From: Hyperthermus sp.
GTDB lineage: Archaea > Thermoproteota > Thermoprotei_A > Sulfolobales > Pyrodictiaceae
Assembly (NCBI GenBank): GCA_003978665.1
Contig: QNYQ01000027.1
Coordinates: forward strand, 1-52,498
Direction of reading: 5' to 3'
DNA: 52,498 nt
Part shown: positions 1 through 52,498 of the stretch, piece after piece
Layout of the letters: each line of letters starts with the position of its first letter
Numbering within the stretch: position 1 is the stretch's first letter
Program-made: the position numbers and the translations under genes
The notes under the pieces: generated by a model
The model's database searches: none
Seen by the model: only the letters and a program-made list of their open reading frames with translations
What the model was told of the DNA's origin: nothing

Positions 1-334
1 GGCTCGGTGTCGGCAGAGGCTACCATTACCTTGCCTACTGACTATAGATAGTAGGCTACCTCGTAGCCTCCCATAAGGCATGCGTTAAATCCTATAATGT
101 CTATTCCGAGGCCGCGGAGCGCGTTAGCTATGTGTCTAGCAAGGTCAGCCCACAATATAGTATAAGCATGTGGTGAGGGCAGCGGCGGGCCTAGAGCTCG
201 AGGCCTCCTGTGCCTCTAGGGCCCAGGACAAGTAAACATGCTTTGTGTTTAGTACATGGTGAAATGCAGCATGTATGTGAATGTTATTATTCCCGGGCTT
301 CTCTAATGAGAAGGACTGCCAATATGCTATTTAG

Positions 335-559
335 TTACTTAAGTATGTAGCGTTCGATTCCGCTGCCACTAATTCTAATTATGTCCCATCTCTTGCCATC
401 GAAGTGTATAAAGTAAACTTGTTTACGTAAGACACCTTTCTCGAACTCCTTTATTTCACATGGGCGGAAAACCTTGGGGTTGAGTTCTAGAATCCTCTTC
501 ACCTTTTTATATTCTATCTTGGCATTCATACCAATGTCAGTGATGAAGTCCTCAGCCAT
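335..559 (-). CDS. hypothetical small protein (74 aa) in AT-richer island
   Basis: ORF track. Its start abuts the stop of the upstream ORF at 559. No recognisable motif. Local composition is visibly AT-richer than the rest of the window. Confidence 0.4.
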   Translation of the reverse strand: MAEDFITDIGMNAKIEYKKVKRILELNPKVFRPCEIKEFEKGVLRKQVYFIHFDGKRWDIIRISGSGIERYILK

Positions 560-894
560 TACTCTACAACCTCGTATAATATAATCCTGCCGTCGGTGGT
601 CTTCTCGGCTAACAAGTTATCGCTAATCTTCTTTATCTCGCCAGGCCTAAGTGATAGGGCCCCCTTAGGCTTAATTGACTTCCACAAGGCCCTCACTAAT
701 GCCGGCATTGACGGTCTCCCAATGAATACAGTCACTTCAGGAGTTTGACGAATCTGCGTTAGGTCATTTCTTGGCGCTGATATCTCAGTACTGTCGCTAA
801 ACCCCTGCCCACGAATTCTTTGGAGGCTCTGGATAGGTTCCTTTGGAATGAGAACAAGCTGGCTTACCATACCTCTCATCCCACGGGCTTCCAT
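559..894 (-). CDS. hypothetical protein (111 aa)
   Basis: ORF track. It overlaps both neighbouring ORFs (876-894 and 559), which looks like an operon. No recognisable motif. Confidence 0.4.
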   Translation of the reverse strand: MEARGMRGMVSQLVLIPKEPIQSLQRIRGQGFSDSTEISAPRNDLTQIRQTPEVTVFIGRPSMPALVRALWKSIKPKGALSLRPGEIKKISDNLLAEKTTDGRIILYEVVE

Positions 895-1367
895 TGAATC
901 TTAACACTCCAATGAACCCAGTAAAGTGGCTCGTTCATGTCGGTTCTATAATTTATGTTGCGTGAAACCATGGATGCTTCTCCCACTACTTTAATCCTAT
1001 ACTTCTTGCCTTCTACCTCAACCTCTACCTCTTCTGTGGCTGGCTCCTGGCTTTGAATATTTATCAACTCCCACCCGTCCTCTGGAAGTCTATCTGGTGG
1101 GCTTAGGGGTTTATCCTTTACATTGTTCTTTAACTCATCTGGCACATAGAGCGATGAAACTCCGCCTGCTGTCTTAACGGCAAAGTTAACTCCGCCAAAT
1201 GGTGAGAAGCCTACGTACTTTACACCAACAACTACAACACGTAGAACCAGTTTACTGCCATCAGCAAGGGTAACAATGCCAGGCTTACTTAGTATTACAC
1301 AGTAAACATCCTCCATCATGGCCATAACCCCTAACAACCCAGCAAACACTATACCATAGCTTCCCAA
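876..1367 (-). CDS. hypothetical protein (163 aa) with hydrophobic N-terminus
   Basis: ORF track. The N-terminal segment GIVFAGLLGVMAMM may be a signal or anchor. First gene of a three-ORF overlapping set. No recognisable domain. Confidence 0.45.
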   Translation of the reverse strand: MGSYGIVFAGLLGVMAMMEDVYCVILSKPGIVTLADGSKLVLRVVVVGVKYVGFSPFGGVNFAVKTAGGVSSLYVPDELKNNVKDKPLSPPDRLPEDGWELINIQSQEPATEEVEVEVEGKKYRIKVVGEASMVSRNINYRTDMNEPLYWVHWSVKIQWKPVG

Positions 1368-2056
1368 TAAGTTTGTAGTACAAGCAACAGGAGAGACCTA
1401 TTAGCAGCAAATCGTTAGCGCATTAAGCCGGAAGGCATGAACTCCTATATGCCAGCATGAAAGCCGTACTTTAGAGAATGAGGCCCTCCTATCGGGTAGG
1501 CTCTTACTACGTTAGCTAACCTAGTGTTTTTAATACAGCTCTGCTGGCCTAAGTGGAGTACATGCTTGTGTTCTCGTTTTGTTCATTGACGTGCTCGAAG
1601 AGGAATGCCGTTTTTACTTCGACTTTGCTTGCTGTAAGGTTTTATAACATCATGATAGGACCCCTTCTCCTTATCCATGCAGCTCTCTCCCTCTCATTCA
1701 ACTCTAAGAGCTCTAATGGCTTTAGCACATCCCCCCATATTTACCCGGATACCGGATAAGCCTTGCATCTACCAGCTACCCCGCTTAAACTCCTAAGCCC
1801 TTACCCCCGACATGCTGCAGTTATTATCGCTCATGTGGACCAGTAGGATAACCATGTCAATGCGTATGCTGCATTCTATTGCTGGTCCATGCGATGCTGG
1901 ATGCTGGTTATTATGCCTAAGTCTCCGGAAGGGTTGGTGTAAACGCTAATTTACTGCCCTCTGTTTCATTGGTTCCCTATACTTGAATGGTGTCGTTTCG
2001 GGTTTCCCGCTTTTCTTGCTGAGGGAAGGGAGGGAAGGTGGTCTGCTACGTGGCCG

Positions 2057-3136
2057 TTGTTTGACCGGTATGGTAGGCCTTTGACTAATCTGCGTGTGAT
2101 GGTTACTGGTAGGTGTAATTTCTCGTGCTTCTTCTGTCACATGGAGGGTTACCGTGACCCTGATATTGCTTCGAGGGAGTTGAGCCTGGAGGAGTTGGAG
2201 CTTTTGGCTAGTGCTGCTAGGAGGCTTGGTGTGAGGGCTTTCAAGGTTACTGGTGGGGAGCCTACGCTTAGGAGGGACTTGGCCAGTATTGTGGCGTTGT
2301 TTAAGTCTATTGGGGCGTATGTGTCTTTGACTACTAATGCTTCCCTGCTTCACCTGCACTTGAGGGGTCTTGTGGATGCTGGGCTTGACCATATAAATGT
2401 TAGTCTTCATGCTATGAGGGAGAGTGTTTTCTCGCGTATAACCGGCTCTAATATGTTTAGGAGGGTTGTGGATAATATTGTGGCTGCTAGGGAGTATGGG
2501 ATACCCGTCAAGATCAATTTCGTCATATTGAGGGGTTATAATGAGGATGATGTTGAGGAGTTGATAGATTTTGCTGCACGAATCGATGCGAGGGTGCAGT
2601 TTATAGAGCTGCATCCCGTCGGCAAGGCTGCTAAGAGGTTTCGCGACCACTACCTGCCAAGGTGGCGTATACTTGAGAGGTTAGAGAATAGGATAGTGGA
2701 GATAAAGTATAGGGTTGGCCTCCATAATAGGCCTATAATAGTGCTGGATAATGGTGTTGTGGTGGAGGTTGTAGGCCCTGTAGGCAACTACTTCTTCTGC
2801 GCGGGCTGTACAAGGATAAGGGTCACGTACGACTTCAAGCTAATACCCTGCCTGAACTGGAAGGGAGAACCCATAGATGTTAGAGAGAGGCTTAGGAGGG
2901 TGCGCAGCGTCGAGGAGAAGGTTGAGGCCATAGTTGACAGTATACGTGAAGCCAATAGGCTGCGGGAACCATATGTCCTCTACCCCCTCAAGGCTCTGCC
3001 AGCAAGGGAGATGAGGAAGTGGAAGACGGCTAGGCTTGGACTACCTAAAAGGGATGGGAGACTATGCATTCCCGGGGAGAGGTCGAGGGAGCACATAGAA
3101 AGGATTATTGCTGAATGGGGGGATTACGCGTACTAA
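2057..3136 (+). CDS. moaA: GTP 3',8-cyclase MoaA (radical SAM, molybdenum cofactor biosynthesis)
   Basis: LRVMVTGRCNFSCFFC (Cx3Cx2C), VTGGEPTLR and the C-terminal auxiliary-cluster cysteines FFCAGCTRIRVT...IPC. Length of about 359 aa. TTG start. Confidence 0.9.
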   Translation: MFDRYGRPLTNLRVMVTGRCNFSCFFCHMEGYRDPDIASRELSLEELELLASAARRLGVRAFKVTGGEPTLRRDLASIVALFKSIGAYVSLTTNASLLHLHLRGLVDAGLDHINVSLHAMRESVFSRITGSNMFRRVVDNIVAAREYGIPVKINFVILRGYNEDDVEELIDFAARIDARVQFIELHPVGKAAKRFRDHYLPRWRILERLENRIVEIKYRVGLHNRPIIVLDNGVVVEVVGPVGNYFFCAGCTRIRVTYDFKLIPCLNWKGEPIDVRERLRRVRSVEEKVEAIVDSIREANRLREPYVLYPLKALPAREMRKWKTARLGLPKRDGRLCIPGERSREHIERIIAEWGDYAY

Positions 3137-3252
3137 GCCGGCAGCCCGGCCAGGGTTACCTGGATCATCTGGCGTCTGGTCTCCCATGGGGAGGCGATGC
3201 ACATATAACTAGGGGGATGGCTCCTTCTACTAGTAGGTGGGCGTGATCTTCA

Positions 3253-4203
3253 ATGCCTTTCCTCCGAAGGCTTCGTAGATGGTGGCACATGAGGAACCCC
3301 GAGATCCGGTGGATCGTCGAGGTTGGTGTGAAGGAGGTCCCAGAGGAGGCTAATCCCGCCCCGGACAGAATGGATCAGCCCTACCCCTTCGTCTCCAAGT
3401 ATGTTGACGAGAACAGTTATCTCCTGGACGACCCGGACATCATGCTCACGCTGTTCCGGTCTGTCGTGGATAAGAGGGAGGAGCACATAAGGCTTCATGG
3501 TCTTCCGGGCGAGATTAAGCTTCTCGTGGCGAGGCCTGACGTGGCCAATGGCGTCTACTTGCTGGCGTTTAACGGCGAGCGCTTCCGTGCATGGCTGCTA
3601 ACCTATTATGGTGTTATTACTGCTGTTAGGCTTGACGAGGCGGGTATGGGTACTAGTTATGGGCTGCGTGCTTTGAGGTGGCTTGATGAGTGGACTGGGA
3701 GCGTTGATATTGTTAAGATCAGGCTTCGTGAGTCCCTCTACAGTTGGGGTCCAGAGTTCAGCGTGTACATTAAGGGGCTTGACAACCAGCACCACTATCT
3801 CGTCACGACACTCAACAACCTCTACAAGTACCTTCTGGCCGGCTCGGCGAGAAGGATCCTTGACGATACCCTCAACGCTCTACTGGACTATACCAAGTTT
3901 CATTTTAGGAGTGAGGAGGTGTTGTTCGACAAGTATGGCTACCCGAAGGCTGAGGGGCATAGGAAGCAGCACCAGACGTTTGTTGAGAAGGCAAGCGATT
4001 TCATGGAGAAGTATAAGGCTGGTGAGGCGCGTCTAACGCTGGAGGTGCTGCACTTCCTGGCTGACTGGGTTAAGAACCATATACTCACAAGCGACCACGA
4101 CTATGGCGAGTGGTTCTACGAGCACGGTGTCCCCATAGTTGAGGAGAAGCTTGTGAGGAGGAGCCGTGAGGTTAGGGCTAAGCTTGGCCTAGACAAGCTC
4201 TAG
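3253..4203 (+). CDS. hemerythrin-like metal-binding domain protein with unrecognised ~170-aa N-terminal domain
   Basis: The C-terminal half carries the bacteriohemerythrin signature: LDNQHHYL...LLDYTKFHFRSEE...HRKQHQTF...WVKNHILTSDHDY. A TATA-like ACATATAAC lies about 45 nt upstream. Confidence 0.7.
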   Translation: MPFLRRLRRWWHMRNPEIRWIVEVGVKEVPEEANPAPDRMDQPYPFVSKYVDENSYLLDDPDIMLTLFRSVVDKREEHIRLHGLPGEIKLLVARPDVANGVYLLAFNGERFRAWLLTYYGVITAVRLDEAGMGTSYGLRALRWLDEWTGSVDIVKIRLRESLYSWGPEFSVYIKGLDNQHHYLVTTLNNLYKYLLAGSARRILDDTLNALLDYTKFHFRSEEVLFDKYGYPKAEGHRKQHQTFVEKASDFMEKYKAGEARLTLEVLHFLADWVKNHILTSDHDYGEWFYEHGVPIVEEKLVRRSREVRAKLGLDKL

Positions 4204-4700
4204 CCTGGAGCGGCGTAGGCGACTACTACCCCCCGACCCCAGGACAGGGCTAGTGCTGCTGCAACAGGCCTCCCCGTAGAGTTGACCGTTATCCTGGCGG
4301 CATCCCCCGGCGCAAGGCCCAGGGGGAGCCCGGCTTCACGCCACTCCCCGCTGCCCAAGGCCTTGGTCTCGATCCTCACGCTGCCCGGGCTAGAGCCGCC
4401 GTCAACTACAAGCACTGTGTCGTCATCAAACACTATTACGGCCCCTATAACGAGTAGCGCATGCGGCGACGTATTATTGGCCATAACGACTACAGTGTTG
4501 TTTCCTACAGCAGAGAGTCTGACCATAATGCCCGGGTACTGGGCAGCAGCGTAAAGTGGTGCTGCCCGGAGCCTCAACAACATGTCAACATACTTCGATA
4601 CCGTGAAGTAGTAGAACGCTACAAAACCTATCAGCACAACCGACATTATCGACGCGCCCACTATGGTGGCAATACTCCTACAGCCCCTATCCCCACCCAT
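4200..4700 (-). CDS. membrane-anchored protein, possible archaeal type IV pilin-like (class III signal peptide)
   Basis: The N-terminus MGGDRGCRSIATIVGASIMSVVLIGFVAFYYF resembles the R-G/x-S-x-I-A-T hydrophobic stretch of archaeal pilin N-domains. The remainder looks beta-rich. Confidence 0.5.
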   Translation of the reverse strand: MGGDRGCRSIATIVGASIMSVVLIGFVAFYYFTVSKYVDMLLRLRAAPLYAAAQYPGIMVRLSAVGNNTVVVMANNTSPHALLVIGAVIVFDDDTVLVVDGGSSPGSVRIETKALGSGEWREAGLPLGLAPGDAARITVNSTGRPVAAALALSWGRGVVVAYAAPG

Positions 4701-4880
4701 AACCGTGAATCCTCACCCACCCTAGGCTACTGCAGGGTCTTGGACTTGAAGCTTTCCCTGGGGGAGGAGCGCGGAAAAAGACTCTAGAGCCTCTCTCCTC
4801 GGAGAGCGGGGCGCCAGGGGGAGGATTCTATCGTGGAGGGGGGTGATGGAGGAACACCGACGCTGAACCACCGTGGGCCC

Positions 4881-4961
4881 GCGATGCTGGAGCCCCTTCT
4901 CCCCTCTCGGGGGTGGGGTGTTGAGGCCTAGCGATGCTGACTCCCCCCTCTCCCCAGGGGA
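4881..4961. repeat. imperfect 50-bp-period direct repeat (gcgatgctg-N-C/T-rich-short palindrome) in a 272-bp GC-rich spacer
   Basis: 4881-4915 reads gcgatgctggagccccttctcccctctcggggg. 4931-4961 reads gcgatgctgactcccccctctccccagggga. Confidence 0.6.
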
Positions 4962-4972
4962 TCGTTGCTTTT

Positions 4973-5650
4973 TCACGGGGCGTGTGTGCTTGCTTCCTTC
5001 TCGTGAACGTGTTTTATGAGCTCGACTGTCTTTGTTATGGTGTAGGTGTAGCTTACTAGTGCTATTAGCGCTAGGGCTAGCCTGGGTTTTGCCAGTATGC
5101 CTGCCAGGAATACTATGAATATTCTCGTGTCTCTTCCGGCGATGTTTGGTATTCTGCCTATGAGTGCCGGGTGTTTTCCTGCTGTCTTTTCTCCGACGGC
5201 ATGTATGTAGGAGACTAGTAGGTCTCCGCTTAAAGCGGCCATGACTAGGGGTATGAGGACTAGTGGTTCAAGTAGCTTGGCGGCAGCCAGTGATACTCCA
5301 AGCAGTAGTGTTATGTCGGCCAGCCTGTCCAGTATAGTGTCGAGTAGGCCTCCTGCCTTGCTTGCCCTACCGGTGAGTCTTGCGAGCTCGCCGTCTACTC
5401 CATCGAGTATTGAGCCTATCTGAGCAATTACTCCTCCTAGCTGGGGGAGCCCCATAGAGAATAATGGTGCTCCCAGTGCTACCAGTATGGCTGATATCAC
5501 GCTGACAAGGTCTGGGCTTGGAGGATTAGGTAGTGATGCTAGTCGCCGCGATATTCTGGTCGAGATCCTCCTGTTTATCGTCCTCGACACCACCCCGTCA
5601 CTGGCCTTTACGATGCTAGCCTCTAACCCATGAGAGTACGTGTTCAACAA
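4973..5650 (-). CDS. CDP-alcohol phosphatidyltransferase family protein, di-myo-inositol-phosphate-phosphate synthase-like
   Basis: Exact family motif DGELAR-x8-G-x3-D-x3-D (DGVDGELARLTGRASKAGGLLDTILDRLAD). Multiple TM helices. Overlaps the upstream cytidylyltransferase-like gene. Confidence 0.8.
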   Translation of the reverse strand: MLNTYSHGLEASIVKASDGVVSRTINRRISTRISRRLASLPNPPSPDLVSVISAILVALGAPLFSMGLPQLGGVIAQIGSILDGVDGELARLTGRASKAGGLLDTILDRLADITLLLGVSLAAAKLLEPLVLIPLVMAALSGDLLVSYIHAVGEKTAGKHPALIGRIPNIAGRDTRIFIVFLAGILAKPRLALALIALVSYTYTITKTVELIKHVHEKEASTHAP

Positions 5651-6350
5651 CCCTCCCCCTCCTCCCCTCCTCTGCCTCTACGAGGTCGTCTGGAGTGTCG
5701 ATTTCCGTCCAGTAGGCTCCCCTTACGAGCACTGCCCGTGCTCTGCCAGTGGACGCTAGGCTCGAAACCAGGGCGTTCAACGTCAACACCCTCCCCCTCG
5801 CAGCCTCCTTCAGGGTTGGGGGCGAGAAGAGGGCGTGAACCCCCGTGTCCACGCACATCCACTCCCTAAGATTCTTGCTTGACTCGTAAAGGATTGGGGG
5901 CTGCATCATTATCTTTGTGGCCTCGTCCACGTCTATGAATAATGGGTTAGAGTCGCATACAAGAGCGTAGCCGCCCCTCCCCGCCACGCTATACTCCAGT
6001 CTTGCTGGCAGGAGGGGAGAGAACACGTGGTCGCTCATCGTCACAAAGGAGGCGTCGCTGGTAAGGGTTGAAGCGCCTAGTAGGAGGCTATAGCCGTTCT
6101 CCCTCCAGGGCTCATTATTCAACACGATATTGACGGCTCCCCGCCCAAGAATACTCCTCGCCAGCTCCCTCAGCCCCGACGCCAACTCCCTCCGGGTAAC
6201 TATCACGGCCTCAGCAGCCCCAAGCAGGTGCAGCACGCTCAGCGGATACCATGCAAGAGGCCTCCCCCTCAGCCTTACAAGAGGCTTAGCCCCCCCAAGC
6301 CTCCTGCCGGCACCGGCTGCGAGAACTATAATCAGCCTCGGCCACACCAT
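5616..6350 (-). CDS. nucleotidyltransferase (sugar-/inositol-phosphate cytidylyltransferase-like, IPCT candidate)
   Basis: N-terminal IIVLAAGAGRRLG...KPL nucleotidyl-transferase signature. Overlaps the CDP-alcohol transferase gene by 35 nt. Confidence 0.75.
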   Translation of the reverse strand: MVWPRLIIVLAAGAGRRLGGAKPLVRLRGRPLAWYPLSVLHLLGAAEAVIVTRRELASGLRELARSILGRGAVNIVLNNEPWRENGYSLLLGASTLTSDASFVTMSDHVFSPLLPARLEYSVAGRGGYALVCDSNPLFIDVDEATKIMMQPPILYESSKNLREWMCVDTGVHALFSPPTLKEAARGRVLTLNALVSSLASTGRARAVLVRGAYWTEIDTPDDLVEAEEGRRGRVVEHVLSWVRG

Positions 6351-6420
6351 GCCACACTACCCTTCCAGCAGCCTCAACGAGTACTGCTAGGCACCACACC
6401 ACAAAATTAAGGATCCATAT

Positions 6421-7185
6421 ATGAGAGACCTAGGATCGCCCGAGAGGGGCTTTGGCGCGGGCCTTGGAGAAAGCCTCCAGGGAAGGCTCCGGCTGCTAGT
6501 GTTGCTAGGCGTGGGTGGAAGGGGTTTGAGGAGGAAGCTCCTGGAGCATGAGGCTTTAAGCCTCCTCCACGAGTACAGTATACCCGTTGCCGAGTACTCC
6601 TTCGTCCAAGACGCTGGCGGGGTTGTTGAGGCGGCGGGGAGGCTGGGCTACCCGGTAGCTCTTAAGGTGGTTAGCCCGGACATAGTTCACAAGAGCGATG
6701 TGGGCGGTGTGGCACTTAACATTAAGAGTGAGGAAGAGCTTGTAGAGGCGTTGGAGAGAATGATTTCATCGATAAACGAGAAAGCCCCGGGGGCCAGGCT
6801 TGAGGGCTTTCTCGTCCAGAAGATGGCTCCTCCAGGGGCTGTTGAGGTGGCTATAGGAGGCTTGAGGGATCCCGTTTTCGGGCCAGCCGTAATGTTTGGG
6901 TTTGGGGGGGTTCTCGTTGAGCTCTTCCGTGACGTGAGCTTCCGCGTATCACCGTTCGATAGGGATGAGGCCCTTGAAATGATGCGTGAAACCAGGGTCT
7001 ACAGGCTGCTCCGGGGCTACCGCAGTATTCCGGCCAGGGACTTAGAGGCTATAGTCGACGTTATCATGTCCGTTCAGAGACTGCTTAACGAGAGGGAGAA
7101 CGTTGTTGAACTGGACCTCAACCCCGTAATGAGCTATACAACCGGGGTCCTCATCGTGGATGCAAGAGTTATTGTCGAGGAATAG
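6421..7185 (+). CDS. acdB: acetyl-CoA synthetase (ADP-forming) beta subunit / ATP-grasp domain protein
   Basis: LLEHEALSLLHEYSIPVAEY...GYPVALKVVSPDIVHKSDVGGVALNI is typical of the ACD beta ATP-grasp domain. Alternative in-frame starts are GTG 6511 and TTG 6526. Confidence 0.75.
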   Translation: MRDLGSPERGFGAGLGESLQGRLRLLVLLGVGGRGLRRKLLEHEALSLLHEYSIPVAEYSFVQDAGGVVEAAGRLGYPVALKVVSPDIVHKSDVGGVALNIKSEEELVEALERMISSINEKAPGARLEGFLVQKMAPPGAVEVAIGGLRDPVFGPAVMFGFGGVLVELFRDVSFRVSPFDRDEALEMMRETRVYRLLRGYRSIPARDLEAIVDVIMSVQRLLNERENVVELDLNPVMSYTTGVLIVDARVIVEE

Positions 7186-7209
7186 TCTCGCTCCTCGGGG
7201 CCGGAGCGT

Positions 7210-8346
7210 TTAGGTTACTAGCTGGACTAGCCCCTCAACCCCCCTCCTCTTCAACGCCTCCCTTATCTCAAGCGCTATCCTTTCTCCAAGGTTGAGCGGC
7301 CTATCGAAGTAGAGGTGGCTGTACTGGCCTCCCCACGCCATCACAGAGTTTGTTCCTCCCCCTATACGTGGAGCTATATCATACACTACTATGTCTAGTT
7401 CAGGAGTCACTATCCCCTGAAGCGTGAAAGGCCCTATAACGCCAGGCGGCTCCAGCCTCCGGGCAGCCTCGACAAACTTCAACGCTATCTCAAACACCTT
7501 GTGAAGCAAGCTCTCCCTAACCGTTACGGGTATGTGGCCGACCTCGATCATGCGCGGCTCAATAACACCCCTTAAAGCATCCTGGATCCAGGAGGGGAGG
7601 CGGTTAACATCGTCGATGCTCGTCTGAAGCCTACGATCCACGCTGTGCAGCTCAAGACGGCCATACACAACGCTCCAGAAGTAGTTGAAGTTGAAATGAC
7701 TACCAGCAACATACTCCTCTATACTCATCTCCCTCAAAGACTCCTCATCAACCACCCCCAGCCTCCTCAACTCCCCAAGCCTCTCCTCAGCCTCAGCACC
7801 ACTGCCGGCAACGAAGAAGGCCCTCTCAACCCTACGCCTAGCCTCCGGCAGCTTCACCATAACCGGGCCCTTAGCCTCGCTGAGATCCCGGTACGTTCTC
7901 GGACGCCTTATGCCGGCCTCGTCTAGGAGCCTATAATAGTTCTTCTCCCCCACCCTCTCCTCCCAACGTAAGAGAAACCTGTTGCCGAAAACCGGGACGT
8001 TGAACTCCTCCTCTATGCCCTCATAGCCTACATAGACTGCAAAACTACGGTTAGGCACAAATATAGTGTTAAGCCTCCTAAGCTCCTCCTGCACACGCTC
8101 ATCCAGCAAATCCCTATAGGAATCCAGCACAAGAAGCCTATCAACCAGGGGAAACATCCGGTAAGCTAGGTCACGGCCACGCCGAGCAACAGCGAGAGTC
8201 CTAAAACCATACCTCCTAGCACCATGAAGCACGTCGAGAGCCGAGTGGCTGGCAACAACACCTATAGTCAACGATGACAAGTCATACTCGCGCACAATAG
8301 AAGCAGCCTCAACAGCCAACACAACCCTCCCCCACAGAGCAGACAT
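7210..8346 (-). CDS. purP: 5-formaminoimidazole-4-carboxamide ribonucleotide synthetase PurP
   Basis: YDLSSLTIGVVASHSALDVLHGAR plus an ATP-grasp-like C-terminal half, as in archaeal PurP. ATG 8346 is chosen because a TATA lies 35-41 nt upstream. The ORF track extends to 8415. Confidence 0.85.
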   Translation of the reverse strand: MSALWGRVVLAVEAASIVREYDLSSLTIGVVASHSALDVLHGARRYGFRTLAVARRGRDLAYRMFPLVDRLLVLDSYRDLLDERVQEELRRLNTIFVPNRSFAVYVGYEGIEEEFNVPVFGNRFLLRWEERVGEKNYYRLLDEAGIRRPRTYRDLSEAKGPVMVKLPEARRRVERAFFVAGSGAEAEERLGELRRLGVVDEESLREMSIEEYVAGSHFNFNYFWSVVYGRLELHSVDRRLQTSIDDVNRLPSWIQDALRGVIEPRMIEVGHIPVTVRESLLHKVFEIALKFVEAARRLEPPGVIGPFTLQGIVTPELDIVVYDIAPRIGGGTNSVMAWGGQYSHLYFDRPLNLGERIALEIREALKRRGVEGLVQLVT

Positions 8347-8378
8347 GCCAGGAGAGGAGTGAAGAGGGGGAAAAGAGG

Positions 8379-8388
8379 CAAATAAAGG
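8379..8388 (-). promoter_or_regulatory. TATA-box candidate for purP
   Basis: The minus strand reads CCTTTATTTGC, 35-41 nt upstream of ATG 8346. Confidence 0.35.
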
Positions 8389-8553
8389 AGACCCACAGAT
8401 AGCCCGAGCAAGCACCTTAAAACTTCCCCGTCGAGAAAACCATTACCATATCAGGTTAGGAGAAGCCCGGGCAAGACCAAGCAATAGATTAGCGTTTACC
8501 AGTCCCTCCGAAACAGCTAAGAAGCCCAGGCCTCGGCATCATGCTCAACAGCA

Positions 8554-8964
8554 ATGGCTCTTCTATGGCCAGTACCACTTCCACCTTCCTGCCGTCGGGC
8601 GTGGAGCCCTGTCCCCGCGGGAGTGGAGGAGCGTGCTCTGCGTGGCTCCATTATAGTTGTGGCTCGCGTAGGGGACGAATACCCTATAAGCCAGTATGCC
8701 GCCTATACATGGCGAGGGATTAGCGTGGAGGACGTTGTACTCGAGTACAGTATGGTAGAGGAGCTGGCCCGGTCGAGGCGGCGTGAGGCGGTGGAGCTTT
8801 CGCTGCTCCTACGCGAGGCCGATAAGCTGGGGGGTGGCCGTAGAAGCCTCCGCGACGCCCTCCGTCTCGCCGAGATAGCGGTGGAGGCCTCTCGATCCAT
8901 GCTGGAGGTGGTCGAGTGGGATAGGGCTTGGGGGAGGAGGAGGGTGCTGAGGCTGAGGCAGTAG
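8554..8964 (+). CDS. hypothetical protein (136 aa), possibly the N-terminal part or partner of the downstream nucleotidyltransferase-fold gene
   Basis: ORF track. The last ~12 aa (GRRRVLRLRQ) overlap the next ORF out of frame, across a G/A-rich run. Confidence 0.35.
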   Translation: MALLWPVPLPPSCRRAWSPVPAGVEERALRGSIIVVARVGDEYPISQYAAYTWRGISVEDVVLEYSMVEELARSRRREAVELSLLLREADKLGGGRRSLRDALRLAEIAVEASRSMLEVVEWDRAWGRRRVLRLRQ

Positions 8965-9593
8965 CTCTCCGCCTCTACCGCGAGCTCGTGGAGGCCCTGC
9001 TGCCTAGGCTGCGGGGGGTGAGGGATGAGACCAGGAGACTCCTCCTACTCCTGGCGTGGCTCAATACCAGGCTGGAGGAGCCAGGCCTAGGCCGCATCAT
9101 AGTAACGGGCGGGTTCGCTGTAGAGGTCTACACCGGCAGAGTCTACCGTGCAATGTATGTCGATGTTATCGTGGAGGGTCATGAAGCACTTAAAGTTATC
9201 GAGAAGCTACTGAGCATGGTCTCAGAGCCTATCGGGCGAGGCTACCTGCCACGCGAGGAAGCCCTCTCCCTCAAGTCCATAGACATAGTCTCAACCTTCT
9301 ACGGCCGCAGAGCAACCCCCGTTAAGATCCTCGTAGACAACTACCACGTGTACATGGAGCCCCCGGAGGAGCTGGTTATACGCTACCTCGCAGACTGGAA
9401 GTTCCGGGAGTCGAGAGAGGACCGGGACAAAGCCCTCTGGGTCTACATAGTATGGCGGGACCACATGGACACAGACTACCTATGGAAGCGGGCAAGAGAG
9501 GAGGATGTCGAGGACAAGCTCCGGGAGCTAGCATCGTTCATAGAGAACAACAAGCCCACCGTAGCCCCACCCCATGAAACCAGCAGACAATAA
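8928..9593 (+). CDS. nucleotidyltransferase-fold protein (AbiEii/DUF6036-like), catalytic motif apparently degenerate
   Basis: IIVTGGFAVEVYTGRVYRAMYVDVIV resembles GG-x-A...R-x-T-x-D-x-D, with T-x-D replaced by M-Y-V. The C-terminal helical PEELVIRYLADWKFRESREDRDKALWV is typical of this fold family. Confidence 0.5.
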   Translation: MGEEEGAEAEAVALRLYRELVEALLPRLRGVRDETRRLLLLLAWLNTRLEEPGLGRIIVTGGFAVEVYTGRVYRAMYVDVIVEGHEALKVIEKLLSMVSEPIGRGYLPREEALSLKSIDIVSTFYGRRATPVKILVDNYHVYMEPPEELVIRYLADWKFRESREDRDKALWVYIVWRDHMDTDYLWKRAREEDVEDKLRELASFIENNKPTVAPPHETSRQ

Positions 9594-9658
9594 TAGCCCA
9601 GCCCCTACAATTGGGGCACCACCCTACTTTTGCTCTTGTAGTGGGGGAAGGCGATTCC

Positions 9659-9684
9659 TTTTTGTCCCCCGTCCTCTAGACGGG
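9659..9684 (+). terminator. T5 run plus 6-bp hairpin downstream of 8928..9593
   Basis: TTTTT at 9659-9663, followed by cccgtc-ctcta-gacggg at 9668-9684. Confidence 0.35.
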
Positions 9685-9963
9685 CTGCAACAGCTGCGAG
9701 GCTTCTATGGCGCATATCCTGCCCCATACATACAGCGTTTATCTGGGATTCTGCTCCTCACCATGTTTAAGTAATCGGGTGTGAGCAAAAATAATGCATG
9801 TGGCATTTAATTCCATGAATACTGGTCCCCCTTTATCTTGCAGAGCCAAGGTTACGGGGGATACGCGGCTTCGGGCTCTAGGCTAATGGCAAGGCTACGA
9901 TGGGAGAACACAGTGCAACTCCTGGCGTGACCCCCGATTAGTTGGTGTGGTGAATGTGAGGAG

Positions 9964-10377
9964 CTATGAGATCTGGCTGGCCTCTTTCCACGTGGAGTTT
10001 TGTGGGGGGAGGGGTGGTAGGGGGAGTAGGCCTCCGCTGTTTGCAGCTCTAAGGGCTAGTATATAGTCTAGCATTGCCTCGGGCTTCACGGCCACGCTTG
10101 GAATGTATACTTCTTCTTCGTCGAGCTTTGCGAAGGGCTCGAACCCGTCAAAGTCTATTGCCGGCACCCTCACCTCCTCGTAGAGGATGCTGATCCCCAT
10201 GTCCCTCAGCATGTCTGCGAGTAGCTTAGCGTTCCTCTCCAAGCCCGTGCTCGCTGGCCCGTATCCCAGGAAGACGGTTAGCCTCCAGTGCAAACCTTCT
10301 CCCCAGGCCTGGGCTTGTGTCCTCCTGCCCGCCCTCCAAACGCTTGCAGCCCCAATAATATGCGGGAGGGCTTGCAC
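9964..10377 (-). CDS. hypothetical protein (137 aa or shorter); weak paralog of 37004..37465
   Basis: ORF track. Shares NA[KR]xxAxx[ML]LRxxxG[IV] and [KS]P[EQ]x[MI][LV]xxxLxL segments plus a Pro-rich tail with the 153-aa ORF. Confidence 0.4.
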   Translation of the reverse strand: MQALPHIIGAASVWRAGRRTQAQAWGEGLHWRLTVFLGYGPASTGLERNAKLLADMLRDMGISILYEEVRVPAIDFDGFEPFAKLDEEEVYIPSVAVKPEAMLDYILALRAANSGGLLPLPPLPPQNSTWKEASQIS

Positions 10378-10507
10378 CCCGGGGAGAGGATTCTGGGCAG
10401 GAGGGTACGTAAACCGTATAGTAGCTTGGCGTTAGCCTACCACACTCCCCGGGCAACCATTCCCTCAAGGGGGAGGATCTACTATAGCCCGGCTGGTGGT
10501 GGGATCC

Positions 10508-10822
10508 ATGTCTGGCTCCCGCATCTCGGCTGAGGAGCTGGATAAGATTCTTACCCAGGTGGAGGACAAGGAGCGTAGGGATCCTAAGAGGCGCTGGATA
10601 AACCGTATGATGAGGAGCGCCAAGCAGTACCATAAGATGTGCCCCTACTATGATAAGAGGACGGGGAAGTGCTTCCTAAAGCTTGGAGAGAAGTGTGAGC
10701 GTGACGGCAGGTTTGATGGATGCCCCGTGTTCATTGAGTGGCTTTCAAGCAAGTATGACGAGTTGAAGTCGAAGGGTAGGCAGCTGCCCATGGACTTTCT
10801 CGACCTGACCCTCGCCGTCTAG
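10508..10822 (+). CDS. small Cys4 protein (CPYY-x6-C-x7-C-x8-CPVF module)
   Basis: ORF track (opens at GTG 10496). ATG 10508 is about 25 nt after the TATA-like ACTATAG at 10480-10486. Four cysteines spaced x9, x7 and x8. Confidence 0.5.
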   Translation: MSGSRISAEELDKILTQVEDKERRDPKRRWINRMMRSAKQYHKMCPYYDKRTGKCFLKLGEKCERDGRFDGCPVFIEWLSSKYDELKSKGRQLPMDFLDLTLAV

Positions 10823-11214
10823 CCCTGGGCTGGGTAGGCTAGGGACAGTGCTAGGAGGCTGAGGGCTGCCACGGCAACGGCCAGCTTAACCCTTGTTTTT
10901 GAATCACTATCCTCCACTATAGCGTTTGGAAGCGTTAGTAGGCCGGCAGCCTTAACTATGAACGAGCCAGTAGCTATCATTAGCACGTTGAGCAGGTATG
11001 GGGAGTAGAGTATCAAGAGCCTATGGAGCCAGTCATCCACCCTGCCCTCCACTTTAACGGCGAGGGAGGGGAGGAAGCCGTCACGCATCACGGATAGCCT
11101 GGCCTCATAGCCTAGCATGCGGGACGCGAGATAATGTATGAGCTCGTGGAGCAACGCATACCATGACATAACCAGGAATACTTCGAGGATAGGGTAGGAG
11201 CCTGGCGGCTTCAT
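10819..11214 (-). CDS. membrane protein with HExxH motif (putative zincin-like peptidase, DUF3267-like)
   Basis: HELIHYLASRMLG lies in a protein with 3-4 hydrophobic helices. TATA at 11251-11258. Confidence 0.6.
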   Translation of the reverse strand: MKPPGSYPILEVFLVMSWYALLHELIHYLASRMLGYEARLSVMRDGFLPSLAVKVEGRVDDWLHRLLILYSPYLLNVLMIATGSFIVKAAGLLTLPNAIVEDSDSKTRVKLAVAVAALSLLALSLAYPAQG

Positions 11215-11250
11215 CCCCCTCCCCGGGAGGGAGGGGGTGCATGGCTATGG

Positions 11251-11258
11251 ATATTTAA
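11251..11258 (-). promoter_or_regulatory. TATA-box candidate (TTAAATAT) for 10819..11214
   Basis: 37-44 nt upstream of the ATG. The intervening leader contains a 9-bp G/C hairpin at 11215-11237. Confidence 0.4.
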
Positions 11259-11484
11259 CATGTAAGACGATATTTTCGAGGATGCCGCAGCAGCCAGCAC
11301 AAGCGCCAGCTACCCGAAACAACACTTTACCCGGCCAAGCATGCTCGAAACTATCGCTGGTGAAGCCTGCGGGACTACAAGAAGCTGGTTGGATACAGTG
11401 GGCCGCGGAGGAGGCGGTTTTCAATAAAAAAGATTTTGGAGGGCTCGCCTGGCTGGATGGATTCCCCTCTTCGATCCTCGATTG

Positions 11485-11874
11485 TTAAGCGTAGAGTGCG
11501 TGGTAGCGTCCTTCCTCATCCCCCTCTACAATGCCCTCCTCTACAAGCTTGTTAAGCGCGTATCTAATCTTATCTTCACTGGCCAGTCCCGAGAGGATTT
11601 CATGGAGCTCGCGCACTGTCATGGGCTTATCCCTGAGAAGATTGAGTATGATTTCTCGCAGCTGGTCCTCGTTGGGTGCTACCACGACGACGACTTCGTC
11701 GTCCTCGTATAGCTTCTTCAATACTATGTCCTTACTGTATATGAACACTTCCTCTCCCGCCTCTAGGGTTCTTGCCTCGAACGACATGGCTTCCTCTCCC
11801 CCGGGTAAGATGGGCTTGCTTCCATGCCTCCGGCGGCTGAGGGCTCGGTCTAAGTTTTTCTCTTCCTCAGCCAC
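11485..11874 (-). CDS. winged-helix DNA-binding protein (129 aa)
   Basis: The C-terminal KPMTVRELHEILSGLASEDKIRYALNKLVEEGIVEGDEEGRY is a typical wHTH. GTG start. Confidence 0.55.
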   Translation of the reverse strand: MAEEEKNLDRALSRRRHGSKPILPGGEEAMSFEARTLEAGEEVFIYSKDIVLKKLYEDDEVVVVVAPNEDQLREIILNLLRDKPMTVRELHEILSGLASEDKIRYALNKLVEEGIVEGDEEGRYHALYA

Positions 11875-11957
11875 TGAAACTTATAGTTGTCGTGTGGTAT
11901 TATTTTGGAGTAGGGGTTCACATGCTGCCAAGACACATGCAGTGATTATTTCTCCGG

Positions 11958-12395
11958 GTGGCTCCTCTAGTGTATGCGGTTGATGATGCAGGTGAAATAC
12001 ACGGATTACTTGAGTCTGCACGCGAAAGGCTTGCTCTGCTCAGGCTTTGCGGTATTCTTGACGTGCTTGTGGAGGATAGTTCAAGGCTTGTGTCAAGGTA
12101 TAGTGCGTACTTGTCGAGTATTGGCGCGAGAGGGTTTAGTGGCGAGGCTGAGCGTGTAAGGAGGGTTCTTGAGGGCATAGAGCTCGTGAACACTATAGCT
12201 GTCAGGGCTAGGTCTAGGCTCTGTAGCGGCAGGCCCGGCTTAAGCGCTGTATACGACGTGTTGTCTATGTTCGAGAAACACTACCCCAGGCTCATGACAG
12301 GCTCCCTACTAGTGCCGGCCAGCCTGAGACAAGCATACTACGAGGCCTTCTCCCTGCTGAGAAGCCTAACAGCCACCAGCCCTCTCATAGACTAG
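11958..12395 (+). CDS. hypothetical protein (145 aa)
   Basis: ORF track with coding-like composition. Divergent from the wHTH gene, with AT-rich boxes between them. Confidence 0.4.
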   Translation: MAPLVYAVDDAGEIHGLLESARERLALLRLCGILDVLVEDSSRLVSRYSAYLSSIGARGFSGEAERVRRVLEGIELVNTIAVRARSRLCSGRPGLSAVYDVLSMFEKHYPRLMTGSLLVPASLRQAYYEAFSLLRSLTATSPLID

Positions 12396-12679
12396 GCTCT
12401 ACACGCCCCCCTCTCCCCCGGGGTTGGCCTGGGGCTTCTCGGGGCTGGTGGGGAGAAGGGCTCTAGCGGCCTAAAGCCTCGTCATCCTGGTTCAGCAGAG
12501 GCCTTGAGCCTCTTCACAGCCGCTGGGAGAGAGTGGTCTCCTCCACTTCCAGGTGGTTGGAGAGAAGCTTTAAGCTCGCTTACCGTACCCTGCCCTTCAC
12601 TGTTAGAGGGGGTTGGGGGTTTTTGTGGTGCACTGCTAGAGCCTCCTGCTACACGGCGTGGTAGAGGGGAAGGAGGGGG

Positions 12680-13042
12680 GTGTTGAGGGTAACTAGCGCC
12701 ATCCAGGCAGCTCTCCGTACTGCGCGTGTTCCGGGCAATGTTGCAGCTAAGGTTATGAACATAGTTGATTCTGCCTTGGGGGAGCATGGTGTTAGGGATG
12801 ACTCGGAGCTATTGTCCCTGCCCGACTGGAATGTATGGATGATCGTGATCAAGTCTATACTCTCTCCTTCAACGAAGCTGCTGCGGCAGGAGGGTTATTG
12901 TCATGCCAACGCAGCCCTCATAGGCTCGTTAATAGTGCTTGATGAGAGGCTTGCCCAGATGATTAGGGAGTGGGTGAAGGCGCGCTGCGGGGCAGGCCTT
13001 GACCCCTGCTGTAGAAACCCTCAATGCTGTAACATAGCTTAG
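12680..13042 (+). CDS. hypothetical protein (120 aa) with C-terminal C-x6-CC-x4-CC tail
   Basis: ORF track. Ends RCGAGLDPCCRNPQCCNIA. First of three same-strand ORFs. Confidence 0.4.
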   Translation: MLRVTSAIQAALRTARVPGNVAAKVMNIVDSALGEHGVRDDSELLSLPDWNVWMIVIKSILSPSTKLLRQEGYCHANAALIGSLIVLDERLAQMIREWVKARCGAGLDPCCRNPQCCNIA

Positions 13043-13065
13043 CCTGTGCCGCGGGGCGCCGTGCC

Positions 13066-13440
13066 ATGGTGCTGGAGGGCCTCAACGACTATGTTAGGCT
13101 TGTTGAGCTCTCACTGCGCCTAATAGCTGTCGGGGCGGGCTTAGAGAAGGCTGTCGCACACGCGCTCATCCACATGCTGCGCGAGAAAGGGCTCAGCCTA
13201 GATGATGCTGTACGCAGCATCGGGCTCACAGCCGGTGATGTGGACGAGTCACTACTCACCTACCTGGAGCTCGCAGGAGATGAAACCTCCACTTCGCTCT
13301 ATGCTTCAAGCCCCTACGCTGATATTGTACTACAGGAGAACAAGAGGCTCCTCGAGACCCTGAGCAAGCTTACTAGGAGGGATGAATGCCTATCCCTTGT
13401 GGCCCGAATAGCCGGTATCATGGAGGGTGCTGGGCGATAG
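13066..13440 (+). CDS. hypothetical helical protein (124 aa)
   Basis: ORF track. Overlaps the next ORF by 14 nt. Confidence 0.45.
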   Translation: MVLEGLNDYVRLVELSLRLIAVGAGLEKAVAHALIHMLREKGLSLDDAVRSIGLTAGDVDESLLTYLELAGDETSTSLYASSPYADIVLQENKRLLETLSKLTRRDECLSLVARIAGIMEGAGR

Positions 13441-13879
13441 GGGCTTAAGGGTTGATGGAGCAATGCCGTGTCCATGGTATCGTAACGGCCTCTGTACCTC
13501 TCCTAGACTGCGCAGGCCCACGGCGAGCGTCACGAACCCGTCAAGATGCCTTGGCGGCGAGTCGGAGTACAAGTCGTGCAGGCTCTACACTGAGCCGGCA
13601 AACGCCTCTTCTTCAGCATCAAAGTCCATAGCGTCTCCTAGGCCGGCGTTGATAGAGCAGCTGAAACCCTACAATCTCATCCACCTAGTTGAGAGGAAGC
13701 CTCAGGCAGGCTGCCCCTACATGAAGATCCACAACTATAGTGGAGGCTACCTCGCCGAATGCCTAGTGCTCGGAAGACTCCTAACGAGGAGCGAGGTAAA
13801 ACTCTGCGAGCAGGGCTGGAGCAGCTGCCCCTTCTACCGCTACGCTGTACAGCACCCGGAGTCCTTCCATAAACGCTAA
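13427..13879 (+). CDS. Cys-rich protein with two CP[WY][YM]...C...C...C[PR][FL]Y modules
   Basis: Module 1 is C15-x7-C23-x17-C41-x9-C51. Module 2 is C96-x15-C112-x14-C127-x6-C134. The alternative ATG at 13463 gives MPCPWY. Confidence 0.5.
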   Translation: MLGDRGLRVDGAMPCPWYRNGLCTSPRLRRPTASVTNPSRCLGGESEYKSCRLYTEPANASSSASKSIASPRPALIEQLKPYNLIHLVERKPQAGCPYMKIHNYSGGYLAECLVLGRLLTRSEVKLCEQGWSSCPFYRYAVQHPESFHKR

Positions 13880-13915
13880 AACACCAGGGACAGTCCCCCT
13901 TCAGCGTAGCTATCA

Positions 13916-14569
13916 CTATGCCAGGGAGGCTAAGCTCCTAACGAACCTAGACACGTCATCCCTGCTGGAAAACCTCCTCTCCCCGGAAACCCTGAAGCTT
14001 ACGTGAAAGCCCTCCTGCCCGCGCTCAACCTCCACAGTGAAGTTGTCTCCGCGCCTTATGGTCACCCGCTCTCCCTCCCTCGCCACCATAAACCCCCTCT
14101 CCCTCAACATGTCCAGGAGCTCTTCGAGCCCCAGCGCCCTAGCCCCCTGAGCTTCCACCGTTTCCCCCTCAAGCTCCTCAAGCCTCTTCTTGACCGCTCT
14201 CACCACCTCGTCCAGGTCCATGTACGCCTTCAAAGTCTCGTCAAGTATCCTCTTCATAACCTCCCTCCCCTTCCCCGTCTTCTCCGCCTTCACGTAGAGG
14301 AGGAGCTGGTCAAAGTCGCTGCTGTTAAGGTACTCCGCCAGCCTCCTAACATTCCCTCCGAAGGCATGGAACTTGTACTTGTCCTCAGCCTTCCCAACCT
14401 GCTGCCTAATCTCGTCGATAAGCTGTCTCGGAGCACCAGAACTGGCCAGCACCCTGTTCACTATGTGACGGAGAAAATCCTTTCTCTGCACCCTCAGCCA
14501 CCCCGGGCTGAACACTCGCTCCAAGAAAGATTGCAGTGTTAGGGCTGGGAGCCGAGAGATTAACCTCAC
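13916..14569 (-). CDS. hypothetical protein (217 aa)
   Basis: ORF track with clean coding composition. No recognisable motif. Confidence 0.5.
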   Translation of the reverse strand: MRLISRLPALTLQSFLERVFSPGWLRVQRKDFLRHIVNRVLASSGAPRQLIDEIRQQVGKAEDKYKFHAFGGNVRRLAEYLNSSDFDQLLLYVKAEKTGKGREVMKRILDETLKAYMDLDEVVRAVKKRLEELEGETVEAQGARALGLEELLDMLRERGFMVAREGERVTIRRGDNFTVEVERGQEGFHVSFRVSGERRFSSRDDVSRFVRSLASLA

Positions 14570-14666
14570 GCTGAAAACCCTGGGGAGAGGCTCTGGAAGC
14601 CCTCTGGATGAGCCCTATATGGTATGGGTAAGAAGTCGTGGGAGTCTTGTCCGGGCTTGTCTTACG

Positions 14667-15212
14667 TCACCCCTTCTTATAGCCTATCTTGCGTAGAAAC
14701 TCTATCCTCTCTCTAGCATCGTCTTCGGCTTCGACGCCTAGGGGTGTGTAGCCGTCAACAACACCTATCACCCCCCTCCCCTGGCCCGTTTCAGCGACGA
14801 GTACTTGAAGAGGGTTTGCCGTTGCAGCGTAGATCCTCACTACTTCTTGTACGTTCTTGATCGCGTTGAGCACGTTTATCGGCCAGGCATTCCTAATGTA
14901 TATTATGAAGGTGTGGCCTGCCGCTATCCTCTTAGCAGCCTCTATAGCAGCCTTCCTCAACTCCTCATCGTTGCCCTCATGCCTTATCAGCCTCTTCTGG
15001 CTCGCCTCGCAGAAGGCTAGCCCAAACTTTATCCCGGGAGCGCTGGTGACAAGAGCCTCGTAGAGGTCCTCGACCGTTTTAATAAAGTGTGCATGGCCCA
15101 CTATTACGTTCGCTCCCTCGGGTATAGGTATATCTACCACCTCGATCCTCAGGCCACCCGGCAAGGCCAAGCCACCACTCTTTCGCGGGGAAAGGGGCTG
15201 TGAAGAGTACAA
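14667..15212 (-). CDS. adenosine-specific kinase family protein (PF04008-like)
   Basis: [19 protein letters not shown]...[12 protein letters not shown]...[25 protein letters not shown]...[13 protein letters not shown] matches my memory of this conserved archaeal family. Confidence 0.75.
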
Positions 15213-15356
15213 CCCGGCCTGAAGCCTTAGGAGGAGGCTTGAGGGTGAGGAATCCTAGTCCAGCTGAGCCCCCGTGCCTCTAGGGTATTACTGAGGCTTA
15301 GGCTTTGACTCTTACTCCCGTCCTCTCTCAAACCCTCTAGCATTGGGTGTTCTTGC

Positions 15357-15860
15357 TTGAGCGTATCCGAAGGCTTCGAGGCCTACTCCTCGCCTCTAGG
15401 CTCCTCGGGGGATGGTGACGGGGCAATAGCCGGTATAGACATGGCGGTCTTCTACGCGTCTGTAGCTTCAGCCCTCCGCTCCCTGGGCTTCGATAACAGC
15501 GAGGTCATGGAGAGGTACTATGACGCCGTATGCTCCCTCGGCGAATTCCTCGCGCCGGCAGTGGCCCGGGAACTGGCATATTATTCTTCGCTCAAGGAGC
15601 GCGACGGCACAGCTATCGTTGACCTGCTCGGAGAGGACTACTTTAGGTCGATACTCTCCTTCATAGTTCACGGCAGCTGCAGGGAAGTAGACCCCTGGGA
15701 GGTGCTGGCCGACATAGCGGCTGCAGTGGGGCTTAGGAGGGAGGCGTGGGAAGCGATTGCCGAGGCAGTGGCGGGGAGGGATTGCGAGACAATACGCTAC
15801 GCTATGTGGCTTATCCTAGCCACGCCGCCTAATGCTCCAGGGGAGACGGGCCATGCTTAA
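15357..15860 (+). CDS. hypothetical protein (167 aa)
   Basis: ORF track. TTG start. Overlaps the next ORF by 29 nt. Confidence 0.4.
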   Translation: MSVSEGFEAYSSPLGSSGDGDGAIAGIDMAVFYASVASALRSLGFDNSEVMERYYDAVCSLGEFLAPAVARELAYYSSLKERDGTAIVDLLGEDYFRSILSFIVHGSCREVDPWEVLADIAAAVGLRREAWEAIAEAVAGRDCETIRYAMWLILATPPNAPGETGHA

Positions 15861-16230
15861 GGAGAAGCCTAGACTGGACATGCTCGTGTCAGCAATAGCC
15901 GAGGCCTCTATACGTAAAGCGGCTGGGCTAAACTATCAGCTGACAAGGCTAACACCAACACTGCAGGACACCGCGAGAAAACTTGTAGAGGAGATATCTT
16001 CCAGCCTAGCGATAAACCACGACAGCATCATACGCTGCAAGCTATGCGGCCGAGGCCCCTTCACGAGGAAGGGCTACTACCTTCACGCAAAAAGAGTACA
16101 CATGGACACCATAAAACTGATCGTCCACCAGAAGCTAAGCAGGGAGCTATGGCTCCGCGTGGAAGAGGAAAGAAGCCGGCCACAGGCCTCGGAGAAAGCG
16201 GCTGGAAACAACGGCGAAGCGGCGACGTAG
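15832..16230 (+). CDS. C2H2 zinc-finger protein (132 aa)
   Basis: CKLCGRGPFTRKGYYLHAKRVH fits C-x2-C-x12-H-x4-H exactly. Basic C-terminal tail. Confidence 0.5.
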   Translation: MLQGRRAMLKEKPRLDMLVSAIAEASIRKAAGLNYQLTRLTPTLQDTARKLVEEISSSLAINHDSIIRCKLCGRGPFTRKGYYLHAKRVHMDTIKLIVHQKLSRELWLRVEEERSRPQASEKAAGNNGEAAT

Positions 16231-16358
16231 ATGGAGCAAGGCCCCACAGACCCTGGACTCCTGGGAGGGGGAAAGAGGGGTCTGAAGGGGTGGAGCACGC
16301 TCATAGTTCTAGTATAGCTCAAGCAGTCTAGCAAAGGCATCGCTACTGGAGTCTTTCT

Positions 16359-16799
16359 TCATCCCTGCCGTGGCTTGACGAGTCTTGCTCCTTTATCTGT
16401 TTCCACTATTACAGCCCAAACCCCGTCACTGCTAACCCTAACCCTGCCCACGTGCACGTACAGCTTCTCTCTCACCGCAAGCTGCCTCTGCAGTGTAAGC
16501 TCCCCCTTCCCGCTCCTGGCTATCAGCCAGAGCCTCTTGAGGAGGGCGGGTCTCGGGAAGATCAGTGGCGCCTTGAGCGTGGTGTACGCGTAGAGGTATT
16601 TCTCCTCCTTAGACTTTTCCTCTACACCTATGATCTCGAGGAGTATGCCGCTGGTACCCTTGTATCTCTCAGTGTATTCTTCAACTACATCGAAGAAATC
16701 CCTCCCAACGCTTTCCTCCTCCACGATCCTAAACGCGTCTATGACAGCTTGCTTCAAGTCGGCTTCCACATGCCTATAAACCCGTACAAGAACCCTCAC
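16359..16799 (-). CDS. hypothetical protein (146 aa)
   Basis: ORF track with coding-like composition. Confidence 0.45.
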   Translation of the reverse strand: MRVLVRVYRHVEADLKQAVIDAFRIVEEESVGRDFFDVVEEYTERYKGTSGILLEIIGVEEKSKEEKYLYAYTTLKAPLIFPRPALLKRLWLIARSGKGELTLQRQLAVREKLYVHVGRVRVSSDGVWAVIVETDKGARLVKPRQG

Positions 16800-16892
16800 T
16801 TCAAACTACCCCGGCTCCCTCTATCCTAACGCCCCTTAACCTCTTAGGTTGACTGAGCAGTGTTTAATACAGGGCACACCCCTCCCCCTCTA

Positions 16893-17013
16893 ACCGCTAG
16901 AGCAATACATTCGCCGGGGGCTCGATGAAGACGTGTAATGAGCCTACGGCGGTACCGTAGCAGCCGCGTATAGTGGCTGGTGGGGAGGCAGCCGGGCCTT
17001 GAGGCCCCTTTTT
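16893..17013 (+). ncRNA. candidate structured leader or small RNA ending in hairpin + T5 just before nmd3
   Basis: TATA-like TTTAATA at 16863-16869. Three consecutive hairpins: GGCTC/GAGCC (16919-16944), CTACGG/CCGTAG (16944-16960) and CAGCC/GGCTG (16961-16979). Then GGGCC-TTGA-GGCCC (16994-17007) followed by TTTTT (17009-17013). Confidence 0.25.
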
Positions 17014-17043
17014 CCCCCTTCTCGTTCTCCCCTCTAAGGGATC

Positions 17044-17811
17044 GTGGCCTGCTACCTGCTCTGGGTGATCGTTGGCTTGTACTGTGCTCGTTGCGGGAGG
17101 AGTGTTGATGAACGATATGTTTTGAGTGGTTTGTGCATAGACTGTTTCCTGGAGCTTAACCGACTGCTCTGTGTCCCTGAAAGACTTAGCTTTGACTACT
17201 GTAGGGCCTGTGGCTCTGTTAGGCTTGGCTACCGCTGGGTTGAGGCCGGCGGCTTAGAGGAGGCTTTCCTCACCTACCTCAGGGGTTTTATGGATAGGAG
17301 GGTTAGGGCGTGTAGTAGTGTTGTGGAAGAATACTGGGTTGAAGAGATAGTTGCCCTCACAAAGCCCTCGTGGAGGAGCGTGTTTAGGGTTAGGTTTGGG
17401 CTTAGGCTTAGGGGGGTTAGCGGTGTCGCCCACCAAGACTATATCGTGGAGGCCTACGCCTCCCCCACCCTCTGCCCATTATGCAAGAGGGCTAGGGCGG
17501 GCGACTATGATGTAGTGGTGAGGCTTCGTGGCGCGAGCCCGGAGAAGATAGCAAGCGTTCTCGCACCCCTGCTTGAGAGCGATGCCAGGCTAGTTAACTC
17601 GATACTTGACGTGGAGGAGCATAGGCAGGGTGTTGACGTATTCCTCCTAGACAAGTCGGCCCACTCAAGGATAATAAGAGAGCTGAGGAAACGCTACCAG
17701 GTTAACGTGAAGAAAGCGGCCGAGGATGTGGGAGTAGACTCTAGGGGTAGGCCCAGGCGCAGGCTCGTCCTCATGGTAAGCCTGCGTGAGCGTAGGCGTC
17801 GAGACAAGTGA
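17044..17811 (+). CDS. nmd3: NMD3-family protein (archaeal 60S-export-factor homolog, zinc-binding)
   Basis: The CARCG...CIDC, CRACG and CPLCKRARAGDYDVVVRLRG pattern is typical of NMD3 N-terminal domains. Alternative in-frame starts are GTG 17065 and TTG 17077. Confidence 0.75.
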   Translation: MACYLLWVIVGLYCARCGRSVDERYVLSGLCIDCFLELNRLLCVPERLSFDYCRACGSVRLGYRWVEAGGLEEAFLTYLRGFMDRRVRACSSVVEEYWVEEIVALTKPSWRSVFRVRFGLRLRGVSGVAHQDYIVEAYASPTLCPLCKRARAGDYDVVVRLRGASPEKIASVLAPLLESDARLVNSILDVEEHRQGVDVFLLDKSAHSRIIRELRKRYQVNVKKAAEDVGVDSRGRPRRRLVLMVSLRERRRRDK

Positions 17812-18191
17812 TGGGGGCTCTGGGTATGGGGAGGAGGGAGAGGCCGTTAAGCTTCAGCGACTATGAGAGAGCGCTCATGAGTACTACGCCTCTAGATGTT
17901 ATACGCGAAATAGAGGAGCAAACCCCCCGTGAGAGGAGTGGTGGGAGGCGTAGGAGACCCTACCCTACGGGCAGGGAGCTTGCAGAGGCTATAGTCGAGG
18001 TCTCCCAGGCCTATAATGGCCATCCCGACGACTTCCCCCAGGCTGTCATAGAATATCTTGAGGGTGAGGGCTTTGATACTAGGCACGTGACGGTGAAGCG
18101 GATATGGAGGATTTATGAGAGCCTGGTTCGCCGCAGGGTCATGGCTGACAGGCTGGGAGTTGTCCAGGAGGCTGGCCCGGCGGGCGCTTAA
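17808..18191 (+). CDS. hypothetical protein (127 aa), translationally coupled to nmd3
   Basis: The ATG overlaps the nmd3 TGA (ATGA). Confidence 0.45.
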   Translation: MMGALGMGRRERPLSFSDYERALMSTTPLDVIREIEEQTPRERSGGRRRRPYPTGRELAEAIVEVSQAYNGHPDDFPQAVIEYLEGEGFDTRHVTVKRIWRIYESLVRRRVMADRLGVVQEAGPAGA

Positions 18192-18249
18192 GCCTTTATG
18201 CCAGCGAGTACTTAAACCCAGCGGGGCTGTAGGGTTGAATGTAGAGTGA

Positions 18250-18669
18250 GTGAGGTTGAAGGTTGTACTTAGACATGAGGGTACATGGCTGCTGGTGAGG
18301 GAGGTCTACGCTATACGTAGGCAGAGGGGTAAGCGTAGGGGTAGGCAGAGGCAGACGAGCGCGCCTTACGGTACGGTGGCTGAGAGCGTGGATAAGCCTC
18401 CTCTCAACGGGCTGCGCTACACGGAGTCGATCGAAGTCCCTGCCACTAAGGTCATGAAGTTTATTGTTAAGGCCTTCCAGCTTCCGGGCGATACTACTAT
18501 AGTGGTTAAGCCCCTTACGAGGGAGAGCTATGAGGCAAAGATATATGCTAAGACCAGGGAGGAGGCTGCGAGGGCGCTAGCACAGCTGGCTAGGCTCTTG
18601 TCCGAGCTGGGGAGGAGGCGTGGGGGAGAGGAGCAAGAGCAGGCTGAGAGTGAAGAGGAAGAGGTTTGA
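18250..18669 (+). CDS. hypothetical protein (139 aa) with basic N-part and acidic tail
   Basis: ORF track. GTG start. C-terminal EEQEQAESEEEEV. Confidence 0.4.
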   Translation: MRLKVVLRHEGTWLLVREVYAIRRQRGKRRGRQRQTSAPYGTVAESVDKPPLNGLRYTESIEVPATKVMKFIVKAFQLPGDTTIVVKPLTRESYEAKIYAKTREEAARALAQLARLLSELGRRRGGEEQEQAESEEEEV

Positions 18670-19012
18670 GCCCCCCGTTCTCTGCGAGGTGTGCGGTGTC
18701 AGGAGGGCTGAACGCGTCTGCCCCCTCTGTGGTAGAATGGTCTGCTCAAGCCACTACGATGAGGACAGGGGTATTTGCAGTCTCTGTGCAGAAACGCTGT
18801 GCGAGAACTGTGGGAGAAACCTCTCTATCACCCAGTGTCCCGTGTGCGGTAGCCTTGTCTGCTCGGACTGCTCTGTCCAGCTCACCCCTGTGGTGAGGAT
18901 CTGCACTAGGTGCGCGTCTAAGCGTGTGAGCCTCGACGATATAGCCAGGAAGGAGGTAGTGATGCTCGCTGAGTCCCTCAGAAAATACTTGGTTGTTGCG
19001 GCTGGGAGGTAG
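18620..19012 (+). CDS. multi-CxxC zinc-ribbon protein
   Basis: Seven CxxC pairs (CEVC, CPLC, CSLC, CENC, CPVC, CSDC, CTRC) plus a CSSH lie within about 90 aa. Possible later GTG start at 18650. Confidence 0.5.
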   Translation: MGERSKSRLRVKRKRFEPPVLCEVCGVRRAERVCPLCGRMVCSSHYDEDRGICSLCAETLCENCGRNLSITQCPVCGSLVCSDCSVQLTPVVRICTRCASKRVSLDDIARKEVVMLAESLRKYLVVAAGR

Positions 19013-19023
19013 AGGCCCCCCTC

Positions 19024-19977
19024 TTACAGATACTTGTCGAGCGTGTCCCCGCCCCTCCTCAAGTCGCTGTGCTTTAGCCTTAGGGGTATTAGGTGTGAGC
19101 CGTCGCACGTGCTTGCCGTGTGCATGTACTGCAGCCCTTCCCTGCACGTAGCGAACTCTAGCCCGTATTTCTCGGCAATCTTCTTAACGGCCTCCATCAT
19201 GTTCTTCCGGAGCTTTAGAGGCAGGTACCAGTAGCCGTGAAGCCATGCTCCCTCCTCCCGGTAAAGGCGGTGCAGTCTTGCGCTGAGGTCGGGGAAAGCG
19301 TTGGCTAGTCTTTTGAGAGAGTCCGGCCTGGCCTTGTAGGTTGAGGTCACGAGGAACCTTACCCCAATGCTTGCAGCAGCCTCGATAACAGCCTCTACGT
19401 GCTCTCGCTCAGAGTTTAGGTAGGGTATTATGGGGTCGAGCCTCAAGCCTACGGGCACGCCAGCGTCTACGAGCCTCTTCATAGCCTTAACCCTTTCTGA
19501 GGGGGGAGGGGCGCCAGGCTCTAGTCGCGCGGCCAGGCTCTTGTCAAGGGTTGTTACCGTGACTGTTACGGCTGCGTTTCCTCTAGACAATATGTCTGCG
19601 TCGCGGGCAACCATGCTGCTCTTCGTTATCACCAGCACGCGGTAGCCTCTGGGGAGAAGCAGCTCCAGCGTCCACCTCGTAAGCCTGTATTGCTCCTCTT
19701 CGGGGGGATAGGGGTCACTGCTCGTGGCAATGTCTATGTGGAGGCGTGGGTTAATCCTGGCCAGGTCCCGGACCAGCCTCTGCTTATAGTCCCTCTTAGG
19801 CCGACTGTTCTTGACACCGATGTAGGATGTTGCATAGCAGTAGAGGCAGAAGTGGCTGCAGCCCGTGTAGGGGTTGAGGGAGTATTTTAGGGGGCATGTG
19901 CAGAGGGGGCTCCGCCATGGATCGAAGAGTCTTATGAGGCTTCCCTCCCTCAACCTAACCCTCAGCTTCCGCTGCAC
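19024..19977 (-). CDS. radical SAM protein, SplB/COG1533-like (DNA repair photolyase-like family)
   Basis: YTGCSHFCLYCYATSY (Cx3Cx2C followed by YA). About 317 aa, with a TIM-barrel-like pattern. Confidence 0.8.
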   Translation of the reverse strand: MQRKLRVRLREGSLIRLFDPWRSPLCTCPLKYSLNPYTGCSHFCLYCYATSYIGVKNSRPKRDYKQRLVRDLARINPRLHIDIATSSDPYPPEEEQYRLTRWTLELLLPRGYRVLVITKSSMVARDADILSRGNAAVTVTVTTLDKSLAARLEPGAPPPSERVKAMKRLVDAGVPVGLRLDPIIPYLNSEREHVEAVIEAAASIGVRFLVTSTYKARPDSLKRLANAFPDLSARLHRLYREEGAWLHGYWYLPLKLRKNMMEAVKKIAEKYGLEFATCREGLQYMHTASTCDGSHLIPLRLKHSDLRRGGDTLDKYL

Positions 19978-20004
19978 ACTTTTCCTCCTCTCCCCCTAGC
20001 CGTG

Positions 20005-20637
20005 CTAGAACTCTATGTTTGCGTGCTTGGCCCTCAAGTCATCCTCTTTTTTACCCAGCCTATTCATCAACTCCACTACTATGCCGTCGAGGAAGGCTAG
20101 TGCAGTGTCTTCGAAAAGCGTGCCCAGGGGTGCTAGGGGCTCGTGTATGCCGAGTATTTGTCTCGCGAAATAGTCTATGTCCGGTGCCGACTTCGTCCGG
20201 CCGGGAACCTCTACAACTATGTCTGCCAGCTGTCCGAGGGGGCTCTCGGGGTAGCTGGTTATTGCAGCCACTGTAGCCTCAACCTTCTTGGCAGCCTCAG
20301 CCGCGGTCACTATGAGCTTGGTTCTCCCGGAGCCGGAGATGGCTACTACGAGATCCCCCCTCCCTATGCTCGGGGTGATGGTTTCGCCGAGCACGTAAAC
20401 GTTGAAGCCTAGGTGCATGAGCCTCATCGCGAAGGCCTTGCCCACCAGCCCGCTCCTCCCCGCACCCATAACAAGCACTTTTGCACGACGCTTATAGGAG
20501 CTTATTAGAGCGTCTAAGAGCTTCTCGACCTGGCCAGCGTTAAGCCTCTCCGCAACCCTATCTATGAACAGGGCTATCTCTCTCATAGTTCTAGCGACGT
20601 ATTCCATCTCCCCTAGGCCTCCCGAGGAGAGCTCCAC
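20005..20637 (-). CDS. hxlB: 6-phospho-3-hexuloisomerase (SIS domain)
   Basis: [53 protein letters not shown] is the classic PHI/SIS signature. Confidence 0.8.
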
Positions 20638-20796
20638 CGCTAGAAGAGAGACGGCAGCATAGGGTTTAGAAAGCTAGCGCGTCTTCAACCCCGCTGCTAT
20701 AGGATTAAGTCGAGGGGAAGACCAGTCTCCCACCCCCATTAGGCGAAACCTTAACAGACCTTCACGCGGGAGGACCCGCGGGGGTGCTGCAGCGGC

Positions 20797-23769
20797 TTGG
20801 CCAGCGAGACAAGTGTTCTTGCGAGGCGTGAGCCTGTAAACAGGTTTGCAGCCTGGCTCTACGAGGTTGCCGAGAAGTGGCAGCGGAGGTGGCGGAGTGA
20901 TAGGGTTTTCGAGGCCAACCCCGACCCCTCGAAGCCAAAGTTCTTCATCACGGCTGCCTTCCCGTACCCTAACAGCCCCCTCCACCTGGGCCATAGTAGG
21001 ACCTACACCATAGCCGACGTCCATGCCAGGTTTAAGAGGATGCTGGGCTATAATGTGCTCTTCCCGATGGGCTTCCATTATACTGGGACACCTATTCTCA
21101 CGATGGCCGAGGCTATAGCTGCGGGGGACGAGGAGCTTATCGACCTCATGCTTAACGTCTACGATGTCCCGGCCAGTGAGCTTGACAGGTTGAAGGATCC
21201 TCTTTCCCTCGCAAGATTTTTCCACGAGGACGCGAAGAAGGCTATGAACGCTATGGGGTATAGTATAGACTGGAGGAGGGAGTTCACCACAATAGACCCT
21301 GAGTTCCAGAAGTTCATTGTATGGCAGTACACCAAGCTTAGGGAGAAGGGGCTGATCACTAAGGGGACTCATCCCGTAGGCTGGTGCCCTAAACACAACA
21401 TGCCCGTGGGGATGCATGACACCAAGAACGATGTGGAGCCCGAGATAGAAGAGTTCACTCTCATACTCTTCCGCCACGGGGAGGAGTTCTTTCCCGCAGC
21501 AACCCTGCGGCCCGAGACAGTGTTCGGCGTCACCAACCTCTGGGTAAACCCGGATGCCACCTATGTTAGGGTGAGGGTTGACGGTAGGGTTTACGTGGTC
21601 AGCAAGGAGGCGGCGTGGAAGCTGTCCTTCCAGAAGGATAGCGTGAATGTTGTCGGTGAGGTTAAGGGGAGGGAGCTTGTGGGGATTAGGGTTGTTAACC
21701 CGGCAACGGGCAGAGAGGTTCCGGTGCTCCCAGCATCATTTGTCGACCCCTCCACGGCCACCGGCGTGGTTATGAGCGTGCCAGCCCACGCACCCTACGA
21801 TTACGTGGCGTTGAAGGAGATGGTTGAGTCCCAGAGGGAGCTGCTGGAGTCTATAGGAGTGAGCGTGGACTCCCTCAAGCCAATCCCGCTGATAAGGGTT
21901 AGGGGCTACGGCAGTATCCCGGCCAAGGACATTGTGGAGAGAATGGGCATTAGTAGTCAAGCTGAGAGGTTGAAGCTTGACGAGGCCACTAGGACGCTAT
22001 ACAGCGACGAGTACCATGAGGGCGTGATGAGAGACGACATAGTGAGCCTCGTGTACCCGGACGCGCCGAGCGAGACAAGGGTTTTCATAAAAGCTCCCGT
22101 GGAGGCTTGGATCCGGGGGGCTAGCGTTAGGGATGCTAGGGAGGCAACCAGGAAGTGGCTTTCAGCTCTAGGCTTCACCGACGTGATGTATGAGATATCT
22201 AACAAGCCCGTCTACTGTAGATGTGGCACGGAGATAGTGGTGAAAGTGCTCAAGGACCAGTGGTTCATAAACTATGGTGACAGGGAGTGGAAGAAGACCG
22301 TACTAGAGCTCATAGACAACATGGCTATAGTCCCCCATGAGATGAGGGAGGAGTTTCTGAAAACCGTTGACTGGCTGCACGAGAGGGCTGTAGCCCGCAC
22401 CCGCGGGCTCGGGACAGAGCTTCCCTGGGCTAGGGGGTGGCGTATAGAGAGCTTGAGCGACTCTACTATATACATGGCGTTCTACACTATAGTCCACAAG
22501 CTCAAGCGCTACGGTATAAAGCCCGAAAAGCTCGGGGTGGAGTTCTGGGACTACGTGCTCCACGGCAGAGGCGACGTAGACAAGCTATCCTCATCGACGG
22601 GCTTAGACAGGAAGATTATAGAGGATTTGAGGGAGGAGTTTAACTACTGGTATCCGCTGGATGCAAGGCACAGCGGCAGAGACCTTGTACCAAACCACCT
22701 AACCTTCTTCATATTCCACCACGCAGCCCTATTCCCTAAGGACAAGTGGCCTCGGCAAATAGTGGTTAACGGCTTCGTAAGGCTTGAAGGAAAGAAGATG
22801 AGCAAGAGCCTAAGAAACATCATCCCCTTGAGGAGGGCGGTGAAGGTATATGGTCCAGACACTATCAGAGCTGCGCTGCTGGCCTCAGCCGAGCTCCTAC
22901 AGGATGCAGACTTCTCGGACAATCTAGCAATGAGTGTTCTCTCCCAGCTGGCCAAGCTGCTAAGATACCTAAAGCTTGTCGAGAAGGCTGATGGTGAAAG
23001 CGGGCTTGCGGACCGCTGGCTGCTAAGCAGGCTCCAAGACCATATTAGCAATGTGACCAAGTATATGAGCGAGCTACGTACAAGACATGCAACAATAACA
23101 CTCCTTTATGACATGGACAACGACGTGGTAAAGTACCTGGCTATTAGAGAGAGGCCTGGGCCAGCGCTTAGAGAGTACCTGGAGAAATGGGTGCTAATGC
23201 TCTCGCCCATAACACCGCACATAGCCGAGGAAATATGGCACATGCTAGGCCACGACACCTACGTATCGCTAGAGCACTGGCCCGTACCCGACCAGACCAA
23301 GATAGATAGGAGAGTAGAGCTCGCAGTAGAGTATGCTGAGAGGCTCATAGAAGACATTAGGGCAGTGCTTAGAGTAGTTAAGACTAAGCCTACAAGAGCA
23401 ATAATACTCGTCACCAGGCCCGAGAAATGGCCGCTGGCACAACAGGCTGCTGCCGTCATCAAGAAAGGCGGCCAGGTCAGGGACATTGTTAGGGCACTAC
23501 TGGGCAAAGTAGCCGACAAGGACAGCGCCAAGAGCATCGTGAAGATGGTAGAGTACATGAGGCAGCAGAGCATGAGCTACCTTGAACTAGTCTCCACGGT
23601 CAGCGAGTTCGATGAGAAGAAAGCAATCGAGGACCTAGGCAGCTACATAGCAAAGAAGACCTCGATACCCTCAATAGAAGTCTACTACGCTGACGAGGCT
23701 CCCCCTCAAGTGCCTGCATCCAAGGTGAAGGCGGCTATTCCAGGACGCCCGTCAATCACAGTGCTCTAG
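20797..23769 (+). CDS. leuS: leucyl-tRNA synthetase
   Basis: HIGH-type PYPNSPLHLGH and KMSKS motifs, an archaeal-type editing domain and a length of 990 aa. TTG start. Confidence 0.95.
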   Translation: MASETSVLARREPVNRFAAWLYEVAEKWQRRWRSDRVFEANPDPSKPKFFITAAFPYPNSPLHLGHSRTYTIADVHARFKRMLGYNVLFPMGFHYTGTPILTMAEAIAAGDEELIDLMLNVYDVPASELDRLKDPLSLARFFHEDAKKAMNAMGYSIDWRREFTTIDPEFQKFIVWQYTKLREKGLITKGTHPVGWCPKHNMPVGMHDTKNDVEPEIEEFTLILFRHGEEFFPAATLRPETVFGVTNLWVNPDATYVRVRVDGRVYVVSKEAAWKLSFQKDSVNVVGEVKGRELVGIRVVNPATGREVPVLPASFVDPSTATGVVMSVPAHAPYDYVALKEMVESQRELLESIGVSVDSLKPIPLIRVRGYGSIPAKDIVERMGISSQAERLKLDEATRTLYSDEYHEGVMRDDIVSLVYPDAPSETRVFIKAPVEAWIRGASVRDAREATRKWLSALGFTDVMYEISNKPVYCRCGTEIVVKVLKDQWFINYGDREWKKTVLELIDNMAIVPHEMREEFLKTVDWLHERAVARTRGLGTELPWARGWRIESLSDSTIYMAFYTIVHKLKRYGIKPEKLGVEFWDYVLHGRGDVDKLSSSTGLDRKIIEDLREEFNYWYPLDARHSGRDLVPNHLTFFIFHHAALFPKDKWPRQIVVNGFVRLEGKKMSKSLRNIIPLRRAVKVYGPDTIRAALLASAELLQDADFSDNLAMSVLSQLAKLLRYLKLVEKADGESGLADRWLLSRLQDHISNVTKYMSELRTRHATITLLYDMDNDVVKYLAIRERPGPALREYLEKWVLMLSPITPHIAEEIWHMLGHDTYVSLEHWPVPDQTKIDRRVELAVEYAERLIEDIRAVLRVVKTKPTRAIILVTRPEKWPLAQQAAAVIKKGGQVRDIVRALLGKVADKDSAKSIVKMVEYMRQQSMSYLELVSTVSEFDEKKAIEDLGSYIAKKTSIPSIEVYYADEAPPQVPASKVKAAIPGRPSITVL

Positions 23770-23962
23770 CAGTGCTCCTCAGCGTAGCTCAGCCTCCCCA
23801 TTAATCCCTCCTCCCGCTAGCGGGGGAGGGGGTTTCGGCTCTCCCATTCTCCTCATCAGAGCCAGCTAGCCTCGTCTAAGCCAGATACTATAACGGGTGA
23901 AGAGACGGGTAAATAGGGGTCACGCCCAAGTCCTGGCGGCACGTGGGCTTCCCGGGTTTGCC

Positions 23963-24033
23963 GGAGAGATGATGAGTATCCCGAACCCTGGAGCTCGGAT
24001 GCCGTGAAGCCGTGGCGGCTGGCTGAGGCCTCC
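23963..24033 (+). ncRNA. C/D-box sRNA candidate (2'-O-methylation guide)
   Basis: C box AUGAUGA at 23969-23975, a 12-nt guide, then D' CUGG at 23988-23991. C' GUGAAGC at 24004-24010, a 12-nt guide CGUGGCGGCUGG, then D box CUGA at 24023-24026. Flanking GGAG/CUCC can form a terminal stem. TATA-like TAAATAG lies about 45 nt upstream. The D guide complements CCAGCCGCCGCG of the 16S 530 loop with one G-U pair. Confidence 0.55.
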
Positions 24034-24060
24034 CTCTCCCCGCTTAAAGGTGGCTGGTGG

Positions 24061-24768
24061 CTACTTGATCGTGATCACTGTTATGTCTCTCCTTGCTGGG
24101 AACGCTACATTGATCACTCTCACACCGTCTATGCAGGCTTCCAGCCTCTTTGAGTTATGGGCGTGCCCGTGTATTACTAGGTGGGGCTTGCTCCTCACTA
24201 TTGCCCTCTCCATCGCCTTGCTTGCGACAAACCTCCATATCCTCTCGTCCTCTCCCTCTATAGTGGCGTATGTTGGGGCGTAGTGCATTACGGCTACTAC
24301 GGTATAGCCTTTTGAGCGTAGCGTCGCCACGCTCTGCTCGAGCCTGTTGACTACGCGCGTGTAGAAGAGCCTTATCCCGGGTATGTGCCTCCTCTGCCAT
24401 GTAGTCGGCTCGTCTATGGCTCCGCGTGTACCGTATACTGCCAGCTTCACTCCCCCAACCTCCATTAGCATGTAGGTGTCGTTCAGCCAGAGGACGTCAG
24501 TATAGGAGTTGATGAATACTGGCTCCCTGTCAAAATATTCCTCGTTGCCGAACACGGCTATTATCCTGGCGTTGGAGCAGAGCTTCTTGGTCACGTTAAC
24601 CACTGGCGCAAGCGCCTTCACATTACCCTTATCAACCATGTCGCCTGCCCAGATCACTAAGGGGGCATTACTGCACTCTTCCGCATGCCTATTTAAAGCC
24701 GAAATATACTGTAGTAGGTGGCGTGGACTGTGGACATCGCTCACGGCTATAATCGTTACTCCCTCCAA
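24061..24768 (-). CDS. calcineurin-like metallophosphoesterase
   Basis: IIAVSDVHSP, WAGDMVDKG, FGNEEY, VMHYAP and VIHGHAH motifs occur in canonical order. Confidence 0.8.
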   Translation of the reverse strand: MEGVTIIAVSDVHSPRHLLQYISALNRHAEECSNAPLVIWAGDMVDKGNVKALAPVVNVTKKLCSNARIIAVFGNEEYFDREPVFINSYTDVLWLNDTYMLMEVGGVKLAVYGTRGAIDEPTTWQRRHIPGIRLFYTRVVNRLEQSVATLRSKGYTVVAVMHYAPTYATIEGEDERIWRFVASKAMERAIVRSKPHLVIHGHAHNSKRLEACIDGVRVINVAFPARRDITVITIK

Positions 24769-24982
24769 AACACCTGCAACCCCGGGCTGGGAGCACTATA
24801 AGTATTGGAGGAGGCGCGGTGAATACGTCCCGGGCCCCTGGATCACTCCAGCCCCCAGGCCCTTTGAGGCTGCGGGGGCGTCACCGGCCCTTCCCTCCTT
24901 CCCGGGCCTTAGCCGGCCTCTTATCTCTTTAGGGTCGGCCACCACTATGCTGCTACCGGGGCCCTAGGCTTCCTCGTAGGCT

Positions 24983-24988
24983 TATTAC
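24983..24988 (+). promoter_or_regulatory. TATA-box candidate (TTATTA) for 25029..26750
   Basis: 41-46 nt upstream of the ATG. A GGAG Shine-Dalgarno-like element lies 6 nt before the ATG. Confidence 0.35.
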
Positions 24989-25028
24989 GGCTGGGAGGCT
25001 TCTTGTGTGAGGGGGTATAGGAGCATTC

Positions 25029-26750
25029 ATGGGCTTGTCTCGTGTACTCATACTTGACGGCTACACCGATGAGCCTGCTGGCTTTGGGGTTCCACCCTAC
25101 ATTGACGTCTACCCCAGGTATATTGCTGGTGCTCTATGGCTTGTGGACCCTGGCATTGTAGTGCACTATGTCACTGTTGATGAGGCTAGGAGGGACCTGG
25201 AGGGTTTCTTGGAGAGAGCCAACAGCTACGACCTTGTGGTCTTTATTGCAGGAGCCATTGTCCCCGGCAAGTACATTGGAGGGGAGCCTATTAGGCTAGA
25301 GGAGTTGAAGTCTTGGCCCGCCATGCTTGAGAGGCCTTTCAAGGTCCTCGTGGGCCCGGCGGCGCGCTGGGGGATAGGTAACGAGGGCGGGAGTATAGCC
25401 GTGTTGCCGCGCGAGGTCAAGAGCTCTTTTGACGCCGTGGTAACCGGGGATGTTGAAGCCTATTTCTACGAGGCAGCTAGGCATGGGGTAGAGCATGCTG
25501 AGGAGTGGAGGGTGCTGGATGACCTAGAGTTGACAGGTAAGGCTGCCGTCAAGGGGGCTAGGATAGTTAGGCAGCACCCAAACCACGGCTATAACCTCAT
25601 AGCCGAGATCGAGACCTACCGTGGCTGCGCTAGATGGATCACCGGCGGCTGCAGCTTCTGCGCAACAAGACTCTACGGCAGGCCCAGGCAGAGAACCCCT
25701 CTTAGCGTGGTAAGAGAGGTTGAGGCACTCTACCTTGAGGGTGTCAGGCACTTCCGGATCGGAAGGCAGGCAGACATAATCGTTTACGGCAGCCGGGAGC
25801 TGGGCGAGGAGGAGTGGCCCAAGCCCGAGCCCGAAATGCTTAGGAGGCTCTTCCACGGGCTGAGAATGGTTGCTCCAGGGCTTGAGACGCTCCACATAGA
25901 TAATGTAAACCCGGGCACGCTCGTAAGGCATCGCGAGGAGAGCGTTGAAGCCCTGAAGACAATAATAAAATACCACACGCCAGGCGATGTTGCAGCGCTA
26001 GGCATTGAAACAGCCGACCCGCGGGTAGTGAAGATAAACAACCTCAAGACAATGCCCGATGAAAGCCTGGAGGCGGTGAGGCTAGTTAATAGAGTGGGGA
26101 ATAAGCCCTCTCCCCTAGGCCTGCCCGAGCTGCTGCCAGGCATAAACTTTGTTCTCGGATTACCCGGGGAGACCAGTGAGACGTACAGGCTTAACCTGGA
26201 GTTCCTAGAGAGGATCTACGAGGAGGGGCTTCTCGTAAGGCGCATAAACGTGCGCAAGGTCCTCGTCCTGCCTGGGACAAGGCTTGTGAAGGAGAAGGTG
26301 CTGGAGAGGCTTAGGAGGCATGAGAGGCTCGCTAAAATATTTAGGCGCGAGGTAATGCGCTACTCCAGGATGTTCCTGGAGAGACTATTGCCCAGAGGCT
26401 CTATCCTATGCTGCGTCTACGTGGAGAAGTATTCAGAATCCCTCGGAGTAACCTTCGCGAGGCAGGCTGGCAGCTACCCTGTCGTAGTAGAGCTGCCCTG
26501 CAAGCTCCCACGCCGGATGCTGAAGAGAGTATTCATCTACGACGTCTCCGCTAGAAGCGTGAGGGGACTACCCCTCCCCCTAAACGCCAACACCACCCCC
26601 CTAACACTGCTCTCAAGGGTCCTGGGCCGCACGCTAGCACTCAGGATAGCGGGCAGCCGCCCGTTAAAAACGGAGGAAGAACTACAAAAAATACTAGGCG
26701 AGAAGGGAGGGGAGAGCCTAGTGTCCCTAAACGGGTTTAGCTGCAAGTAA
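25029..26750 (+). CDS. radical SAM protein, COG1031-like (Cys-free flavodoxin-like N-domain, Cx7Cx2C, TRAM-like barrel, C-terminal helix-hairpin-helix)
   Basis: ILDGYTDEPAGFGVPPYIDVYPRYIAGA at the N-terminus. YRGCARWITGGCSFCATRLYGRPRQR carries C200-x7-C208-x2-C211. TRAM-like LCCVYVEKYSESLGVTFARQAGSYPVVVEL. HhH-like LSRVLGRTLALRIAGSRPLKTEEEL. Confidence 0.85.
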   Translation: MGLSRVLILDGYTDEPAGFGVPPYIDVYPRYIAGALWLVDPGIVVHYVTVDEARRDLEGFLERANSYDLVVFIAGAIVPGKYIGGEPIRLEELKSWPAMLERPFKVLVGPAARWGIGNEGGSIAVLPREVKSSFDAVVTGDVEAYFYEAARHGVEHAEEWRVLDDLELTGKAAVKGARIVRQHPNHGYNLIAEIETYRGCARWITGGCSFCATRLYGRPRQRTPLSVVREVEALYLEGVRHFRIGRQADIIVYGSRELGEEEWPKPEPEMLRRLFHGLRMVAPGLETLHIDNVNPGTLVRHREESVEALKTIIKYHTPGDVAALGIETADPRVVKINNLKTMPDESLEAVRLVNRVGNKPSPLGLPELLPGINFVLGLPGETSETYRLNLEFLERIYEEGLLVRRINVRKVLVLPGTRLVKEKVLERLRRHERLAKIFRREVMRYSRMFLERLLPRGSILCCVYVEKYSESLGVTFARQAGSYPVVVELPCKLPRRMLKRVFIYDVSARSVRGLPLPLNANTTPLTLLSRVLGRTLALRIAGSRPLKTEEELQKILGEKGGESLVSLNGFSCK

Positions 26751-26827
26751 TAAACCCCGTCCAAGACCCTTACGCTTAGGGTGTGCGGGGAAAGAGGGGG
26801 GTGGGCTAAAAGCCATAGCATTCAGCT

Positions 26828-26856
26828 AAATAGTTTTTAAGTTTGCTTTATTGAAA
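26828..26856 (+). promoter_or_regulatory. AT-rich promoter region (AAATAGTTTTTAAG / CTTTATTGAAA) for 26898..28739
   Basis: This is the only strongly AT-rich stretch in the 147-bp spacer, 45-70 nt upstream of the start. Confidence 0.4.
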
Positions 26857-26897
26857 TCTTAGCTTGCAGTAGCTTTGTGGGCGAAGGACTGTGTTGA

Positions 26898-28739
26898 GTG
26901 ATGAGGGAAGAGGGTATGGATGAGAGCATGAAGCCGTTAGAGAAGTCTAGGGCGGACAGCGGGCTGCTTGACGCTCCCAGCATCTTCGATGCTAAGAGCG
27001 GGAGGATCACTATAAACGGTAGGGAAATCGCCTTCGGAGGCCCCCTCCCGAGGCTCGGGGAGGGGGAGAAGCTTATCGCCTATACCACGAGCCTCTGCCC
27101 CTACTGCTACAGGGTGCTGCCCGCAGTCATCTTCGAGAGGGAGGGCAAGGTCTTCATTAAGAGGACTTGCCCGGAGCACGGCACCATCGAGGAACTATAC
27201 TTCAGCAGCTCCAGGCTCTACCATAGGTTTATGAGGTTTGAGGAGGAGGGTATAGGCGTAACCCCTCACGTCAAGCTTAGGTCCCCCTGCCCCTTCAACT
27301 GCGGCCTCTGCCCCCGCCACAAGAACCACACGGCACTGGCCAACCTTGTGGTCACTAACCGCTGTGACCTCTCATGCTGGTACTGTTTCTTCTACGCCGA
27401 GAAGGTGGGCTACGTCTATGAGCCGAGCCTTGAGCAGATTAGGGAGATGATAAGGCAGTATAGGAAGGAAGGAGTGAGCATGGCCGTACAGATCACTGGC
27501 GGGGAGCCCACGCTCCGCCCGGACCTACCGGAGATAATAAGGCTGTTGAAGGAGGAGGGGGTTACCCATATACAGTTAAACACTCATGGAGTAACGTTCG
27601 CTAGGATGTGGTTCGAGGAGGGAGTTGAGGCCGCCGTTAAATATGCTAGGGTTCTCCGTGAAGCCGGGCTTAACACGGTATACATGAGCTTCGACGGTGT
27701 AACCCCCAGAGCCAACCCGAAGAACCACTGGGAGGCCCCCTACACGCTTGAAGTATTCCGGAAGGCCGGGGTTACCAGTGTCGTGCTAGTCCCCACCGTT
27801 ATAAAATCCATTAATGACGGAGAGCTCGGCGACATCATAAGGTTCGCGGCCAAGCACATAGACGTTGTCAGGGGAGTCAACTTCCAGCCCGTAAGCCTCA
27901 CCGGGAGGATGAGGAGGGATGTTAGGGAGAAGTATCGTGTAACAATACCAGATGTGCTGCAATGGGTCGAGGAGCAGACAGACGGCCAGATACCGGCCGA
28001 GTCATGGTTCCCCATCCCGGTCGCAGCAAAGTTCTCCTATTTCATCGAGGCGTTGAGCGGAGAGCTGAAGGTGTGCATGGGCAACCACCCCGCCTGCGGC
28101 TCTGCTACGTACGTGTTCATCGAGAGGGGGGCCGACGGCCTACCCTCAAGGTTCATACCGATAACGTCCTTCTTCGATGTTGAAGGCTTCATAGAGTACA
28201 TAGAGGAGAAGACGGGGGAGCTCCGCAAAACAGAGGATGCACTATTCTCAAGGTTCAGGAAGACCTTGCAGGCAGCATCCATACTAAAAGACCTGCCAAA
28301 GTTTATTGATAGGGAGAAGCTGCCCCAGGGACTCAACATAACCAAGCTGCTCATGAACGTGTTTATAAAAAGGAACTATGAAGCCCTAGGCCAGCTCCAC
28401 TACAAGATGCTATTCCTGGGGAACATGCACTTCATGGACCTCTACAACTATGACGTGGAGAGGGTGATGAGATGCAACATACACTACCTCTCGCCGGACG
28501 GCAGGGTAATACCGTTCTGCGCGTACAACGTACTCAACGACATCTACCGCGACAACATACTATGGAAGTATAGGATCGGGCTCGACGAGTACAAGAAGAG
28601 GTACGGAGAGAAAAGCGTAGGGCCCGGAGTCAAATACGTCAGGAACATAAAGCTCCTGAAGAGCACACCAATATACTACGAAGCCTACAAGGGAATAGTA
28701 CCGGACAGCGTGCTCAAGGGAGGAGCCGCCAAGAGCTAA
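26898..28739 (+). CDS. tes: radical SAM protein, tetraether lipid synthase (Tes / GDGT-MAS)-like
   Basis: N-terminal rubredoxin-like CPYC...CPEHG, then CPFNCGLCPRHKNHT, the radical SAM motif NRCDLSCWYC and ITGGEPTLRP. Length of 613 aa. The family assignment is from memory of MJ0619/Tes-type proteins. The CDS call is firmer than the function. Confidence 0.75.
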   Translation: MMREEGMDESMKPLEKSRADSGLLDAPSIFDAKSGRITINGREIAFGGPLPRLGEGEKLIAYTTSLCPYCYRVLPAVIFEREGKVFIKRTCPEHGTIEELYFSSSRLYHRFMRFEEEGIGVTPHVKLRSPCPFNCGLCPRHKNHTALANLVVTNRCDLSCWYCFFYAEKVGYVYEPSLEQIREMIRQYRKEGVSMAVQITGGEPTLRPDLPEIIRLLKEEGVTHIQLNTHGVTFARMWFEEGVEAAVKYARVLREAGLNTVYMSFDGVTPRANPKNHWEAPYTLEVFRKAGVTSVVLVPTVIKSINDGELGDIIRFAAKHIDVVRGVNFQPVSLTGRMRRDVREKYRVTIPDVLQWVEEQTDGQIPAESWFPIPVAAKFSYFIEALSGELKVCMGNHPACGSATYVFIERGADGLPSRFIPITSFFDVEGFIEYIEEKTGELRKTEDALFSRFRKTLQAASILKDLPKFIDREKLPQGLNITKLLMNVFIKRNYEALGQLHYKMLFLGNMHFMDLYNYDVERVMRCNIHYLSPDGRVIPFCAYNVLNDIYRDNILWKYRIGLDEYKKRYGEKSVGPGVKYVRNIKLLKSTPIYYEAYKGIVPDSVLKGGAAKS

Positions 28740-28866
28740 GAAGCCGGCAGCACCAGCACTCGACGCATAACGTCTCGCGCACAACCACCCGTGCCCCAGA
28801 AGGTTTCTCTCATCCCCCTACTGTCAAGCAGCAGGCTCCTAGGAGCCAGAAGGGCATGCAGAGGGT

Positions 28867-29631
28867 TTACTGTGGCTGTTTTACCTCTAGCCTGCTGAGC
28901 CAGTGTTTTTTGAAGATTGACCATACGGTCTCCATGACGTGTCCTTCTTCGACACCCTTGATAGCGGCGATCTCCCTCACAACCCTGGATACCATTGTGG
29001 GGCTTAAGTGTAGCCCCCTATACTTGTAGGGGGCGTCGCTCTCAGTCAGCATTATCTCTAGTGGAGCCTCCCTAACAACATTCCTGTGCTTAGCCTGGAT
29101 CGCTATGGCCGGGTTTATTGAGATCGTGTAGCCTAGGCTGGCAATGTCTCTAATCAGGTGGATGGGGCCGGTATACCAGTGGAAGTTAGCGTAGCCTACA
29201 TCGTATCTCACGAGGAGGCGGAGAACCTCCTCCCATGTCCCTGCAGTGTGAAGGTTTAGTATGAGGCCATGGTCGCGGGAGGCTTCAAGGAATACCCTGA
29301 ATACTTCACGCTGCAGGCTAATGGTGTCTCCAACAAACTTGGTGTCAAGCCCTACCTCGCCAAGACACTTGACTCCCTCCCTTAACGCCATCTCGACAAC
29401 CCTCTCTGCCTGGGAAACGCTCTCCCTGCCCTTAACCTCCCATGGATGAACCCCAACGCAGGGTATGACGTCTTCAACAAGCCTTGAAGCCCTAAGGGTC
29501 TTCATGGACGAGTCCAAGTCGTCTGATACAGCCACTATTACGAGCCTGTTCTCCCTTACGATGGTGGAGAGAAAGCCTATGTCATACTCGTGCGCGTGAC
29601 TGTGAACATCGACATACCTAGCCTCCATCAA
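28867..29631 (-). CDS. tatD: TatD-family metal-dependent hydrolase
   Basis: VDVHSHAHEY at the N-terminus, internal GEVGLD, LHTAG and a late TESDAPY motif. Confidence 0.85.
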   Translation of the reverse strand: MMEARYVDVHSHAHEYDIGFLSTIVRENRLVIVAVSDDLDSSMKTLRASRLVEDVIPCVGVHPWEVKGRESVSQAERVVEMALREGVKCLGEVGLDTKFVGDTISLQREVFRVFLEASRDHGLILNLHTAGTWEEVLRLLVRYDVGYANFHWYTGPIHLIRDIASLGYTISINPAIAIQAKHRNVVREAPLEIMLTESDAPYKYRGLHLSPTMVSRVVREIAAIKGVEEGHVMETVWSIFKKHWLSRLEVKQPQ

Positions 29632-29728
29632 CCCCTCACCCTTTTTTCACGCTCAGTCAGGCACCGTGGTTGTTTGCTTCCGGGTTTAGGGTATCGGTCT
29701 ATGAGAGTGCTTTTGGCGCCTTCATCCC

Positions 29729-29968
29729 CTACACTACCACCGGTATCCTCGCTCTCCTCAAGAGCTCGCGGAACTCCTCTAGAGCTAGCCCGGCGAGCCT
29801 GGCTGCCAGCCTTATGTCCCCCCTCTCAATATAGTATTTTAGTGCTTCTCTTATTCTTGCTGGCTGCTTGTTTATGAACTCCCAGTCAGCCATAGAACGC
29901 CTAATCCTCCTAGCCTCTTCCTCCTCAAGGTAAACTACCTCGTCAAGCTGCTCCCCCTCATCCCGCAT
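29729..29968 (-). CDS. UPF0175-family antitoxin-like protein (copy 2, downstream of the PIN gene)
   Basis: IREALKYYIERGDIRLAARLAGLALEEFRELLRRARIPV is UPF0175/COG2886-like. Shares an 87-bp identical segment with 30506..30730. Confidence 0.7.
   Translation of the reverse strand: MRDEGEQLDEVVYLEEEEARRIRRSMADWEFINKQPARIREALKYYIERGDIRLAARLAGLALEEFRELLRRARIPVVV
29831..29917. repeat. 87-bp perfect direct repeat, copy A (inside antitoxin copy 2)
   Basis: atagtattttagtgcttctcttattcttgctggctgcttgtttatgaactcccagtcagccatagaacgcctaatcctcctagcctc is identical to 30608-30694. Confidence 0.9.
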
Positions 29969-30516
29969 ATCCTTCTCACCTCCTCCACTGCCGTCTGCAG
30001 AGCCTTAGTGGGGAATACGTGCAGCGTGTCTGACGCGTACTCTTCAAACACTCTTCCCGGCCGATTACAGTCGGCCTCAAGTATGCCCGTCTTCACAGCC
30101 TCCAATATGACTTCGAGAGCCCTCCACACGCTGACACTTCCATAGTCCCTAAACACCCGGGGCGCTAGCAGGGCTGCCCTATTCTCGGTCAACACGATGT
30201 AGCCCCTCCGCCTCCCAGCCACAAGACAAAGGGCTTCAGGAAGCTCCATTGAGGGGAGCTGTGGGTGGAGATGACTCCTTTCAATGAGCTGGCGTGCCTC
30301 CTCTATCTCACTAGCCACGGGAGTATAGAGCGCCAGCACACCCTCCGTGAGCCCCCGCGTAATCCATGATATCGTCTCCTCGGACCTAACCTCATCGAGC
30401 ACCTGCTCCGGCACGAAGACGGTGCTGAATAGCTTGAACAAGATGCCCTTGTGACGGTAGCGTGCCCAGTCTATGAGGAAGCAGGTATCGGCTATTGCGA
30501 AGGATCTAGGCGACAT
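29935..30516 (-). CDS. PIN-like nuclease domain protein (DUF3368/COG2405-type toxin)
   Basis: FAIADTCFLID...VFVPEQVLDEV...ELPEALCLV...IVLTENRAA follows the PIN acidic-residue pattern. Flanked by and overlapping UPF0175 genes, the known cognate partner family. Confidence 0.7.
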   Translation of the reverse strand: MSPRSFAIADTCFLIDWARYRHKGILFKLFSTVFVPEQVLDEVRSEETISWITRGLTEGVLALYTPVASEIEEARQLIERSHLHPQLPSMELPEALCLVAGRRRGYIVLTENRAALLAPRVFRDYGSVSVWRALEVILEAVKTGILEADCNRPGRVFEEYASDTLHVFPTKALQTAVEEVRRICGMRGSSLTR

Positions 30517-30730
30517 TGGGTATCTTCGCCCTTATACGCAGCTCGTTGAACTCCTCAACGGTTACTCCGGCTATGCGTGAGGCGACGTAGAGGTCTCCCG
30601 TTTCAACATAGTATTTTAGTGCTTCTCTTATTCTTGCTGGCTGCTTGTTTATGAACTCCCAGTCAGCCATAGAACGCCTAATCCTCCTAGCCTCCTCCGC
30701 ATCGGCCAGCATGCTGACCGTCTGGGCCAA
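30506..30730 (-). CDS. UPF0175-family antitoxin-like protein (copy 1, upstream of the PIN gene)
   Basis: IREALKYYVETGDLYVASRIAGVTVEEFNELRIRAKIP. Overlaps the PIN gene start by 11 nt. Confidence 0.7.
   Translation of the reverse strand: MAQTVSMLADAEEARRIRRSMADWEFINKQPARIREALKYYVETGDLYVASRIAGVTVEEFNELRIRAKIPNVA
30608..30694. repeat. 87-bp perfect direct repeat, copy B (inside antitoxin copy 1)
   Basis: Identical to 29831-29917. The flanks diverge immediately. Confidence 0.9.
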
Positions 30731-30803
30731 TACCCTCTCCCAACCTATTCCATGTAGTCTTCCAGGTTTTTTAATGATACCATTGAGCAGCCCGGCAGAA
30801 GAG

Positions 30804-31964
30804 TTAGCTAACGGGCTCGTATACTATGCCGAGCCTGCTGGCAATACTATACGCCTCTTCTATCTCATCCCTCCTTAAGCTCCTAGCTATCTCCCTCCAC
30901 CTCCTAGGATACTTGAGCACCATGTGCTCTGGCCTATACTGGTCCATTATGTTTACGAGCACCTTGTCGAGTCTCAAGTTGCTGGCTATCCACTCCAGTA
31001 CTCTTCTCGTGCAGCACTCCACGTGGCCTGGGAGGACTAGGTGGCGTATAATCATGTCGCCGTTCTCCGCGGCTATTTTCAGGTTTCTTGTGACGACTTC
31101 AAAGTAGTTTGGGACAGCTGACAGTCTTAGGGCGCACTTGTTGTTGCCGTACTTGAAGTCGGGGAGCCAGAGGTCTATTAGGTCGCTCAATACGAGTGTC
31201 GCGTCAAGGGTCATGTACATGTTGGAGTTCCATATCTGGGGCACGTTCACGTCGAGGAACTTGAAGGATTCCACTATTACGTGGAGGCTTGGAGTGGGCT
31301 CGCCGCCTACATGGTTTATGTTCCTTGCGCCGTGAACCCGCAGCTCCCTCTGTATTAGAGCGAGCCGTCTTGCATCAACTCTTCCAGCCATCCTGGGATA
31401 TACCTGGCTTATGTCGTAGTTTTGGCAGTAGACGCACGTGAAGTTGCAGCCCCCGTAGAATATTGTTCCGCTCGGAACCAGGGGTGGCTCCTCGCCCAGG
31501 TGGTGGAACCAGCTGTGGACGTAGACGTTGTAGTCCAGCCTGCACGCGCCAATACTCTTCTCCCTATCTACGCCGCACCTTCTCTCGCATAGCCTGCAGG
31601 GTTTTGAGAGCAGCTTGACGATCCTCACGTCGACGTCAAGGAGGCTGGTGGAGGGGGGGCTTCTACTGTCTCTCCTATAGTCTTCGAGGCTGTATTTGCC
31701 GTGTAGCGCATGCGTGACTAGGCCTTCTAGCTCGCGTCTGTAGCTCCTCCTGGCATCCTTCAACTCCTCCAAGCCCATGTCATCAATTCTTTCAGGCACC
31801 TCAACAAGCTTAGCCAACAGGAACTTTGCCGGGGCATCATCCCGCATGACAGCATAGTACCAGGACAGAGCCCTCCTAACCCTAACATCATCCCACACGA
31901 GAACAGCGTCTGGACGGAGCCTAGCCCACAGCCCGGCCGGGACATACCGGTCGAGCAAATGCAT
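30804..31964 (-). CDS. radical SAM protein, PflX/COG1313-like (pyruvate formate-lyase activase homolog)
   Basis: YGGCNFTCVYCQNYDISQ plus an upstream Cys cluster CRLCERRCGVDREKSIGAC. Confidence 0.8.
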   Translation of the reverse strand: MHLLDRYVPAGLWARLRPDAVLVWDDVRVRRALSWYYAVMRDDAPAKFLLAKLVEVPERIDDMGLEELKDARRSYRRELEGLVTHALHGKYSLEDYRRDSRSPPSTSLLDVDVRIVKLLSKPCRLCERRCGVDREKSIGACRLDYNVYVHSWFHHLGEEPPLVPSGTIFYGGCNFTCVYCQNYDISQVYPRMAGRVDARRLALIQRELRVHGARNINHVGGEPTPSLHVIVESFKFLDVNVPQIWNSNMYMTLDATLVLSDLIDLWLPDFKYGNNKCALRLSAVPNYFEVVTRNLKIAAENGDMIIRHLVLPGHVECCTRRVLEWIASNLRLDKVLVNIMDQYRPEHMVLKYPRRWREIARSLRRDEIEEAYSIASRLGIVYEPVS

Positions 31965-31966
31965 CT

Positions 31967-33352
31967 TTACCTCTTGCCCCGGGATGACACGGGGTAAATG
32001 TAGTCTCTCGGAGCCTTCTTAAACACTTCAAGATACGGCCGGAGCACCTTAGGTATCTTGACTACTCCATCCTCGTCCTGATGGTTCTCGAGTATTGCAG
32101 TGATCGTTCTGGTAGAGGCTATTGCGGTAGAGTTCAGCATGTGGACGTACTCTCTCTGCATCCCCTTCCTCCTCACAAGCCTTACGCCAAGCCTATAGCT
32201 CTGCCAGTCAGTAGTATTGCTGGCGCTCACCATCTCCCTATACCTACCCTGAGCAGGCATCCAAACCTCAAGGTCATACTTCTTCGCTGCAGGAGCACCG
32301 AGCTCGCCCGAGGCCACGTTAACCACCCTGTAGGGTAGCTCCAGGCCCTGGAAGAGCTGCTCAGCGTTCGCTATGAGCTCCTCAAGCAGCTCCCAGCTCT
32401 CCTCGGGCTTGGAGTAGACGAACTGCTCCACCTTGTGGAACTGGTGTACACGGAAGATCCCCTTAAGATCCCTGTTACCCGCGCCCGCCTCGCGGCGGAA
32501 ACAGGGGCTTATGCCTAGAAGCTTTATTGGGAGCTCATCCTCCATGATCTCCTCGCCGGCATATAAACCCGCCAGGGGGTGCTCGGCCGTAGCTATTAGA
32601 TAGAGGTTTTCTCCCTCAACCTTGTATATCGCGTCACGGAACGTGTCCATGTCGATTACACCCATCAGTATATCGTACCTAACCATGTATGGGGGAATGA
32701 CAAGCCTAAACCCCTTAGCAGTCAAAACGTCTACAGCATACATTATCAACGCCATATCAAGCCAGACAAGGTCGTCGAAGAGGTAGTAGAAGCGTGAGCC
32801 AGCAACCTTACTGGCACGCAGCGTGTCACCCAGCCCGAGAACCTTCTCAAGCATATCAGCGTGGCCTATAGGCTTCCAGTCAACAACATCATAGCTCACC
32901 TGAAAACCCCGCTTAACAGTCTGCTCAAGGAAGCTCTCAAGAAACCCACGGTAGACCCTAGGCCTGCCCCAGTAGCGTAAGGGCTCATTGTACTCGTCGC
33001 TATCCCCCACGGGAACCGAGGGATGAACGATGTTGGGGAGCGAGAGGAGAAGCCTCCTCCTCTCCTCCTCAACCCTCCTAAGCCTAGCCTCAAGCTCCTC
33101 GCGCCTACGCACAATAAGCCTTGCCTCCTCTATAAGCCTCCTCTTCTCGCCGGGATCCGAGGCCTTAGACACGAGCCTCGTCACAACATTGTGCTTATGC
33201 CGTAGCTCGTCAACCTCCCTCTTAAGCTTCCTCCACAAGCCATCAAGCTCTACAGCCTTATCGATAATTGACGCATCCATCCCCCTCTTAGCCAGGCTCT
33301 CCTTCAACACGCTAGGGTTCTCGCGTAGATAGCGTAGAATACTCCAGGTCAA
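31967..33352 (-). CDS. serS: seryl-tRNA synthetase
   Basis: N-terminal coiled-coil arm, class II motif 2 CFRREAGAG...[10 protein letters not shown] and motif 3 region [18 protein letters not shown]. Confidence 0.95.
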
Positions 33353-33508
33353 GGCGGTCCTTCACTCTCCTTCCTCCCCATCCTAGCCAACGCTAGAGAA
33401 GGGATGACGCTACTGAAAAAGCTAGTCTCCGCCGGACTGTAAGCTCCGAGAGAAGGAGATCCATGAGGGGCTTGAGGTAGGAGAGGCTGTATCGTGGACT
33501 GAAACAGT

Positions 33509-33901
33509 CTAGGAGCCTGTAGGACTCTGCTTCATCATCTCATCATACCTCTTTATCCACTCCTCAACAATATCGTAGCCGAAAAGGTCCATGAGCTGGC
33601 GCCTACCCTCTTGGGTGACGCGCCTCGGATCCCAGGGTGTCTCAACATCTATTTCCACCTCGACGTCCTTTGCTTCCGGGACGTTTTGCCTAATAGCCTC
33701 CTCAGCCATGTACGCTATCTGGTATGCTACTGGGCAGCCTGGCGCAGTAACCCCGAGCCTAACCTTCACCCTCCCCTCATCATCTATGTCTATCCCGTAT
33801 ACCAGGCCGAGGTCATAAACGTTAACGGGGATCTCGGGATCGTAGACTGTCTTCAACGCCTCAATAATCTTCTCCCGCAACGCATCCCTACTGGCAGCCA
33901 T
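33509..33901 (-). CDS. DUF59/MIP18-family Fe-S assembly protein (SufT/PaaD-like)
   Basis: ALKTVYDPEIPVNVYDLGLVYGIDI...VTAPGCPV. ATG 33901 (MAASRD) is preferred over the ORF-track start at 33964. Confidence 0.8.
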   Translation of the reverse strand: MAASRDALREKIIEALKTVYDPEIPVNVYDLGLVYGIDIDDEGRVKVRLGVTAPGCPVAYQIAYMAEEAIRQNVPEAKDVEVEIDVETPWDPRRVTQEGRRQLMDLFGYDIVEEWIKRYDEMMKQSPTGS

Positions 33902-33972
33902 TAATACTCCCCTATCCCTCCCAGCAGCCCCTACAGACCCTAATATGTTAACGCGTGTATGCAATAAGGCTC

Positions 33973-34203
33973 CTACGGCGAACCGGCACGCTCTAGGGTA
34001 GCTCTAGCCAGCACGTACGCCAGCAGGGGCGCGGCCAGCGCAGCCACCATCCCAGCAGCCAGCAAGCCCCTATCACCGCTCACGCTACCACGATAGACAG
34101 TGTAGAGGCTGATGAAAGCCAACGGGACCAGGTAAGCGTTCAATATGAGCACGCCCTTAACGAACACTCGAGGAGGCACCGCCTCCACCCCCTCCTCCAA
34201 CAA
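33973..34203 (-). CDS. possible small membrane protein (76 aa or shorter)
   Basis: Two hydrophobic helices. Overlaps the 3' end of the CinA-like gene by 47 nt. Weak call. Confidence 0.3.
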   Translation of the reverse strand: MLEEGVEAVPPRVFVKGVLILNAYLVPLAFISLYTVYRGSVSGDRGLLAAGMVAALAAPLLAYVLARATLERAGSP

Positions 34204-34975
34204 GCTCCATAAGCCTCCCTATAACCCTCTGAGCCATAGCGTCAGCCTCCTCACACGTCGGCGCCGACGCTAGAACCCTCACGTCCACCAGAGGGCTCTC
34301 AGCCTCATGCCCCTTAGGGTGGCTTTTGACATAGCATGAAACACACTCCCTCGACGCCCTCCTCAAGAGCGGGGCCAGGTCGGCCTCTGCAACACCCTTC
34401 ACCACAACACTCTTCTCTCTCACGCAGAGCTCCGGGAGGATTGGCTTAAGCTTATCTGCCACGTAGCTGTCAAACATGGGCTTCATCTCCCGCGGGACAC
34501 CGGGCAGCACGAAGAGCTCAGACCTCCCCACGCTCACATGCGCGCCGGGAGCAGCGCCGACGGGGTTTGGTATGGGCTTAGCCCCTAGAGGCAGCAGCGC
34601 CATTTTCAGCCTCTCCCGCGTAAGCTCTGCGGGTTTTGTGGAATAGAACCTAGACACGTGCTCCAACGCCTCCCTGTTCAATACGAGGGGCAGGTTGAGC
34701 GCGGCAGCCACAGCCTCCATTGTTATATCGTCGTCCGTGGGGCCTAGGCCCCCAGTGGTGACGACTATGTCTGAGGAGGCCAATGCGTCCCTCAGGACGG
34801 CTACTATGTCATCCACAGTATCGCCTACAGTTACTATCCTCCTCACCGATGCTCCGAGAAAGGTGAGCCTAGAGGCCAGCCAGGCAGCATTAGTGTCTAC
34901 GATCCTTCCCACAAGGAGCTCGTTACCAATAGTTATTATCCATGCAATAGGCTTATACAAGCCCGGCGACACCAT
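34157..34975 (-). CDS. CinA-like / molybdopterin-binding (MoCF_BD) domain protein
   Basis: ITIGNELLVGRIVDTNAAWLASRL and VVTTGGLGPTDDDIT motifs. TATA-like TTTATTTAT lies 35-40 nt upstream. Confidence 0.75.
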   Translation of the reverse strand: MVSPGLYKPIAWIITIGNELLVGRIVDTNAAWLASRLTFLGASVRRIVTVGDTVDDIVAVLRDALASSDIVVTTGGLGPTDDDITMEAVAAALNLPLVLNREALEHVSRFYSTKPAELTRERLKMALLPLGAKPIPNPVGAAPGAHVSVGRSELFVLPGVPREMKPMFDSYVADKLKPILPELCVREKSVVVKGVAEADLAPLLRRASRECVSCYVKSHPKGHEAESPLVDVRVLASAPTCEEADAMAQRVIGRLMELVGGGGGGGASSSVR

Positions 34976-35186
34976 GCATAGATAAGCTTATCACAGCCCC
35001 ATCCAGCATAAATAAAGCCTCTCGGCGCGCCGCCCCCCGGACTGGCCCGCTGAAGAATAAGGGCCGCGCACCATGCCGTGTCCCGGATGATGGGCGGGGA
35101 CTTGCCTCCCGCAGCCCTTTTGGAGGAAAAAGATGGTGGGAACGTGGGGTAGAGGAGGCAGCCTCGTCTACCACAGCGTCCACTCT

Positions 35187-36524
35187 CTACTCGAGGAGGA
35201 GGAGCCTGGAGTCAATAACCGTGTTCACGTCAAACGTGAATTTAACCCTCGTGTAGCTGCGCCTAAACTCTCTAACCTCGCTGGCTACCCTTGCAGGATC
35301 CTCTCCGTCAATGACGACCCTCCTCATGAACGCCGCTATCTCCCTCATCTCGCCCTCCCTCATACCGAACCTGGTCATCTCCTGCACTCCTATCCGGAGC
35401 CCGCTCGGGTTTTTGATCGCGTCCGGCGGGTCGCTGGGCAGGAGGTTCTTGTTTACAATGATGTTGGCCTTCTCCAGGAGCAATGCAGCCTTAGCCCCCC
35501 CGCCGTGCCCGCTGACATCAACCAGCACCTGGTGGCTCCTAGTATAGCCTAGATGCTCTCCAATAACCCTGAAGCCCTCTGCTGCAAGCGCCTCTGCAAG
35601 CGCCTTAGCGTTCCTGGTCACCTGCTCCGCGTACGCCTCCCCAAAATACTTCATCTCCACCGCGGTGATGGCTAGTGCTGGGAGCCTGTGGAGATGGTGG
35701 TTGCTCACGAAATAGGGGAATACTGCTCTCCCTATCTTCTTGAACAAGTCCTCGTCCCTTGAAGCAATGATTCCTCCCTGAGGCCCCGGGAAGGTCTTAT
35801 GGGTGGAGGCTGTCATCACGTCGGCGCCGTGGCTTAGAGGGTTCCTCCACCTACCCCCCACGATCAACCCCAGCACGTGTGCAGCATCATACACGAGCCT
35901 AGCGCCGACGGAGTGGGCTGCCTCAGCTATCTCCTTAACCGGGTGGGGGAATAGGTAGACGCTCGCGCCTAGAACGACGAGCTGCGGCCTCGCATCCTCG
36001 ATCATTTTCACTGCCCGGTCAACGTCGATATTCATGTTGTAGTCGTCATAGGGCATCTCCAGCTGTTCAATACACAGCGCGCCAAGAGTACCATACTTAG
36101 TATGGCTCACATGCGCCCCAGCCTGCACCGGAGCTATAAGAGCACGCCCACCACACGGCACTATGACGCGGAACACGGAAGCATTGGCAGTAGTACCGCT
36201 CACCGGCCTGGGATCAACCCTAGCGCCTCCAAGCAGCTCGCCGAGAAGCTCGGATACCGCAACCTCAACCTCGTCGACAAACCCAGTACCCTGATAATAC
36301 CTCTTGAAAGGCTTACCCTCAGCATACCTATGCATCATATCGTTCAAGTACGCGGACTCGGCCAAAGGACTCATAACGTTCTCGCTGGCAATAAGGTTAA
36401 CAGTCTCAAACCTCCTCCACCTATTATGCCTCCTCACCAGCTCCAGAACCCTGGAGGCCTCACTAGGCAGCGACTGCAGAATACTATCCCACAACGCTGC
36501 CCCAAAACCAGTGGCAGCAACCAT
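35187..36524 (-). CDS. glyA: serine hydroxymethyltransferase
   Basis: [11 protein letters not shown], and [14 protein letters not shown] containing the PLP lysine. Length of 445 aa. Confidence 0.95.
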
Positions 36525-36587
36525 GGCCCCTGCTCCGCTAAAGAAGGAGTCCCGGGACGGAGAAGACGTAAATTAATCGTTCGCAGC

Positions 36588-36824
36588 CTACACCGCCGCA
36601 GCCTCAGCCGCAGCCTTCCTAGCCTGCCTCGCCTGCAAGCGCAGCCTCTCCACCATCTCCTCCACCATGTTGTACGTGAAAGGAAAACCTATCTCGTCCT
36701 CAAACCTCCTAAGCAGGAAATAGGCGTCAAGCACGTCATCCCACTCGCCACTATGGGCTAGCAGCAGCTCAACAGCCTTCCTGTAAGCACGCTCAAACAA
36801 CGGTGTAACATAATCCTTACCCAC
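36588..36824 (-). CDS. hypothetical small helical protein (78 aa)
   Basis: ORF track. GTG start. Same strand and immediately upstream of glyA. Confidence 0.4.
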   Translation of the reverse strand: MGKDYVTPLFERAYRKAVELLLAHSGEWDDVLDAYFLLRRFEDEIGFPFTYNMVEEMVERLRLQARQARKAAAEAAAV

Positions 36825-37003
36825 ACCACTCCCCTCCGGAACCGTTCAGGCGGGCTAGGCTGGGGGTGTACGGGTACAGTATTACCTATCCTATCCCGGT
36901 ACCACTCTGCTTCACTTATCCTTTTCTGTCAGATAGCGGTCTCCCATCCTTCTCCTGGTTTTGAATGTAGGGGATTACGTGGCCTCAGCCGATTAAGGGT
37001 CTG

Positions 37004-37465
37004 GTGCTGCAGCGAATACTTACAGTGGGGTGTGCCTCCGTGTCAGCAGTACACTCGGCAGGCTACACGCTCCCCTCGCATAGCCCGGCAGTAGACATTG
37101 TGCCCGAGAAGGACACGTTCATTGACGTTGAAATAGACGTTTACGGTGGATTCGACCCTTTAACAGACGAGCTGATAGAGAACGCTAGGAAGGCTATGGA
37201 GATCCTGCGCCGAGAATACGGGGTTGAAGCCCTACTCGTACCACGCATAATATACTGGGCCCAAGGCTACGTGTTTTCCCCGACACCCTACTCTATCCCG
37301 GTGCTCGTAATCAACGGGAAGGAGGTATCCTCGGGGAGGATACTGTCTCCCCAGGAAATAGTCGAGGTGGCACTCAAGCTCCTGGGCATAAGAGAGGAGC
37401 CCTCGCAGCCTCTCGCACCCTATAGGGATAGCGATAGGGGAGAGGTTGCTGCGGCTGCATGGTAG
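37004..37465 (+). CDS. hypothetical protein (153 aa); weak paralog of 9964..10377
   Basis: ORF track. Shares short motifs with the 137-aa ORF (see findings). Confidence 0.4.
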   Translation: MLQRILTVGCASVSAVHSAGYTLPSHSPAVDIVPEKDTFIDVEIDVYGGFDPLTDELIENARKAMEILRREYGVEALLVPRIIYWAQGYVFSPTPYSIPVLVINGKEVSSGRILSPQEIVEVALKLLGIREEPSQPLAPYRDSDRGEVAAAAW

Positions 37466-37476
37466 CCGCCCCCTCC

Positions 37477-38307
37477 CTAGACGAGGGCTGGCTCCCTGAA
37501 CCCGGAGAAGTAGCTGGCCTCGGCCAGTCTCCCCGAAACATAAGCCTCCGAGCAGTCTCCGCGGCCTCCGAGCATGCATGTTACAGCGCTCAGGGCCTTG
37601 CAGACCGCCCTATCCACGCTGGCTCCTTCCCCTGCCAGGCCATAGAGGGTTAACGCCATAAGCATGTCTCCGGCGCCTCGCGTGTCAACGCCGCCGTATA
37701 CTATGCGGGGCCTGCAGTGGAGTGTTCCCTCACTATAGTATAGTAGGGCACCCTTCTCCCCCATAGTGACCAGTAGTGCCGCAGTCCCCTCACGCCACGA
37801 CGACAAAGCGTTGCCCGCCTCTAGCACGCTGTACCCGACATCATCGATGCTAAGCTTAACTATAGCGGTCGCGGCCGGCTCCAGGAGGCTGAGCAGCCAC
37901 TCCACCAGGAAACCCGCCGTACCCCTACCATAAACAATGTCTCCTCCAGCATCCAGCCGCAGCAAACCCTGCAGGTCAACACCCACAATACTATAGTGGA
38001 GCACTATCCTGGCAAGCTCGTCGACACTCATCTCGCCGGCCACGGGGGAAACCAATACAGCCGCGCCGGGCCTAATGCTCCACGTGCAGCGCGGCCTCGA
38101 CACCAGCCTCAGCGACTTCCTCCCAAAACCCTCCACGTAGGCGAACACGGTCTCACAGCCTTCCCCCTCGGCAGCCCATGCCACACTCGTCTCGTCGAGG
38201 CCTAGGCTACGATAGGCTTTAACGGCAAAATAGTATGGCCCCCCACTAAGCCTCCTATCCCCGTGAACGTCCACGGCGCCTGCAGAATACACTACAAGCA
38301 GCATCAA
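37477..38307 (-). CDS. PfkB/ribokinase-family carbohydrate kinase
   Basis: The C-terminal VDTRGAGDMLMALTLYGL is the PfkB signature 2. About 276 aa. Confidence 0.7.
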   Translation of the reverse strand: MMLLVVYSAGAVDVHGDRRLSGGPYYFAVKAYRSLGLDETSVAWAAEGEGCETVFAYVEGFGRKSLRLVSRPRCTWSIRPGAAVLVSPVAGEMSVDELARIVLHYSIVGVDLQGLLRLDAGGDIVYGRGTAGFLVEWLLSLLEPAATAIVKLSIDDVGYSVLEAGNALSSWREGTAALLVTMGEKGALLYYSEGTLHCRPRIVYGGVDTRGAGDMLMALTLYGLAGEGASVDRAVCKALSAVTCMLGGRGDCSEAYVSGRLAEASYFSGFREPALV

Positions 38308-38538
38308 CTACTCCTCCTCAGACTCCACGACAGCAAACCTGTACTTATCAGCCCTTCTCGCATGAGCCCTCAAGTGCTCAAGCAGATCACGTGGCATAAA
38401 GAAATAGCTCGCATTATCACCTAGGCCGCAGACGGGGCATGCGATGAGCCCAGTGGCCTTGTCTCTAAACACCCTTATCCTAACACCGCTATACTCAAGG
38501 ACCTCCTCGACCCACTCGGGCTCCCACTGAAGAGACAC
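38308..38538 (-). CDS. small C2H2-like zinc-finger protein (76 aa)
   Basis: CPVCG-x16-H-x3-H (CPVCGLGDNASYFFMPRDLLEHLRAH). Its stop abuts the start of the kinase gene. Confidence 0.5.
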   Translation of the reverse strand: MSLQWEPEWVEEVLEYSGVRIRVFRDKATGLIACPVCGLGDNASYFFMPRDLLEHLRAHARRADKYRFAVVESEEE

Positions 38539-38553
38539 AGCCAGCCCCCTCTC

Positions 38554-39900
38554 CTAGCCGAGCTTGCTGCGATACTCCGCGTAGATCTCTTCAAGCCTTC
38601 TAACCCAGCTTTTGAGCCCGGCGGGTGTGTCGGGGTAGGCGTTGTAGTGCTTCTTCACCAGCTTCATGTAGTGGGCGACGGTCTTTAGTCTAGCTAGGAG
38701 GCTGGGCCTCCTTAAGCCCCTCAATATGATGTTTAGCTTCTCTATTACACTAACGCTTATGTCGCCCTCAGAGCTGGTATAGTATATGTCTTGTTCCGGT
38801 ATAAGCCTCTTCTCCATACCATAGCTTATATCGCTATTGCTCAGCCTCTGGAGAAAGATCCGGAACACGTCGAGCGCCGCCTGCCTGGCCCCTATAGCCC
38901 TCATGTACTCCACGTTAAGCCTCCATAGAGCCTCTACGCTAATGTCTCCAGCCTCGTAGGCCTCCTCAAAGACCCGGGCGGCTATGTAGGCGGCTCTAAA
39001 CGCGTAGCCCATCCCGCCGCCGTGCAGAGGGTTTACCGTGTAGGCTGCGTCACCTATAGCAACTATACCGGGCCCCACCATGCTATTGGAGGGCCTGCGC
39101 GTGGGCAGGGGGGCCCCGGCTGCTTTCGCTACATGGAACCTCCTGCTGAAGAGCCTGTGCGTCTTGACCAGCCTCTGGTAGCGCTCTCTTGGGTTTATTC
39201 CGAGGCTAGCCTGAACCCCGACGCCAGCGTTGACACTTGTGGGCGACTCGGGGAAGAACCACCAGTATCCTCCCGGTGCGAGCTCCTGGTCAATGTAGAT
39301 CCTAATTACACTCGGCTCTTCAACCTCATAGTCCTCGTAGACTATGACCTCACGGTATGCTATGTTGGTATCCTCGCTCGATATATCCTCTGCGATAGGC
39401 CACTCTCCCGGAAGCTTGCTGCGCAAAACCCTCGTAAACCCCGTCGCCTCGACCACAAGCCTACCCCTAAGCTCTACGGGCCCACCACCACCCCTAGCCC
39501 TAACCCCTACAACCCTCCCCTTCTCGATCAACGGGGCCACAATATGGGTTGAGAGGAGGACCTCGGCGCCATGGTTCACAGCATCCTCTAGAAGCCACTT
39601 ACCCATAGCCTCACGATCTATAATGTAGCCCTCTCCCCTAACCCTATACCGCACCTTCTCGCCGGGAGAATACACGTCAATAGCCTCAACCCTATTCTTG
39701 ACCACAGCCGAAGGCAGGGGAGGCAGGCCAGCCTCCCTCACATGGTGAGCGCCCAGCGCGTCGCCGCATGGCTTGCCCCATAGCGTGCCCGGTCCACGCA
39801 TGTCAACCCCTATGACGCGGAAGCCTCTACGCGCAAGATGCCAGAGGGCGACCGTTCCAGCAGGCCCGAGCCCGGCAACAACAACATCATACTCTCCCAT
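38554..39900 (-). CDS. geranylgeranyl reductase family FAD protein (digeranylgeranylglycerophospholipid reductase-like)
   Basis: YDVVVAGLGPAGTVALWHLARRGFRV, a dinucleotide-binding fold. About 450 aa. ATG 39900 is preferred because GGAGGA lies 7 nt upstream. The ORF track starts at 39921. Confidence 0.85.
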   Translation of the reverse strand: MGEYDVVVAGLGPAGTVALWHLARRGFRVIGVDMRGPGTLWGKPCGDALGAHHVREAGLPPLPSAVVKNRVEAIDVYSPGEKVRYRVRGEGYIIDREAMGKWLLEDAVNHGAEVLLSTHIVAPLIEKGRVVGVRARGGGGPVELRGRLVVEATGFTRVLRSKLPGEWPIAEDISSEDTNIAYREVIVYEDYEVEEPSVIRIYIDQELAPGGYWWFFPESPTSVNAGVGVQASLGINPRERYQRLVKTHRLFSRRFHVAKAAGAPLPTRRPSNSMVGPGIVAIGDAAYTVNPLHGGGMGYAFRAAYIAARVFEEAYEAGDISVEALWRLNVEYMRAIGARQAALDVFRIFLQRLSNSDISYGMEKRLIPEQDIYYTSSEGDISVSVIEKLNIILRGLRRPSLLARLKTVAHYMKLVKKHYNAYPDTPAGLKSWVRRLEEIYAEYRSKLG

Positions 39901-39971
39901 AGTGTTCTCCTCCAGCCCCATACACCCTACGAGCAGTCAGCCGGAGGGATAACGTTCCCGGCTGCTGCAGC

Positions 39972-39983
39972 CTAGATAAAAGG
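39972..39983. promoter_or_regulatory. AT-rich box (CTAGATAAAAGG) in the divergent spacer between the reductase and hsp20 genes
   Basis: Reads CCTTTTATCTAG on the minus strand. A second box TAAAGTAAATAG at 40001-40012 faces hsp20. Confidence 0.35.
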
Positions 39984-40053
39984 CTAAGGGTCACACGCAC
40001 TAAAGTAAATAGCATGGTGGCGGGGAGAAAAAGAAGAGGGGTGGAGGGCTGCC

Positions 40054-40593
40054 TTGTCATTCTTCTGGCGTAGAAGGATATCGGACATATTCGAGGAACT
40101 GGAGGAGTTGATGAGGCAGATAGAGAGAATGGCCTTCTCGGCTTTCGAGGAGTACCCCCAGCGTGTATTTGAGAGGAGAGGTATCGAGGCTAAAGGACCC
40201 ATAGTCTATGGTGTGAGAATAACCATAGGCCCCGATGGGAGACCAGTCATAGAGGAGTTCGGTAACGTGAAGAGGGTTGGCAGGAGACCGGTCATAGAGG
40301 AGGCCATGGAGCCTCTCGTGGACGTGATAGAAGAGGAGGACAAGATCGTCGTTGTGGCCGAGATACCTGGAATAGATAAGGATAAGATAGACATAAGGAT
40401 AAAGGATAGGACACTCATCATAAAGGCTAAAGGGAAGGAGAGGAAATACTACAAGGAGGTTCCCCTCCCAGCCACCGTGAAACCCGAGACTGCTAAGGCG
40501 AAATACAAGAACGGTGTACTAGAGGTAACAATAGAGAAGATTAGGGAGAGAGAGGAGAAGGAGGAGGGAGGAATAAGAGTAAAGGTTGAGTAG
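40054..40593 (+). CDS. hsp20: small heat-shock protein (Hsp20/alpha-crystallin)
   Basis: VDVIEEEDKIVVVAEIPGIDKDKIDIRIKDRTLIIKAKG...KYKNGVLEVTIEK. TTG start with GGAGG 6 nt upstream. Confidence 0.9.
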   Translation: MSFFWRRRISDIFEELEELMRQIERMAFSAFEEYPQRVFERRGIEAKGPIVYGVRITIGPDGRPVIEEFGNVKRVGRRPVIEEAMEPLVDVIEEEDKIVVVAEIPGIDKDKIDIRIKDRTLIIKAKGKERKYYKEVPLPATVKPETAKAKYKNGVLEVTIEKIREREEKEEGGIRVKVE

Positions 40594-40607
40594 AGGCAAC
40601 GCCCACC

Positions 40608-40614
40608 TCTTTTT
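40608..40614 (+). terminator. oligo-T termination signal after hsp20
   Basis: TCTTTTT begins 15 nt after the stop codon. Confidence 0.4.
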
Positions 40615-40640
40615 ACATGCTCAAGCCTCCCCCGCGGACT

Positions 40641-41210
40641 TCATCCCCCACCCTCTCCCGTATCGTCCCTTCTCTGTAGGGGCTCATAGCGGGCTTTAGG
40701 CGAGCTTACAATACTGGCTCCTTCAGGGTCAATGACTACCAGCGTGAAGGGGGTCTTAGCGCTCTTCATTGCCTCAAGCTTCTCCCTAGCCTCCCTGCAG
40801 GCTTTATCACTCTCCCTGGAGCGGCAGGCCACGCTTAGGGCTTCCAGGAAGCGGTCAATTATACCCTCGACCGTTGTTATGAAGGATTCCGAGGCGGGGC
40901 CGGGATCCATCGAGGCCCCCATCTCCTCTAGTATAATGCTCGCCTTCGACGATTTCAGCACCATGACGTTTATGTCCTCCTCGCTCTCAACCCTAAACAC
41001 TATCCTGCGCGGCTCTCCCCCCTCTAGGCTCCTCACATCCCTAAAGCTGTAGCCGCACCTGGGGCATGTGCCTACGGTTATGAGTACGTGGCCTAGGCCG
41101 GGTACTTCGTAAAGATAGTCTGTCACCTCTAGCTCTGGGCTCCCGCAGAGAGGGCATCTTACGCGTAGCGTTCCAATCTTCACTGGGTTTTTCAACGTGG
41201 GATCCTCCAT
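40641..41210 (-). CDS. ZPR1-type zinc-finger protein
   Basis: CPLCGSPELEVTDYLYEVPGLGHVLITVGTCPRCGYSF is the typical ZPR1 zinc ribbon, followed by the A/B-like domain. Confidence 0.8.
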   Translation of the reverse strand: MEDPTLKNPVKIGTLRVRCPLCGSPELEVTDYLYEVPGLGHVLITVGTCPRCGYSFRDVRSLEGGEPRRIVFRVESEEDINVMVLKSSKASIILEEMGASMDPGPASESFITTVEGIIDRFLEALSVACRSRESDKACREAREKLEAMKSAKTPFTLVVIDPEGASIVSSPKARYEPLQRRDDTGEGGG

Positions 41211-41248
41211 CGGGCCGGTCGCCGTGCTCTCTCCGGGGGAGGGGCTGC

Positions 41249-41257
41249 TTATTTAAC
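41249..41257 (-). promoter_or_regulatory. TATA-box candidate (TTAAATAAG) for the ZPR1-like gene
   Basis: 39-47 nt upstream of ATG 41210. The leader contains CCCCTCCCCC, as in the promoter at 11251. Confidence 0.35.
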
Positions 41258-41466
41258 ACCTGTTACTATTATGTGGGGGTTTCAGCTACTATTACACATT
41301 TAGCTGGGAAGATGGCGGGGAGGGTTCCACTGTGATAGGGTAGGCTTGGCCGCTTTAAGGCTAGTAGTCTCGGAGCAGGTTAAAGCTTTAGAGCCCTTCC
41401 AGCGGCGGCTGCCCTAGCCTCTCCAGACGCATGATCAGCCTAGGGCTCCGCGCCATGTATCGTGGC

Positions 41467-41475
41467 CTATAATAG
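41467..41475 (+). promoter_or_regulatory. TATA-box candidate (CTATAATAG) for the RHH gene
   Basis: 32-40 nt upstream of TTG 41507 and GTG 41510, consistent with a near-leaderless mRNA. Confidence 0.4.
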
Positions 41476-41506
41476 TTTCAGCCAGCACTATGCCAGGTGT
41501 TAGCCC

Positions 41507-41785
41507 TTGGTGGCTGAAGCCAAGCCCCGCAGCGGCGAGATAACAATAATCACTGGCTCTCCCAAGAAGGTTGTGAGCTTCAAGCTTGATGTGAGCTTGA
41601 TCGAGGAGATTGACAGGGTCTGGTCTATGCTCGGCTACTCATCTAGGAGCGAGTTTATACGGGACGCCGTGATATACTACATGCAGGTCGCAGTGAGGTT
41701 GAAGAACGGCTACGGCGATGGACGCTGCAGGTGTGATTGCCCAGCGCCGGGCGGAGTGGCTGATAGCGGTGCTGGAGACGAGTAG
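41507..41785 (+). CDS. ribbon-helix-helix (CopG/NikR-type) DNA-binding protein
   Basis: KKVVSFKLDVSLIEEIDRVWSMLGYSSRSEFIRDAVIYYM is the canonical RHH pattern. The Cys-rich tail is CRCDC. Confidence 0.6.
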   Translation: MVAEAKPRSGEITIITGSPKKVVSFKLDVSLIEEIDRVWSMLGYSSRSEFIRDAVIYYMQVAVRLKNGYGDGRCRCDCPAPGGVADSGAGDE

Positions 41786-41824
41786 TGCTTGGCCGCGTGG
41801 CACGTCACGGCCCTGGAATGGTTT

Positions 41825-42217
41825 TTAGGCCTCTCCTCCACGTCCCCCCGCAACCTCTCTCACAATGTTTTCAAGGGCCCTCCTGAAGGTTCGGGCGCAC
41901 TCCTCGAAGTCTGAGATTATTTTCTCGACTACTCTCTCAGGGTTATCGATATAGTACTTGTAGCGGGGCCTCCCCACCCTGGCCCTCTTCTCCCTTTTCC
42001 GCGAGACGAAGCCCACCTCGACAAGCTTTGCTAGGCCACGGTTTATGGTTGCTTTACTCAAGCCCAGCTTCTGTGTAAGGTCGTCGACAGTATAGTCTCC
42101 ACCTTGTAGGAGCTCGAAGAGTATTGCCACATCAGTCTCGCTTAGATCGTAGCAGAACCTCAATCCCTCAACTATCGCTGCCTCACGGCCCGTCGGCAAA
42201 CGAAGCTTTGCACCCAT
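41825..42217 (-). CDS. TrmB/MarR-like winged-helix transcriptional regulator
   Basis: LSETDVAILFELLQGGDYTVDDLTQKLGLSKATINRGLAKLVEVGFVSRKRE. ATG 42217 lies about 26 nt downstream of TATA 42240-42247 (leaderless). The ORF track opens at TTG 42226. Confidence 0.7.
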   Translation of the reverse strand: MGAKLRLPTGREAAIVEGLRFCYDLSETDVAILFELLQGGDYTVDDLTQKLGLSKATINRGLAKLVEVGFVSRKREKRARVGRPRYKYYIDNPERVVEKIISDFEECARTFRRALENIVREVAGGRGGEA

Positions 42218-42239
42218 TATACTCAAATCTTTTACACCA

Positions 42240-42247
42240 ATTTAAAA
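42240..42247 (-). promoter_or_regulatory. TATA box (TTTTAAAT) for the TrmB-like regulator
   Basis: Strong AT box 23-30 nt upstream of ATG 42217. A second AT-rich block at 42268-42286 may be an operator. Confidence 0.45.
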
Positions 42248-42324
42248 CTAAGCAGCAACCTGATCTTATTTATCTTTTATTTCGAACACACAACAGATTC
42301 CCCCAAACCTTGCCCTCCCCTCCT

Positions 42325-42693
42325 CTAGGAGCCCCCGCATGATGCGCCAAGCTTCTCTGCAATCTCTCTGCGATCACTTGTCAGCGGCGCGTTCACGTCT
42401 ATAACCAGGGAGTCTTCAAGAGCCCTCCCCCAGTGTAGCCTGCCTGGCTCGATTACAAGCAGGCTGCCCGCCTCCAGCCTCTGTTCCCCGCGTCCCTCCA
42501 CCCCGAGGATTATTGATCCTTTAAGCACGATTGTCAGCTGGGTTGAATCGTGTCTATGGGCTGGTATTGTTGAATCCTTCTTGAGCTCCGTCTCCATTAC
42601 AGCCATGTTATCGTCGCAGTATAGTATTCTTGAGCAGGTGCCCGGAAACAGGGGCTTACAGTCTCCCATACTCCTCCACCCTCTCGTGTGCAT
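42325..42693 (-). CDS. cupin-domain protein
   Basis: TIPAHRHDSTQLTIVLKGSIILGVEG...LLVIEPGRLHWG matches cupin motifs 1 and 2. The start codon is uncertain. Confidence 0.65.
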   Translation of the reverse strand: MHTRGWRSMGDCKPLFPGTCSRILYCDDNMAVMETELKKDSTIPAHRHDSTQLTIVLKGSIILGVEGRGEQRLEAGSLLVIEPGRLHWGRALEDSLVIDVNAPLTSDRREIAEKLGASCGGS

Positions 42694-42711
42694 GGGCGTG
42701 TGGAGGTCTTT

Positions 42712-43752
42712 TCACGGAAGCTTCTTTACTATGGACTCTACAAGCCTTATTAGCTGCTGGGTTCTTGCTCTTCTCCTCCTCCGGGTCTTCTGCCTCTCCT
42801 CGAACGCTTGTTGTAGCGTGTGTGGTATCTTGGGTTTTATGCGGTGTGGTATTGGTCTACCGTCGGGGCCTATTGATACCATTATGGTGTACATTCTGGC
42901 TATTGTTGTTTTTCTATCCTTCTCCGGGTTCTCTGCTGTGATCTTTACTAGTACTTCACTGCTTGTGTTGCCTACTCCCGTGATGCCTGCTTCTATGCGT
43001 AGCAGGTCCCCCACGTAGCCTGGTGACGCGAATACTGCTGCATCGAAGCTTGCCGTTACCACTGGGCTCCCCGTGGCCTTCATGGCTGCGATCGCAGCTA
43101 CCTGGTCTATGTCGTAGAAGAGTTTTGATGCGTCTAGCACGTTGGGGAGGGAGAATGCTGCTTCGGGGCTTATCACCTGGTATGATTCGACCCGGTAGGG
43201 TGTTTCAAGGGGCTTCGTGTCCTGGGCAATGAGTTTTCTCTCCTCTATGAGGGGTTTGCGCTCTGCCAGCCACTCTAGGTGGAGTGTTTCTAGGGCTTTT
43301 GACTCCATGCTGCATGGCTTAATGTTGATGCCGTGCGGCCTGGGCTTAACGTTTTCGTCGACTGACACGAATGTCTGAATGCTTAGGCTGACGGGTTTTG
43401 TTTCCCTGCCGCCCGGCGGTGCTGATTCGGCGTATGTGAGCACGTCGAGGGTGTGTCTTGTAGCACCTATTACCAGGGAGTATGCGTGGAGGTTTTCGCC
43501 GAGTCTTCCCGGGTTAAGCATGAACAGGTAGTCTATGGCTCCCAGCACCACGTAGCCTCCTGACGCCCTCATTGCTGACATGCTTCCGGCTTCCAGCATC
43601 CACCATGCCAGCATTCCGCCGTGTAGTGTGCCATACCTATTAGTGTACCTTGGGTATATTGGTCTGAGGAGGGTTATTAGCGTGGACTCTATACATATGC
43701 TCCTCCCATCCATAACACTCCACCTTTCTGGGAGAGGCTGGTTACCGGTCAA
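42712..43752 (-). CDS. acyl-CoA thioesterase with two hotdog domains
   Basis: TNRYGTLHGGMLAWWMLEAGSMSA, plus a second hotdog repeat with GSPVVTASFDAAVF...GDLLRIEAGI. Confidence 0.75.
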   Translation of the reverse strand: MTGNQPLPERWSVMDGRSICIESTLITLLRPIYPRYTNRYGTLHGGMLAWWMLEAGSMSAMRASGGYVVLGAIDYLFMLNPGRLGENLHAYSLVIGATRHTLDVLTYAESAPPGGRETKPVSLSIQTFVSVDENVKPRPHGINIKPCSMESKALETLHLEWLAERKPLIEERKLIAQDTKPLETPYRVESYQVISPEAAFSLPNVLDASKLFYDIDQVAAIAAMKATGSPVVTASFDAAVFASPGYVGDLLRIEAGITGVGNTSSEVLVKITAENPEKDRKTTIARMYTIMVSIGPDGRPIPHRIKPKIPHTLQQAFEERQKTRRRRRARTQQLIRLVESIVKKLP

Positions 43753-43851
43753 GACGAGCGTATGGGAGGGTGCTCCAGGAGCGGCTGGGTTGGGTATAAG
43801 AGGGGAGGGGTGTTACCGGCTCCTTGGGCTCCTTCCTGGGGGCGCCCGCAA

Positions 43852-44625
43852 GTGGTTTATGAGCCTGTTCCAGGCGTGGAGATTGTTTCGAGCCTACCAG
43901 CAGTATATGTGCGTGGTATTAACGCTATTGTTGTCGCTGACCTCCACCTAGGCTTTGAGGAGGAGGCTGCCCAGCAGGGCTATTTTCTGCCCCGTATCCA
44001 GCTGTCTAGGGCTAGGGAGGTTCTGCGTGAGGCTATTGACTCTACCGGGGCTGACTGGGTGATTATTGCGGGTGATGTTAAGCATAGTTTTTCCCGTCTC
44101 CTGCCGAGCGAGAGGAGGGAGTTGAAGAGTCTTTTCGAGTTCCTTTCCTCGCGCAGCGTCAAGATCACCGTGGTTAGGGGTAATCACGACAACTACTTGG
44201 TTCTCGTTGCAAGAGACTATAGTGTTGAGCTTGTTGATGAACTCTATGTTGACGGTATACTTATCGTTCACGGTCACCGTAAGCCTCGGGGTAGTTATCC
44301 GGAGCGGTTAAAGGCTGTGATAATGGGCCATGAGCATCCGAGTATAAGGCTTAGGGACAAGCTTGGGTTCATAGCTAAGCTCCCAGCATTCCTCTCAGCG
44401 CCCTACCCCTCCCTTAACACGCGCCTCCTCGTGCTCCCCGCCGTCGGCCAGTACCAGACGGGGACGACCGTCAGCCTCTCGCCCGAGACCTACCTATCCC
44501 CTATACTCCGGGAGGATGTGCCGCTCGCCGAGATCAAGCCCTATGTGCTTGCGGAGGATCTCGGGGTTCTGGAGTTCCCGGAGCTGGGCCTGCTTGAGGA
44601 CTTGCTTGACGAGATAGAGGTGTAA
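43852..44625 (+). CDS. metallophosphoesterase (archaeal SbcD/Mre11-related, MJ0037-like)
   Basis: IVVADLHLGFEEE, IIAGDVKH, VVRGNHD, IVHGH and MGHEHP. GTG 43852 is preferred because ATG 43762 would leave only 9 bp for two divergent promoters. TATAAGA at 43794-43800. Confidence 0.75.
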   Translation: MVYEPVPGVEIVSSLPAVYVRGINAIVVADLHLGFEEEAAQQGYFLPRIQLSRAREVLREAIDSTGADWVIIAGDVKHSFSRLLPSERRELKSLFEFLSSRSVKITVVRGNHDNYLVLVARDYSVELVDELYVDGILIVHGHRKPRGSYPERLKAVIMGHEHPSIRLRDKLGFIAKLPAFLSAPYPSLNTRLLVLPAVGQYQTGTTVSLSPETYLSPILREDVPLAEIKPYVLAEDLGVLEFPELGLLEDLLDEIEV

Positions 44626-44714
44626 TGGGGGGTTTCAGCCGCCTCCTCTAGGGGCGTGGGCGTGTAAGGCTTTAATGTCCTGGCTCCAGCCCCGCATATG
44701 TGAGGCGCTGGTGT

Positions 44715-46727
44715 ATGCGTGAAGTAAAGACTGTTCTTGTTGTTGGAGCAGGCACAATGGGCCATGGTATTGCCGAGGTTGCTGCACTAGCCGGCTATAC
44801 CGTGTACTTGGCCGATATTAGTAGCGATATACTGCGGGGGGCTCTTGAGAAGATACGTTGGAGCCTTGGAAAACTCTACAGTAAGGGTGCTGTACGCGAG
44901 CCTCCCGACAGGGTTATGGAGAGGATCCATACGGTTGTCAACCTGTCTCCGAGCGGTGATTTTACTAGTGGCTTCAGAGAGGTGCTTGGCAGCGTTGATT
45001 TCGTGATAGAGGCTGTGCCGGAGAAGCTCGAGCTTAAGCAGAGGCTTTTCGAGTTCATGGACTCCCATACTGCTGGCGATGTGGTATTGGCCACGAATAC
45101 CAGCAGCCTCCCAATAACCGAGATAGCCTCCGCCACCAAGCTGCCCGAGAGAGTTGTGGGGATGCACTTCTTCAACCCGCCTCCCCTCATGCCGCTTGTG
45201 GAGGTTATTCGTGGAGAGGCCACGAGCGATGATACTGTTGACGCCACAGTCAAGCTTGCAAGAAGCATGGGCAAGGAGCCTGTTATCGTGAAGCGTGATG
45301 TGCCGGGGTTTATAGTCAACAGGGTGTTGGCCAGGATACTCAACGAGGCCTGTTGGACTGTTGCGCGCGGAGAGGCTAGCGTTATTGAAGTAGACTCGGC
45401 TGTAAAGTATAGGCTCGGGTTCCCAATGGGGTTGTTCGAGCTAGCGGACTACAGCGGCATTGACGTGTTCTATTACGTCTTCGACGCAATGACTAGGCGC
45501 GGCTTCAAGGCTCACCCCTGCCCGCTTTTCCGCGAGAAGTTCGAGGCAGGGCTGCTGGGGGTTAAGGCTGGCAGGGGCTTCTACGAGTATCCTGGCCCTG
45601 GGAGGCATGTAAGGCCTAGTATCCCGAAGGAGGCTGGCTCCAAGCTTAATCCGGTCTACCTGATAGCTCCCGGCGTTAATGAGGCAGCCTACCTGGTTCG
45701 TGAGGGCATTGCCGAGAGGGATGACGTGGATAAGGCTACGAGGCTCGGGCTGGGGCTGCCCAAAGGCATACTACGCTATGCTGACGAGTACGGTGTAGAC
45801 ACCATAGTTGATGCTTTGAGGAAGCTTCACGAGAAAACTGGCTGGGAGGAGTATGCTCCAGACCCGCTGCTAGAGTCCATGGTTAGGGAGGGGAGGCTTG
45901 GCGTTAAGGCTGGCAGGGGCTTCTACGAGTATTCTGGTGTTGAGGAGAGGAGGTATGACACGCTCCTGGTTAGGCTTGAGCCTCCCCTGGCCTGGATTGT
46001 GCTGAATAGGCCGGAGAGGCTTAATGCTATAAGCCCTAGGATGCTTGATGAGCTCACGAGGGTTCTGGACGAGCTTGAGGATGATGATCGTGTAAGGGTT
46101 GTACTCGTTACCGGGGCTGGGAGGGCCTTTAGTGCTGGAGCCGATGTCAGCGAGTTCACGTCATTGACCCCCGTTAAGGCGATGGTCTACTCTAGGAGGT
46201 TCCAGGAGGTCTTGTTTAAGCTTGAATACTACACTAGGCCCGTGATAGCCGTATTGAACGGCTACACCCTGGGCGGCGGGCTTGAGCTAGCCATGGCAGC
46301 TGACTTCAGAATAGCCAGCGAGGGGGCCATGCTCGGGCAGCCCGAGATCAACCTGGGCATCATACCCGGCGCCGGGGGGACGCAGCGCCTACCGAGGCTC
46401 ATTGGCAGGAGTAGGGCGAAGGAGCTAATCTACACTGGCGACATGATCCCCGCGAAAGAGGCTGAAGCCCTGGGGCTTGTTGACCGTGTTGTGCCCGCGG
46501 GCCAGCTTGAGCAGGAGGCCAGGCAGTTCGCGTTGAAGCTGGCCGAGAAGCCCCCGCTAGCCCTAATGGCAGCCAAGTACTCTATACAGGCTGGAGTAGA
46601 GGCGAGCATTTGGAGTGGGATGATGCTGGAGAGCAGCCTCTTCGGCCTCCTCTTCAGCACCAAGGATGCTGCCGAAGGCGTGTCAGCTTTCCTTGAGAAG
46701 AGGAGGCCAAGGTTTAGGGGCGTTTAA
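44715..46727 (+). CDS. bifunctional 3-hydroxyacyl-CoA dehydrogenase / enoyl-CoA hydratase (crotonyl-CoA hydratase/3-hydroxybutyryl-CoA dehydrogenase type)
   Basis: N-terminal VLVVGAGTMGHGIA Rossmann fold, duplicated LGVKAGRGFYEY 3HCDH C-domains and a C-terminal crotonase (VVLVTGAGRAFSAGADV, GGGLELAMAADFRIA). The ORF track opens at 44700. Confidence 0.9.
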   Translation: MREVKTVLVVGAGTMGHGIAEVAALAGYTVYLADISSDILRGALEKIRWSLGKLYSKGAVREPPDRVMERIHTVVNLSPSGDFTSGFREVLGSVDFVIEAVPEKLELKQRLFEFMDSHTAGDVVLATNTSSLPITEIASATKLPERVVGMHFFNPPPLMPLVEVIRGEATSDDTVDATVKLARSMGKEPVIVKRDVPGFIVNRVLARILNEACWTVARGEASVIEVDSAVKYRLGFPMGLFELADYSGIDVFYYVFDAMTRRGFKAHPCPLFREKFEAGLLGVKAGRGFYEYPGPGRHVRPSIPKEAGSKLNPVYLIAPGVNEAAYLVREGIAERDDVDKATRLGLGLPKGILRYADEYGVDTIVDALRKLHEKTGWEEYAPDPLLESMVREGRLGVKAGRGFYEYSGVEERRYDTLLVRLEPPLAWIVLNRPERLNAISPRMLDELTRVLDELEDDDRVRVVLVTGAGRAFSAGADVSEFTSLTPVKAMVYSRRFQEVLFKLEYYTRPVIAVLNGYTLGGGLELAMAADFRIASEGAMLGQPEINLGIIPGAGGTQRLPRLIGRSRAKELIYTGDMIPAKEAEALGLVDRVVPAGQLEQEARQFALKLAEKPPLALMAAKYSIQAGVEASIWSGMMLESSLFGLLFSTKDAAEGVSAFLEKRRPRFRGV

Positions 46728-46748
46728 GGTCTCCTTCACCCTTCATCC

Positions 46749-46755
46749 TCTTTTT
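46749..46755 (+). terminator. oligo-T termination signal after the dehydrogenase/hydratase gene
   Basis: TCTTTTT lies 22 nt after the stop. It is followed by the TATA-like TTTATTT at 46773-46779 for the next gene. Confidence 0.4.
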
Positions 46756-46793
46756 CCTTGCCGAGCTAACACTTTATTTCTCCCTCTTACACA

Positions 46794-47363
46794 TTGTATT
46801 ACCTCTGGGGGCCCTGGTTGCCTACCGAGAGCTACAGCGAGGGGAGGGCGGGCTGCAGAGGGCTGCTGACAGAGGCGCTTGTCGAGGGGAGGCTCATAGA
46901 AGTTGAAAGGCACAGCACCGTGATAGAGTTCTATGGTGTTGTTGAGGAGGCTGAGGCCTACCTGGGGAGGGCAAGAGTCCTCCTAGCACCCCTCTACGCT
47001 GAGAGGGTTAGGCTTCTCCAGAAAGCTGTAAGGCTTATAGGAGGTGTTCTCGCCGGCTACATTAAGCCGGGCGACGTAGAGGACCTCCTCAATAGAGCTG
47101 CCGAGGGGCTTGACGAGCCTCGGGGCTGGAGTCTCAGCGGCTGCGATGAGCCAGAATCCCTTCTGGCACTGGCGTCCGTGAAGCTGAGGGCTGCCGAGAG
47201 GCTCGCTAGCAGGATGCACAGTGAGGGCTTGGTGTCAAGGTCTACAACCGAGAGCCTCATAGCCCTGTTGTCGCGCATAGCATACATAACGTTCATGATC
47301 AGGGTCTCGCTGTGCAGGAGGGCTAAGCTCCCGGAGGCTAGGAGCCTGGCGCTGCTCGCGTAG
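46794..47363 (+). CDS. PduO-type cob(I)alamin adenosyltransferase-like protein (N-terminal ATP motif degenerate)
   Basis: IEFYGVVEEAEAYLGRAR and LSGCDEPESLLALASVKLRAAERLA resemble the eaYGxxDELnxxlG and PGGxxxaaxLhxARtvxRRAER segments. The GDxGxT motif is absent. The start is uncertain (TTG 46794 or 46815). Confidence 0.45.
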   Translation: MYYLWGPWLPTESYSEGRAGCRGLLTEALVEGRLIEVERHSTVIEFYGVVEEAEAYLGRARVLLAPLYAERVRLLQKAVRLIGGVLAGYIKPGDVEDLLNRAAEGLDEPRGWSLSGCDEPESLLALASVKLRAAERLASRMHSEGLVSRSTTESLIALLSRIAYITFMIRVSLCRRAKLPEARSLALLA

Positions 47364-47412
47364 AGAGAAACCATTCCCTCGAGGGGCCCGGGGAGGAGAG
47401 ACTGTATCCTTC

Positions 47413-48330
47413 TTGCTTCGCCATGCATGCTCTGGGAAAGGTCTTCGTGTCCTCAGCCCTAAAGCCTTGCCGTCCGGGGATGCGGAGAGTGCGTGGGTGT
47501 TGGAGTGGAAGGAGCCTAGCTGTGCGCCGCGCTTGAAGGAGGAGAAAACTACTCTTCTAGCATCCGCGCTTATCGAGGCCTTTGAGAGACACCTTTCCGA
47601 GTTCTCCAGGCTTGTCCCCGTAGAGGTTGGCCTGGGTAGGAGGTTTAGCTACGTGTACACTGATAGCGGTCATTTAGGGCTGGCTTATGCTCCCCAGGAC
47701 GAGCCTATACCTGCCAAGATCCTTTCGGCTCCCAGTTTGATCGATATTGTACGCTACGCGTGGCAGCATCCCGTGGCCTCGTCCCTGGCTCTTGCAGCTG
47801 CTAATGCAGCCATGTCAGCTTTAATTGATAGGGATAGGGGTGTTGTAAGGTTTGGTGGAGACGTGGTTGAGGAGCTGGGTGTTGGGGCGGGGGATAGAGT
47901 GGCTCTTGTAGGCTACGTGGAGGGGGTGGCCAGCGCGCTTATCGACCGCGGCGCCAGGCTTGTGGTCTACGAGGATAACCCCATGCATAGGAGGTGGGCG
48001 GAGAGGAGCGGGCTCACAGTCCTGCCCGGCTCCCAGATCGTTCTCGGCGTGGAGGACTACGACTACCTCATCGCTACTGGAGCCAGCCTCATAGACCCCA
48101 GGCTTGTCCACGTGCTTCTTGAGGCACGCGGCAAGAAGAGCGTCAGAGCCGCTGTCGTAGGGCCCTCGTCGAGCTTCCACCCCTATGCGGCTGTAAGGCT
48201 GGGCTTCAACGTTATTGCCGGCTCTTATGTTCCGAGAGTGTTTAGGGAGACTGTGCTGAGGCTTGTTAAGGCTGGCTATGGGTTCCGTGCCATTAGGGGG
48301 TTTGTGGAGAAGTGGGTGTGGGGTGGCTGA
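47413..48330 (+). CDS. DUF364/DUF4213 protein (putative heavy-metal chelation Rossmann-like domain)
   Basis: GDRVALVGYVEGVASALIDRGARLVVYEDNP...DYLIATGASLIDPRL...AAVVGPSSSFHP...GFNVIAGSYV matches the family pattern. Confidence 0.65.
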   Translation: MLRHACSGKGLRVLSPKALPSGDAESAWVLEWKEPSCAPRLKEEKTTLLASALIEAFERHLSEFSRLVPVEVGLGRRFSYVYTDSGHLGLAYAPQDEPIPAKILSAPSLIDIVRYAWQHPVASSLALAAANAAMSALIDRDRGVVRFGGDVVEELGVGAGDRVALVGYVEGVASALIDRGARLVVYEDNPMHRRWAERSGLTVLPGSQIVLGVEDYDYLIATGASLIDPRLVHVLLEARGKKSVRAAVVGPSSSFHPYAAVRLGFNVIAGSYVPRVFRETVLRLVKAGYGFRAIRGFVEKWVWGG

Positions 48331-48333
48331 GGC

Positions 48334-48666
48334 TTGTTCGACGAGCTTAAGCGTCTTCTCCGAGACGGGTTCTGCGACAAAGTGGTTGTGGTTGAGGAGT
48401 CTGGGTCGTGTAGCCTCGTGTACTGTGGCGGGAGGCTTCCCCTGCTCTTGGCTCTCGCGAAGTGGAATGAGTGGTTTTATGTTAAGGCTGTTGCCGAGAA
48501 GATTGTTGCAGCCCACATGTGGCATTGCAGCGACATATTCTACAATCCCTACGGAGTATACGTGTTCCGTACGGGAGAAGATGAGGTTGTGGATGCTCTA
48601 AGGGAAAAGGAGAAGTATATCGTCGCGCAGGCTAGGCTCGCCGAGCTTAGGGCTCTGGGCGCTTAG
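48334..48666 (+). CDS. hypothetical protein (110 aa)
   Basis: ORF track. Starts 3 nt after the DUF364 stop. Its end overlaps the convergent 366-aa gene by 4 nt. Confidence 0.4.
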   Translation: MFDELKRLLRDGFCDKVVVVEESGSCSLVYCGGRLPLLLALAKWNEWFYVKAVAEKIVAAHMWHCSDIFYNPYGVYVFRTGEDEVVDALREKEKYIVAQARLAELRALGA

Positions 48667-49763
48667 AGGCTCACCCTGCAGTGCGCCAGCCCCCTCATGC
48701 ACAAGGCTAGTGCAGCGGAGGGATATGCCTGGTTAATGTTCTTCAGCTCTACGATATCGAACACCCTACCCTCAGCCAGCAGTAGCAGTACCTCCTGCTC
48801 CTCCCTGCTCAACGCCTCCTGCTCTATAAAGCTCTCTATCGAAGCTATCATTGCCGCCAGCTCATCCACACCAGTCTTGACCAGGCGCGAGGCGAGGCGG
48901 CTTATGCTCTCCTTAACCTTCTCGGCCTTCTCCAGCTCCTCGCGGGCCCTCCTAACACGCTCCACCAGCTCTATCGAGGACCCAGCATTCCTTAATGCCT
49001 CCAGCTCGTTCTTGGACGCCATCGCATGCGATAACAGCTCGTGCAGTAGTTTGCAAGCTGTGCTAGACCCGTCACCATTACAGTTCGCCAGCGCCTTCGA
49101 CGCCTCGATCACTAGCTGGGAGGACCGCTTGGACAGTATTGCAGCGTCTCCAAGCACCGAGGCTATGTGCTCCAGCGACGCCAGCGCCTCCTTTAGGCTC
49201 GTTTTCTCGGCAAGTGCTGCTGCAAGGGAGATCACGTGGAGCCTCTTGACCCCGACATTCCTCTCTAGCATGACCGAGCTCCTATATATGCTTGCCAGTA
49301 CCTTGCTGAGCCTCTGCCACTCCCTCACCACAGTGTACAGGTTTTCCTCGAGCCCTCCGCCGCCAGCGGCTAGGAGAGCCCTAACTATGTGTGCCAGGGG
49401 GCCAGACGCCTTAACAACCCGGAGGAGGAGTTCGGCCGCGCCCCGCCCCATGCAGCCTATCCTGCCACCGTCCAGCGCGTAGTCGGTGTCTAGAAGCTTC
49501 AGCACATAGTCTTTCGACACGCTCCTACACAGGTTGCCTGCCTCCTCTACAGCGTTATCGAACCTACCTACATCTATGTACTCTAGCAGCCTCTGGGCAA
49601 TAGCCTTGTACCGGGCTACGTCAAGACCTCCCTCACTGATCATGTACTCTACCGCACTAGTTATCTTCTTCAGCTCGTTCAGGCTCCTAGCAGTCGACTC
49701 AGCCTCCCTAACCAATGACTCGTACTGGGCTATCATTCTCGGGAGTAGGAGGGACTGCATCAC
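48663..49763 (-). CDS. all-helical protein (366 aa) with C-terminal winged-helix-like segment; partner of the 910-aa NTPase
   Basis: The GTGATG start overlaps the NTPase TGA. Leu/Ala/Glu-rich helical sequence. C-terminal SREEQEVLLLLAEGRVFDIVELKNINQAYPSAALALCMRGL. Confidence 0.6.
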   Translation of the reverse strand: MMQSLLLPRMIAQYESLVREAESTARSLNELKKITSAVEYMISEGGLDVARYKAIAQRLLEYIDVGRFDNAVEEAGNLCRSVSKDYVLKLLDTDYALDGGRIGCMGRGAAELLLRVVKASGPLAHIVRALLAAGGGGLEENLYTVVREWQRLSKVLASIYRSSVMLERNVGVKRLHVISLAAALAEKTSLKEALASLEHIASVLGDAAILSKRSSQLVIEASKALANCNGDGSSTACKLLHELLSHAMASKNELEALRNAGSSIELVERVRRAREELEKAEKVKESISRLASRLVKTGVDELAAMIASIESFIEQEALSREEQEVLLLLAEGRVFDIVELKNINQAYPSAALALCMRGLAHCRVSL

Positions 49764-52492
49764 AATCCTTCACCCCCTATGAGGGCCTCCTCCCTGGCAT
49801 CATACCTGGACTCTTCTATGCCGAAGAGGCCTGCTATGCGCGCAGTGATCATCTTCTTCTCCTCCTCTATAGACTCTATCATGTGGAGGCTATCAGACAT
49901 CCCCGTAAGCCTGCCTAGTAGCCCTATCGCATTCTCCAGGTACTTCTCCAGGCTTGCGAGATCCCTCATTGACGCCACGTCTGCGCGAAGAGCCTTCTCG
50001 AGCTCATCCCTCACCTTGGCCGGGAGGGGGTCTGCTGCATCGTGCACCTGCCTATACAGCTTCGCGATCCTATCAAGCCTCTCCTCAAGCCTTATCAAGA
50101 GCTCTTCTAGCGCGTCCTCGTTAACAACCGGAAGGATTGCCGGGAGAGACTCTGAGAGTACCTCTAAGAGTTTGCTGAGCTTTTCGAGGGAGCCTACCCG
50201 GGGCATACCAGTAATCATCTCCGATATTCTCCTCAGCCTGGCCAGCATGCTCTCCCCATCCTCACCGCTACCCTTTAGGCCGAGCAGCATGTCTAGCAGC
50301 TGAAGCCCGCTCGTCGCCTCACACCCCTCTAGCAGGCTTTGGAGGCGGGGCAGCTGGTCCAGCACACCCGCTATCGCGTCCTTTACCTCCTCTAGCACGG
50401 CGCGCTTAACGACGATCTCTCTTGCCGGCTTCACGCCAGTCACAGCCGATATTTCACGTATGAGCTTCTGGACTGTGGGTATTGTGTTCTTCAAGCTCTC
50501 GATCTCGGCCTCCAGGGCTTCCTCTCCCTTAGATGCCACGCTGCCTATTCTCTCGGCGAGGGCGGAGGGGATGGGCTGCTCCATCCTGGACAGTGTAGCC
50601 CGGAGCCTATCCAATACGCTGGTGTTATGTGACATGGCGTCCAGGATGACGCTCTTCAACATGTCCGTGTATATTTGGATGCTCCTCTTCTCGCTAGACC
50701 CCAGGTTCTCAGGCATGCAGCCGTGAAGCCCTATTGTTAGAGCGTAGAGGAGGGCGTAAGTGAACAGGCTTAGCCTCTGCCCCATAGCCACTATCGGCAC
50801 GCCGAGTGATTCGAGAGCCTTGGATATCGATGCCCCTATCCTAGCGTCCTCCCTCACGGCAGGGAGGAGGACAATGGTCTTCTCCCCGGAGACAGCACGG
50901 CACGCCGCTACACGTGCAACATGGTGCAGTAGGGGAGGTGAGGCTATTAGAATGCTAATCCCCCTCCGCTCCTCTATAGTGTTGAGGCCTAGGAAGCCCT
51001 TAACCCTCTCCCAGTGCTCGGCCAGCTCCTCGGGGGATAGGTCGTCAACAACCCTTGAAACCTGGTCTACACCAGCCTTCCTCGCGCATCCCACCAGCGG
51101 GCTGCTTCCAGCGATAGGGTATATTCTCGTGAGCATGCCGGGCTTGAGATACACTACTGGCTCCTCTAGCCTAAAAGGCTCCGGCGCGATAATGTCTGGG
51201 TTCAATGACTCAAGAATCCTTGCAACATTAGGGTCGTCGCCATAGATCTCGCGTGACACGTCAGCAGCTATAGTGAAGAGCTCGCGGAGGAGCTGAGGAT
51301 CATAGGGTAGCACACCCCCATTCTCGTAGGCAGACACCACGTACTCCAGTACTGTCAAGGCACGCTCAACAGACTGGCCGCTCACATTCCATATCCTTGC
51401 AGCCTTCTCCATCCACGAAGCAGCAGCGTCAACGAGCTCACTACTCCTAAGCCCCAGCCTCGTGACCCCGGTGACGGGCCCGGACCCGACCATTATACCG
51501 CCGCCGACGAGCCTCTCAACAATACTCAGCGGGACGGGGCCCGGCAGCACTGCTAGTATGGGGGCAATCTTAGGGTCATCAATAAACCTCTTAACGTCAC
51601 GGTAGCCCTGCCTGTCGAAGAGGGGAATACCCTCCACAATCTCCCTTGTGAGAGCCTCCTCGCCAAGCAGGAACGCCTCAACCCTCTCGACACCAGACTT
51701 GAAAGCATCCATCAACCCGGGCACAATACTGTCAACCATCAACTTAACCCATGCAACCCTACCCTTAGAAGCCCACCACACCATGTTGGCTACAAGGCCT
51801 CTGAGAGCAGGATCGTCTACAAGCCCCTCAAGCTGCCCCTCAATAATATTCTTGGGGAGGAGAGGAATAGTGTAAACCCTACTACGCCACGCAACAGGCC
51901 CGAACACAGCCTCCTTAAGGGTGGAGGACGGGCCCAGCGCGAGAACCACGTAGACCGGTATGGAACGAGTACGAATAGCCTCTGCAAGCCCGCGGAGGGG
52001 GCTAGTCTCGTGCTCCACTATGCCACGGAAAACATCATAGCTCTCCTCAACCTCGTCAATAAGCAATACCACCACACCGTTAACAGCCCCAAGCCTAGAC
52101 TCAACAAACTCGCGTACAACCTGAGGAAGCCTAGACTCGTGAATAGAACCATAACGCTCCAGAATAAAGTCAACAATATCAGCAAATTCAACCCTAAGCA
52201 CAGCCACGCCAAGCCTACTCCGAGAAAACCATTCAAGATGCCTCAATAAAGCCGTCTTACCACTACCATACGATGCAACCACAACAGCCATCCAATACTC
52301 GCTAGCAGAGCCCTCAACATAGCTGCGTATAAGCCCCTCGACCTCACTCCTAACCCTGGCATGCTCACCGCTATAATCACACCATCCCGACTCGAAACAC
52401 TGAATGCCAGAAGCAGTATCCATACCCCGGCTCCCAACGTGAACCTTAACAAGAAAGAGGCAATATAGTGGCAGAAAAACCCTCAGACCCAT
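49760..52492 (-). CDS. large P-loop NTPase (910 aa; ORC/Cdc6-, archaeal-ATPase- or BrxD/DUF2791-like core plus long helical C-terminal region)
   Basis: Walker A ASYGSGKT is encoded at 52253-52276. Walker B is VVVLLIDEVEE. Possible alternative start ATG 52423 (MDTASG). The gene begins 6 nt from the window edge. Confidence 0.75.
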   Translation of the reverse strand: MGLRVFLPLYCLFLVKVHVGSRGMDTASGIQCFESGWCDYSGEHARVRSEVEGLIRSYVEGSASEYWMAVVVASYGSGKTALLRHLEWFSRSRLGVAVLRVEFADIVDFILERYGSIHESRLPQVVREFVESRLGAVNGVVVLLIDEVEESYDVFRGIVEHETSPLRGLAEAIRTRSIPVYVVLALGPSSTLKEAVFGPVAWRSRVYTIPLLPKNIIEGQLEGLVDDPALRGLVANMVWWASKGRVAWVKLMVDSIVPGLMDAFKSGVERVEAFLLGEEALTREIVEGIPLFDRQGYRDVKRFIDDPKIAPILAVLPGPVPLSIVERLVGGGIMVGSGPVTGVTRLGLRSSELVDAAASWMEKAARIWNVSGQSVERALTVLEYVVSAYENGGVLPYDPQLLRELFTIAADVSREIYGDDPNVARILESLNPDIIAPEPFRLEEPVVYLKPGMLTRIYPIAGSSPLVGCARKAGVDQVSRVVDDLSPEELAEHWERVKGFLGLNTIEERRGISILIASPPLLHHVARVAACRAVSGEKTIVLLPAVREDARIGASISKALESLGVPIVAMGQRLSLFTYALLYALTIGLHGCMPENLGSSEKRSIQIYTDMLKSVILDAMSHNTSVLDRLRATLSRMEQPIPSALAERIGSVASKGEEALEAEIESLKNTIPTVQKLIREISAVTGVKPAREIVVKRAVLEEVKDAIAGVLDQLPRLQSLLEGCEATSGLQLLDMLLGLKGSGEDGESMLARLRRISEMITGMPRVGSLEKLSKLLEVLSESLPAILPVVNEDALEELLIRLEERLDRIAKLYRQVHDAADPLPAKVRDELEKALRADVASMRDLASLEKYLENAIGLLGRLTGMSDSLHMIESIEEEKKMITARIAGLFGIEESRYDAREEALIGGEGL

Positions 52493-52498
52493 AGAAGC

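Follow-up and report, generated by a model that had tools for sequence, protein, structure and literature searches.

A 573-aa protein of the COG1031 family, encoded directly upstream of a tetraether lipid synthase (Tes) gene in the window (the whole 52,498-nucleotide stretch of Hyperthermus sp. DNA analysed here), resembles RNA-modifying enzymes and probably does not act on lipids. Our preferred reading, to which we give about an even chance, is that of a nucleic-acid-directed radical SAM enzyme whose link to tes is synteny confined to certain lineages. Each of the two genes is a new member of a kind already known. The COG1031-family coding sequence occupies positions 25029..26750 on the + strand (ATG start) and was delimited from its ORF, Pfam match and homologues; the 613-aa tes coding sequence follows at 26898..28739 on the same strand (GTG start), assigned by NF045702, Pfam and 7TOL. 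The intergenic spacer between them (26751..26897, +; sequence and A+T profile) is 147 bp long, exactly the length given in an earlier note on this DNA, and both ORFs, with all the motifs quoted in that note, are present where it had placed them. Their length, their conservation and their hundreds of homologues show that the ORFs are not chance occurrences. The source of the gene pair is a hydrothermal-vent archaeon.

Family membership of the two proteins

By sequence, the 573-aa protein is a COG1031 member and an orthologue of a conserved, uncharacterised family, as the earlier note had supposed. Its homologues in Pyrodictium and Pyrofollis (66-68 % identity) carry the JGI label COG1031, and at least 2996 homologues bear that label. 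Membership is seen in full-length homology to COG1031 members of all phyla (33-67 % identity), in the invariant N-terminal signature DGYxDxPxxxGVPP and in three cluster cysteines. COG1031 is a compact family: at E<=1e-30, 1.8 billion proteins yielded 151 representatives. Its COG description is 'radical SAM superfamily enzyme with C-terminal HhH motif'. Radical_SAM (PF04055; 42 bits, residues 205-387) is the sole Pfam match of the 573-aa protein. The literature and databases searched gave no functional study of the family and no assigned substrate, in keeping with the earlier note.

The 613-aa protein is, on profile score and alignment, an ordinary Tes, and the Tes/GDGT-MAS pattern first noticed in its motifs is thereby confirmed. 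It scores 718 bits against NCBIfam NF045702 (equivalog cut-off 450; model positions 2-484 of 486), matches Zn_ribbon_HMPTM and Radical_SAM in Pfam, and aligns through residues 56-569, end to end, with the M. jannaschii GDGT/MAS crystal structure 7TOL (E 9e-143), all of whose metal-site motifs are kept. Four metal sites are common to the two: a rubredoxin-like 3Cys+His site, CPxxCGLCPxH, the radical SAM site and C-terminal HxxCG/MRC/PFC cysteines. The rubredoxin-like / zinc-ribbon domain (C67, C70, C91, H94; 27075..27203, +) matches PF23545 with 68 bits at residues 60-102, its CPYC...CPEHG aligned with CPIC...CPEHG of 7TOL. The N-terminal [4Fe-4S] site CPFNCGLCPRH (C131, C135, C138, H141; 27288..27320, +) aligns with CPYDCGLCPNH, the canonical radical SAM motif C156-x3-C160-x2-C163 (27363..27386, +), held in NRCDLSCWYC, with CNLNCPIC, and the C-terminal auxiliary-cluster ligands C400, C526 and C541 with conserved 7TOL cysteines. 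The ligand scheme, with three Cys and a His at the N-terminal site, is that described for Tes. That enzyme joins two phytanyl chains at their termini and so makes GDGT from archaeol-type diethers, using, besides its radical SAM cluster, a rubredoxin-like iron and two auxiliary [4Fe-4S] clusters (PMC13459092). Unlike 7TOL, the 613-aa protein has an N-terminal extension of ~55 residues, with an uncertain start codon (GTG at 26898; ATG at 26901, 26916 or 26928), and a small core insertion (residues ~227-236), both of which leave the family assignment unaffected.

Domains of the COG1031 protein

The AF2 model of the 573-aa protein (pLDDT 86.5) opens with a Rossmann-like N-domain (residues 1 to ~165; 25029..25523, +), assigned from AF2 secondary structure, which runs b-a-b-a-b, and from Foldseek. 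This domain is Cys-free and acidic (net charge -11). The COG1031 family is conserved most strongly at the N-terminal string ILDGYTDEPAGFGVPPYIDVYPRYIAGA, and two N-domain loops, DGYxDxPxxxGVPPxxxxxxR and GxxxxGxYxxxxP, are invariant in the family alignment. Cysteines occur at positions 200, 208, 211, 461, 462, 491 and 572 and none before residue 200, which upholds the earlier description of a Cys-free N-terminal domain of ~199 aa. The radical SAM core (residues ~186-420; 25584..26288, +), delimited by PF04055 and by phmmer alignments to RimO 4JC0 and MgmA 9CCB, contains an MTTase-style 'GLPGETSETY' motif. The sole cluster-type motif, C200-ARWITGG-C208-SF-C211, provides the [4Fe-4S] pattern C200-x7-C208-x2-C211 (25626..25661, +), and these three are the only cysteines invariant across 19 COG1031 members from all phyla. 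The spacing between the first two varies by lineage in those 19, from the canonical x3 of Halobacteria to x9. The Cx7Cx2C pattern pointed out earlier is present in the 573-aa protein and is not family-wide; as judged from the alignment, it is a mere loop-length variant and not a COG1031 family feature.

Downstream of the core lies a basic, five-stranded TRAM-like beta-barrel (residues ~456-520; 26394..26588, +), recognised from a domain model and structural matches. In a domain structural search, the isolated barrel (model pLDDT 88) superposes on the TRAM of MiaB with an rmsd of 2.3 A and reaches TM 0.66-0.68 against the stand-alone TRAM proteins 1YVC/1YEZ. RlmCD, S1/OB domains and the OB+HhH of RuvA are further matches of the isolated C-terminal domain; the barrel's TRAM/S1/OB domain matches carry weak E-values (0.01-0.05). 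The helical tail that follows (26589..26747, +; helices at residues 525-556 in the AF2 model) reads, from these helices and the family consensus, as a degenerate helix-hairpin-helix (HhH), with V--LGRTLALRIAGSRP at the position of LPGIGxKRAxxIxxxRP. Pfam HHH_3/HHH/HHH_5 match 13 of the 19 members, the 573-aa protein itself not being one of them. The tail is absent from the Aeropyrum, Acidilobus and Stetteria members, and because Aeropyrum and Acidilobus lack it, it is dispensable. Linker, barrel and tail together have a net charge of +16. The TRAM and HhH elements claimed earlier are supported, the barrel as TRAM-like and the tail, degenerate in this protein, as HhH at the family level, and they favour a nucleic-acid substrate. 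Counterweights to the RNA reading are that the TRAM of the 573-aa protein is supported at the level of fold only, with weak domain E-values, and that the HhH is degenerate here and lacking in some members.

Comparison with known radical SAM enzymes

The best whole-chain Foldseek matches of the 573-aa model are to MiaB 7MJZ/7MJX (E 7e-17, TM 0.70 of target, 544 columns), and the next are MtaB and RimO, then the B12 enzymes MgmA, TsrM, OxsB and TokK. With MiaB, MtaB and RimO (7MJZ, 9A6D, 4JC0), the protein shares the domain order Rossmann-like N-domain / radical SAM / TRAM, a GxPGET motif in the radical SAM barrel and a whole-chain TM of 0.65-0.70 of target. Unlike these enzymes, it has no Cys triad in its N-domain, none being conserved across the family; it also differs from methylthiotransferases in its extra HhH tail and in the variable spacing of the first two cluster cysteines in COG1031. 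The MTTase HMM TIGR00089 scores 22.8 bits, below its cut-off of 251. A methylthiotransferase identity was rejected on the cysteine-free N-domain and this score. Without N-domain cysteines there is no auxiliary [4Fe-4S] cluster and therefore no MiaB-type sulfur chemistry, and the argument made earlier from the missing cysteines against a MiaB-like methylthiotransferase holds despite the MiaB-like fold.

RimO ranks with the best matches by whole-chain structure and is the best PDB match by sequence (4JC0, E 1e-4); its TRAM binds a protein (S12), not RNA. The COG1031 enzyme might thus be a RimO-like protein modifier, its barrel docking a conserved protein, ribosomal or other, while its radical acts on a side chain. 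MgmA, a close structural match, modifies a protein, and in two lineages with 46 % identity between them the Thermococci copy adjoins the gene for the S-layer protein. We nevertheless consider a protein substrate unlikely: HhH motifs, typical of nucleic-acid binding, are found in most COG1031 members, the isolated barrel matches mainly RNA-binding TRAM/S1/OB domains, and the family lacks an auxiliary cluster for sulfur insertion.

The class B enzymes MgmA 9CCB, TsrM 6WTE and TokK 7KDX, second-tier structural matches, likewise place a radical SAM core behind a Rossmann-like N-domain. A cryptic class B-like methylase, whose N-domain binds B12 but bears no signature that Pfam recognises, would account for this neighbourhood, to which OxsB also belongs, and for the weak matches to B12/rSAM NCBIfam models, which are the top NCBIfam matches yet far under cut-off (TIGR04013, 44 bits; MgmA model, 34 bits). 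Cx7Cx2C has moreover been noted in the B12 methylases PoyB/PoyC (PMC5682303). This identity is nonetheless quite improbable. The B12-binding domain PF02310 was matched in none of the 19 members, even at E<=1, and a Pfam search with these members returned neither B12-binding nor UPF0004 (0/19). MTTases rank above B12 enzymes in the fold search, the Cx7 spacing is not kept within COG1031, and TRAM+HhH replaces the C-terminal domains of class B enzymes.

Synteny with tes and phyletic distribution

The tes gene lies directly downstream of the COG1031 gene, on the same strand, in 26 of 80 loci, all from Pyrodictiaceae and some Desulfurococcales; no such adjacency was seen in the Thermococcales, Thermofilaceae, Acidilobaceae, Thermoproteales, Asgard or bacterial loci examined. 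Conservation of the pair across archaea, a point raised earlier, therefore holds among close relatives and is lost at wider range. The adjacency is the most persistent of the neighbourhood: it recurs on three or more separate branches of the family tree, also in lineages with no other common neighbour, and the pair has been kept together through local rearrangement in the window. This persistence goes beyond what neutral synteny would lead one to expect and is a hint of a link, functional or regulatory, between the two genes. Elsewhere the neighbours are heterogeneous (ThiL-like, S-layer, asparaginase, MutL, MFS).

In each of the 26 syntenic loci the spacer is longer than 50 nt. In the window, sequence and A+T profile place a TATA-like element, 'AGTTTTTAAGTTT', at ~26821-26860 (+; 75-80 % A+T), where the earlier note had seen an AT-rich, promoter-like stretch upstream of the 613-aa gene, and TATA-like boxes (TTTTTATAC / TTTAAAT) are found in 8/8 aligned Pyrodictiaceae spacers. 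The 147-bp spacer probably carries a separate tes promoter.

The persistence of the pair on several branches and through rearrangement is also what a lipid module would show, with the COG1031 enzyme acting on isoprenoid chains, assisting with the Tes substrate or preparing it. Radical SAM chemistry underlies many of the tailoring steps of archaeal lipids (PMC13459092), and the bacterial COG1031 carriers, Mesotoga (Thermotogota), Synergistaceae and a Firmicutes MAG, come from phyla with reported Mss homologues; archaeal Mss homologues are reported only from Asgard and DPANN. The family shares its superfamily with Grs, Gms, Gmm, GDGT methylases, Ted and bacterial Mss, and Grs may be encoded in a cluster with other lipid genes, as the COG1031 gene here is with tes. 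By their descriptions, however, the lipid-tailoring enzymes are B12-binding or SPASM/AhbD-like, and COG1031 shows neither signature; its C-terminal module is a basic TRAM/OB+HhH and not a hydrophobic lipid pocket, and a spacer with a predicted promoter separates the gene from tes. Distribution weighs in the same direction. COG1031 is carried by Thermoproteota, Thermococcales, Thermoplasmatota, methanogens, Asgard archaea, some bacteria and, broadly, Halobacteria, where it is 75-87 % identical between genera and 47 % identical to the 573-aa protein. Halobacteria are mostly without Tes, and haloarchaea make only archaeol and no tetraethers (PMC8941075). With Grs, a B12-binding radical SAM enzyme whose occurrence goes with cyclopentane-ring GDGTs, the comparison was made by distribution and signature: COG1031 is present in Halobacteria, which have no GDGTs, and shows no B12-binding signature. 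In T. kodakarensis, the gene adjoins KsgA/DUF655/RpoF/L21e/Pus10, not tes, and the organism makes plain GDGT, has no GMGT and lacks Gms; identities as Gms (SPASM/AhbD-like) or Gmm (B12-binding), enzymes whose presence goes with GMGT or methylated GMGT, were rejected on these grounds and on the absence of a SPASM or B12 signature. The lipid-tail role left open earlier is not supported, given Halobacteria, Thermococcales with the gene away from tes, and the bacterial carriers, and we hold it to be improbable; the absence of tes adjacency outside the lineages named above also counts against it.

A role in small-molecule or cofactor biosynthesis, for example in relation to thiamine, is suggested by a ThiL-like gene (thiamine-phosphate kinase family), which in 24/80 Thermoproteota loci immediately precedes the COG1031 gene in the same orientation, often within ~50 nt and in one locus overlapping. 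We find such a role very unlikely: the link is missing in Pyrodictiaceae (the window included), Acidilobaceae, Asgard and bacteria, the T. kodakarensis thiL lies 6.7 kb off on the other strand, and a small-molecule substrate leaves the TRAM/HhH module unexplained. Nor do we know of a missing radical step in the archaeal thiamine pathway.

Proposed role

As a nucleic-acid-directed enzyme, the 573-aa protein would hold a single [4Fe-4S] cluster and no auxiliary one. The cluster at C200/C208/C211 would bind SAM and cleave it reductively, and the resulting 5'-deoxyadenosyl radical would take a hydrogen from a nucleotide in RNA or, less likely, DNA, with the basic TRAM/HhH module holding the nucleic acid. 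We know of no orphan archaeal RNA modification that has the phyletic pattern of COG1031. The Cys-free, acidic N-domain, through its invariant loops, would sit where methylthiotransferases have their auxiliary cluster or class B enzymes their cobalamin, and may supply or position the second reactant; with loops in place of the auxiliary cluster, the reaction could therefore not be a MiaB-type methylthiolation. The adjacency to tes would represent lineage-specific conserved synteny of two separately promoted genes, suggesting co-regulation at most and not a common lipid pathway.

The COG1031–tes gene pair

Both genes lie on the forward strand where the earlier note had placed them: an ORF of 573 residues at 25029..26750 that starts with ATG, and an ORF of 613 residues at 26898..28739 that starts with GTG, in DNA that originates from a hydrothermal-vent metagenome. 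The 147-bp spacer between them includes a stretch of 75–80% A+T with 'AGTTTTTAAGTTT' ~60 nt upstream of the start codon. For the 613-residue protein, the original reading as a Tes-type enzyme is correct and its biology is already known. The sequence matches the NCBIfam equivalog NF045702, 'tetraether lipid synthase Tes', with 718 bits (cut-off 450), Pfam recognizes a zinc ribbon (PF23545) and a radical SAM domain, and residues 56–569 align to the crystallized GDGT/MAS enzyme of M. jannaschii (7TOL, E 9e-143). The strings CPYC...CPEHG, CPFNCGLCPRH and NRCDLSCWYC are all found, and the alignment to 7TOL retains the rubredoxin-like site (C67, C70, C91, H94), the N-terminal cluster motif (C131, C135, C138, H141), the canonical CX3CX2C (C156, C160, C163) and the C-terminal cysteines (C400, C526, C541). 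The start codon is uncertain, with ~55 additional N-terminal residues compared with the model. The Tes reaction proceeds by two consecutive abstractions by 5'-deoxyadenosyl radicals, and the C-terminal cluster stores the radical first formed on the substrate (PMC13459092). Here Tes is a routine annotation, confirming, as far as sequence can, that this vent archaeon should be able to make GDGTs; the value of the locus lies in its neighbour.

A compact radical SAM family with a single cluster

In the 573-residue protein, Pfam sees only a generic radical SAM domain (42 bits), and NCBIfam matches to B12/radical SAM families and to MiaB/RimO are far below threshold. Its closest named relatives, from Pyrodictium and Pyrofollis, are 66–68% identical, and a search of 1.8 billion representatives delineated a compact family with numerous homologues (151 at E≤1e-30, 531 at E≤1e-3). 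Named homologues carry the label 'radical SAM superfamily enzyme with C-terminal helix-hairpin-helix motif', that is COG1031, in agreement with the type first assigned from sequence. The family is strongly conserved across most archaeal phyla and reaches a few bacteria, and can be regarded as a widely conserved 'known unknown': literature searches on COG1031, its JGI label, TK0896-0898, arCOG plus HhH and 'methylthiotransferase-like' found no functional study and no assigned reaction. Because orthologues occur in genetically tractable species, namely T. kodakarensis and haloarchaea related to Haloferax, the function is directly testable. Long COG1031 members were inspected for domain fusions, none of them informative; one apparent 'fusion' to a histidine kinase looks to be a gene call that is truncated or chimeric. 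PADLOC returned no defence-system match for the 573-residue protein.

We aligned 19 members, from Thermoproteota, Thermococcales, Halobacteria, Methanosarcinales, Methanomicrobiales, Thermoplasmatota, an ANME-like lineage and Asgard archaea, and, among bacteria, from Mesotoga, Synergistaceae, a Firmicutes MAG and another bacterium. The 573-residue protein contains no cysteine upstream of residue 200, and C200-x7-C208-x2-C211 is its sole cluster-type motif; these three are also the only invariant cysteines of the alignment. COG1031 proteins thus hold one cluster and lack the auxiliary cluster of methylthiotransferases (MTTases), which excludes MiaB-type methylthiolation and extends to all 19 members what had been argued for this protein from its missing N-domain cysteines. 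The Cx7Cx2C spacing, by contrast, had been taken as distinctive, and it is tempting to use it as a marker of the family. The distance between the first two cysteines in fact runs from 3 in Halobacteria (the canonical CX3CX2C) through 5 in Methanolobus, 6 in Mesotoga, 7 in Thermoproteota and 8 in Thermococcales to 9 in Synergistaceae; Cx7 reflects a loop of varying length at an otherwise ordinary radical SAM site and is not a family trait. Two leads that the motif offered, RadicalSAM.org Megacluster-2-5 (the ELP3/YhcC subgroup) and PoyB/C, could not be linked to COG1031.

Methylthiotransferase-like fold and candidate substrate

An AlphaFold2 model of the 573-residue protein, built with 16 homologues, is confident, with a pLDDT of 86.5 and a pTM of 0.87. 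It comprises a Rossmann-like N-domain (residues 1 to ~165), a radical SAM core (~186–420) in which an MTTase-style GLPGET motif occurs, a five-stranded barrel (~456–520) preceded by a helical linker, and a helical tail at the C terminus. The best whole-chain PDB matches are to MiaB (7MJZ/7MJX; E 7e-17, TM 0.70 of target, 544 columns), with MtaB and RimO also among them. COG1031 keeps the architecture of the MTTases but not the auxiliary cluster that defines their chemistry. Modelled alone, the C-terminal module (pLDDT 88) finds among its best matches the TRAM domain of MiaB (rmsd 2.3 Å), the stand-alone archaeal TRAM proteins 1YVC and 1YEZ (TM 0.66–0.68), the RlmCD TRAM domain, S1/OB RNA-binding domains and the OB+HhH region of RuvA. 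All are nucleic-acid-binding folds, with E-values that are weak (0.01–0.05) because the domain is small. A clear helix-hairpin-helix (HhH), LPGIGxKRAxxIxxxRP, is present in most members, and Pfam HhH models match 13 of the 19; the window protein has it only in degenerate form, and Aeropyrum, Acidilobus and Stetteria lack it. The TRAM-like barrel and HhH tail that the earlier note had described are thereby substantiated, the former at the level of fold and the latter at that of the family. Pfam models for TRAM, B12-binding and the MTTase N-domain match none of the 19 members, even at E≤1.

Charge is unevenly distributed, with a net +16 in the C-terminal half and −11 in the N-domain. The most conserved elements across the 19 members all belong to the N-domain (DGYxDxPxxxGVPP, R30, D51, R54 and GxxxxGxYxxxxP), and analogy with MiaB and with the cobalamin-dependent class B enzymes would point these loops towards the active site.

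The protein is a radical SAM enzyme that carries one cluster and has its domains in the MTTase order; the barrel is basic and TRAM/OB-like, and at the family level an HhH is added. Our favoured reading, to which we give an even chance, is that COG1031 acts on a nucleotide of RNA, or less likely of DNA. The C200/C208/C211 cluster would cleave SAM, and the resulting radical would attack a nucleotide gripped by the C-terminal module, while the acidic, invariant N-domain loops might position a co-substrate where the auxiliary cluster sits in MTTases. A protein substrate, as used by RimO, is unlikely: RimO is among the best whole-chain matches, but the C-terminal module resembles nucleic-acid-binding folds throughout. 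The cobalamin-dependent enzymes MgmA, TsrM, OxsB and TokK follow the MTTases in the list of structural matches, and COG1031 might conceivably be a cryptic cobalamin enzyme, a mechanistic variant that would leave the substrate unchanged; given the B12-binding models that match no aligned member, we hold this to be very unlikely.

Adjacency to tes and the distribution of tetraether lipids

The tes gene lies directly downstream of the COG1031 gene, on the same strand, in 26 of 80 Thermoproteota loci. These are every Pyrodictiaceae locus of sufficient length to judge, those of a second Desulfurococcales clade, and one locus besides. Conservation of the pair, on which the earlier note had placed weight, thus holds in these lineages and fails outside them; among the 80 loci there is no such adjacency in Acidilobaceae, Aeropyrum, Thermofilaceae, Vulcanisaeta, Thermoproteus or Staphylothermus. 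Where it occurs, it is the most persistent adjacency of the neighbourhood, kept where all other neighbours differ and intact through the rearrangement that split the COG1031 gene from a third radical SAM gene (rSAM386) in the window. This persistence invites the inference of a lipid function connected with Tes. Against it, the spacer exceeds 50 nt in every adjacent locus, and TATA-like boxes, noted by eye in spacers too diverged to align well, occur in all eight aligned Pyrodictiaceae spacers, so that the two genes look separately promoted. The sample's one metatranscriptome gave no coverage of this region.

Distribution is more decisive than adjacency. The family extends across Halobacteria (Natrialbaceae, Haloarculaceae, Halococcus, Haloprofundus and others); its proteins there are 75–87% identical from genus to genus and 47% identical to the window protein. 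Haloarchaea make archaeol only; a Tes homologue occurs in only ~20 of their genomes, and GDGT was not detected (PMC8941075). T. kodakarensis also carries the COG1031 gene and makes plain GDGTs without GMGTs; Gms, an AhbD-like SPASM enzyme, is absent from it (PMC11214058). Characterized lipid-tailoring enzymes are of B12-binding or SPASM types, and both signatures are missing from the 573-residue protein. Mss was considered as a relative and set aside on distribution rather than sequence comparison, archaeal homologues having been reported only from Asgard and DPANN. COG1031 is thus conserved independently of tetraether synthesis, and the lipid-tail modification once left open as an alternative is disfavoured, to the point that we consider a lipid role quite unlikely.

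The nucleic-acid reading gives no account of the persistent tes adjacency, for which co-regulation is a guess. We tentatively go further, although the odds are against the whole holding jointly: COG1031 may form a fourth, unrecognized branch of 'Rossmann + radical SAM + TRAM' enzymes, in which a Cys-free, acidic N-domain replaces both the auxiliary Fe-S cluster of MTTases and the cobalamin of class B enzymes, and which would install on tRNA, rRNA or DNA, in most archaeal phyla, a modification as yet unassigned and possibly undiscovered. The pair would then stay together in Pyrodictiaceae and Desulfurococcales because the two genes are co-regulated.

Other neighbours

A ThiL-like kinase gene lies directly upstream of the COG1031 gene, on the same strand, in 24 of the 80 Thermoproteota loci (among them L018, L024, L028, L031-L036, L040, L041, L046, L052, L053, L056, L060, L061, L065, L067 and L076). 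This neighbour suggests small-molecule or cofactor chemistry, which, beside a C-terminal module with nucleic-acid-binding relatives, we judge highly improbable. The ThiL-like gene is of the AIR-synthase family (TIGR01379, 141–154 bits, below the cut-off of 184), often lies within ~50 nt of the COG1031 gene and overlaps it in one locus (L056).

Elsewhere the surroundings vary. In T. kodakarensis the orthologue has KsgA, DUF655, RpoF, L21e and Pus10 on one side and an S-layer gene on the other, the latter arrangement being shared by a Thermococci MAG. In Thermococci (L081, T. kodakarensis, 8001-14482; L085, 7001-13494) the COG1031 gene is convergent with an unannotated gene of 259–269 residues, beyond which lie genes for an S-layer protein, an MJ0538-family protein and an AmmeMemoRadiSam-system radical SAM enzyme; the lineages that have this arrangement in common show only 46% identity in their COG1031 proteins. 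In an Asgard bin, on another archaeal contig and on bacterial contigs the neighbours are unrelated (SMC/ScpB, an MFS transporter, asparaginase, mutL/rpsO/pnp). One bacterial contig (L088, 2-3371) has the COG1031 gene in front of rpsO-pnp, with an overlap of 11 nt with the 3' end of mutL; in E. coli, mutL is followed by the tRNA-modification gene miaA. In Mesotoga prima (L083, 8001-10633) it overlaps a downstream asparaginase/GatD-like gene by 4 nt, and T. kodakarensis likewise has a GatD gene ~6 kb from its copy, which may be coincidence.

Other Pyrodictiaceae (L001-L012) share the order SerRS, rSAM386, COG1031 and Tes, followed in the opposite orientation by TatD, a metallophosphoesterase and LeuRS, so that rSAM386 sits immediately upstream of the COG1031 gene (gap ~35 nt) in a radical SAM trio. 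In the window this region (20797-33352) is rearranged, with the phosphoesterase and LeuRS upstream and TatD, a PIN protein, rSAM386 and SerRS downstream. rSAM386 (386 residues; 30804-31964, reverse strand; also L001 4814-5965, L002 4808-5959 and other Pyrodictiaceae) resembles glycyl-radical-activase/NrdG-type enzymes, with a ~160-residue N-terminal extension and sub-threshold family matches only; at 23% identity it does not belong with the radical SAM neighbour in Thermococcus, which is the AmmeMemoRadiSam enzyme. The whole 52.5-kb window (1-52498) contains no tRNA gene and no Rfam family at gathering threshold. Downstream of tes, on the reverse strand, are a PIN-like protein of 193 residues (29935-30516) and a TatD-family nuclease (28867-29631) that resembles the Qat defence nuclease QatD below threshold (96 bits, cut-off 230; PADLOC E 3e-24); since it is syntenic in 13 related loci, the nuclease is probably housekeeping and not defence. 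In the source metagenome run, the assembly splits at 26639-26707, within the C-terminal tail of the 573-residue protein, into several short alternative contigs, and one G>C difference falls at 28418 within tes, which points to variation between strains, with its focus in the degenerate HhH tail.

Follow-up and report, generated by a model that had tools for sequence, protein, structure and literature searches.

A predicted AAA+ ATPase and its overlapping partner gene in Hyperthermus: kinship with the first two genes of archaeal Dpd/DISARM-like operons

The end of a 52,498-nucleotide stretch of Hyperthermus sp. DNA (contig QNYQ01000027.1; hereafter the window) carries two adjacent genes on the minus strand, which a first-pass annotation had described as an uncharacterised P-loop NTPase with a coupled helical partner, a candidate two-gene system whose NTPase class is frequent in defence. 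The locus raises the question of whether this pair acts alone in defence, derives from a larger system or serves another purpose. Both open reading frames were present where they had been placed, and the description as an uncharacterised NTPase with a coupled helical partner holds, the NTPase being a predicted AAA+ protein of ORC/Cdc6-STAND-like type. The locus contains the following features:

49760..52423, minus strand: gene of the predicted AAA+ ATPase, 887 aa including the start, stop codon TGA at 49760-49762
up to 52492, minus strand: mechanical ORF of the ATPase, 910 aa, its 5' extension judged non-coding
48663..49763, minus strand: partner gene, 365/366 aa, predicted all-helical, six conserved cysteines
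49758..49763, minus strand: GTGATG overlap, the ATPase stop TGA lying within the partner start
52474..52488, minus strand: putative promoter/operator element GTCTGAGGGTTTTTC, BRE/TATA-like, 50 nt 5' of the ATPase ATG

Sequence searches returned 34 full-length homologues of the ATPase (34-57% identity), and its catalytic motifs were unchanged in 30/30 aligned sequences; on these grounds both genes are considered genuine and not chance ORFs. The coding part of the ATPase is 887 aa, beginning at ATG 52423, and not the 910 aa given originally: the N-termini of the homologues align to M24 of the 910-aa ORF, the 5' extension contains the putative promoter element, which the upstream ATG of the longer ORF overlaps, and the 887-aa protein is identical to database protein P0001. 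For the partner, start codons are available at GTG 49763 and ATG 49760, and reading of the sequence confirmed that the ATPase TGA (49762-49760) overlaps both, an arrangement that predicts translational coupling of the two genes. In related loci the stop and start codons mostly overlap or nearly abut, the widest gap being 48 nt. The partner gene was found directly 3' of the ATPase gene in all 12 loci of the same, short type that were long enough to show it and 3' of the ATPase gene in 6/6 loci of a long type described below, which bears out the co-occurrence of the two genes.

The element GTCTGAGGGTTTTTC has a single exact match in the whole window and occurs once each in loci L001-L004, L006-L009 and L015, at a distance of 46-51 nt from the ATPase start; its position and the archaeal TATA consensus suggest that it is a promoter. 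The concern that upstream partners had been cut off by the window edge was not borne out: the pair has its own conserved promoter element within the last 75 nt, the genes located 5' vary between relatives, and the additional components of related systems sit downstream.

The sequence motifs and domains of the two proteins are as follows:

52253..52276, minus strand: Walker A/P-loop ASYGSGKT, G53 S54 G55 K56 T57 of the 887-aa protein, invariant in 30 homologues
52043..52075, minus strand: Walker B VVVLLIDEVEE, D123 and E124 invariant, predicted strand E118-123
51878..51892, minus strand: AWRSR, candidate arginine finger, R180 invariant and R182 nearly so, preceding predicted strand 5
51758..51766, minus strand: KGR, candidate sensor-2 arginine, R222 invariant, in the helical lid
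49826..50698, minus strand: C-terminal helical/coiled-coil region of the ATPase, residues ~576-866, fast-evolving
48666..48818, minus strand: C-terminal small helical domain of the partner, ending in the conserved motif LCxRGLxxCxVxL

Walker A and Walker B were confirmed by reading the sequence, the lysine of Walker A lying 67 residues from the aspartate of Walker B. The AlphaFold (AF2) model of the ATPase (pLDDT 86) places the P-loop after beta1 and a pair of helices between strands 2 and 3; Walker B comes next, R180/R182 stand ahead of strand 5, and a helical lid follows. Foldseek matched the N-terminal ~300 residues of this model with probability 1.0 to RuvB, RFC, ORC/Cdc6, NB-ARC and ClpX (E ~1e-4; for ORC/Cdc6, RFC, RuvB and NB-ARC, TM 0.4-0.45 on target and 12-16% identity), returned NSF as well, and gave no match beyond generic AAA+ folds. 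The first ~300 residues thus share with ORC/Cdc6, RFC, RuvB and STAND (NB-ARC) proteins the fold, both Walker motifs, a candidate sensor 2 and a candidate arginine finger, the latter assigned to AWRSR on the model of ORC/Cdc6-type AAA+ proteins. Unlike members of these families, the protein stays below the threshold of every Pfam AAA+ model, nothing in them corresponds to its other ~590 residues, and nothing points to a part in replication or clamp loading. The C-terminal ~290 residues are helical in the model, and a profile search of this arm against PDB sequences returned only coiled-coil, helical-bundle and designed-bundle matches, in line with the heptad-like C-terminal stretch first annotated; mean pairwise identity is 24% in this region versus 65% in the ATPase core.

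Neither protein was matched in Pfam, NCBIfam, PADLOC or PDB sequences, and no effector domain was recognisable in either by Pfam, PADLOC, NCBIfam or Foldseek. No full-length HMM or structural match to a characterised housekeeping family was found, the generic AAA+ folds extending over ~300 residues only. BrxD (DUF2791) and PF01637, the families first suggested, share with the ATPase the P-loop AAA+ class and the short Walker A-B spacing; membership was rejected, no Pfam or PADLOC model of either matching at E<=1, and BrxC likewise gave no match.

The AF2 model of the partner is all-helical, as had been annotated (pLDDT 70), with a small three-helix unit at the C-terminal end. The protein has conserved cysteines at C79, C104, C228, C237, C355 and C362, and its best-conserved portion is the C-terminal domain with LCxRGLxxCxVxL; overall it is only ~24% identical, versus 65% for the ATPase motor. 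This domain is a candidate DNA-binding HTH. The winged-helix-like end proposed at first is plausible only, since the model gave no significant fold match and the C-terminal part has a pLDDT of ~54-76.

Profile-profile comparison related both proteins to a second family. The short ATPase aligned with ATPases of ~1000-1118 aa over 585 columns (residues 7-601; hhalign probability 100%, E 4e-111), and the partner with the partners of these long-type ATPases (probability 93%, E 3.8e-7). Long-type genes open a five-gene operon, in the order ATPase, partner (~375-436 aa), split DpdJ/DrmA-like helicase, a protein of ~780-910 aa and PLD nuclease, seen in Culexmicrobium, Vulcanisaeta, Caldivirga, a Pyrodictiaceae MAG and metagenomes. 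Matches in these loci included DpdJ (E 1e-39 to 1e-58), DpdK (E 1e-9 to 1e-11) and a DpdA-DpdC fusion (E 1e-67 to 1e-75) with QueF, TGT and Vut_1 adjacent, and the DpdA-DpdC 7-deazaguanine genes adjoin the operon in at least 3 of the 6 loci. This archaeal Dpd/DISARM-like operon is apparently without a name so far. BrxD-like proteins occur in the long-type islands as separate genes.

The short pair and the five-gene operon have in common an N-terminal CxxSGWCDxSxEH motif in the ATPase, the partner C-terminus LCxxGxxxCxVxL and the ATPase-partner order with overlapping or tightly abutting genes. Unlike the operon, the window pair is accompanied by no helicase, fourth gene, PLD nuclease or DpdA-DpdC genes; its two proteins are smaller, the ATPase by ~110-230 aa and the partner by ~10-70 aa, and the pair forms its own clade with its own promoter element and a housekeeping context. 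In a neighbour-joining (NJ) tree the short type was monophyletic in 100/100 bootstraps and the long type in only 24/100 with the remote group as root; the direction of evolution rests on this simple tree, which is rooted on very distant sequences. A remoter relative of the ATPase lies between a PglX-like fragment and PglZ+BrxL, i.e. in the BrxC slot. The defence link proposed at first is thereby upheld, the relatives being located in Dpd/DISARM-like operons and in a BREX-like operon.

According to PMC12839542, BrxC is a scaffold of ORC/Cdc6 type that carries wHTH, alpha+beta and coiled-coil extensions, and DpdHI has been equated with BrxC (bioRxiv 10.1101/2025.09.15.676423). When the AF2 model of the window ATPase was set against the description in PMC12839542, it resembled BrxC/PglY in having a big N-terminal AAA+ domain, a helical lid, small helical and alpha/beta domains and a C-terminal coiled coil. 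The P-loop context, aromatic-GSGK[ST], is similar too, and a place ahead of effector genes is likewise shared with BrxC/PglY and DpdH+DpdI. Unlike the pair, BrxC is a single protein of ~1200 aa without a dedicated downstream helical partner, and no PglX or PglZ is found near the window pair. A profile-profile comparison with a 10-sequence BrxC alignment yielded nothing beyond the P-loop (probability 16-30%); no PADLOC/NCBIfam model of BREX or Dpd ATPases, nor Pfam BrxC_BrxD, matched the window ATPase, and PADLOC and NCBIfam Dpd models detected no relationship of either protein to DpdG/H/I. Because no Dpd model matches ATPase or partner, the likeness to BrxC is one of architecture and gene position, an analogy and not demonstrated homology.

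Pyrodictium, Hyperthermus and related MAGs have all kept the short pair, which is chromosomal there, with partly conserved synteny and uniform GC. Its neighbours are housekeeping genes, including aminoacyl-tRNA synthetase and metabolic genes, and those downstream are common to several genera. The idea of a patchy module as opposed to a syntenic core is partly contradicted: in the Pyrodictium/Hyperthermus group the locus is syntenic and not obviously a mobile island. The spread is narrow (~11 clusters at 50% identity among 1.84 billion representatives), the pair was not seen in other Desulfurococcales, and no relative was found on viral or mobile contigs. Deeper short-type branches have neighbourhoods that differ from each other; one deep-branching locus lies amid Csx1, HEPN, PIN-MazE and PaREP1 genes. 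No nuclease or methylase was visible near the pair, as first noted, and helicase, PLD and DpdA/C genes were absent from the window and from every short-type locus, all of which refers to sequenced gene neighbourhoods, the window itself ending at the contig edge. A helicase, nuclease and DpdA encoded elsewhere in these genomes could make the pair part of a dispersed, complete system.

On balance, it is somewhat more likely than not that the pair stems from a defence sensor/scaffold module, inherited vertically and now without effectors, and that it branched off as one monophyletic group from genes one and two of the five-gene archaeal operon, a DNA-modification-dependent restriction system. The two proteins would form a complex driven by ATP that probably associates with DNA and serves as switch or scaffold: the ATPase with Walker A, Walker B, putative arginine finger and lid all intact, then alpha/beta domains and at the end a helical arm that is long and variable, and the partner as a co-translated helical adaptor whose sole well-conserved part is the cysteine-bracketed HTH-like C-terminal domain. 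In the five-gene operon, the most likely task of this ATPase-adaptor dyad is to read the status of the DNA and to bring in or license the helicase-nuclease, a role also proposed for BrxC in BREX. The Pyrodictiaceae-type lineage would have lost the helicase, nuclease and modification genes and kept the dyad under purifying selection. Because it has been so kept, with its own promoter, the dyad presumably still binds nucleotide and DNA, and may work either by itself, forming a clamp or roadblock, or together with products of genes located elsewhere. The pair thus looks like a part of an immune system kept after the loss of helicase and nuclease.

It is unlikely that the pair is instead an autonomous, active antiviral system, whose complex senses invading DNA and either shuts it out directly, in BREX-like fashion and without cleavage, or activates a generic host nuclease. 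Nearer and remoter relatives are all in defence operons, the sensor-like C-terminal arm and partner evolve fast beside the motor, and the Csx1-containing locus and the differing neighbourhoods of the deeper branches would suit such a role; however, the lack of a recognisable effector domain in either protein, the conserved synteny, uniform GC and housekeeping neighbours of the crown group, the absence of relatives from viral or mobile contigs and a phylogeny that broadly tracks taxonomy all argue against it. Relatives in defence systems were found, as first proposed, and the reading as an autonomous two-gene defence system is weakened because the pair holds a syntenic place on the chromosome, with uniform GC and housekeeping genes around it; a remnant derived from a larger system fits the evidence better.

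Full exaptation to a lineage-specific housekeeping DNA transaction, such as chromosome organisation, repair or replication-linked loading, with no immune role left, is improbable. The stable place amid aminoacyl-tRNA synthetase and metabolic genes, the conserved adjacent genes, the promoter element kept across genera and the strictly conserved catalytic motifs would agree with it, but the narrow spread, with the pair not seen in other Desulfurococcales, does not; partner and arm change at a rate that is very high for core machinery, and the surroundings of at least one locus are rich in defence/TA genes.

A STAND-like role of the ATPase in signalling or protein remodelling, off DNA and with the partner as substrate or regulator, is very improbable. 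The weak sub-threshold Pfam matches (nSTAND_NTPase5, AAA_16, AAA_22) and the NB-ARC resistosome proteins, ClpX and NSF among the Foldseek matches point that way, but such matches are generic AAA+ similarity at E ~1e-4, with no preference for a protein-unfoldase ring over other AAA+ types, and the informative genomic associations are all with enzymes of DNA, namely helicase, PLD nuclease, DNA transglycosylase and PglZ. A functionless, decaying relic of a former defence operon, suggested by the absence here of the effector genes that accompany all relatives, is effectively refuted by sequence conservation, since frames intact at every locus examined, Walker A/B and arginines invariant in 30 sequences, a core 65% identical and a conserved promoter are incompatible with neutral decay over inter-genus distances.

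The ORF listing of the window, a complete contig of 52,498 bases, placed the ATPase and partner genes where the first-pass annotation had put them. Reading of the minus strand returned the same P-loop, Walker B motif and gene junction: the Walker A lysine and the Walker B aspartate are separated by 67 residues, and a single GTGATG holds the ATPase stop codon together with the partner start. That description of the pair was accurate overall; its start codon for a 910-aa ATPase, an ATG at 52492, had to be revised. The N-termini of 30 homologues align instead to the ATG at 52423, where the database form of 887 aa also begins; on these grounds, and from the position of an upstream element, the 910-aa start was dropped. 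The features of the region are:

48663-49763, minus strand: partner, all-helical protein of 365/366 aa
49760-52423, minus strand: AAA+ ATPase, 887 aa (P0001)
49762-49760, minus strand: ATPase stop codon TGA, within GTGATG
52043-52075, minus strand: Walker B, VVVLLIDEVEE
52253-52276, minus strand: P-loop, ASYGSGKT
52474-52488, minus strand: 15-nt element GTCTGAGGGTTTTTC, inside the last 75 nt of the window

The pattern GTCYKAGGGYTTWWH has one exact match in the window, at 52474-52488. Among the loci with ATPase relatives, it was found once per locus in L001-L004, L006-L009 and L015, in every case with 46-51 nt between it and the ATPase start codon downstream, and it spans several genera. It is not present in loci of the long type, in which an ATPase of about 1000-1118 aa heads a five-gene operon. 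The element, also given as GTCYKAGGGTTTTTAC, has a TATA-like TTTTTAC at its end, with a G-rich stretch of Shine-Dalgarno type after it. As judged from its position and sequence, it is probably the BRE/TATA promoter of the ATPase gene and possibly also a conserved operator regulating this gene. Matches outside the window are located at:

L001: 9940-9954
L003: 9930-9944
L004: 8152-8166
L006: 9936-9950
L007: 9931-9945
L008: 6483-6497
L009: 465-479
L015: 3777-3791

With the promoter read inside the window, the ATPase-partner transcription unit would be complete within it. It had been considered that upstream partners might be lost at the window edge; this was rejected, since the genes upstream of the ATPase vary between lineages and the promoter lies within the window.

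An AlphaFold2 model of the ATPase, based on 30 homologues, had a mean pLDDT of 86. In a Foldseek comparison with the PDB, the AAA+ fold was recognised together with its helical lid on the C-terminal side, and all matches were generic AAA+ proteins: RuvB, RFC subunits, ORC/Cdc6, NB-ARC resistosome proteins, ClpX and NSF (probability 1.0, E 1e-4 to 2e-3, approximately 300 aligned columns). No PDB match was obtained for the remaining ~590 residues, and a structure search of BFVD returned the same generic classes. The strands of the five-stranded ASCE core follow the expected order in the model, and GSGKT, LLIDE, D123 and E124 are invariant in the 30 homologues. Core and fold are those of the AAA+ superfamily, with the ORC/Cdc6-STAND-like branch as the candidate placement. 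The predicted structure places two helices (residues 80-90 and 96-111) between strands 2 and 3, where the extra helix of ISM/HEH is expected; two arginines, R180 (invariant) and R182 (almost so), immediately ahead of strand 5, at the expected arginine-finger site; and the invariant R222 in the helical lid, at the expected sensor-2 position. An N-terminal hairpin bears a conserved CxxSGWCDxSxEH motif. Beyond the lid, the model predicts a small helical unit and two alpha/beta domains (approximately residues 310-575), then a helical tail of ~290 residues, for which profile search of PDB sequences gave coiled-coil or designed-bundle matches only. Conservation decays steeply towards the C-terminus: mean pairwise identity is 65% for the core and approximately 50% for the lid, then 47% and 35% for the two middle domains, with 24% left in the tail.

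Neither protein of the pair gave anything above threshold in Pfam, NCBIfam or PADLOC; with the long-type and remote relatives included, only sub-threshold P-loop or coiled-coil noise was seen. PDB sequence searches gave no match with single sequences and, with profiles, nothing or designed helical bundles only. The BrxD/DUF2791 or PF01637 affiliation suggested for the ATPase was not borne out, no match being found in Pfam or PADLOC at E<=1. A coiled-coil ATPase of the SMC/Rad50 type was discarded on the basis of the short Walker A/B spacing within one N-terminal domain. Weak matches to LmuB, JetC and ZorA were confined to the helical tail.

The partner has a mean pairwise identity of 24% and six conserved cysteines. 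Its C-terminal ~50 residues are best conserved and end in LCxRGLxxCxVxL. The model of the partner is all-helical, with a pLDDT of 70 limited by an alignment of 3 sequences, and gave no significant structural match. A word-index homologue search with the partner found only the partner itself, and a profile query added two relatives; partner homology was established from the loci by tblastn and hhalign. The partner cysteines form three pairs in the sequence (C79/C104, C228/C237 and C355/C362), and the ATPase has a CxxxxxC pair in its N-terminal motif as well as C446, C569 and C701. These fixed cysteines could be structural disulfides or metal sites. Structural disulfides are common in hyperthermophilic crenarchaea.

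Full-length homologues of the ATPase (n=34, 34-57% identical, all annotated as hypothetical proteins) were found in Pyrodictium occultum, P. delaneyi, Hyperthermus butylicus and MAGs of Pyrodictiaceae, Desulfurococcales and Thermoproteota. Profile searching of 1.84 billion cluster representatives without filters detected only 11 clusters of the size class of the short type, that is, of the two-gene form with ATPase and partner alone. A partner homologue lies directly downstream of the ATPase in all 12 independent short-type loci that are long enough (the window, L001, L002/3, L006-L011, L013, L037 and L038), with an overlap or a gap of at most 48 nt, mostly below 10 nt. The features of the dyad family were found together: CxxSGWCDxSxEH, an APYGSGKT P-loop, a DEVEExYD Walker B and a helical partner immediately downstream. 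These results show that the partner is a tightly coupled, rapidly evolving helical protein.

Downstream of the pair, seven loci have a 110-aa cysteine/histidine-rich protein as neighbour, and four have a DUF4213-DUF364 protein; the shared genes indicate conserved synteny in the Pyrodictium/Hyperthermus crown group. A viral or mobile origin of the pair was rejected: no relative was found on IMG/VR viral contigs, and no compositional anomaly was detected. The deep-branching short-type pair of L037 (1910-13601; 838 aa and 276 aa) is located among genes for Csx1 (CARF-HEPN), a HEPN protein, a PIN-MazE toxin-antitoxin pair and PaREP1, a setting rich in defence and toxin-antitoxin genes, as opposed to the housekeeping context of the window. 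None of the homologue matches lay on a contig as large as the Pyrolobus fumarii chromosome, though genomes of Pyrodictium and Hyperthermus were among those matched. Pyrolobus may therefore lack the pair, and in that case the pair would not be strictly universal in the family.

The weaker matches of the homologue searches included ATPases of 1000-1118 aa, whose homology is beyond doubt: in hhalign, the short-type alignment matched 27 long-type sequences with a probability of 100% (E 4e-111) over 585 columns, corresponding to residues 7-601 and taking in the N-terminal cysteine motif. Six independent long-type loci were available, from a Pyrodictiaceae MAG (L016), Culexmicrobium (L017), Vulcanisaeta (L018), Caldivirga (L019) and metagenomes (L020/21 and L022):

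L016: 10286-17807, long-type island; the sequence stops within gene 4, leaving the nuclease outside view
L017: 4934-20128, long-type island
L018: 2097-13207, long-type island
L019: 3163-14831, long-type island
L020: 7968-22157, long-type island
L022: 66-10570, long-type island

The same gene order was found in all six, as far as L016 extends: ATPase, helical protein, helicase, a fourth gene and PLD nuclease. The second gene encodes a helical protein of 374-436 aa that is homologous to the partner of the window over its full length (hhalign probability 93%, E 3.8e-7), most strongly in the common C-terminal motif (LCxxGxxxCxVxL). The helicase (875-990 aa), present in 6/6 loci, matches DpdJ of PADLOC with E 1e-39 to 1e-58, with secondary matches to DrmA, DruE and Cas3; the fourth protein (776-910 aa) is weakly similar to the C-terminal part of DpdJ; and the PLD nuclease (241-258 aa), present in the 5/5 loci that reach far enough, matches DpdK and DrmC. 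A DpdA-DpdC fusion occurs in L017, L019 and L020 (E 1e-67 to 1e-75 for L017 and L020), accompanied in L017 and L020 by a second TGT-like gene and a BrxD-like ATPase, and in L020 also by QueF and a Vut_1 preQ transporter.

This gene content is that of a Dpd/DISARM-like modification-dependent restriction island, and the long-type loci appear to be an undescribed archaeal form of it, in which the ATPase-partner dyad fills the slot held by DpdG/H/I in canonical Dpd. Many uncharacterised Dpd-like and DISARM-like classes were noted in a 2025 preprint, in which DpdHI is equated with BrxC (bioRxiv 10.1101/2025.09.15.676423). By sequence comparison, the dyad of the window is thus shown to be homologous to the pair preceding the helicase-nuclease in modification-dependent restriction islands.

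The window itself lacks the DrmA helicase, DrmB (DUF1998) and DrmC (PLD) of DISARM; the long-type helicase and PLD nuclease give secondary matches to DrmA and DrmC. Neither the DpdJ helicase nor the DpdK PLD nuclease occurs in the window or in any short-type locus, and tblastn with the DpdA-DpdC fusion of L017 found nothing in these same sequences. Neither form of ATPase or partner matched the DpdG, DpdH or DpdI models of PADLOC or NCBIfam. No window ORF has the size or type of PglZ or PglX: the four other ORFs of at least 573 aa encode LeuRS, two radical-SAM proteins and a 675-aa product which, as judged by size and not by Pfam, is too short for PglZ (845-865 aa here) or PglX (~1200 aa).

In its domain order (AAA+ core, lid, small helical domain, alpha/beta domain and coiled-coil tail), the ATPase is similar to BrxC as described in the literature (PMC12839542). 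BrxC of E. coli HS and nine diverse plasmid BrxC genes (n=10) were aligned, and hhalign was run with this alignment against those of the short type, of the long type and of both together. The match was confined to the P-loop, with a probability of 16-30%, so membership in BrxC/PglY was rejected at the sequence level. No superfamily member scanned matched the BrxC, DpdG, DpdH or DpdI models (PADLOC/NCBIfam) or Pfam BrxC_BrxD. The dyad family thus shares the genomic slot and a similar build with BrxC/DpdHI, membership being unsupported at the sequence level.

More distant relatives, the remote group of ~1070-1180 aa, match the ATPase region only (E 1e-24 to 1e-10). One of them, P0081 (1084 aa; L033, 2-10799), occupies the BrxC position of a BREX-like operon, in the order PglX-like C-terminal fragment, ATPase, 481-aa helical protein terminating in ...LAQKGLIKVRIEL, 143-aa protein, PglZ and BrxL. 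PglZ and BrxL neighbours were found only with this relative; two more members of the group have a ~500-aa helical protein next to them or near, plus restriction-modification genes. The arrangement in L033 suggests that the ATPase-partner dyad replaces BrxC in some BREX variants.

A neighbour-joining tree was calculated from 586 columns of the N-terminal 600 residues and rooted with ten remote relatives. The short type was monophyletic in 100/100 bootstraps and the long type in 24/100 only; the short type thus tends to arise inside the long-type radiation. The tree unites Hyperthermus with Hyperthermus and Pyrodictium with Pyrodictium. Searches by tblastn with helicase, gene 4 and PLD nuclease were positive in all long-type loci reaching far enough; with these queries and DpdA-DpdC, none was positive in the short-type loci or the window. 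In the simplest reading, effector and modification genes would have been lost once, when the short clade arose, and inheritance would have been largely vertical from then on; this is moderately supported, the tree method being simple and the root distant.

The comparisons show that helicase and nuclease effectors are absent from the window and from each short-type neighbourhood examined. The pair is real and uncharacterised, yet it does not amount to a fundamentally new type of system; it represents the AAA+ scaffold module of Dpd, DISARM and BREX in a new form that has no effectors. We infer that ATPase and partner form a complex, probably via the variable C-terminal arm, and that the conserved C-terminal domain of the partner would bind DNA. 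In the five-gene operons, the dyad would sense the status of DNA and license the helicase-nuclease, by analogy with the role proposed for BrxC in BREX; in the lineage of the window, it may have been kept as a DNA-associated switch that depends on ATP and works by itself or together with products of genes located elsewhere. It is towards this overall reading, a derived dyad devoid of effectors and working as proposed, that we lean slightly. A further step is put forward tentatively and with some doubt: that the sensor/scaffold module of a modification-dependent restriction system (Dpd/DISARM/BREX-like) was stripped of helicase and nuclease, and that the archaea most extreme in their hyperthermophily domesticated it as a chromosomal factor with vertical inheritance and specific regulation.

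The first-pass annotation had proposed a candidate two-gene NTPase system, possibly of defence type and possibly cut off from upstream partners, an interpretation that was right in part. A defence-type module is supported, with relatives in Dpd/DISARM-like and BREX-like loci; missing upstream partners are not, and an autonomous system whose present role is still immunity seems rather unlikely. A pure housekeeping pair, serving a domesticated host function, overlaps with the effector-less switch that we prefer and is, taken by itself, less likely still. The window is ordinary chromosome of uniform GC with genes for LeuRS, SerRS, SHMT, MoaA, a PurP-type protein and geranylgeranyl reductase. Deeper-branching short-type loci occupy other contexts. 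NB-ARC proteins were among the generic AAA+ matches of the ATPase, for which a STAND-like role away from DNA is unlikely; the ATPase is shown to be intact and under strong purifying selection, and a functionless relic is also unlikely.

Both protein families are missing from Pfam, NCBIfam and PADLOC, and their recognition fills the 'ATPase' slot of an apparently undescribed archaeal Dpd/DISARM-like system and of a BREX-like variant. The stand-alone pair is a natural experiment on scaffold ATPases without effectors and bears on how BrxC-type proteins work. If it is domesticated, it would exemplify defence-to-housekeeping exaptation in Archaea, with an immune ATPase-adaptor clearly turned to a host DNA function, and would define an unrecognised family replacing BrxC/DpdHI in archaeal Dpd-like and BREX-like systems. 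The practical gain is modest, the host organisms being hard to grow and without genetics and the cellular function inferred; the five-gene archaeal operon revealed by the relatives of the pair is the more interesting by-product.

The small cysteine/histidine-rich protein downstream belongs to a family of 110-124 aa with invariant C14, C26 and C31 and the motif MWHC...PYGxYxF. Its gene is always beside the partner, convergent in five loci and co-directional in Hyperthermus and L011:

Window: 48334-48666, plus strand; stop codon overlaps the partner stop codon (48663-48666)
L001: 13905-14261
L003: 13833-14195
L006: 13906-14280
L007: 13815-14186
L008: 10436-10777
L011: 13859-14215

The overlapping stop codons in the window leave no space for a terminator. 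The 110-aa protein, with no Pfam or PDB match and missing from long-type and remote loci, was set aside as a clue to function. Elsewhere in the window, and unrelated to the pair, a cluster of three radical-SAM genes (25029-28739 and 30804-31964) encoding proteins of 573 aa, 613 aa with an HMPTM-type zinc ribbon, and 386 aa adjoins the SerRS and LeuRS genes.
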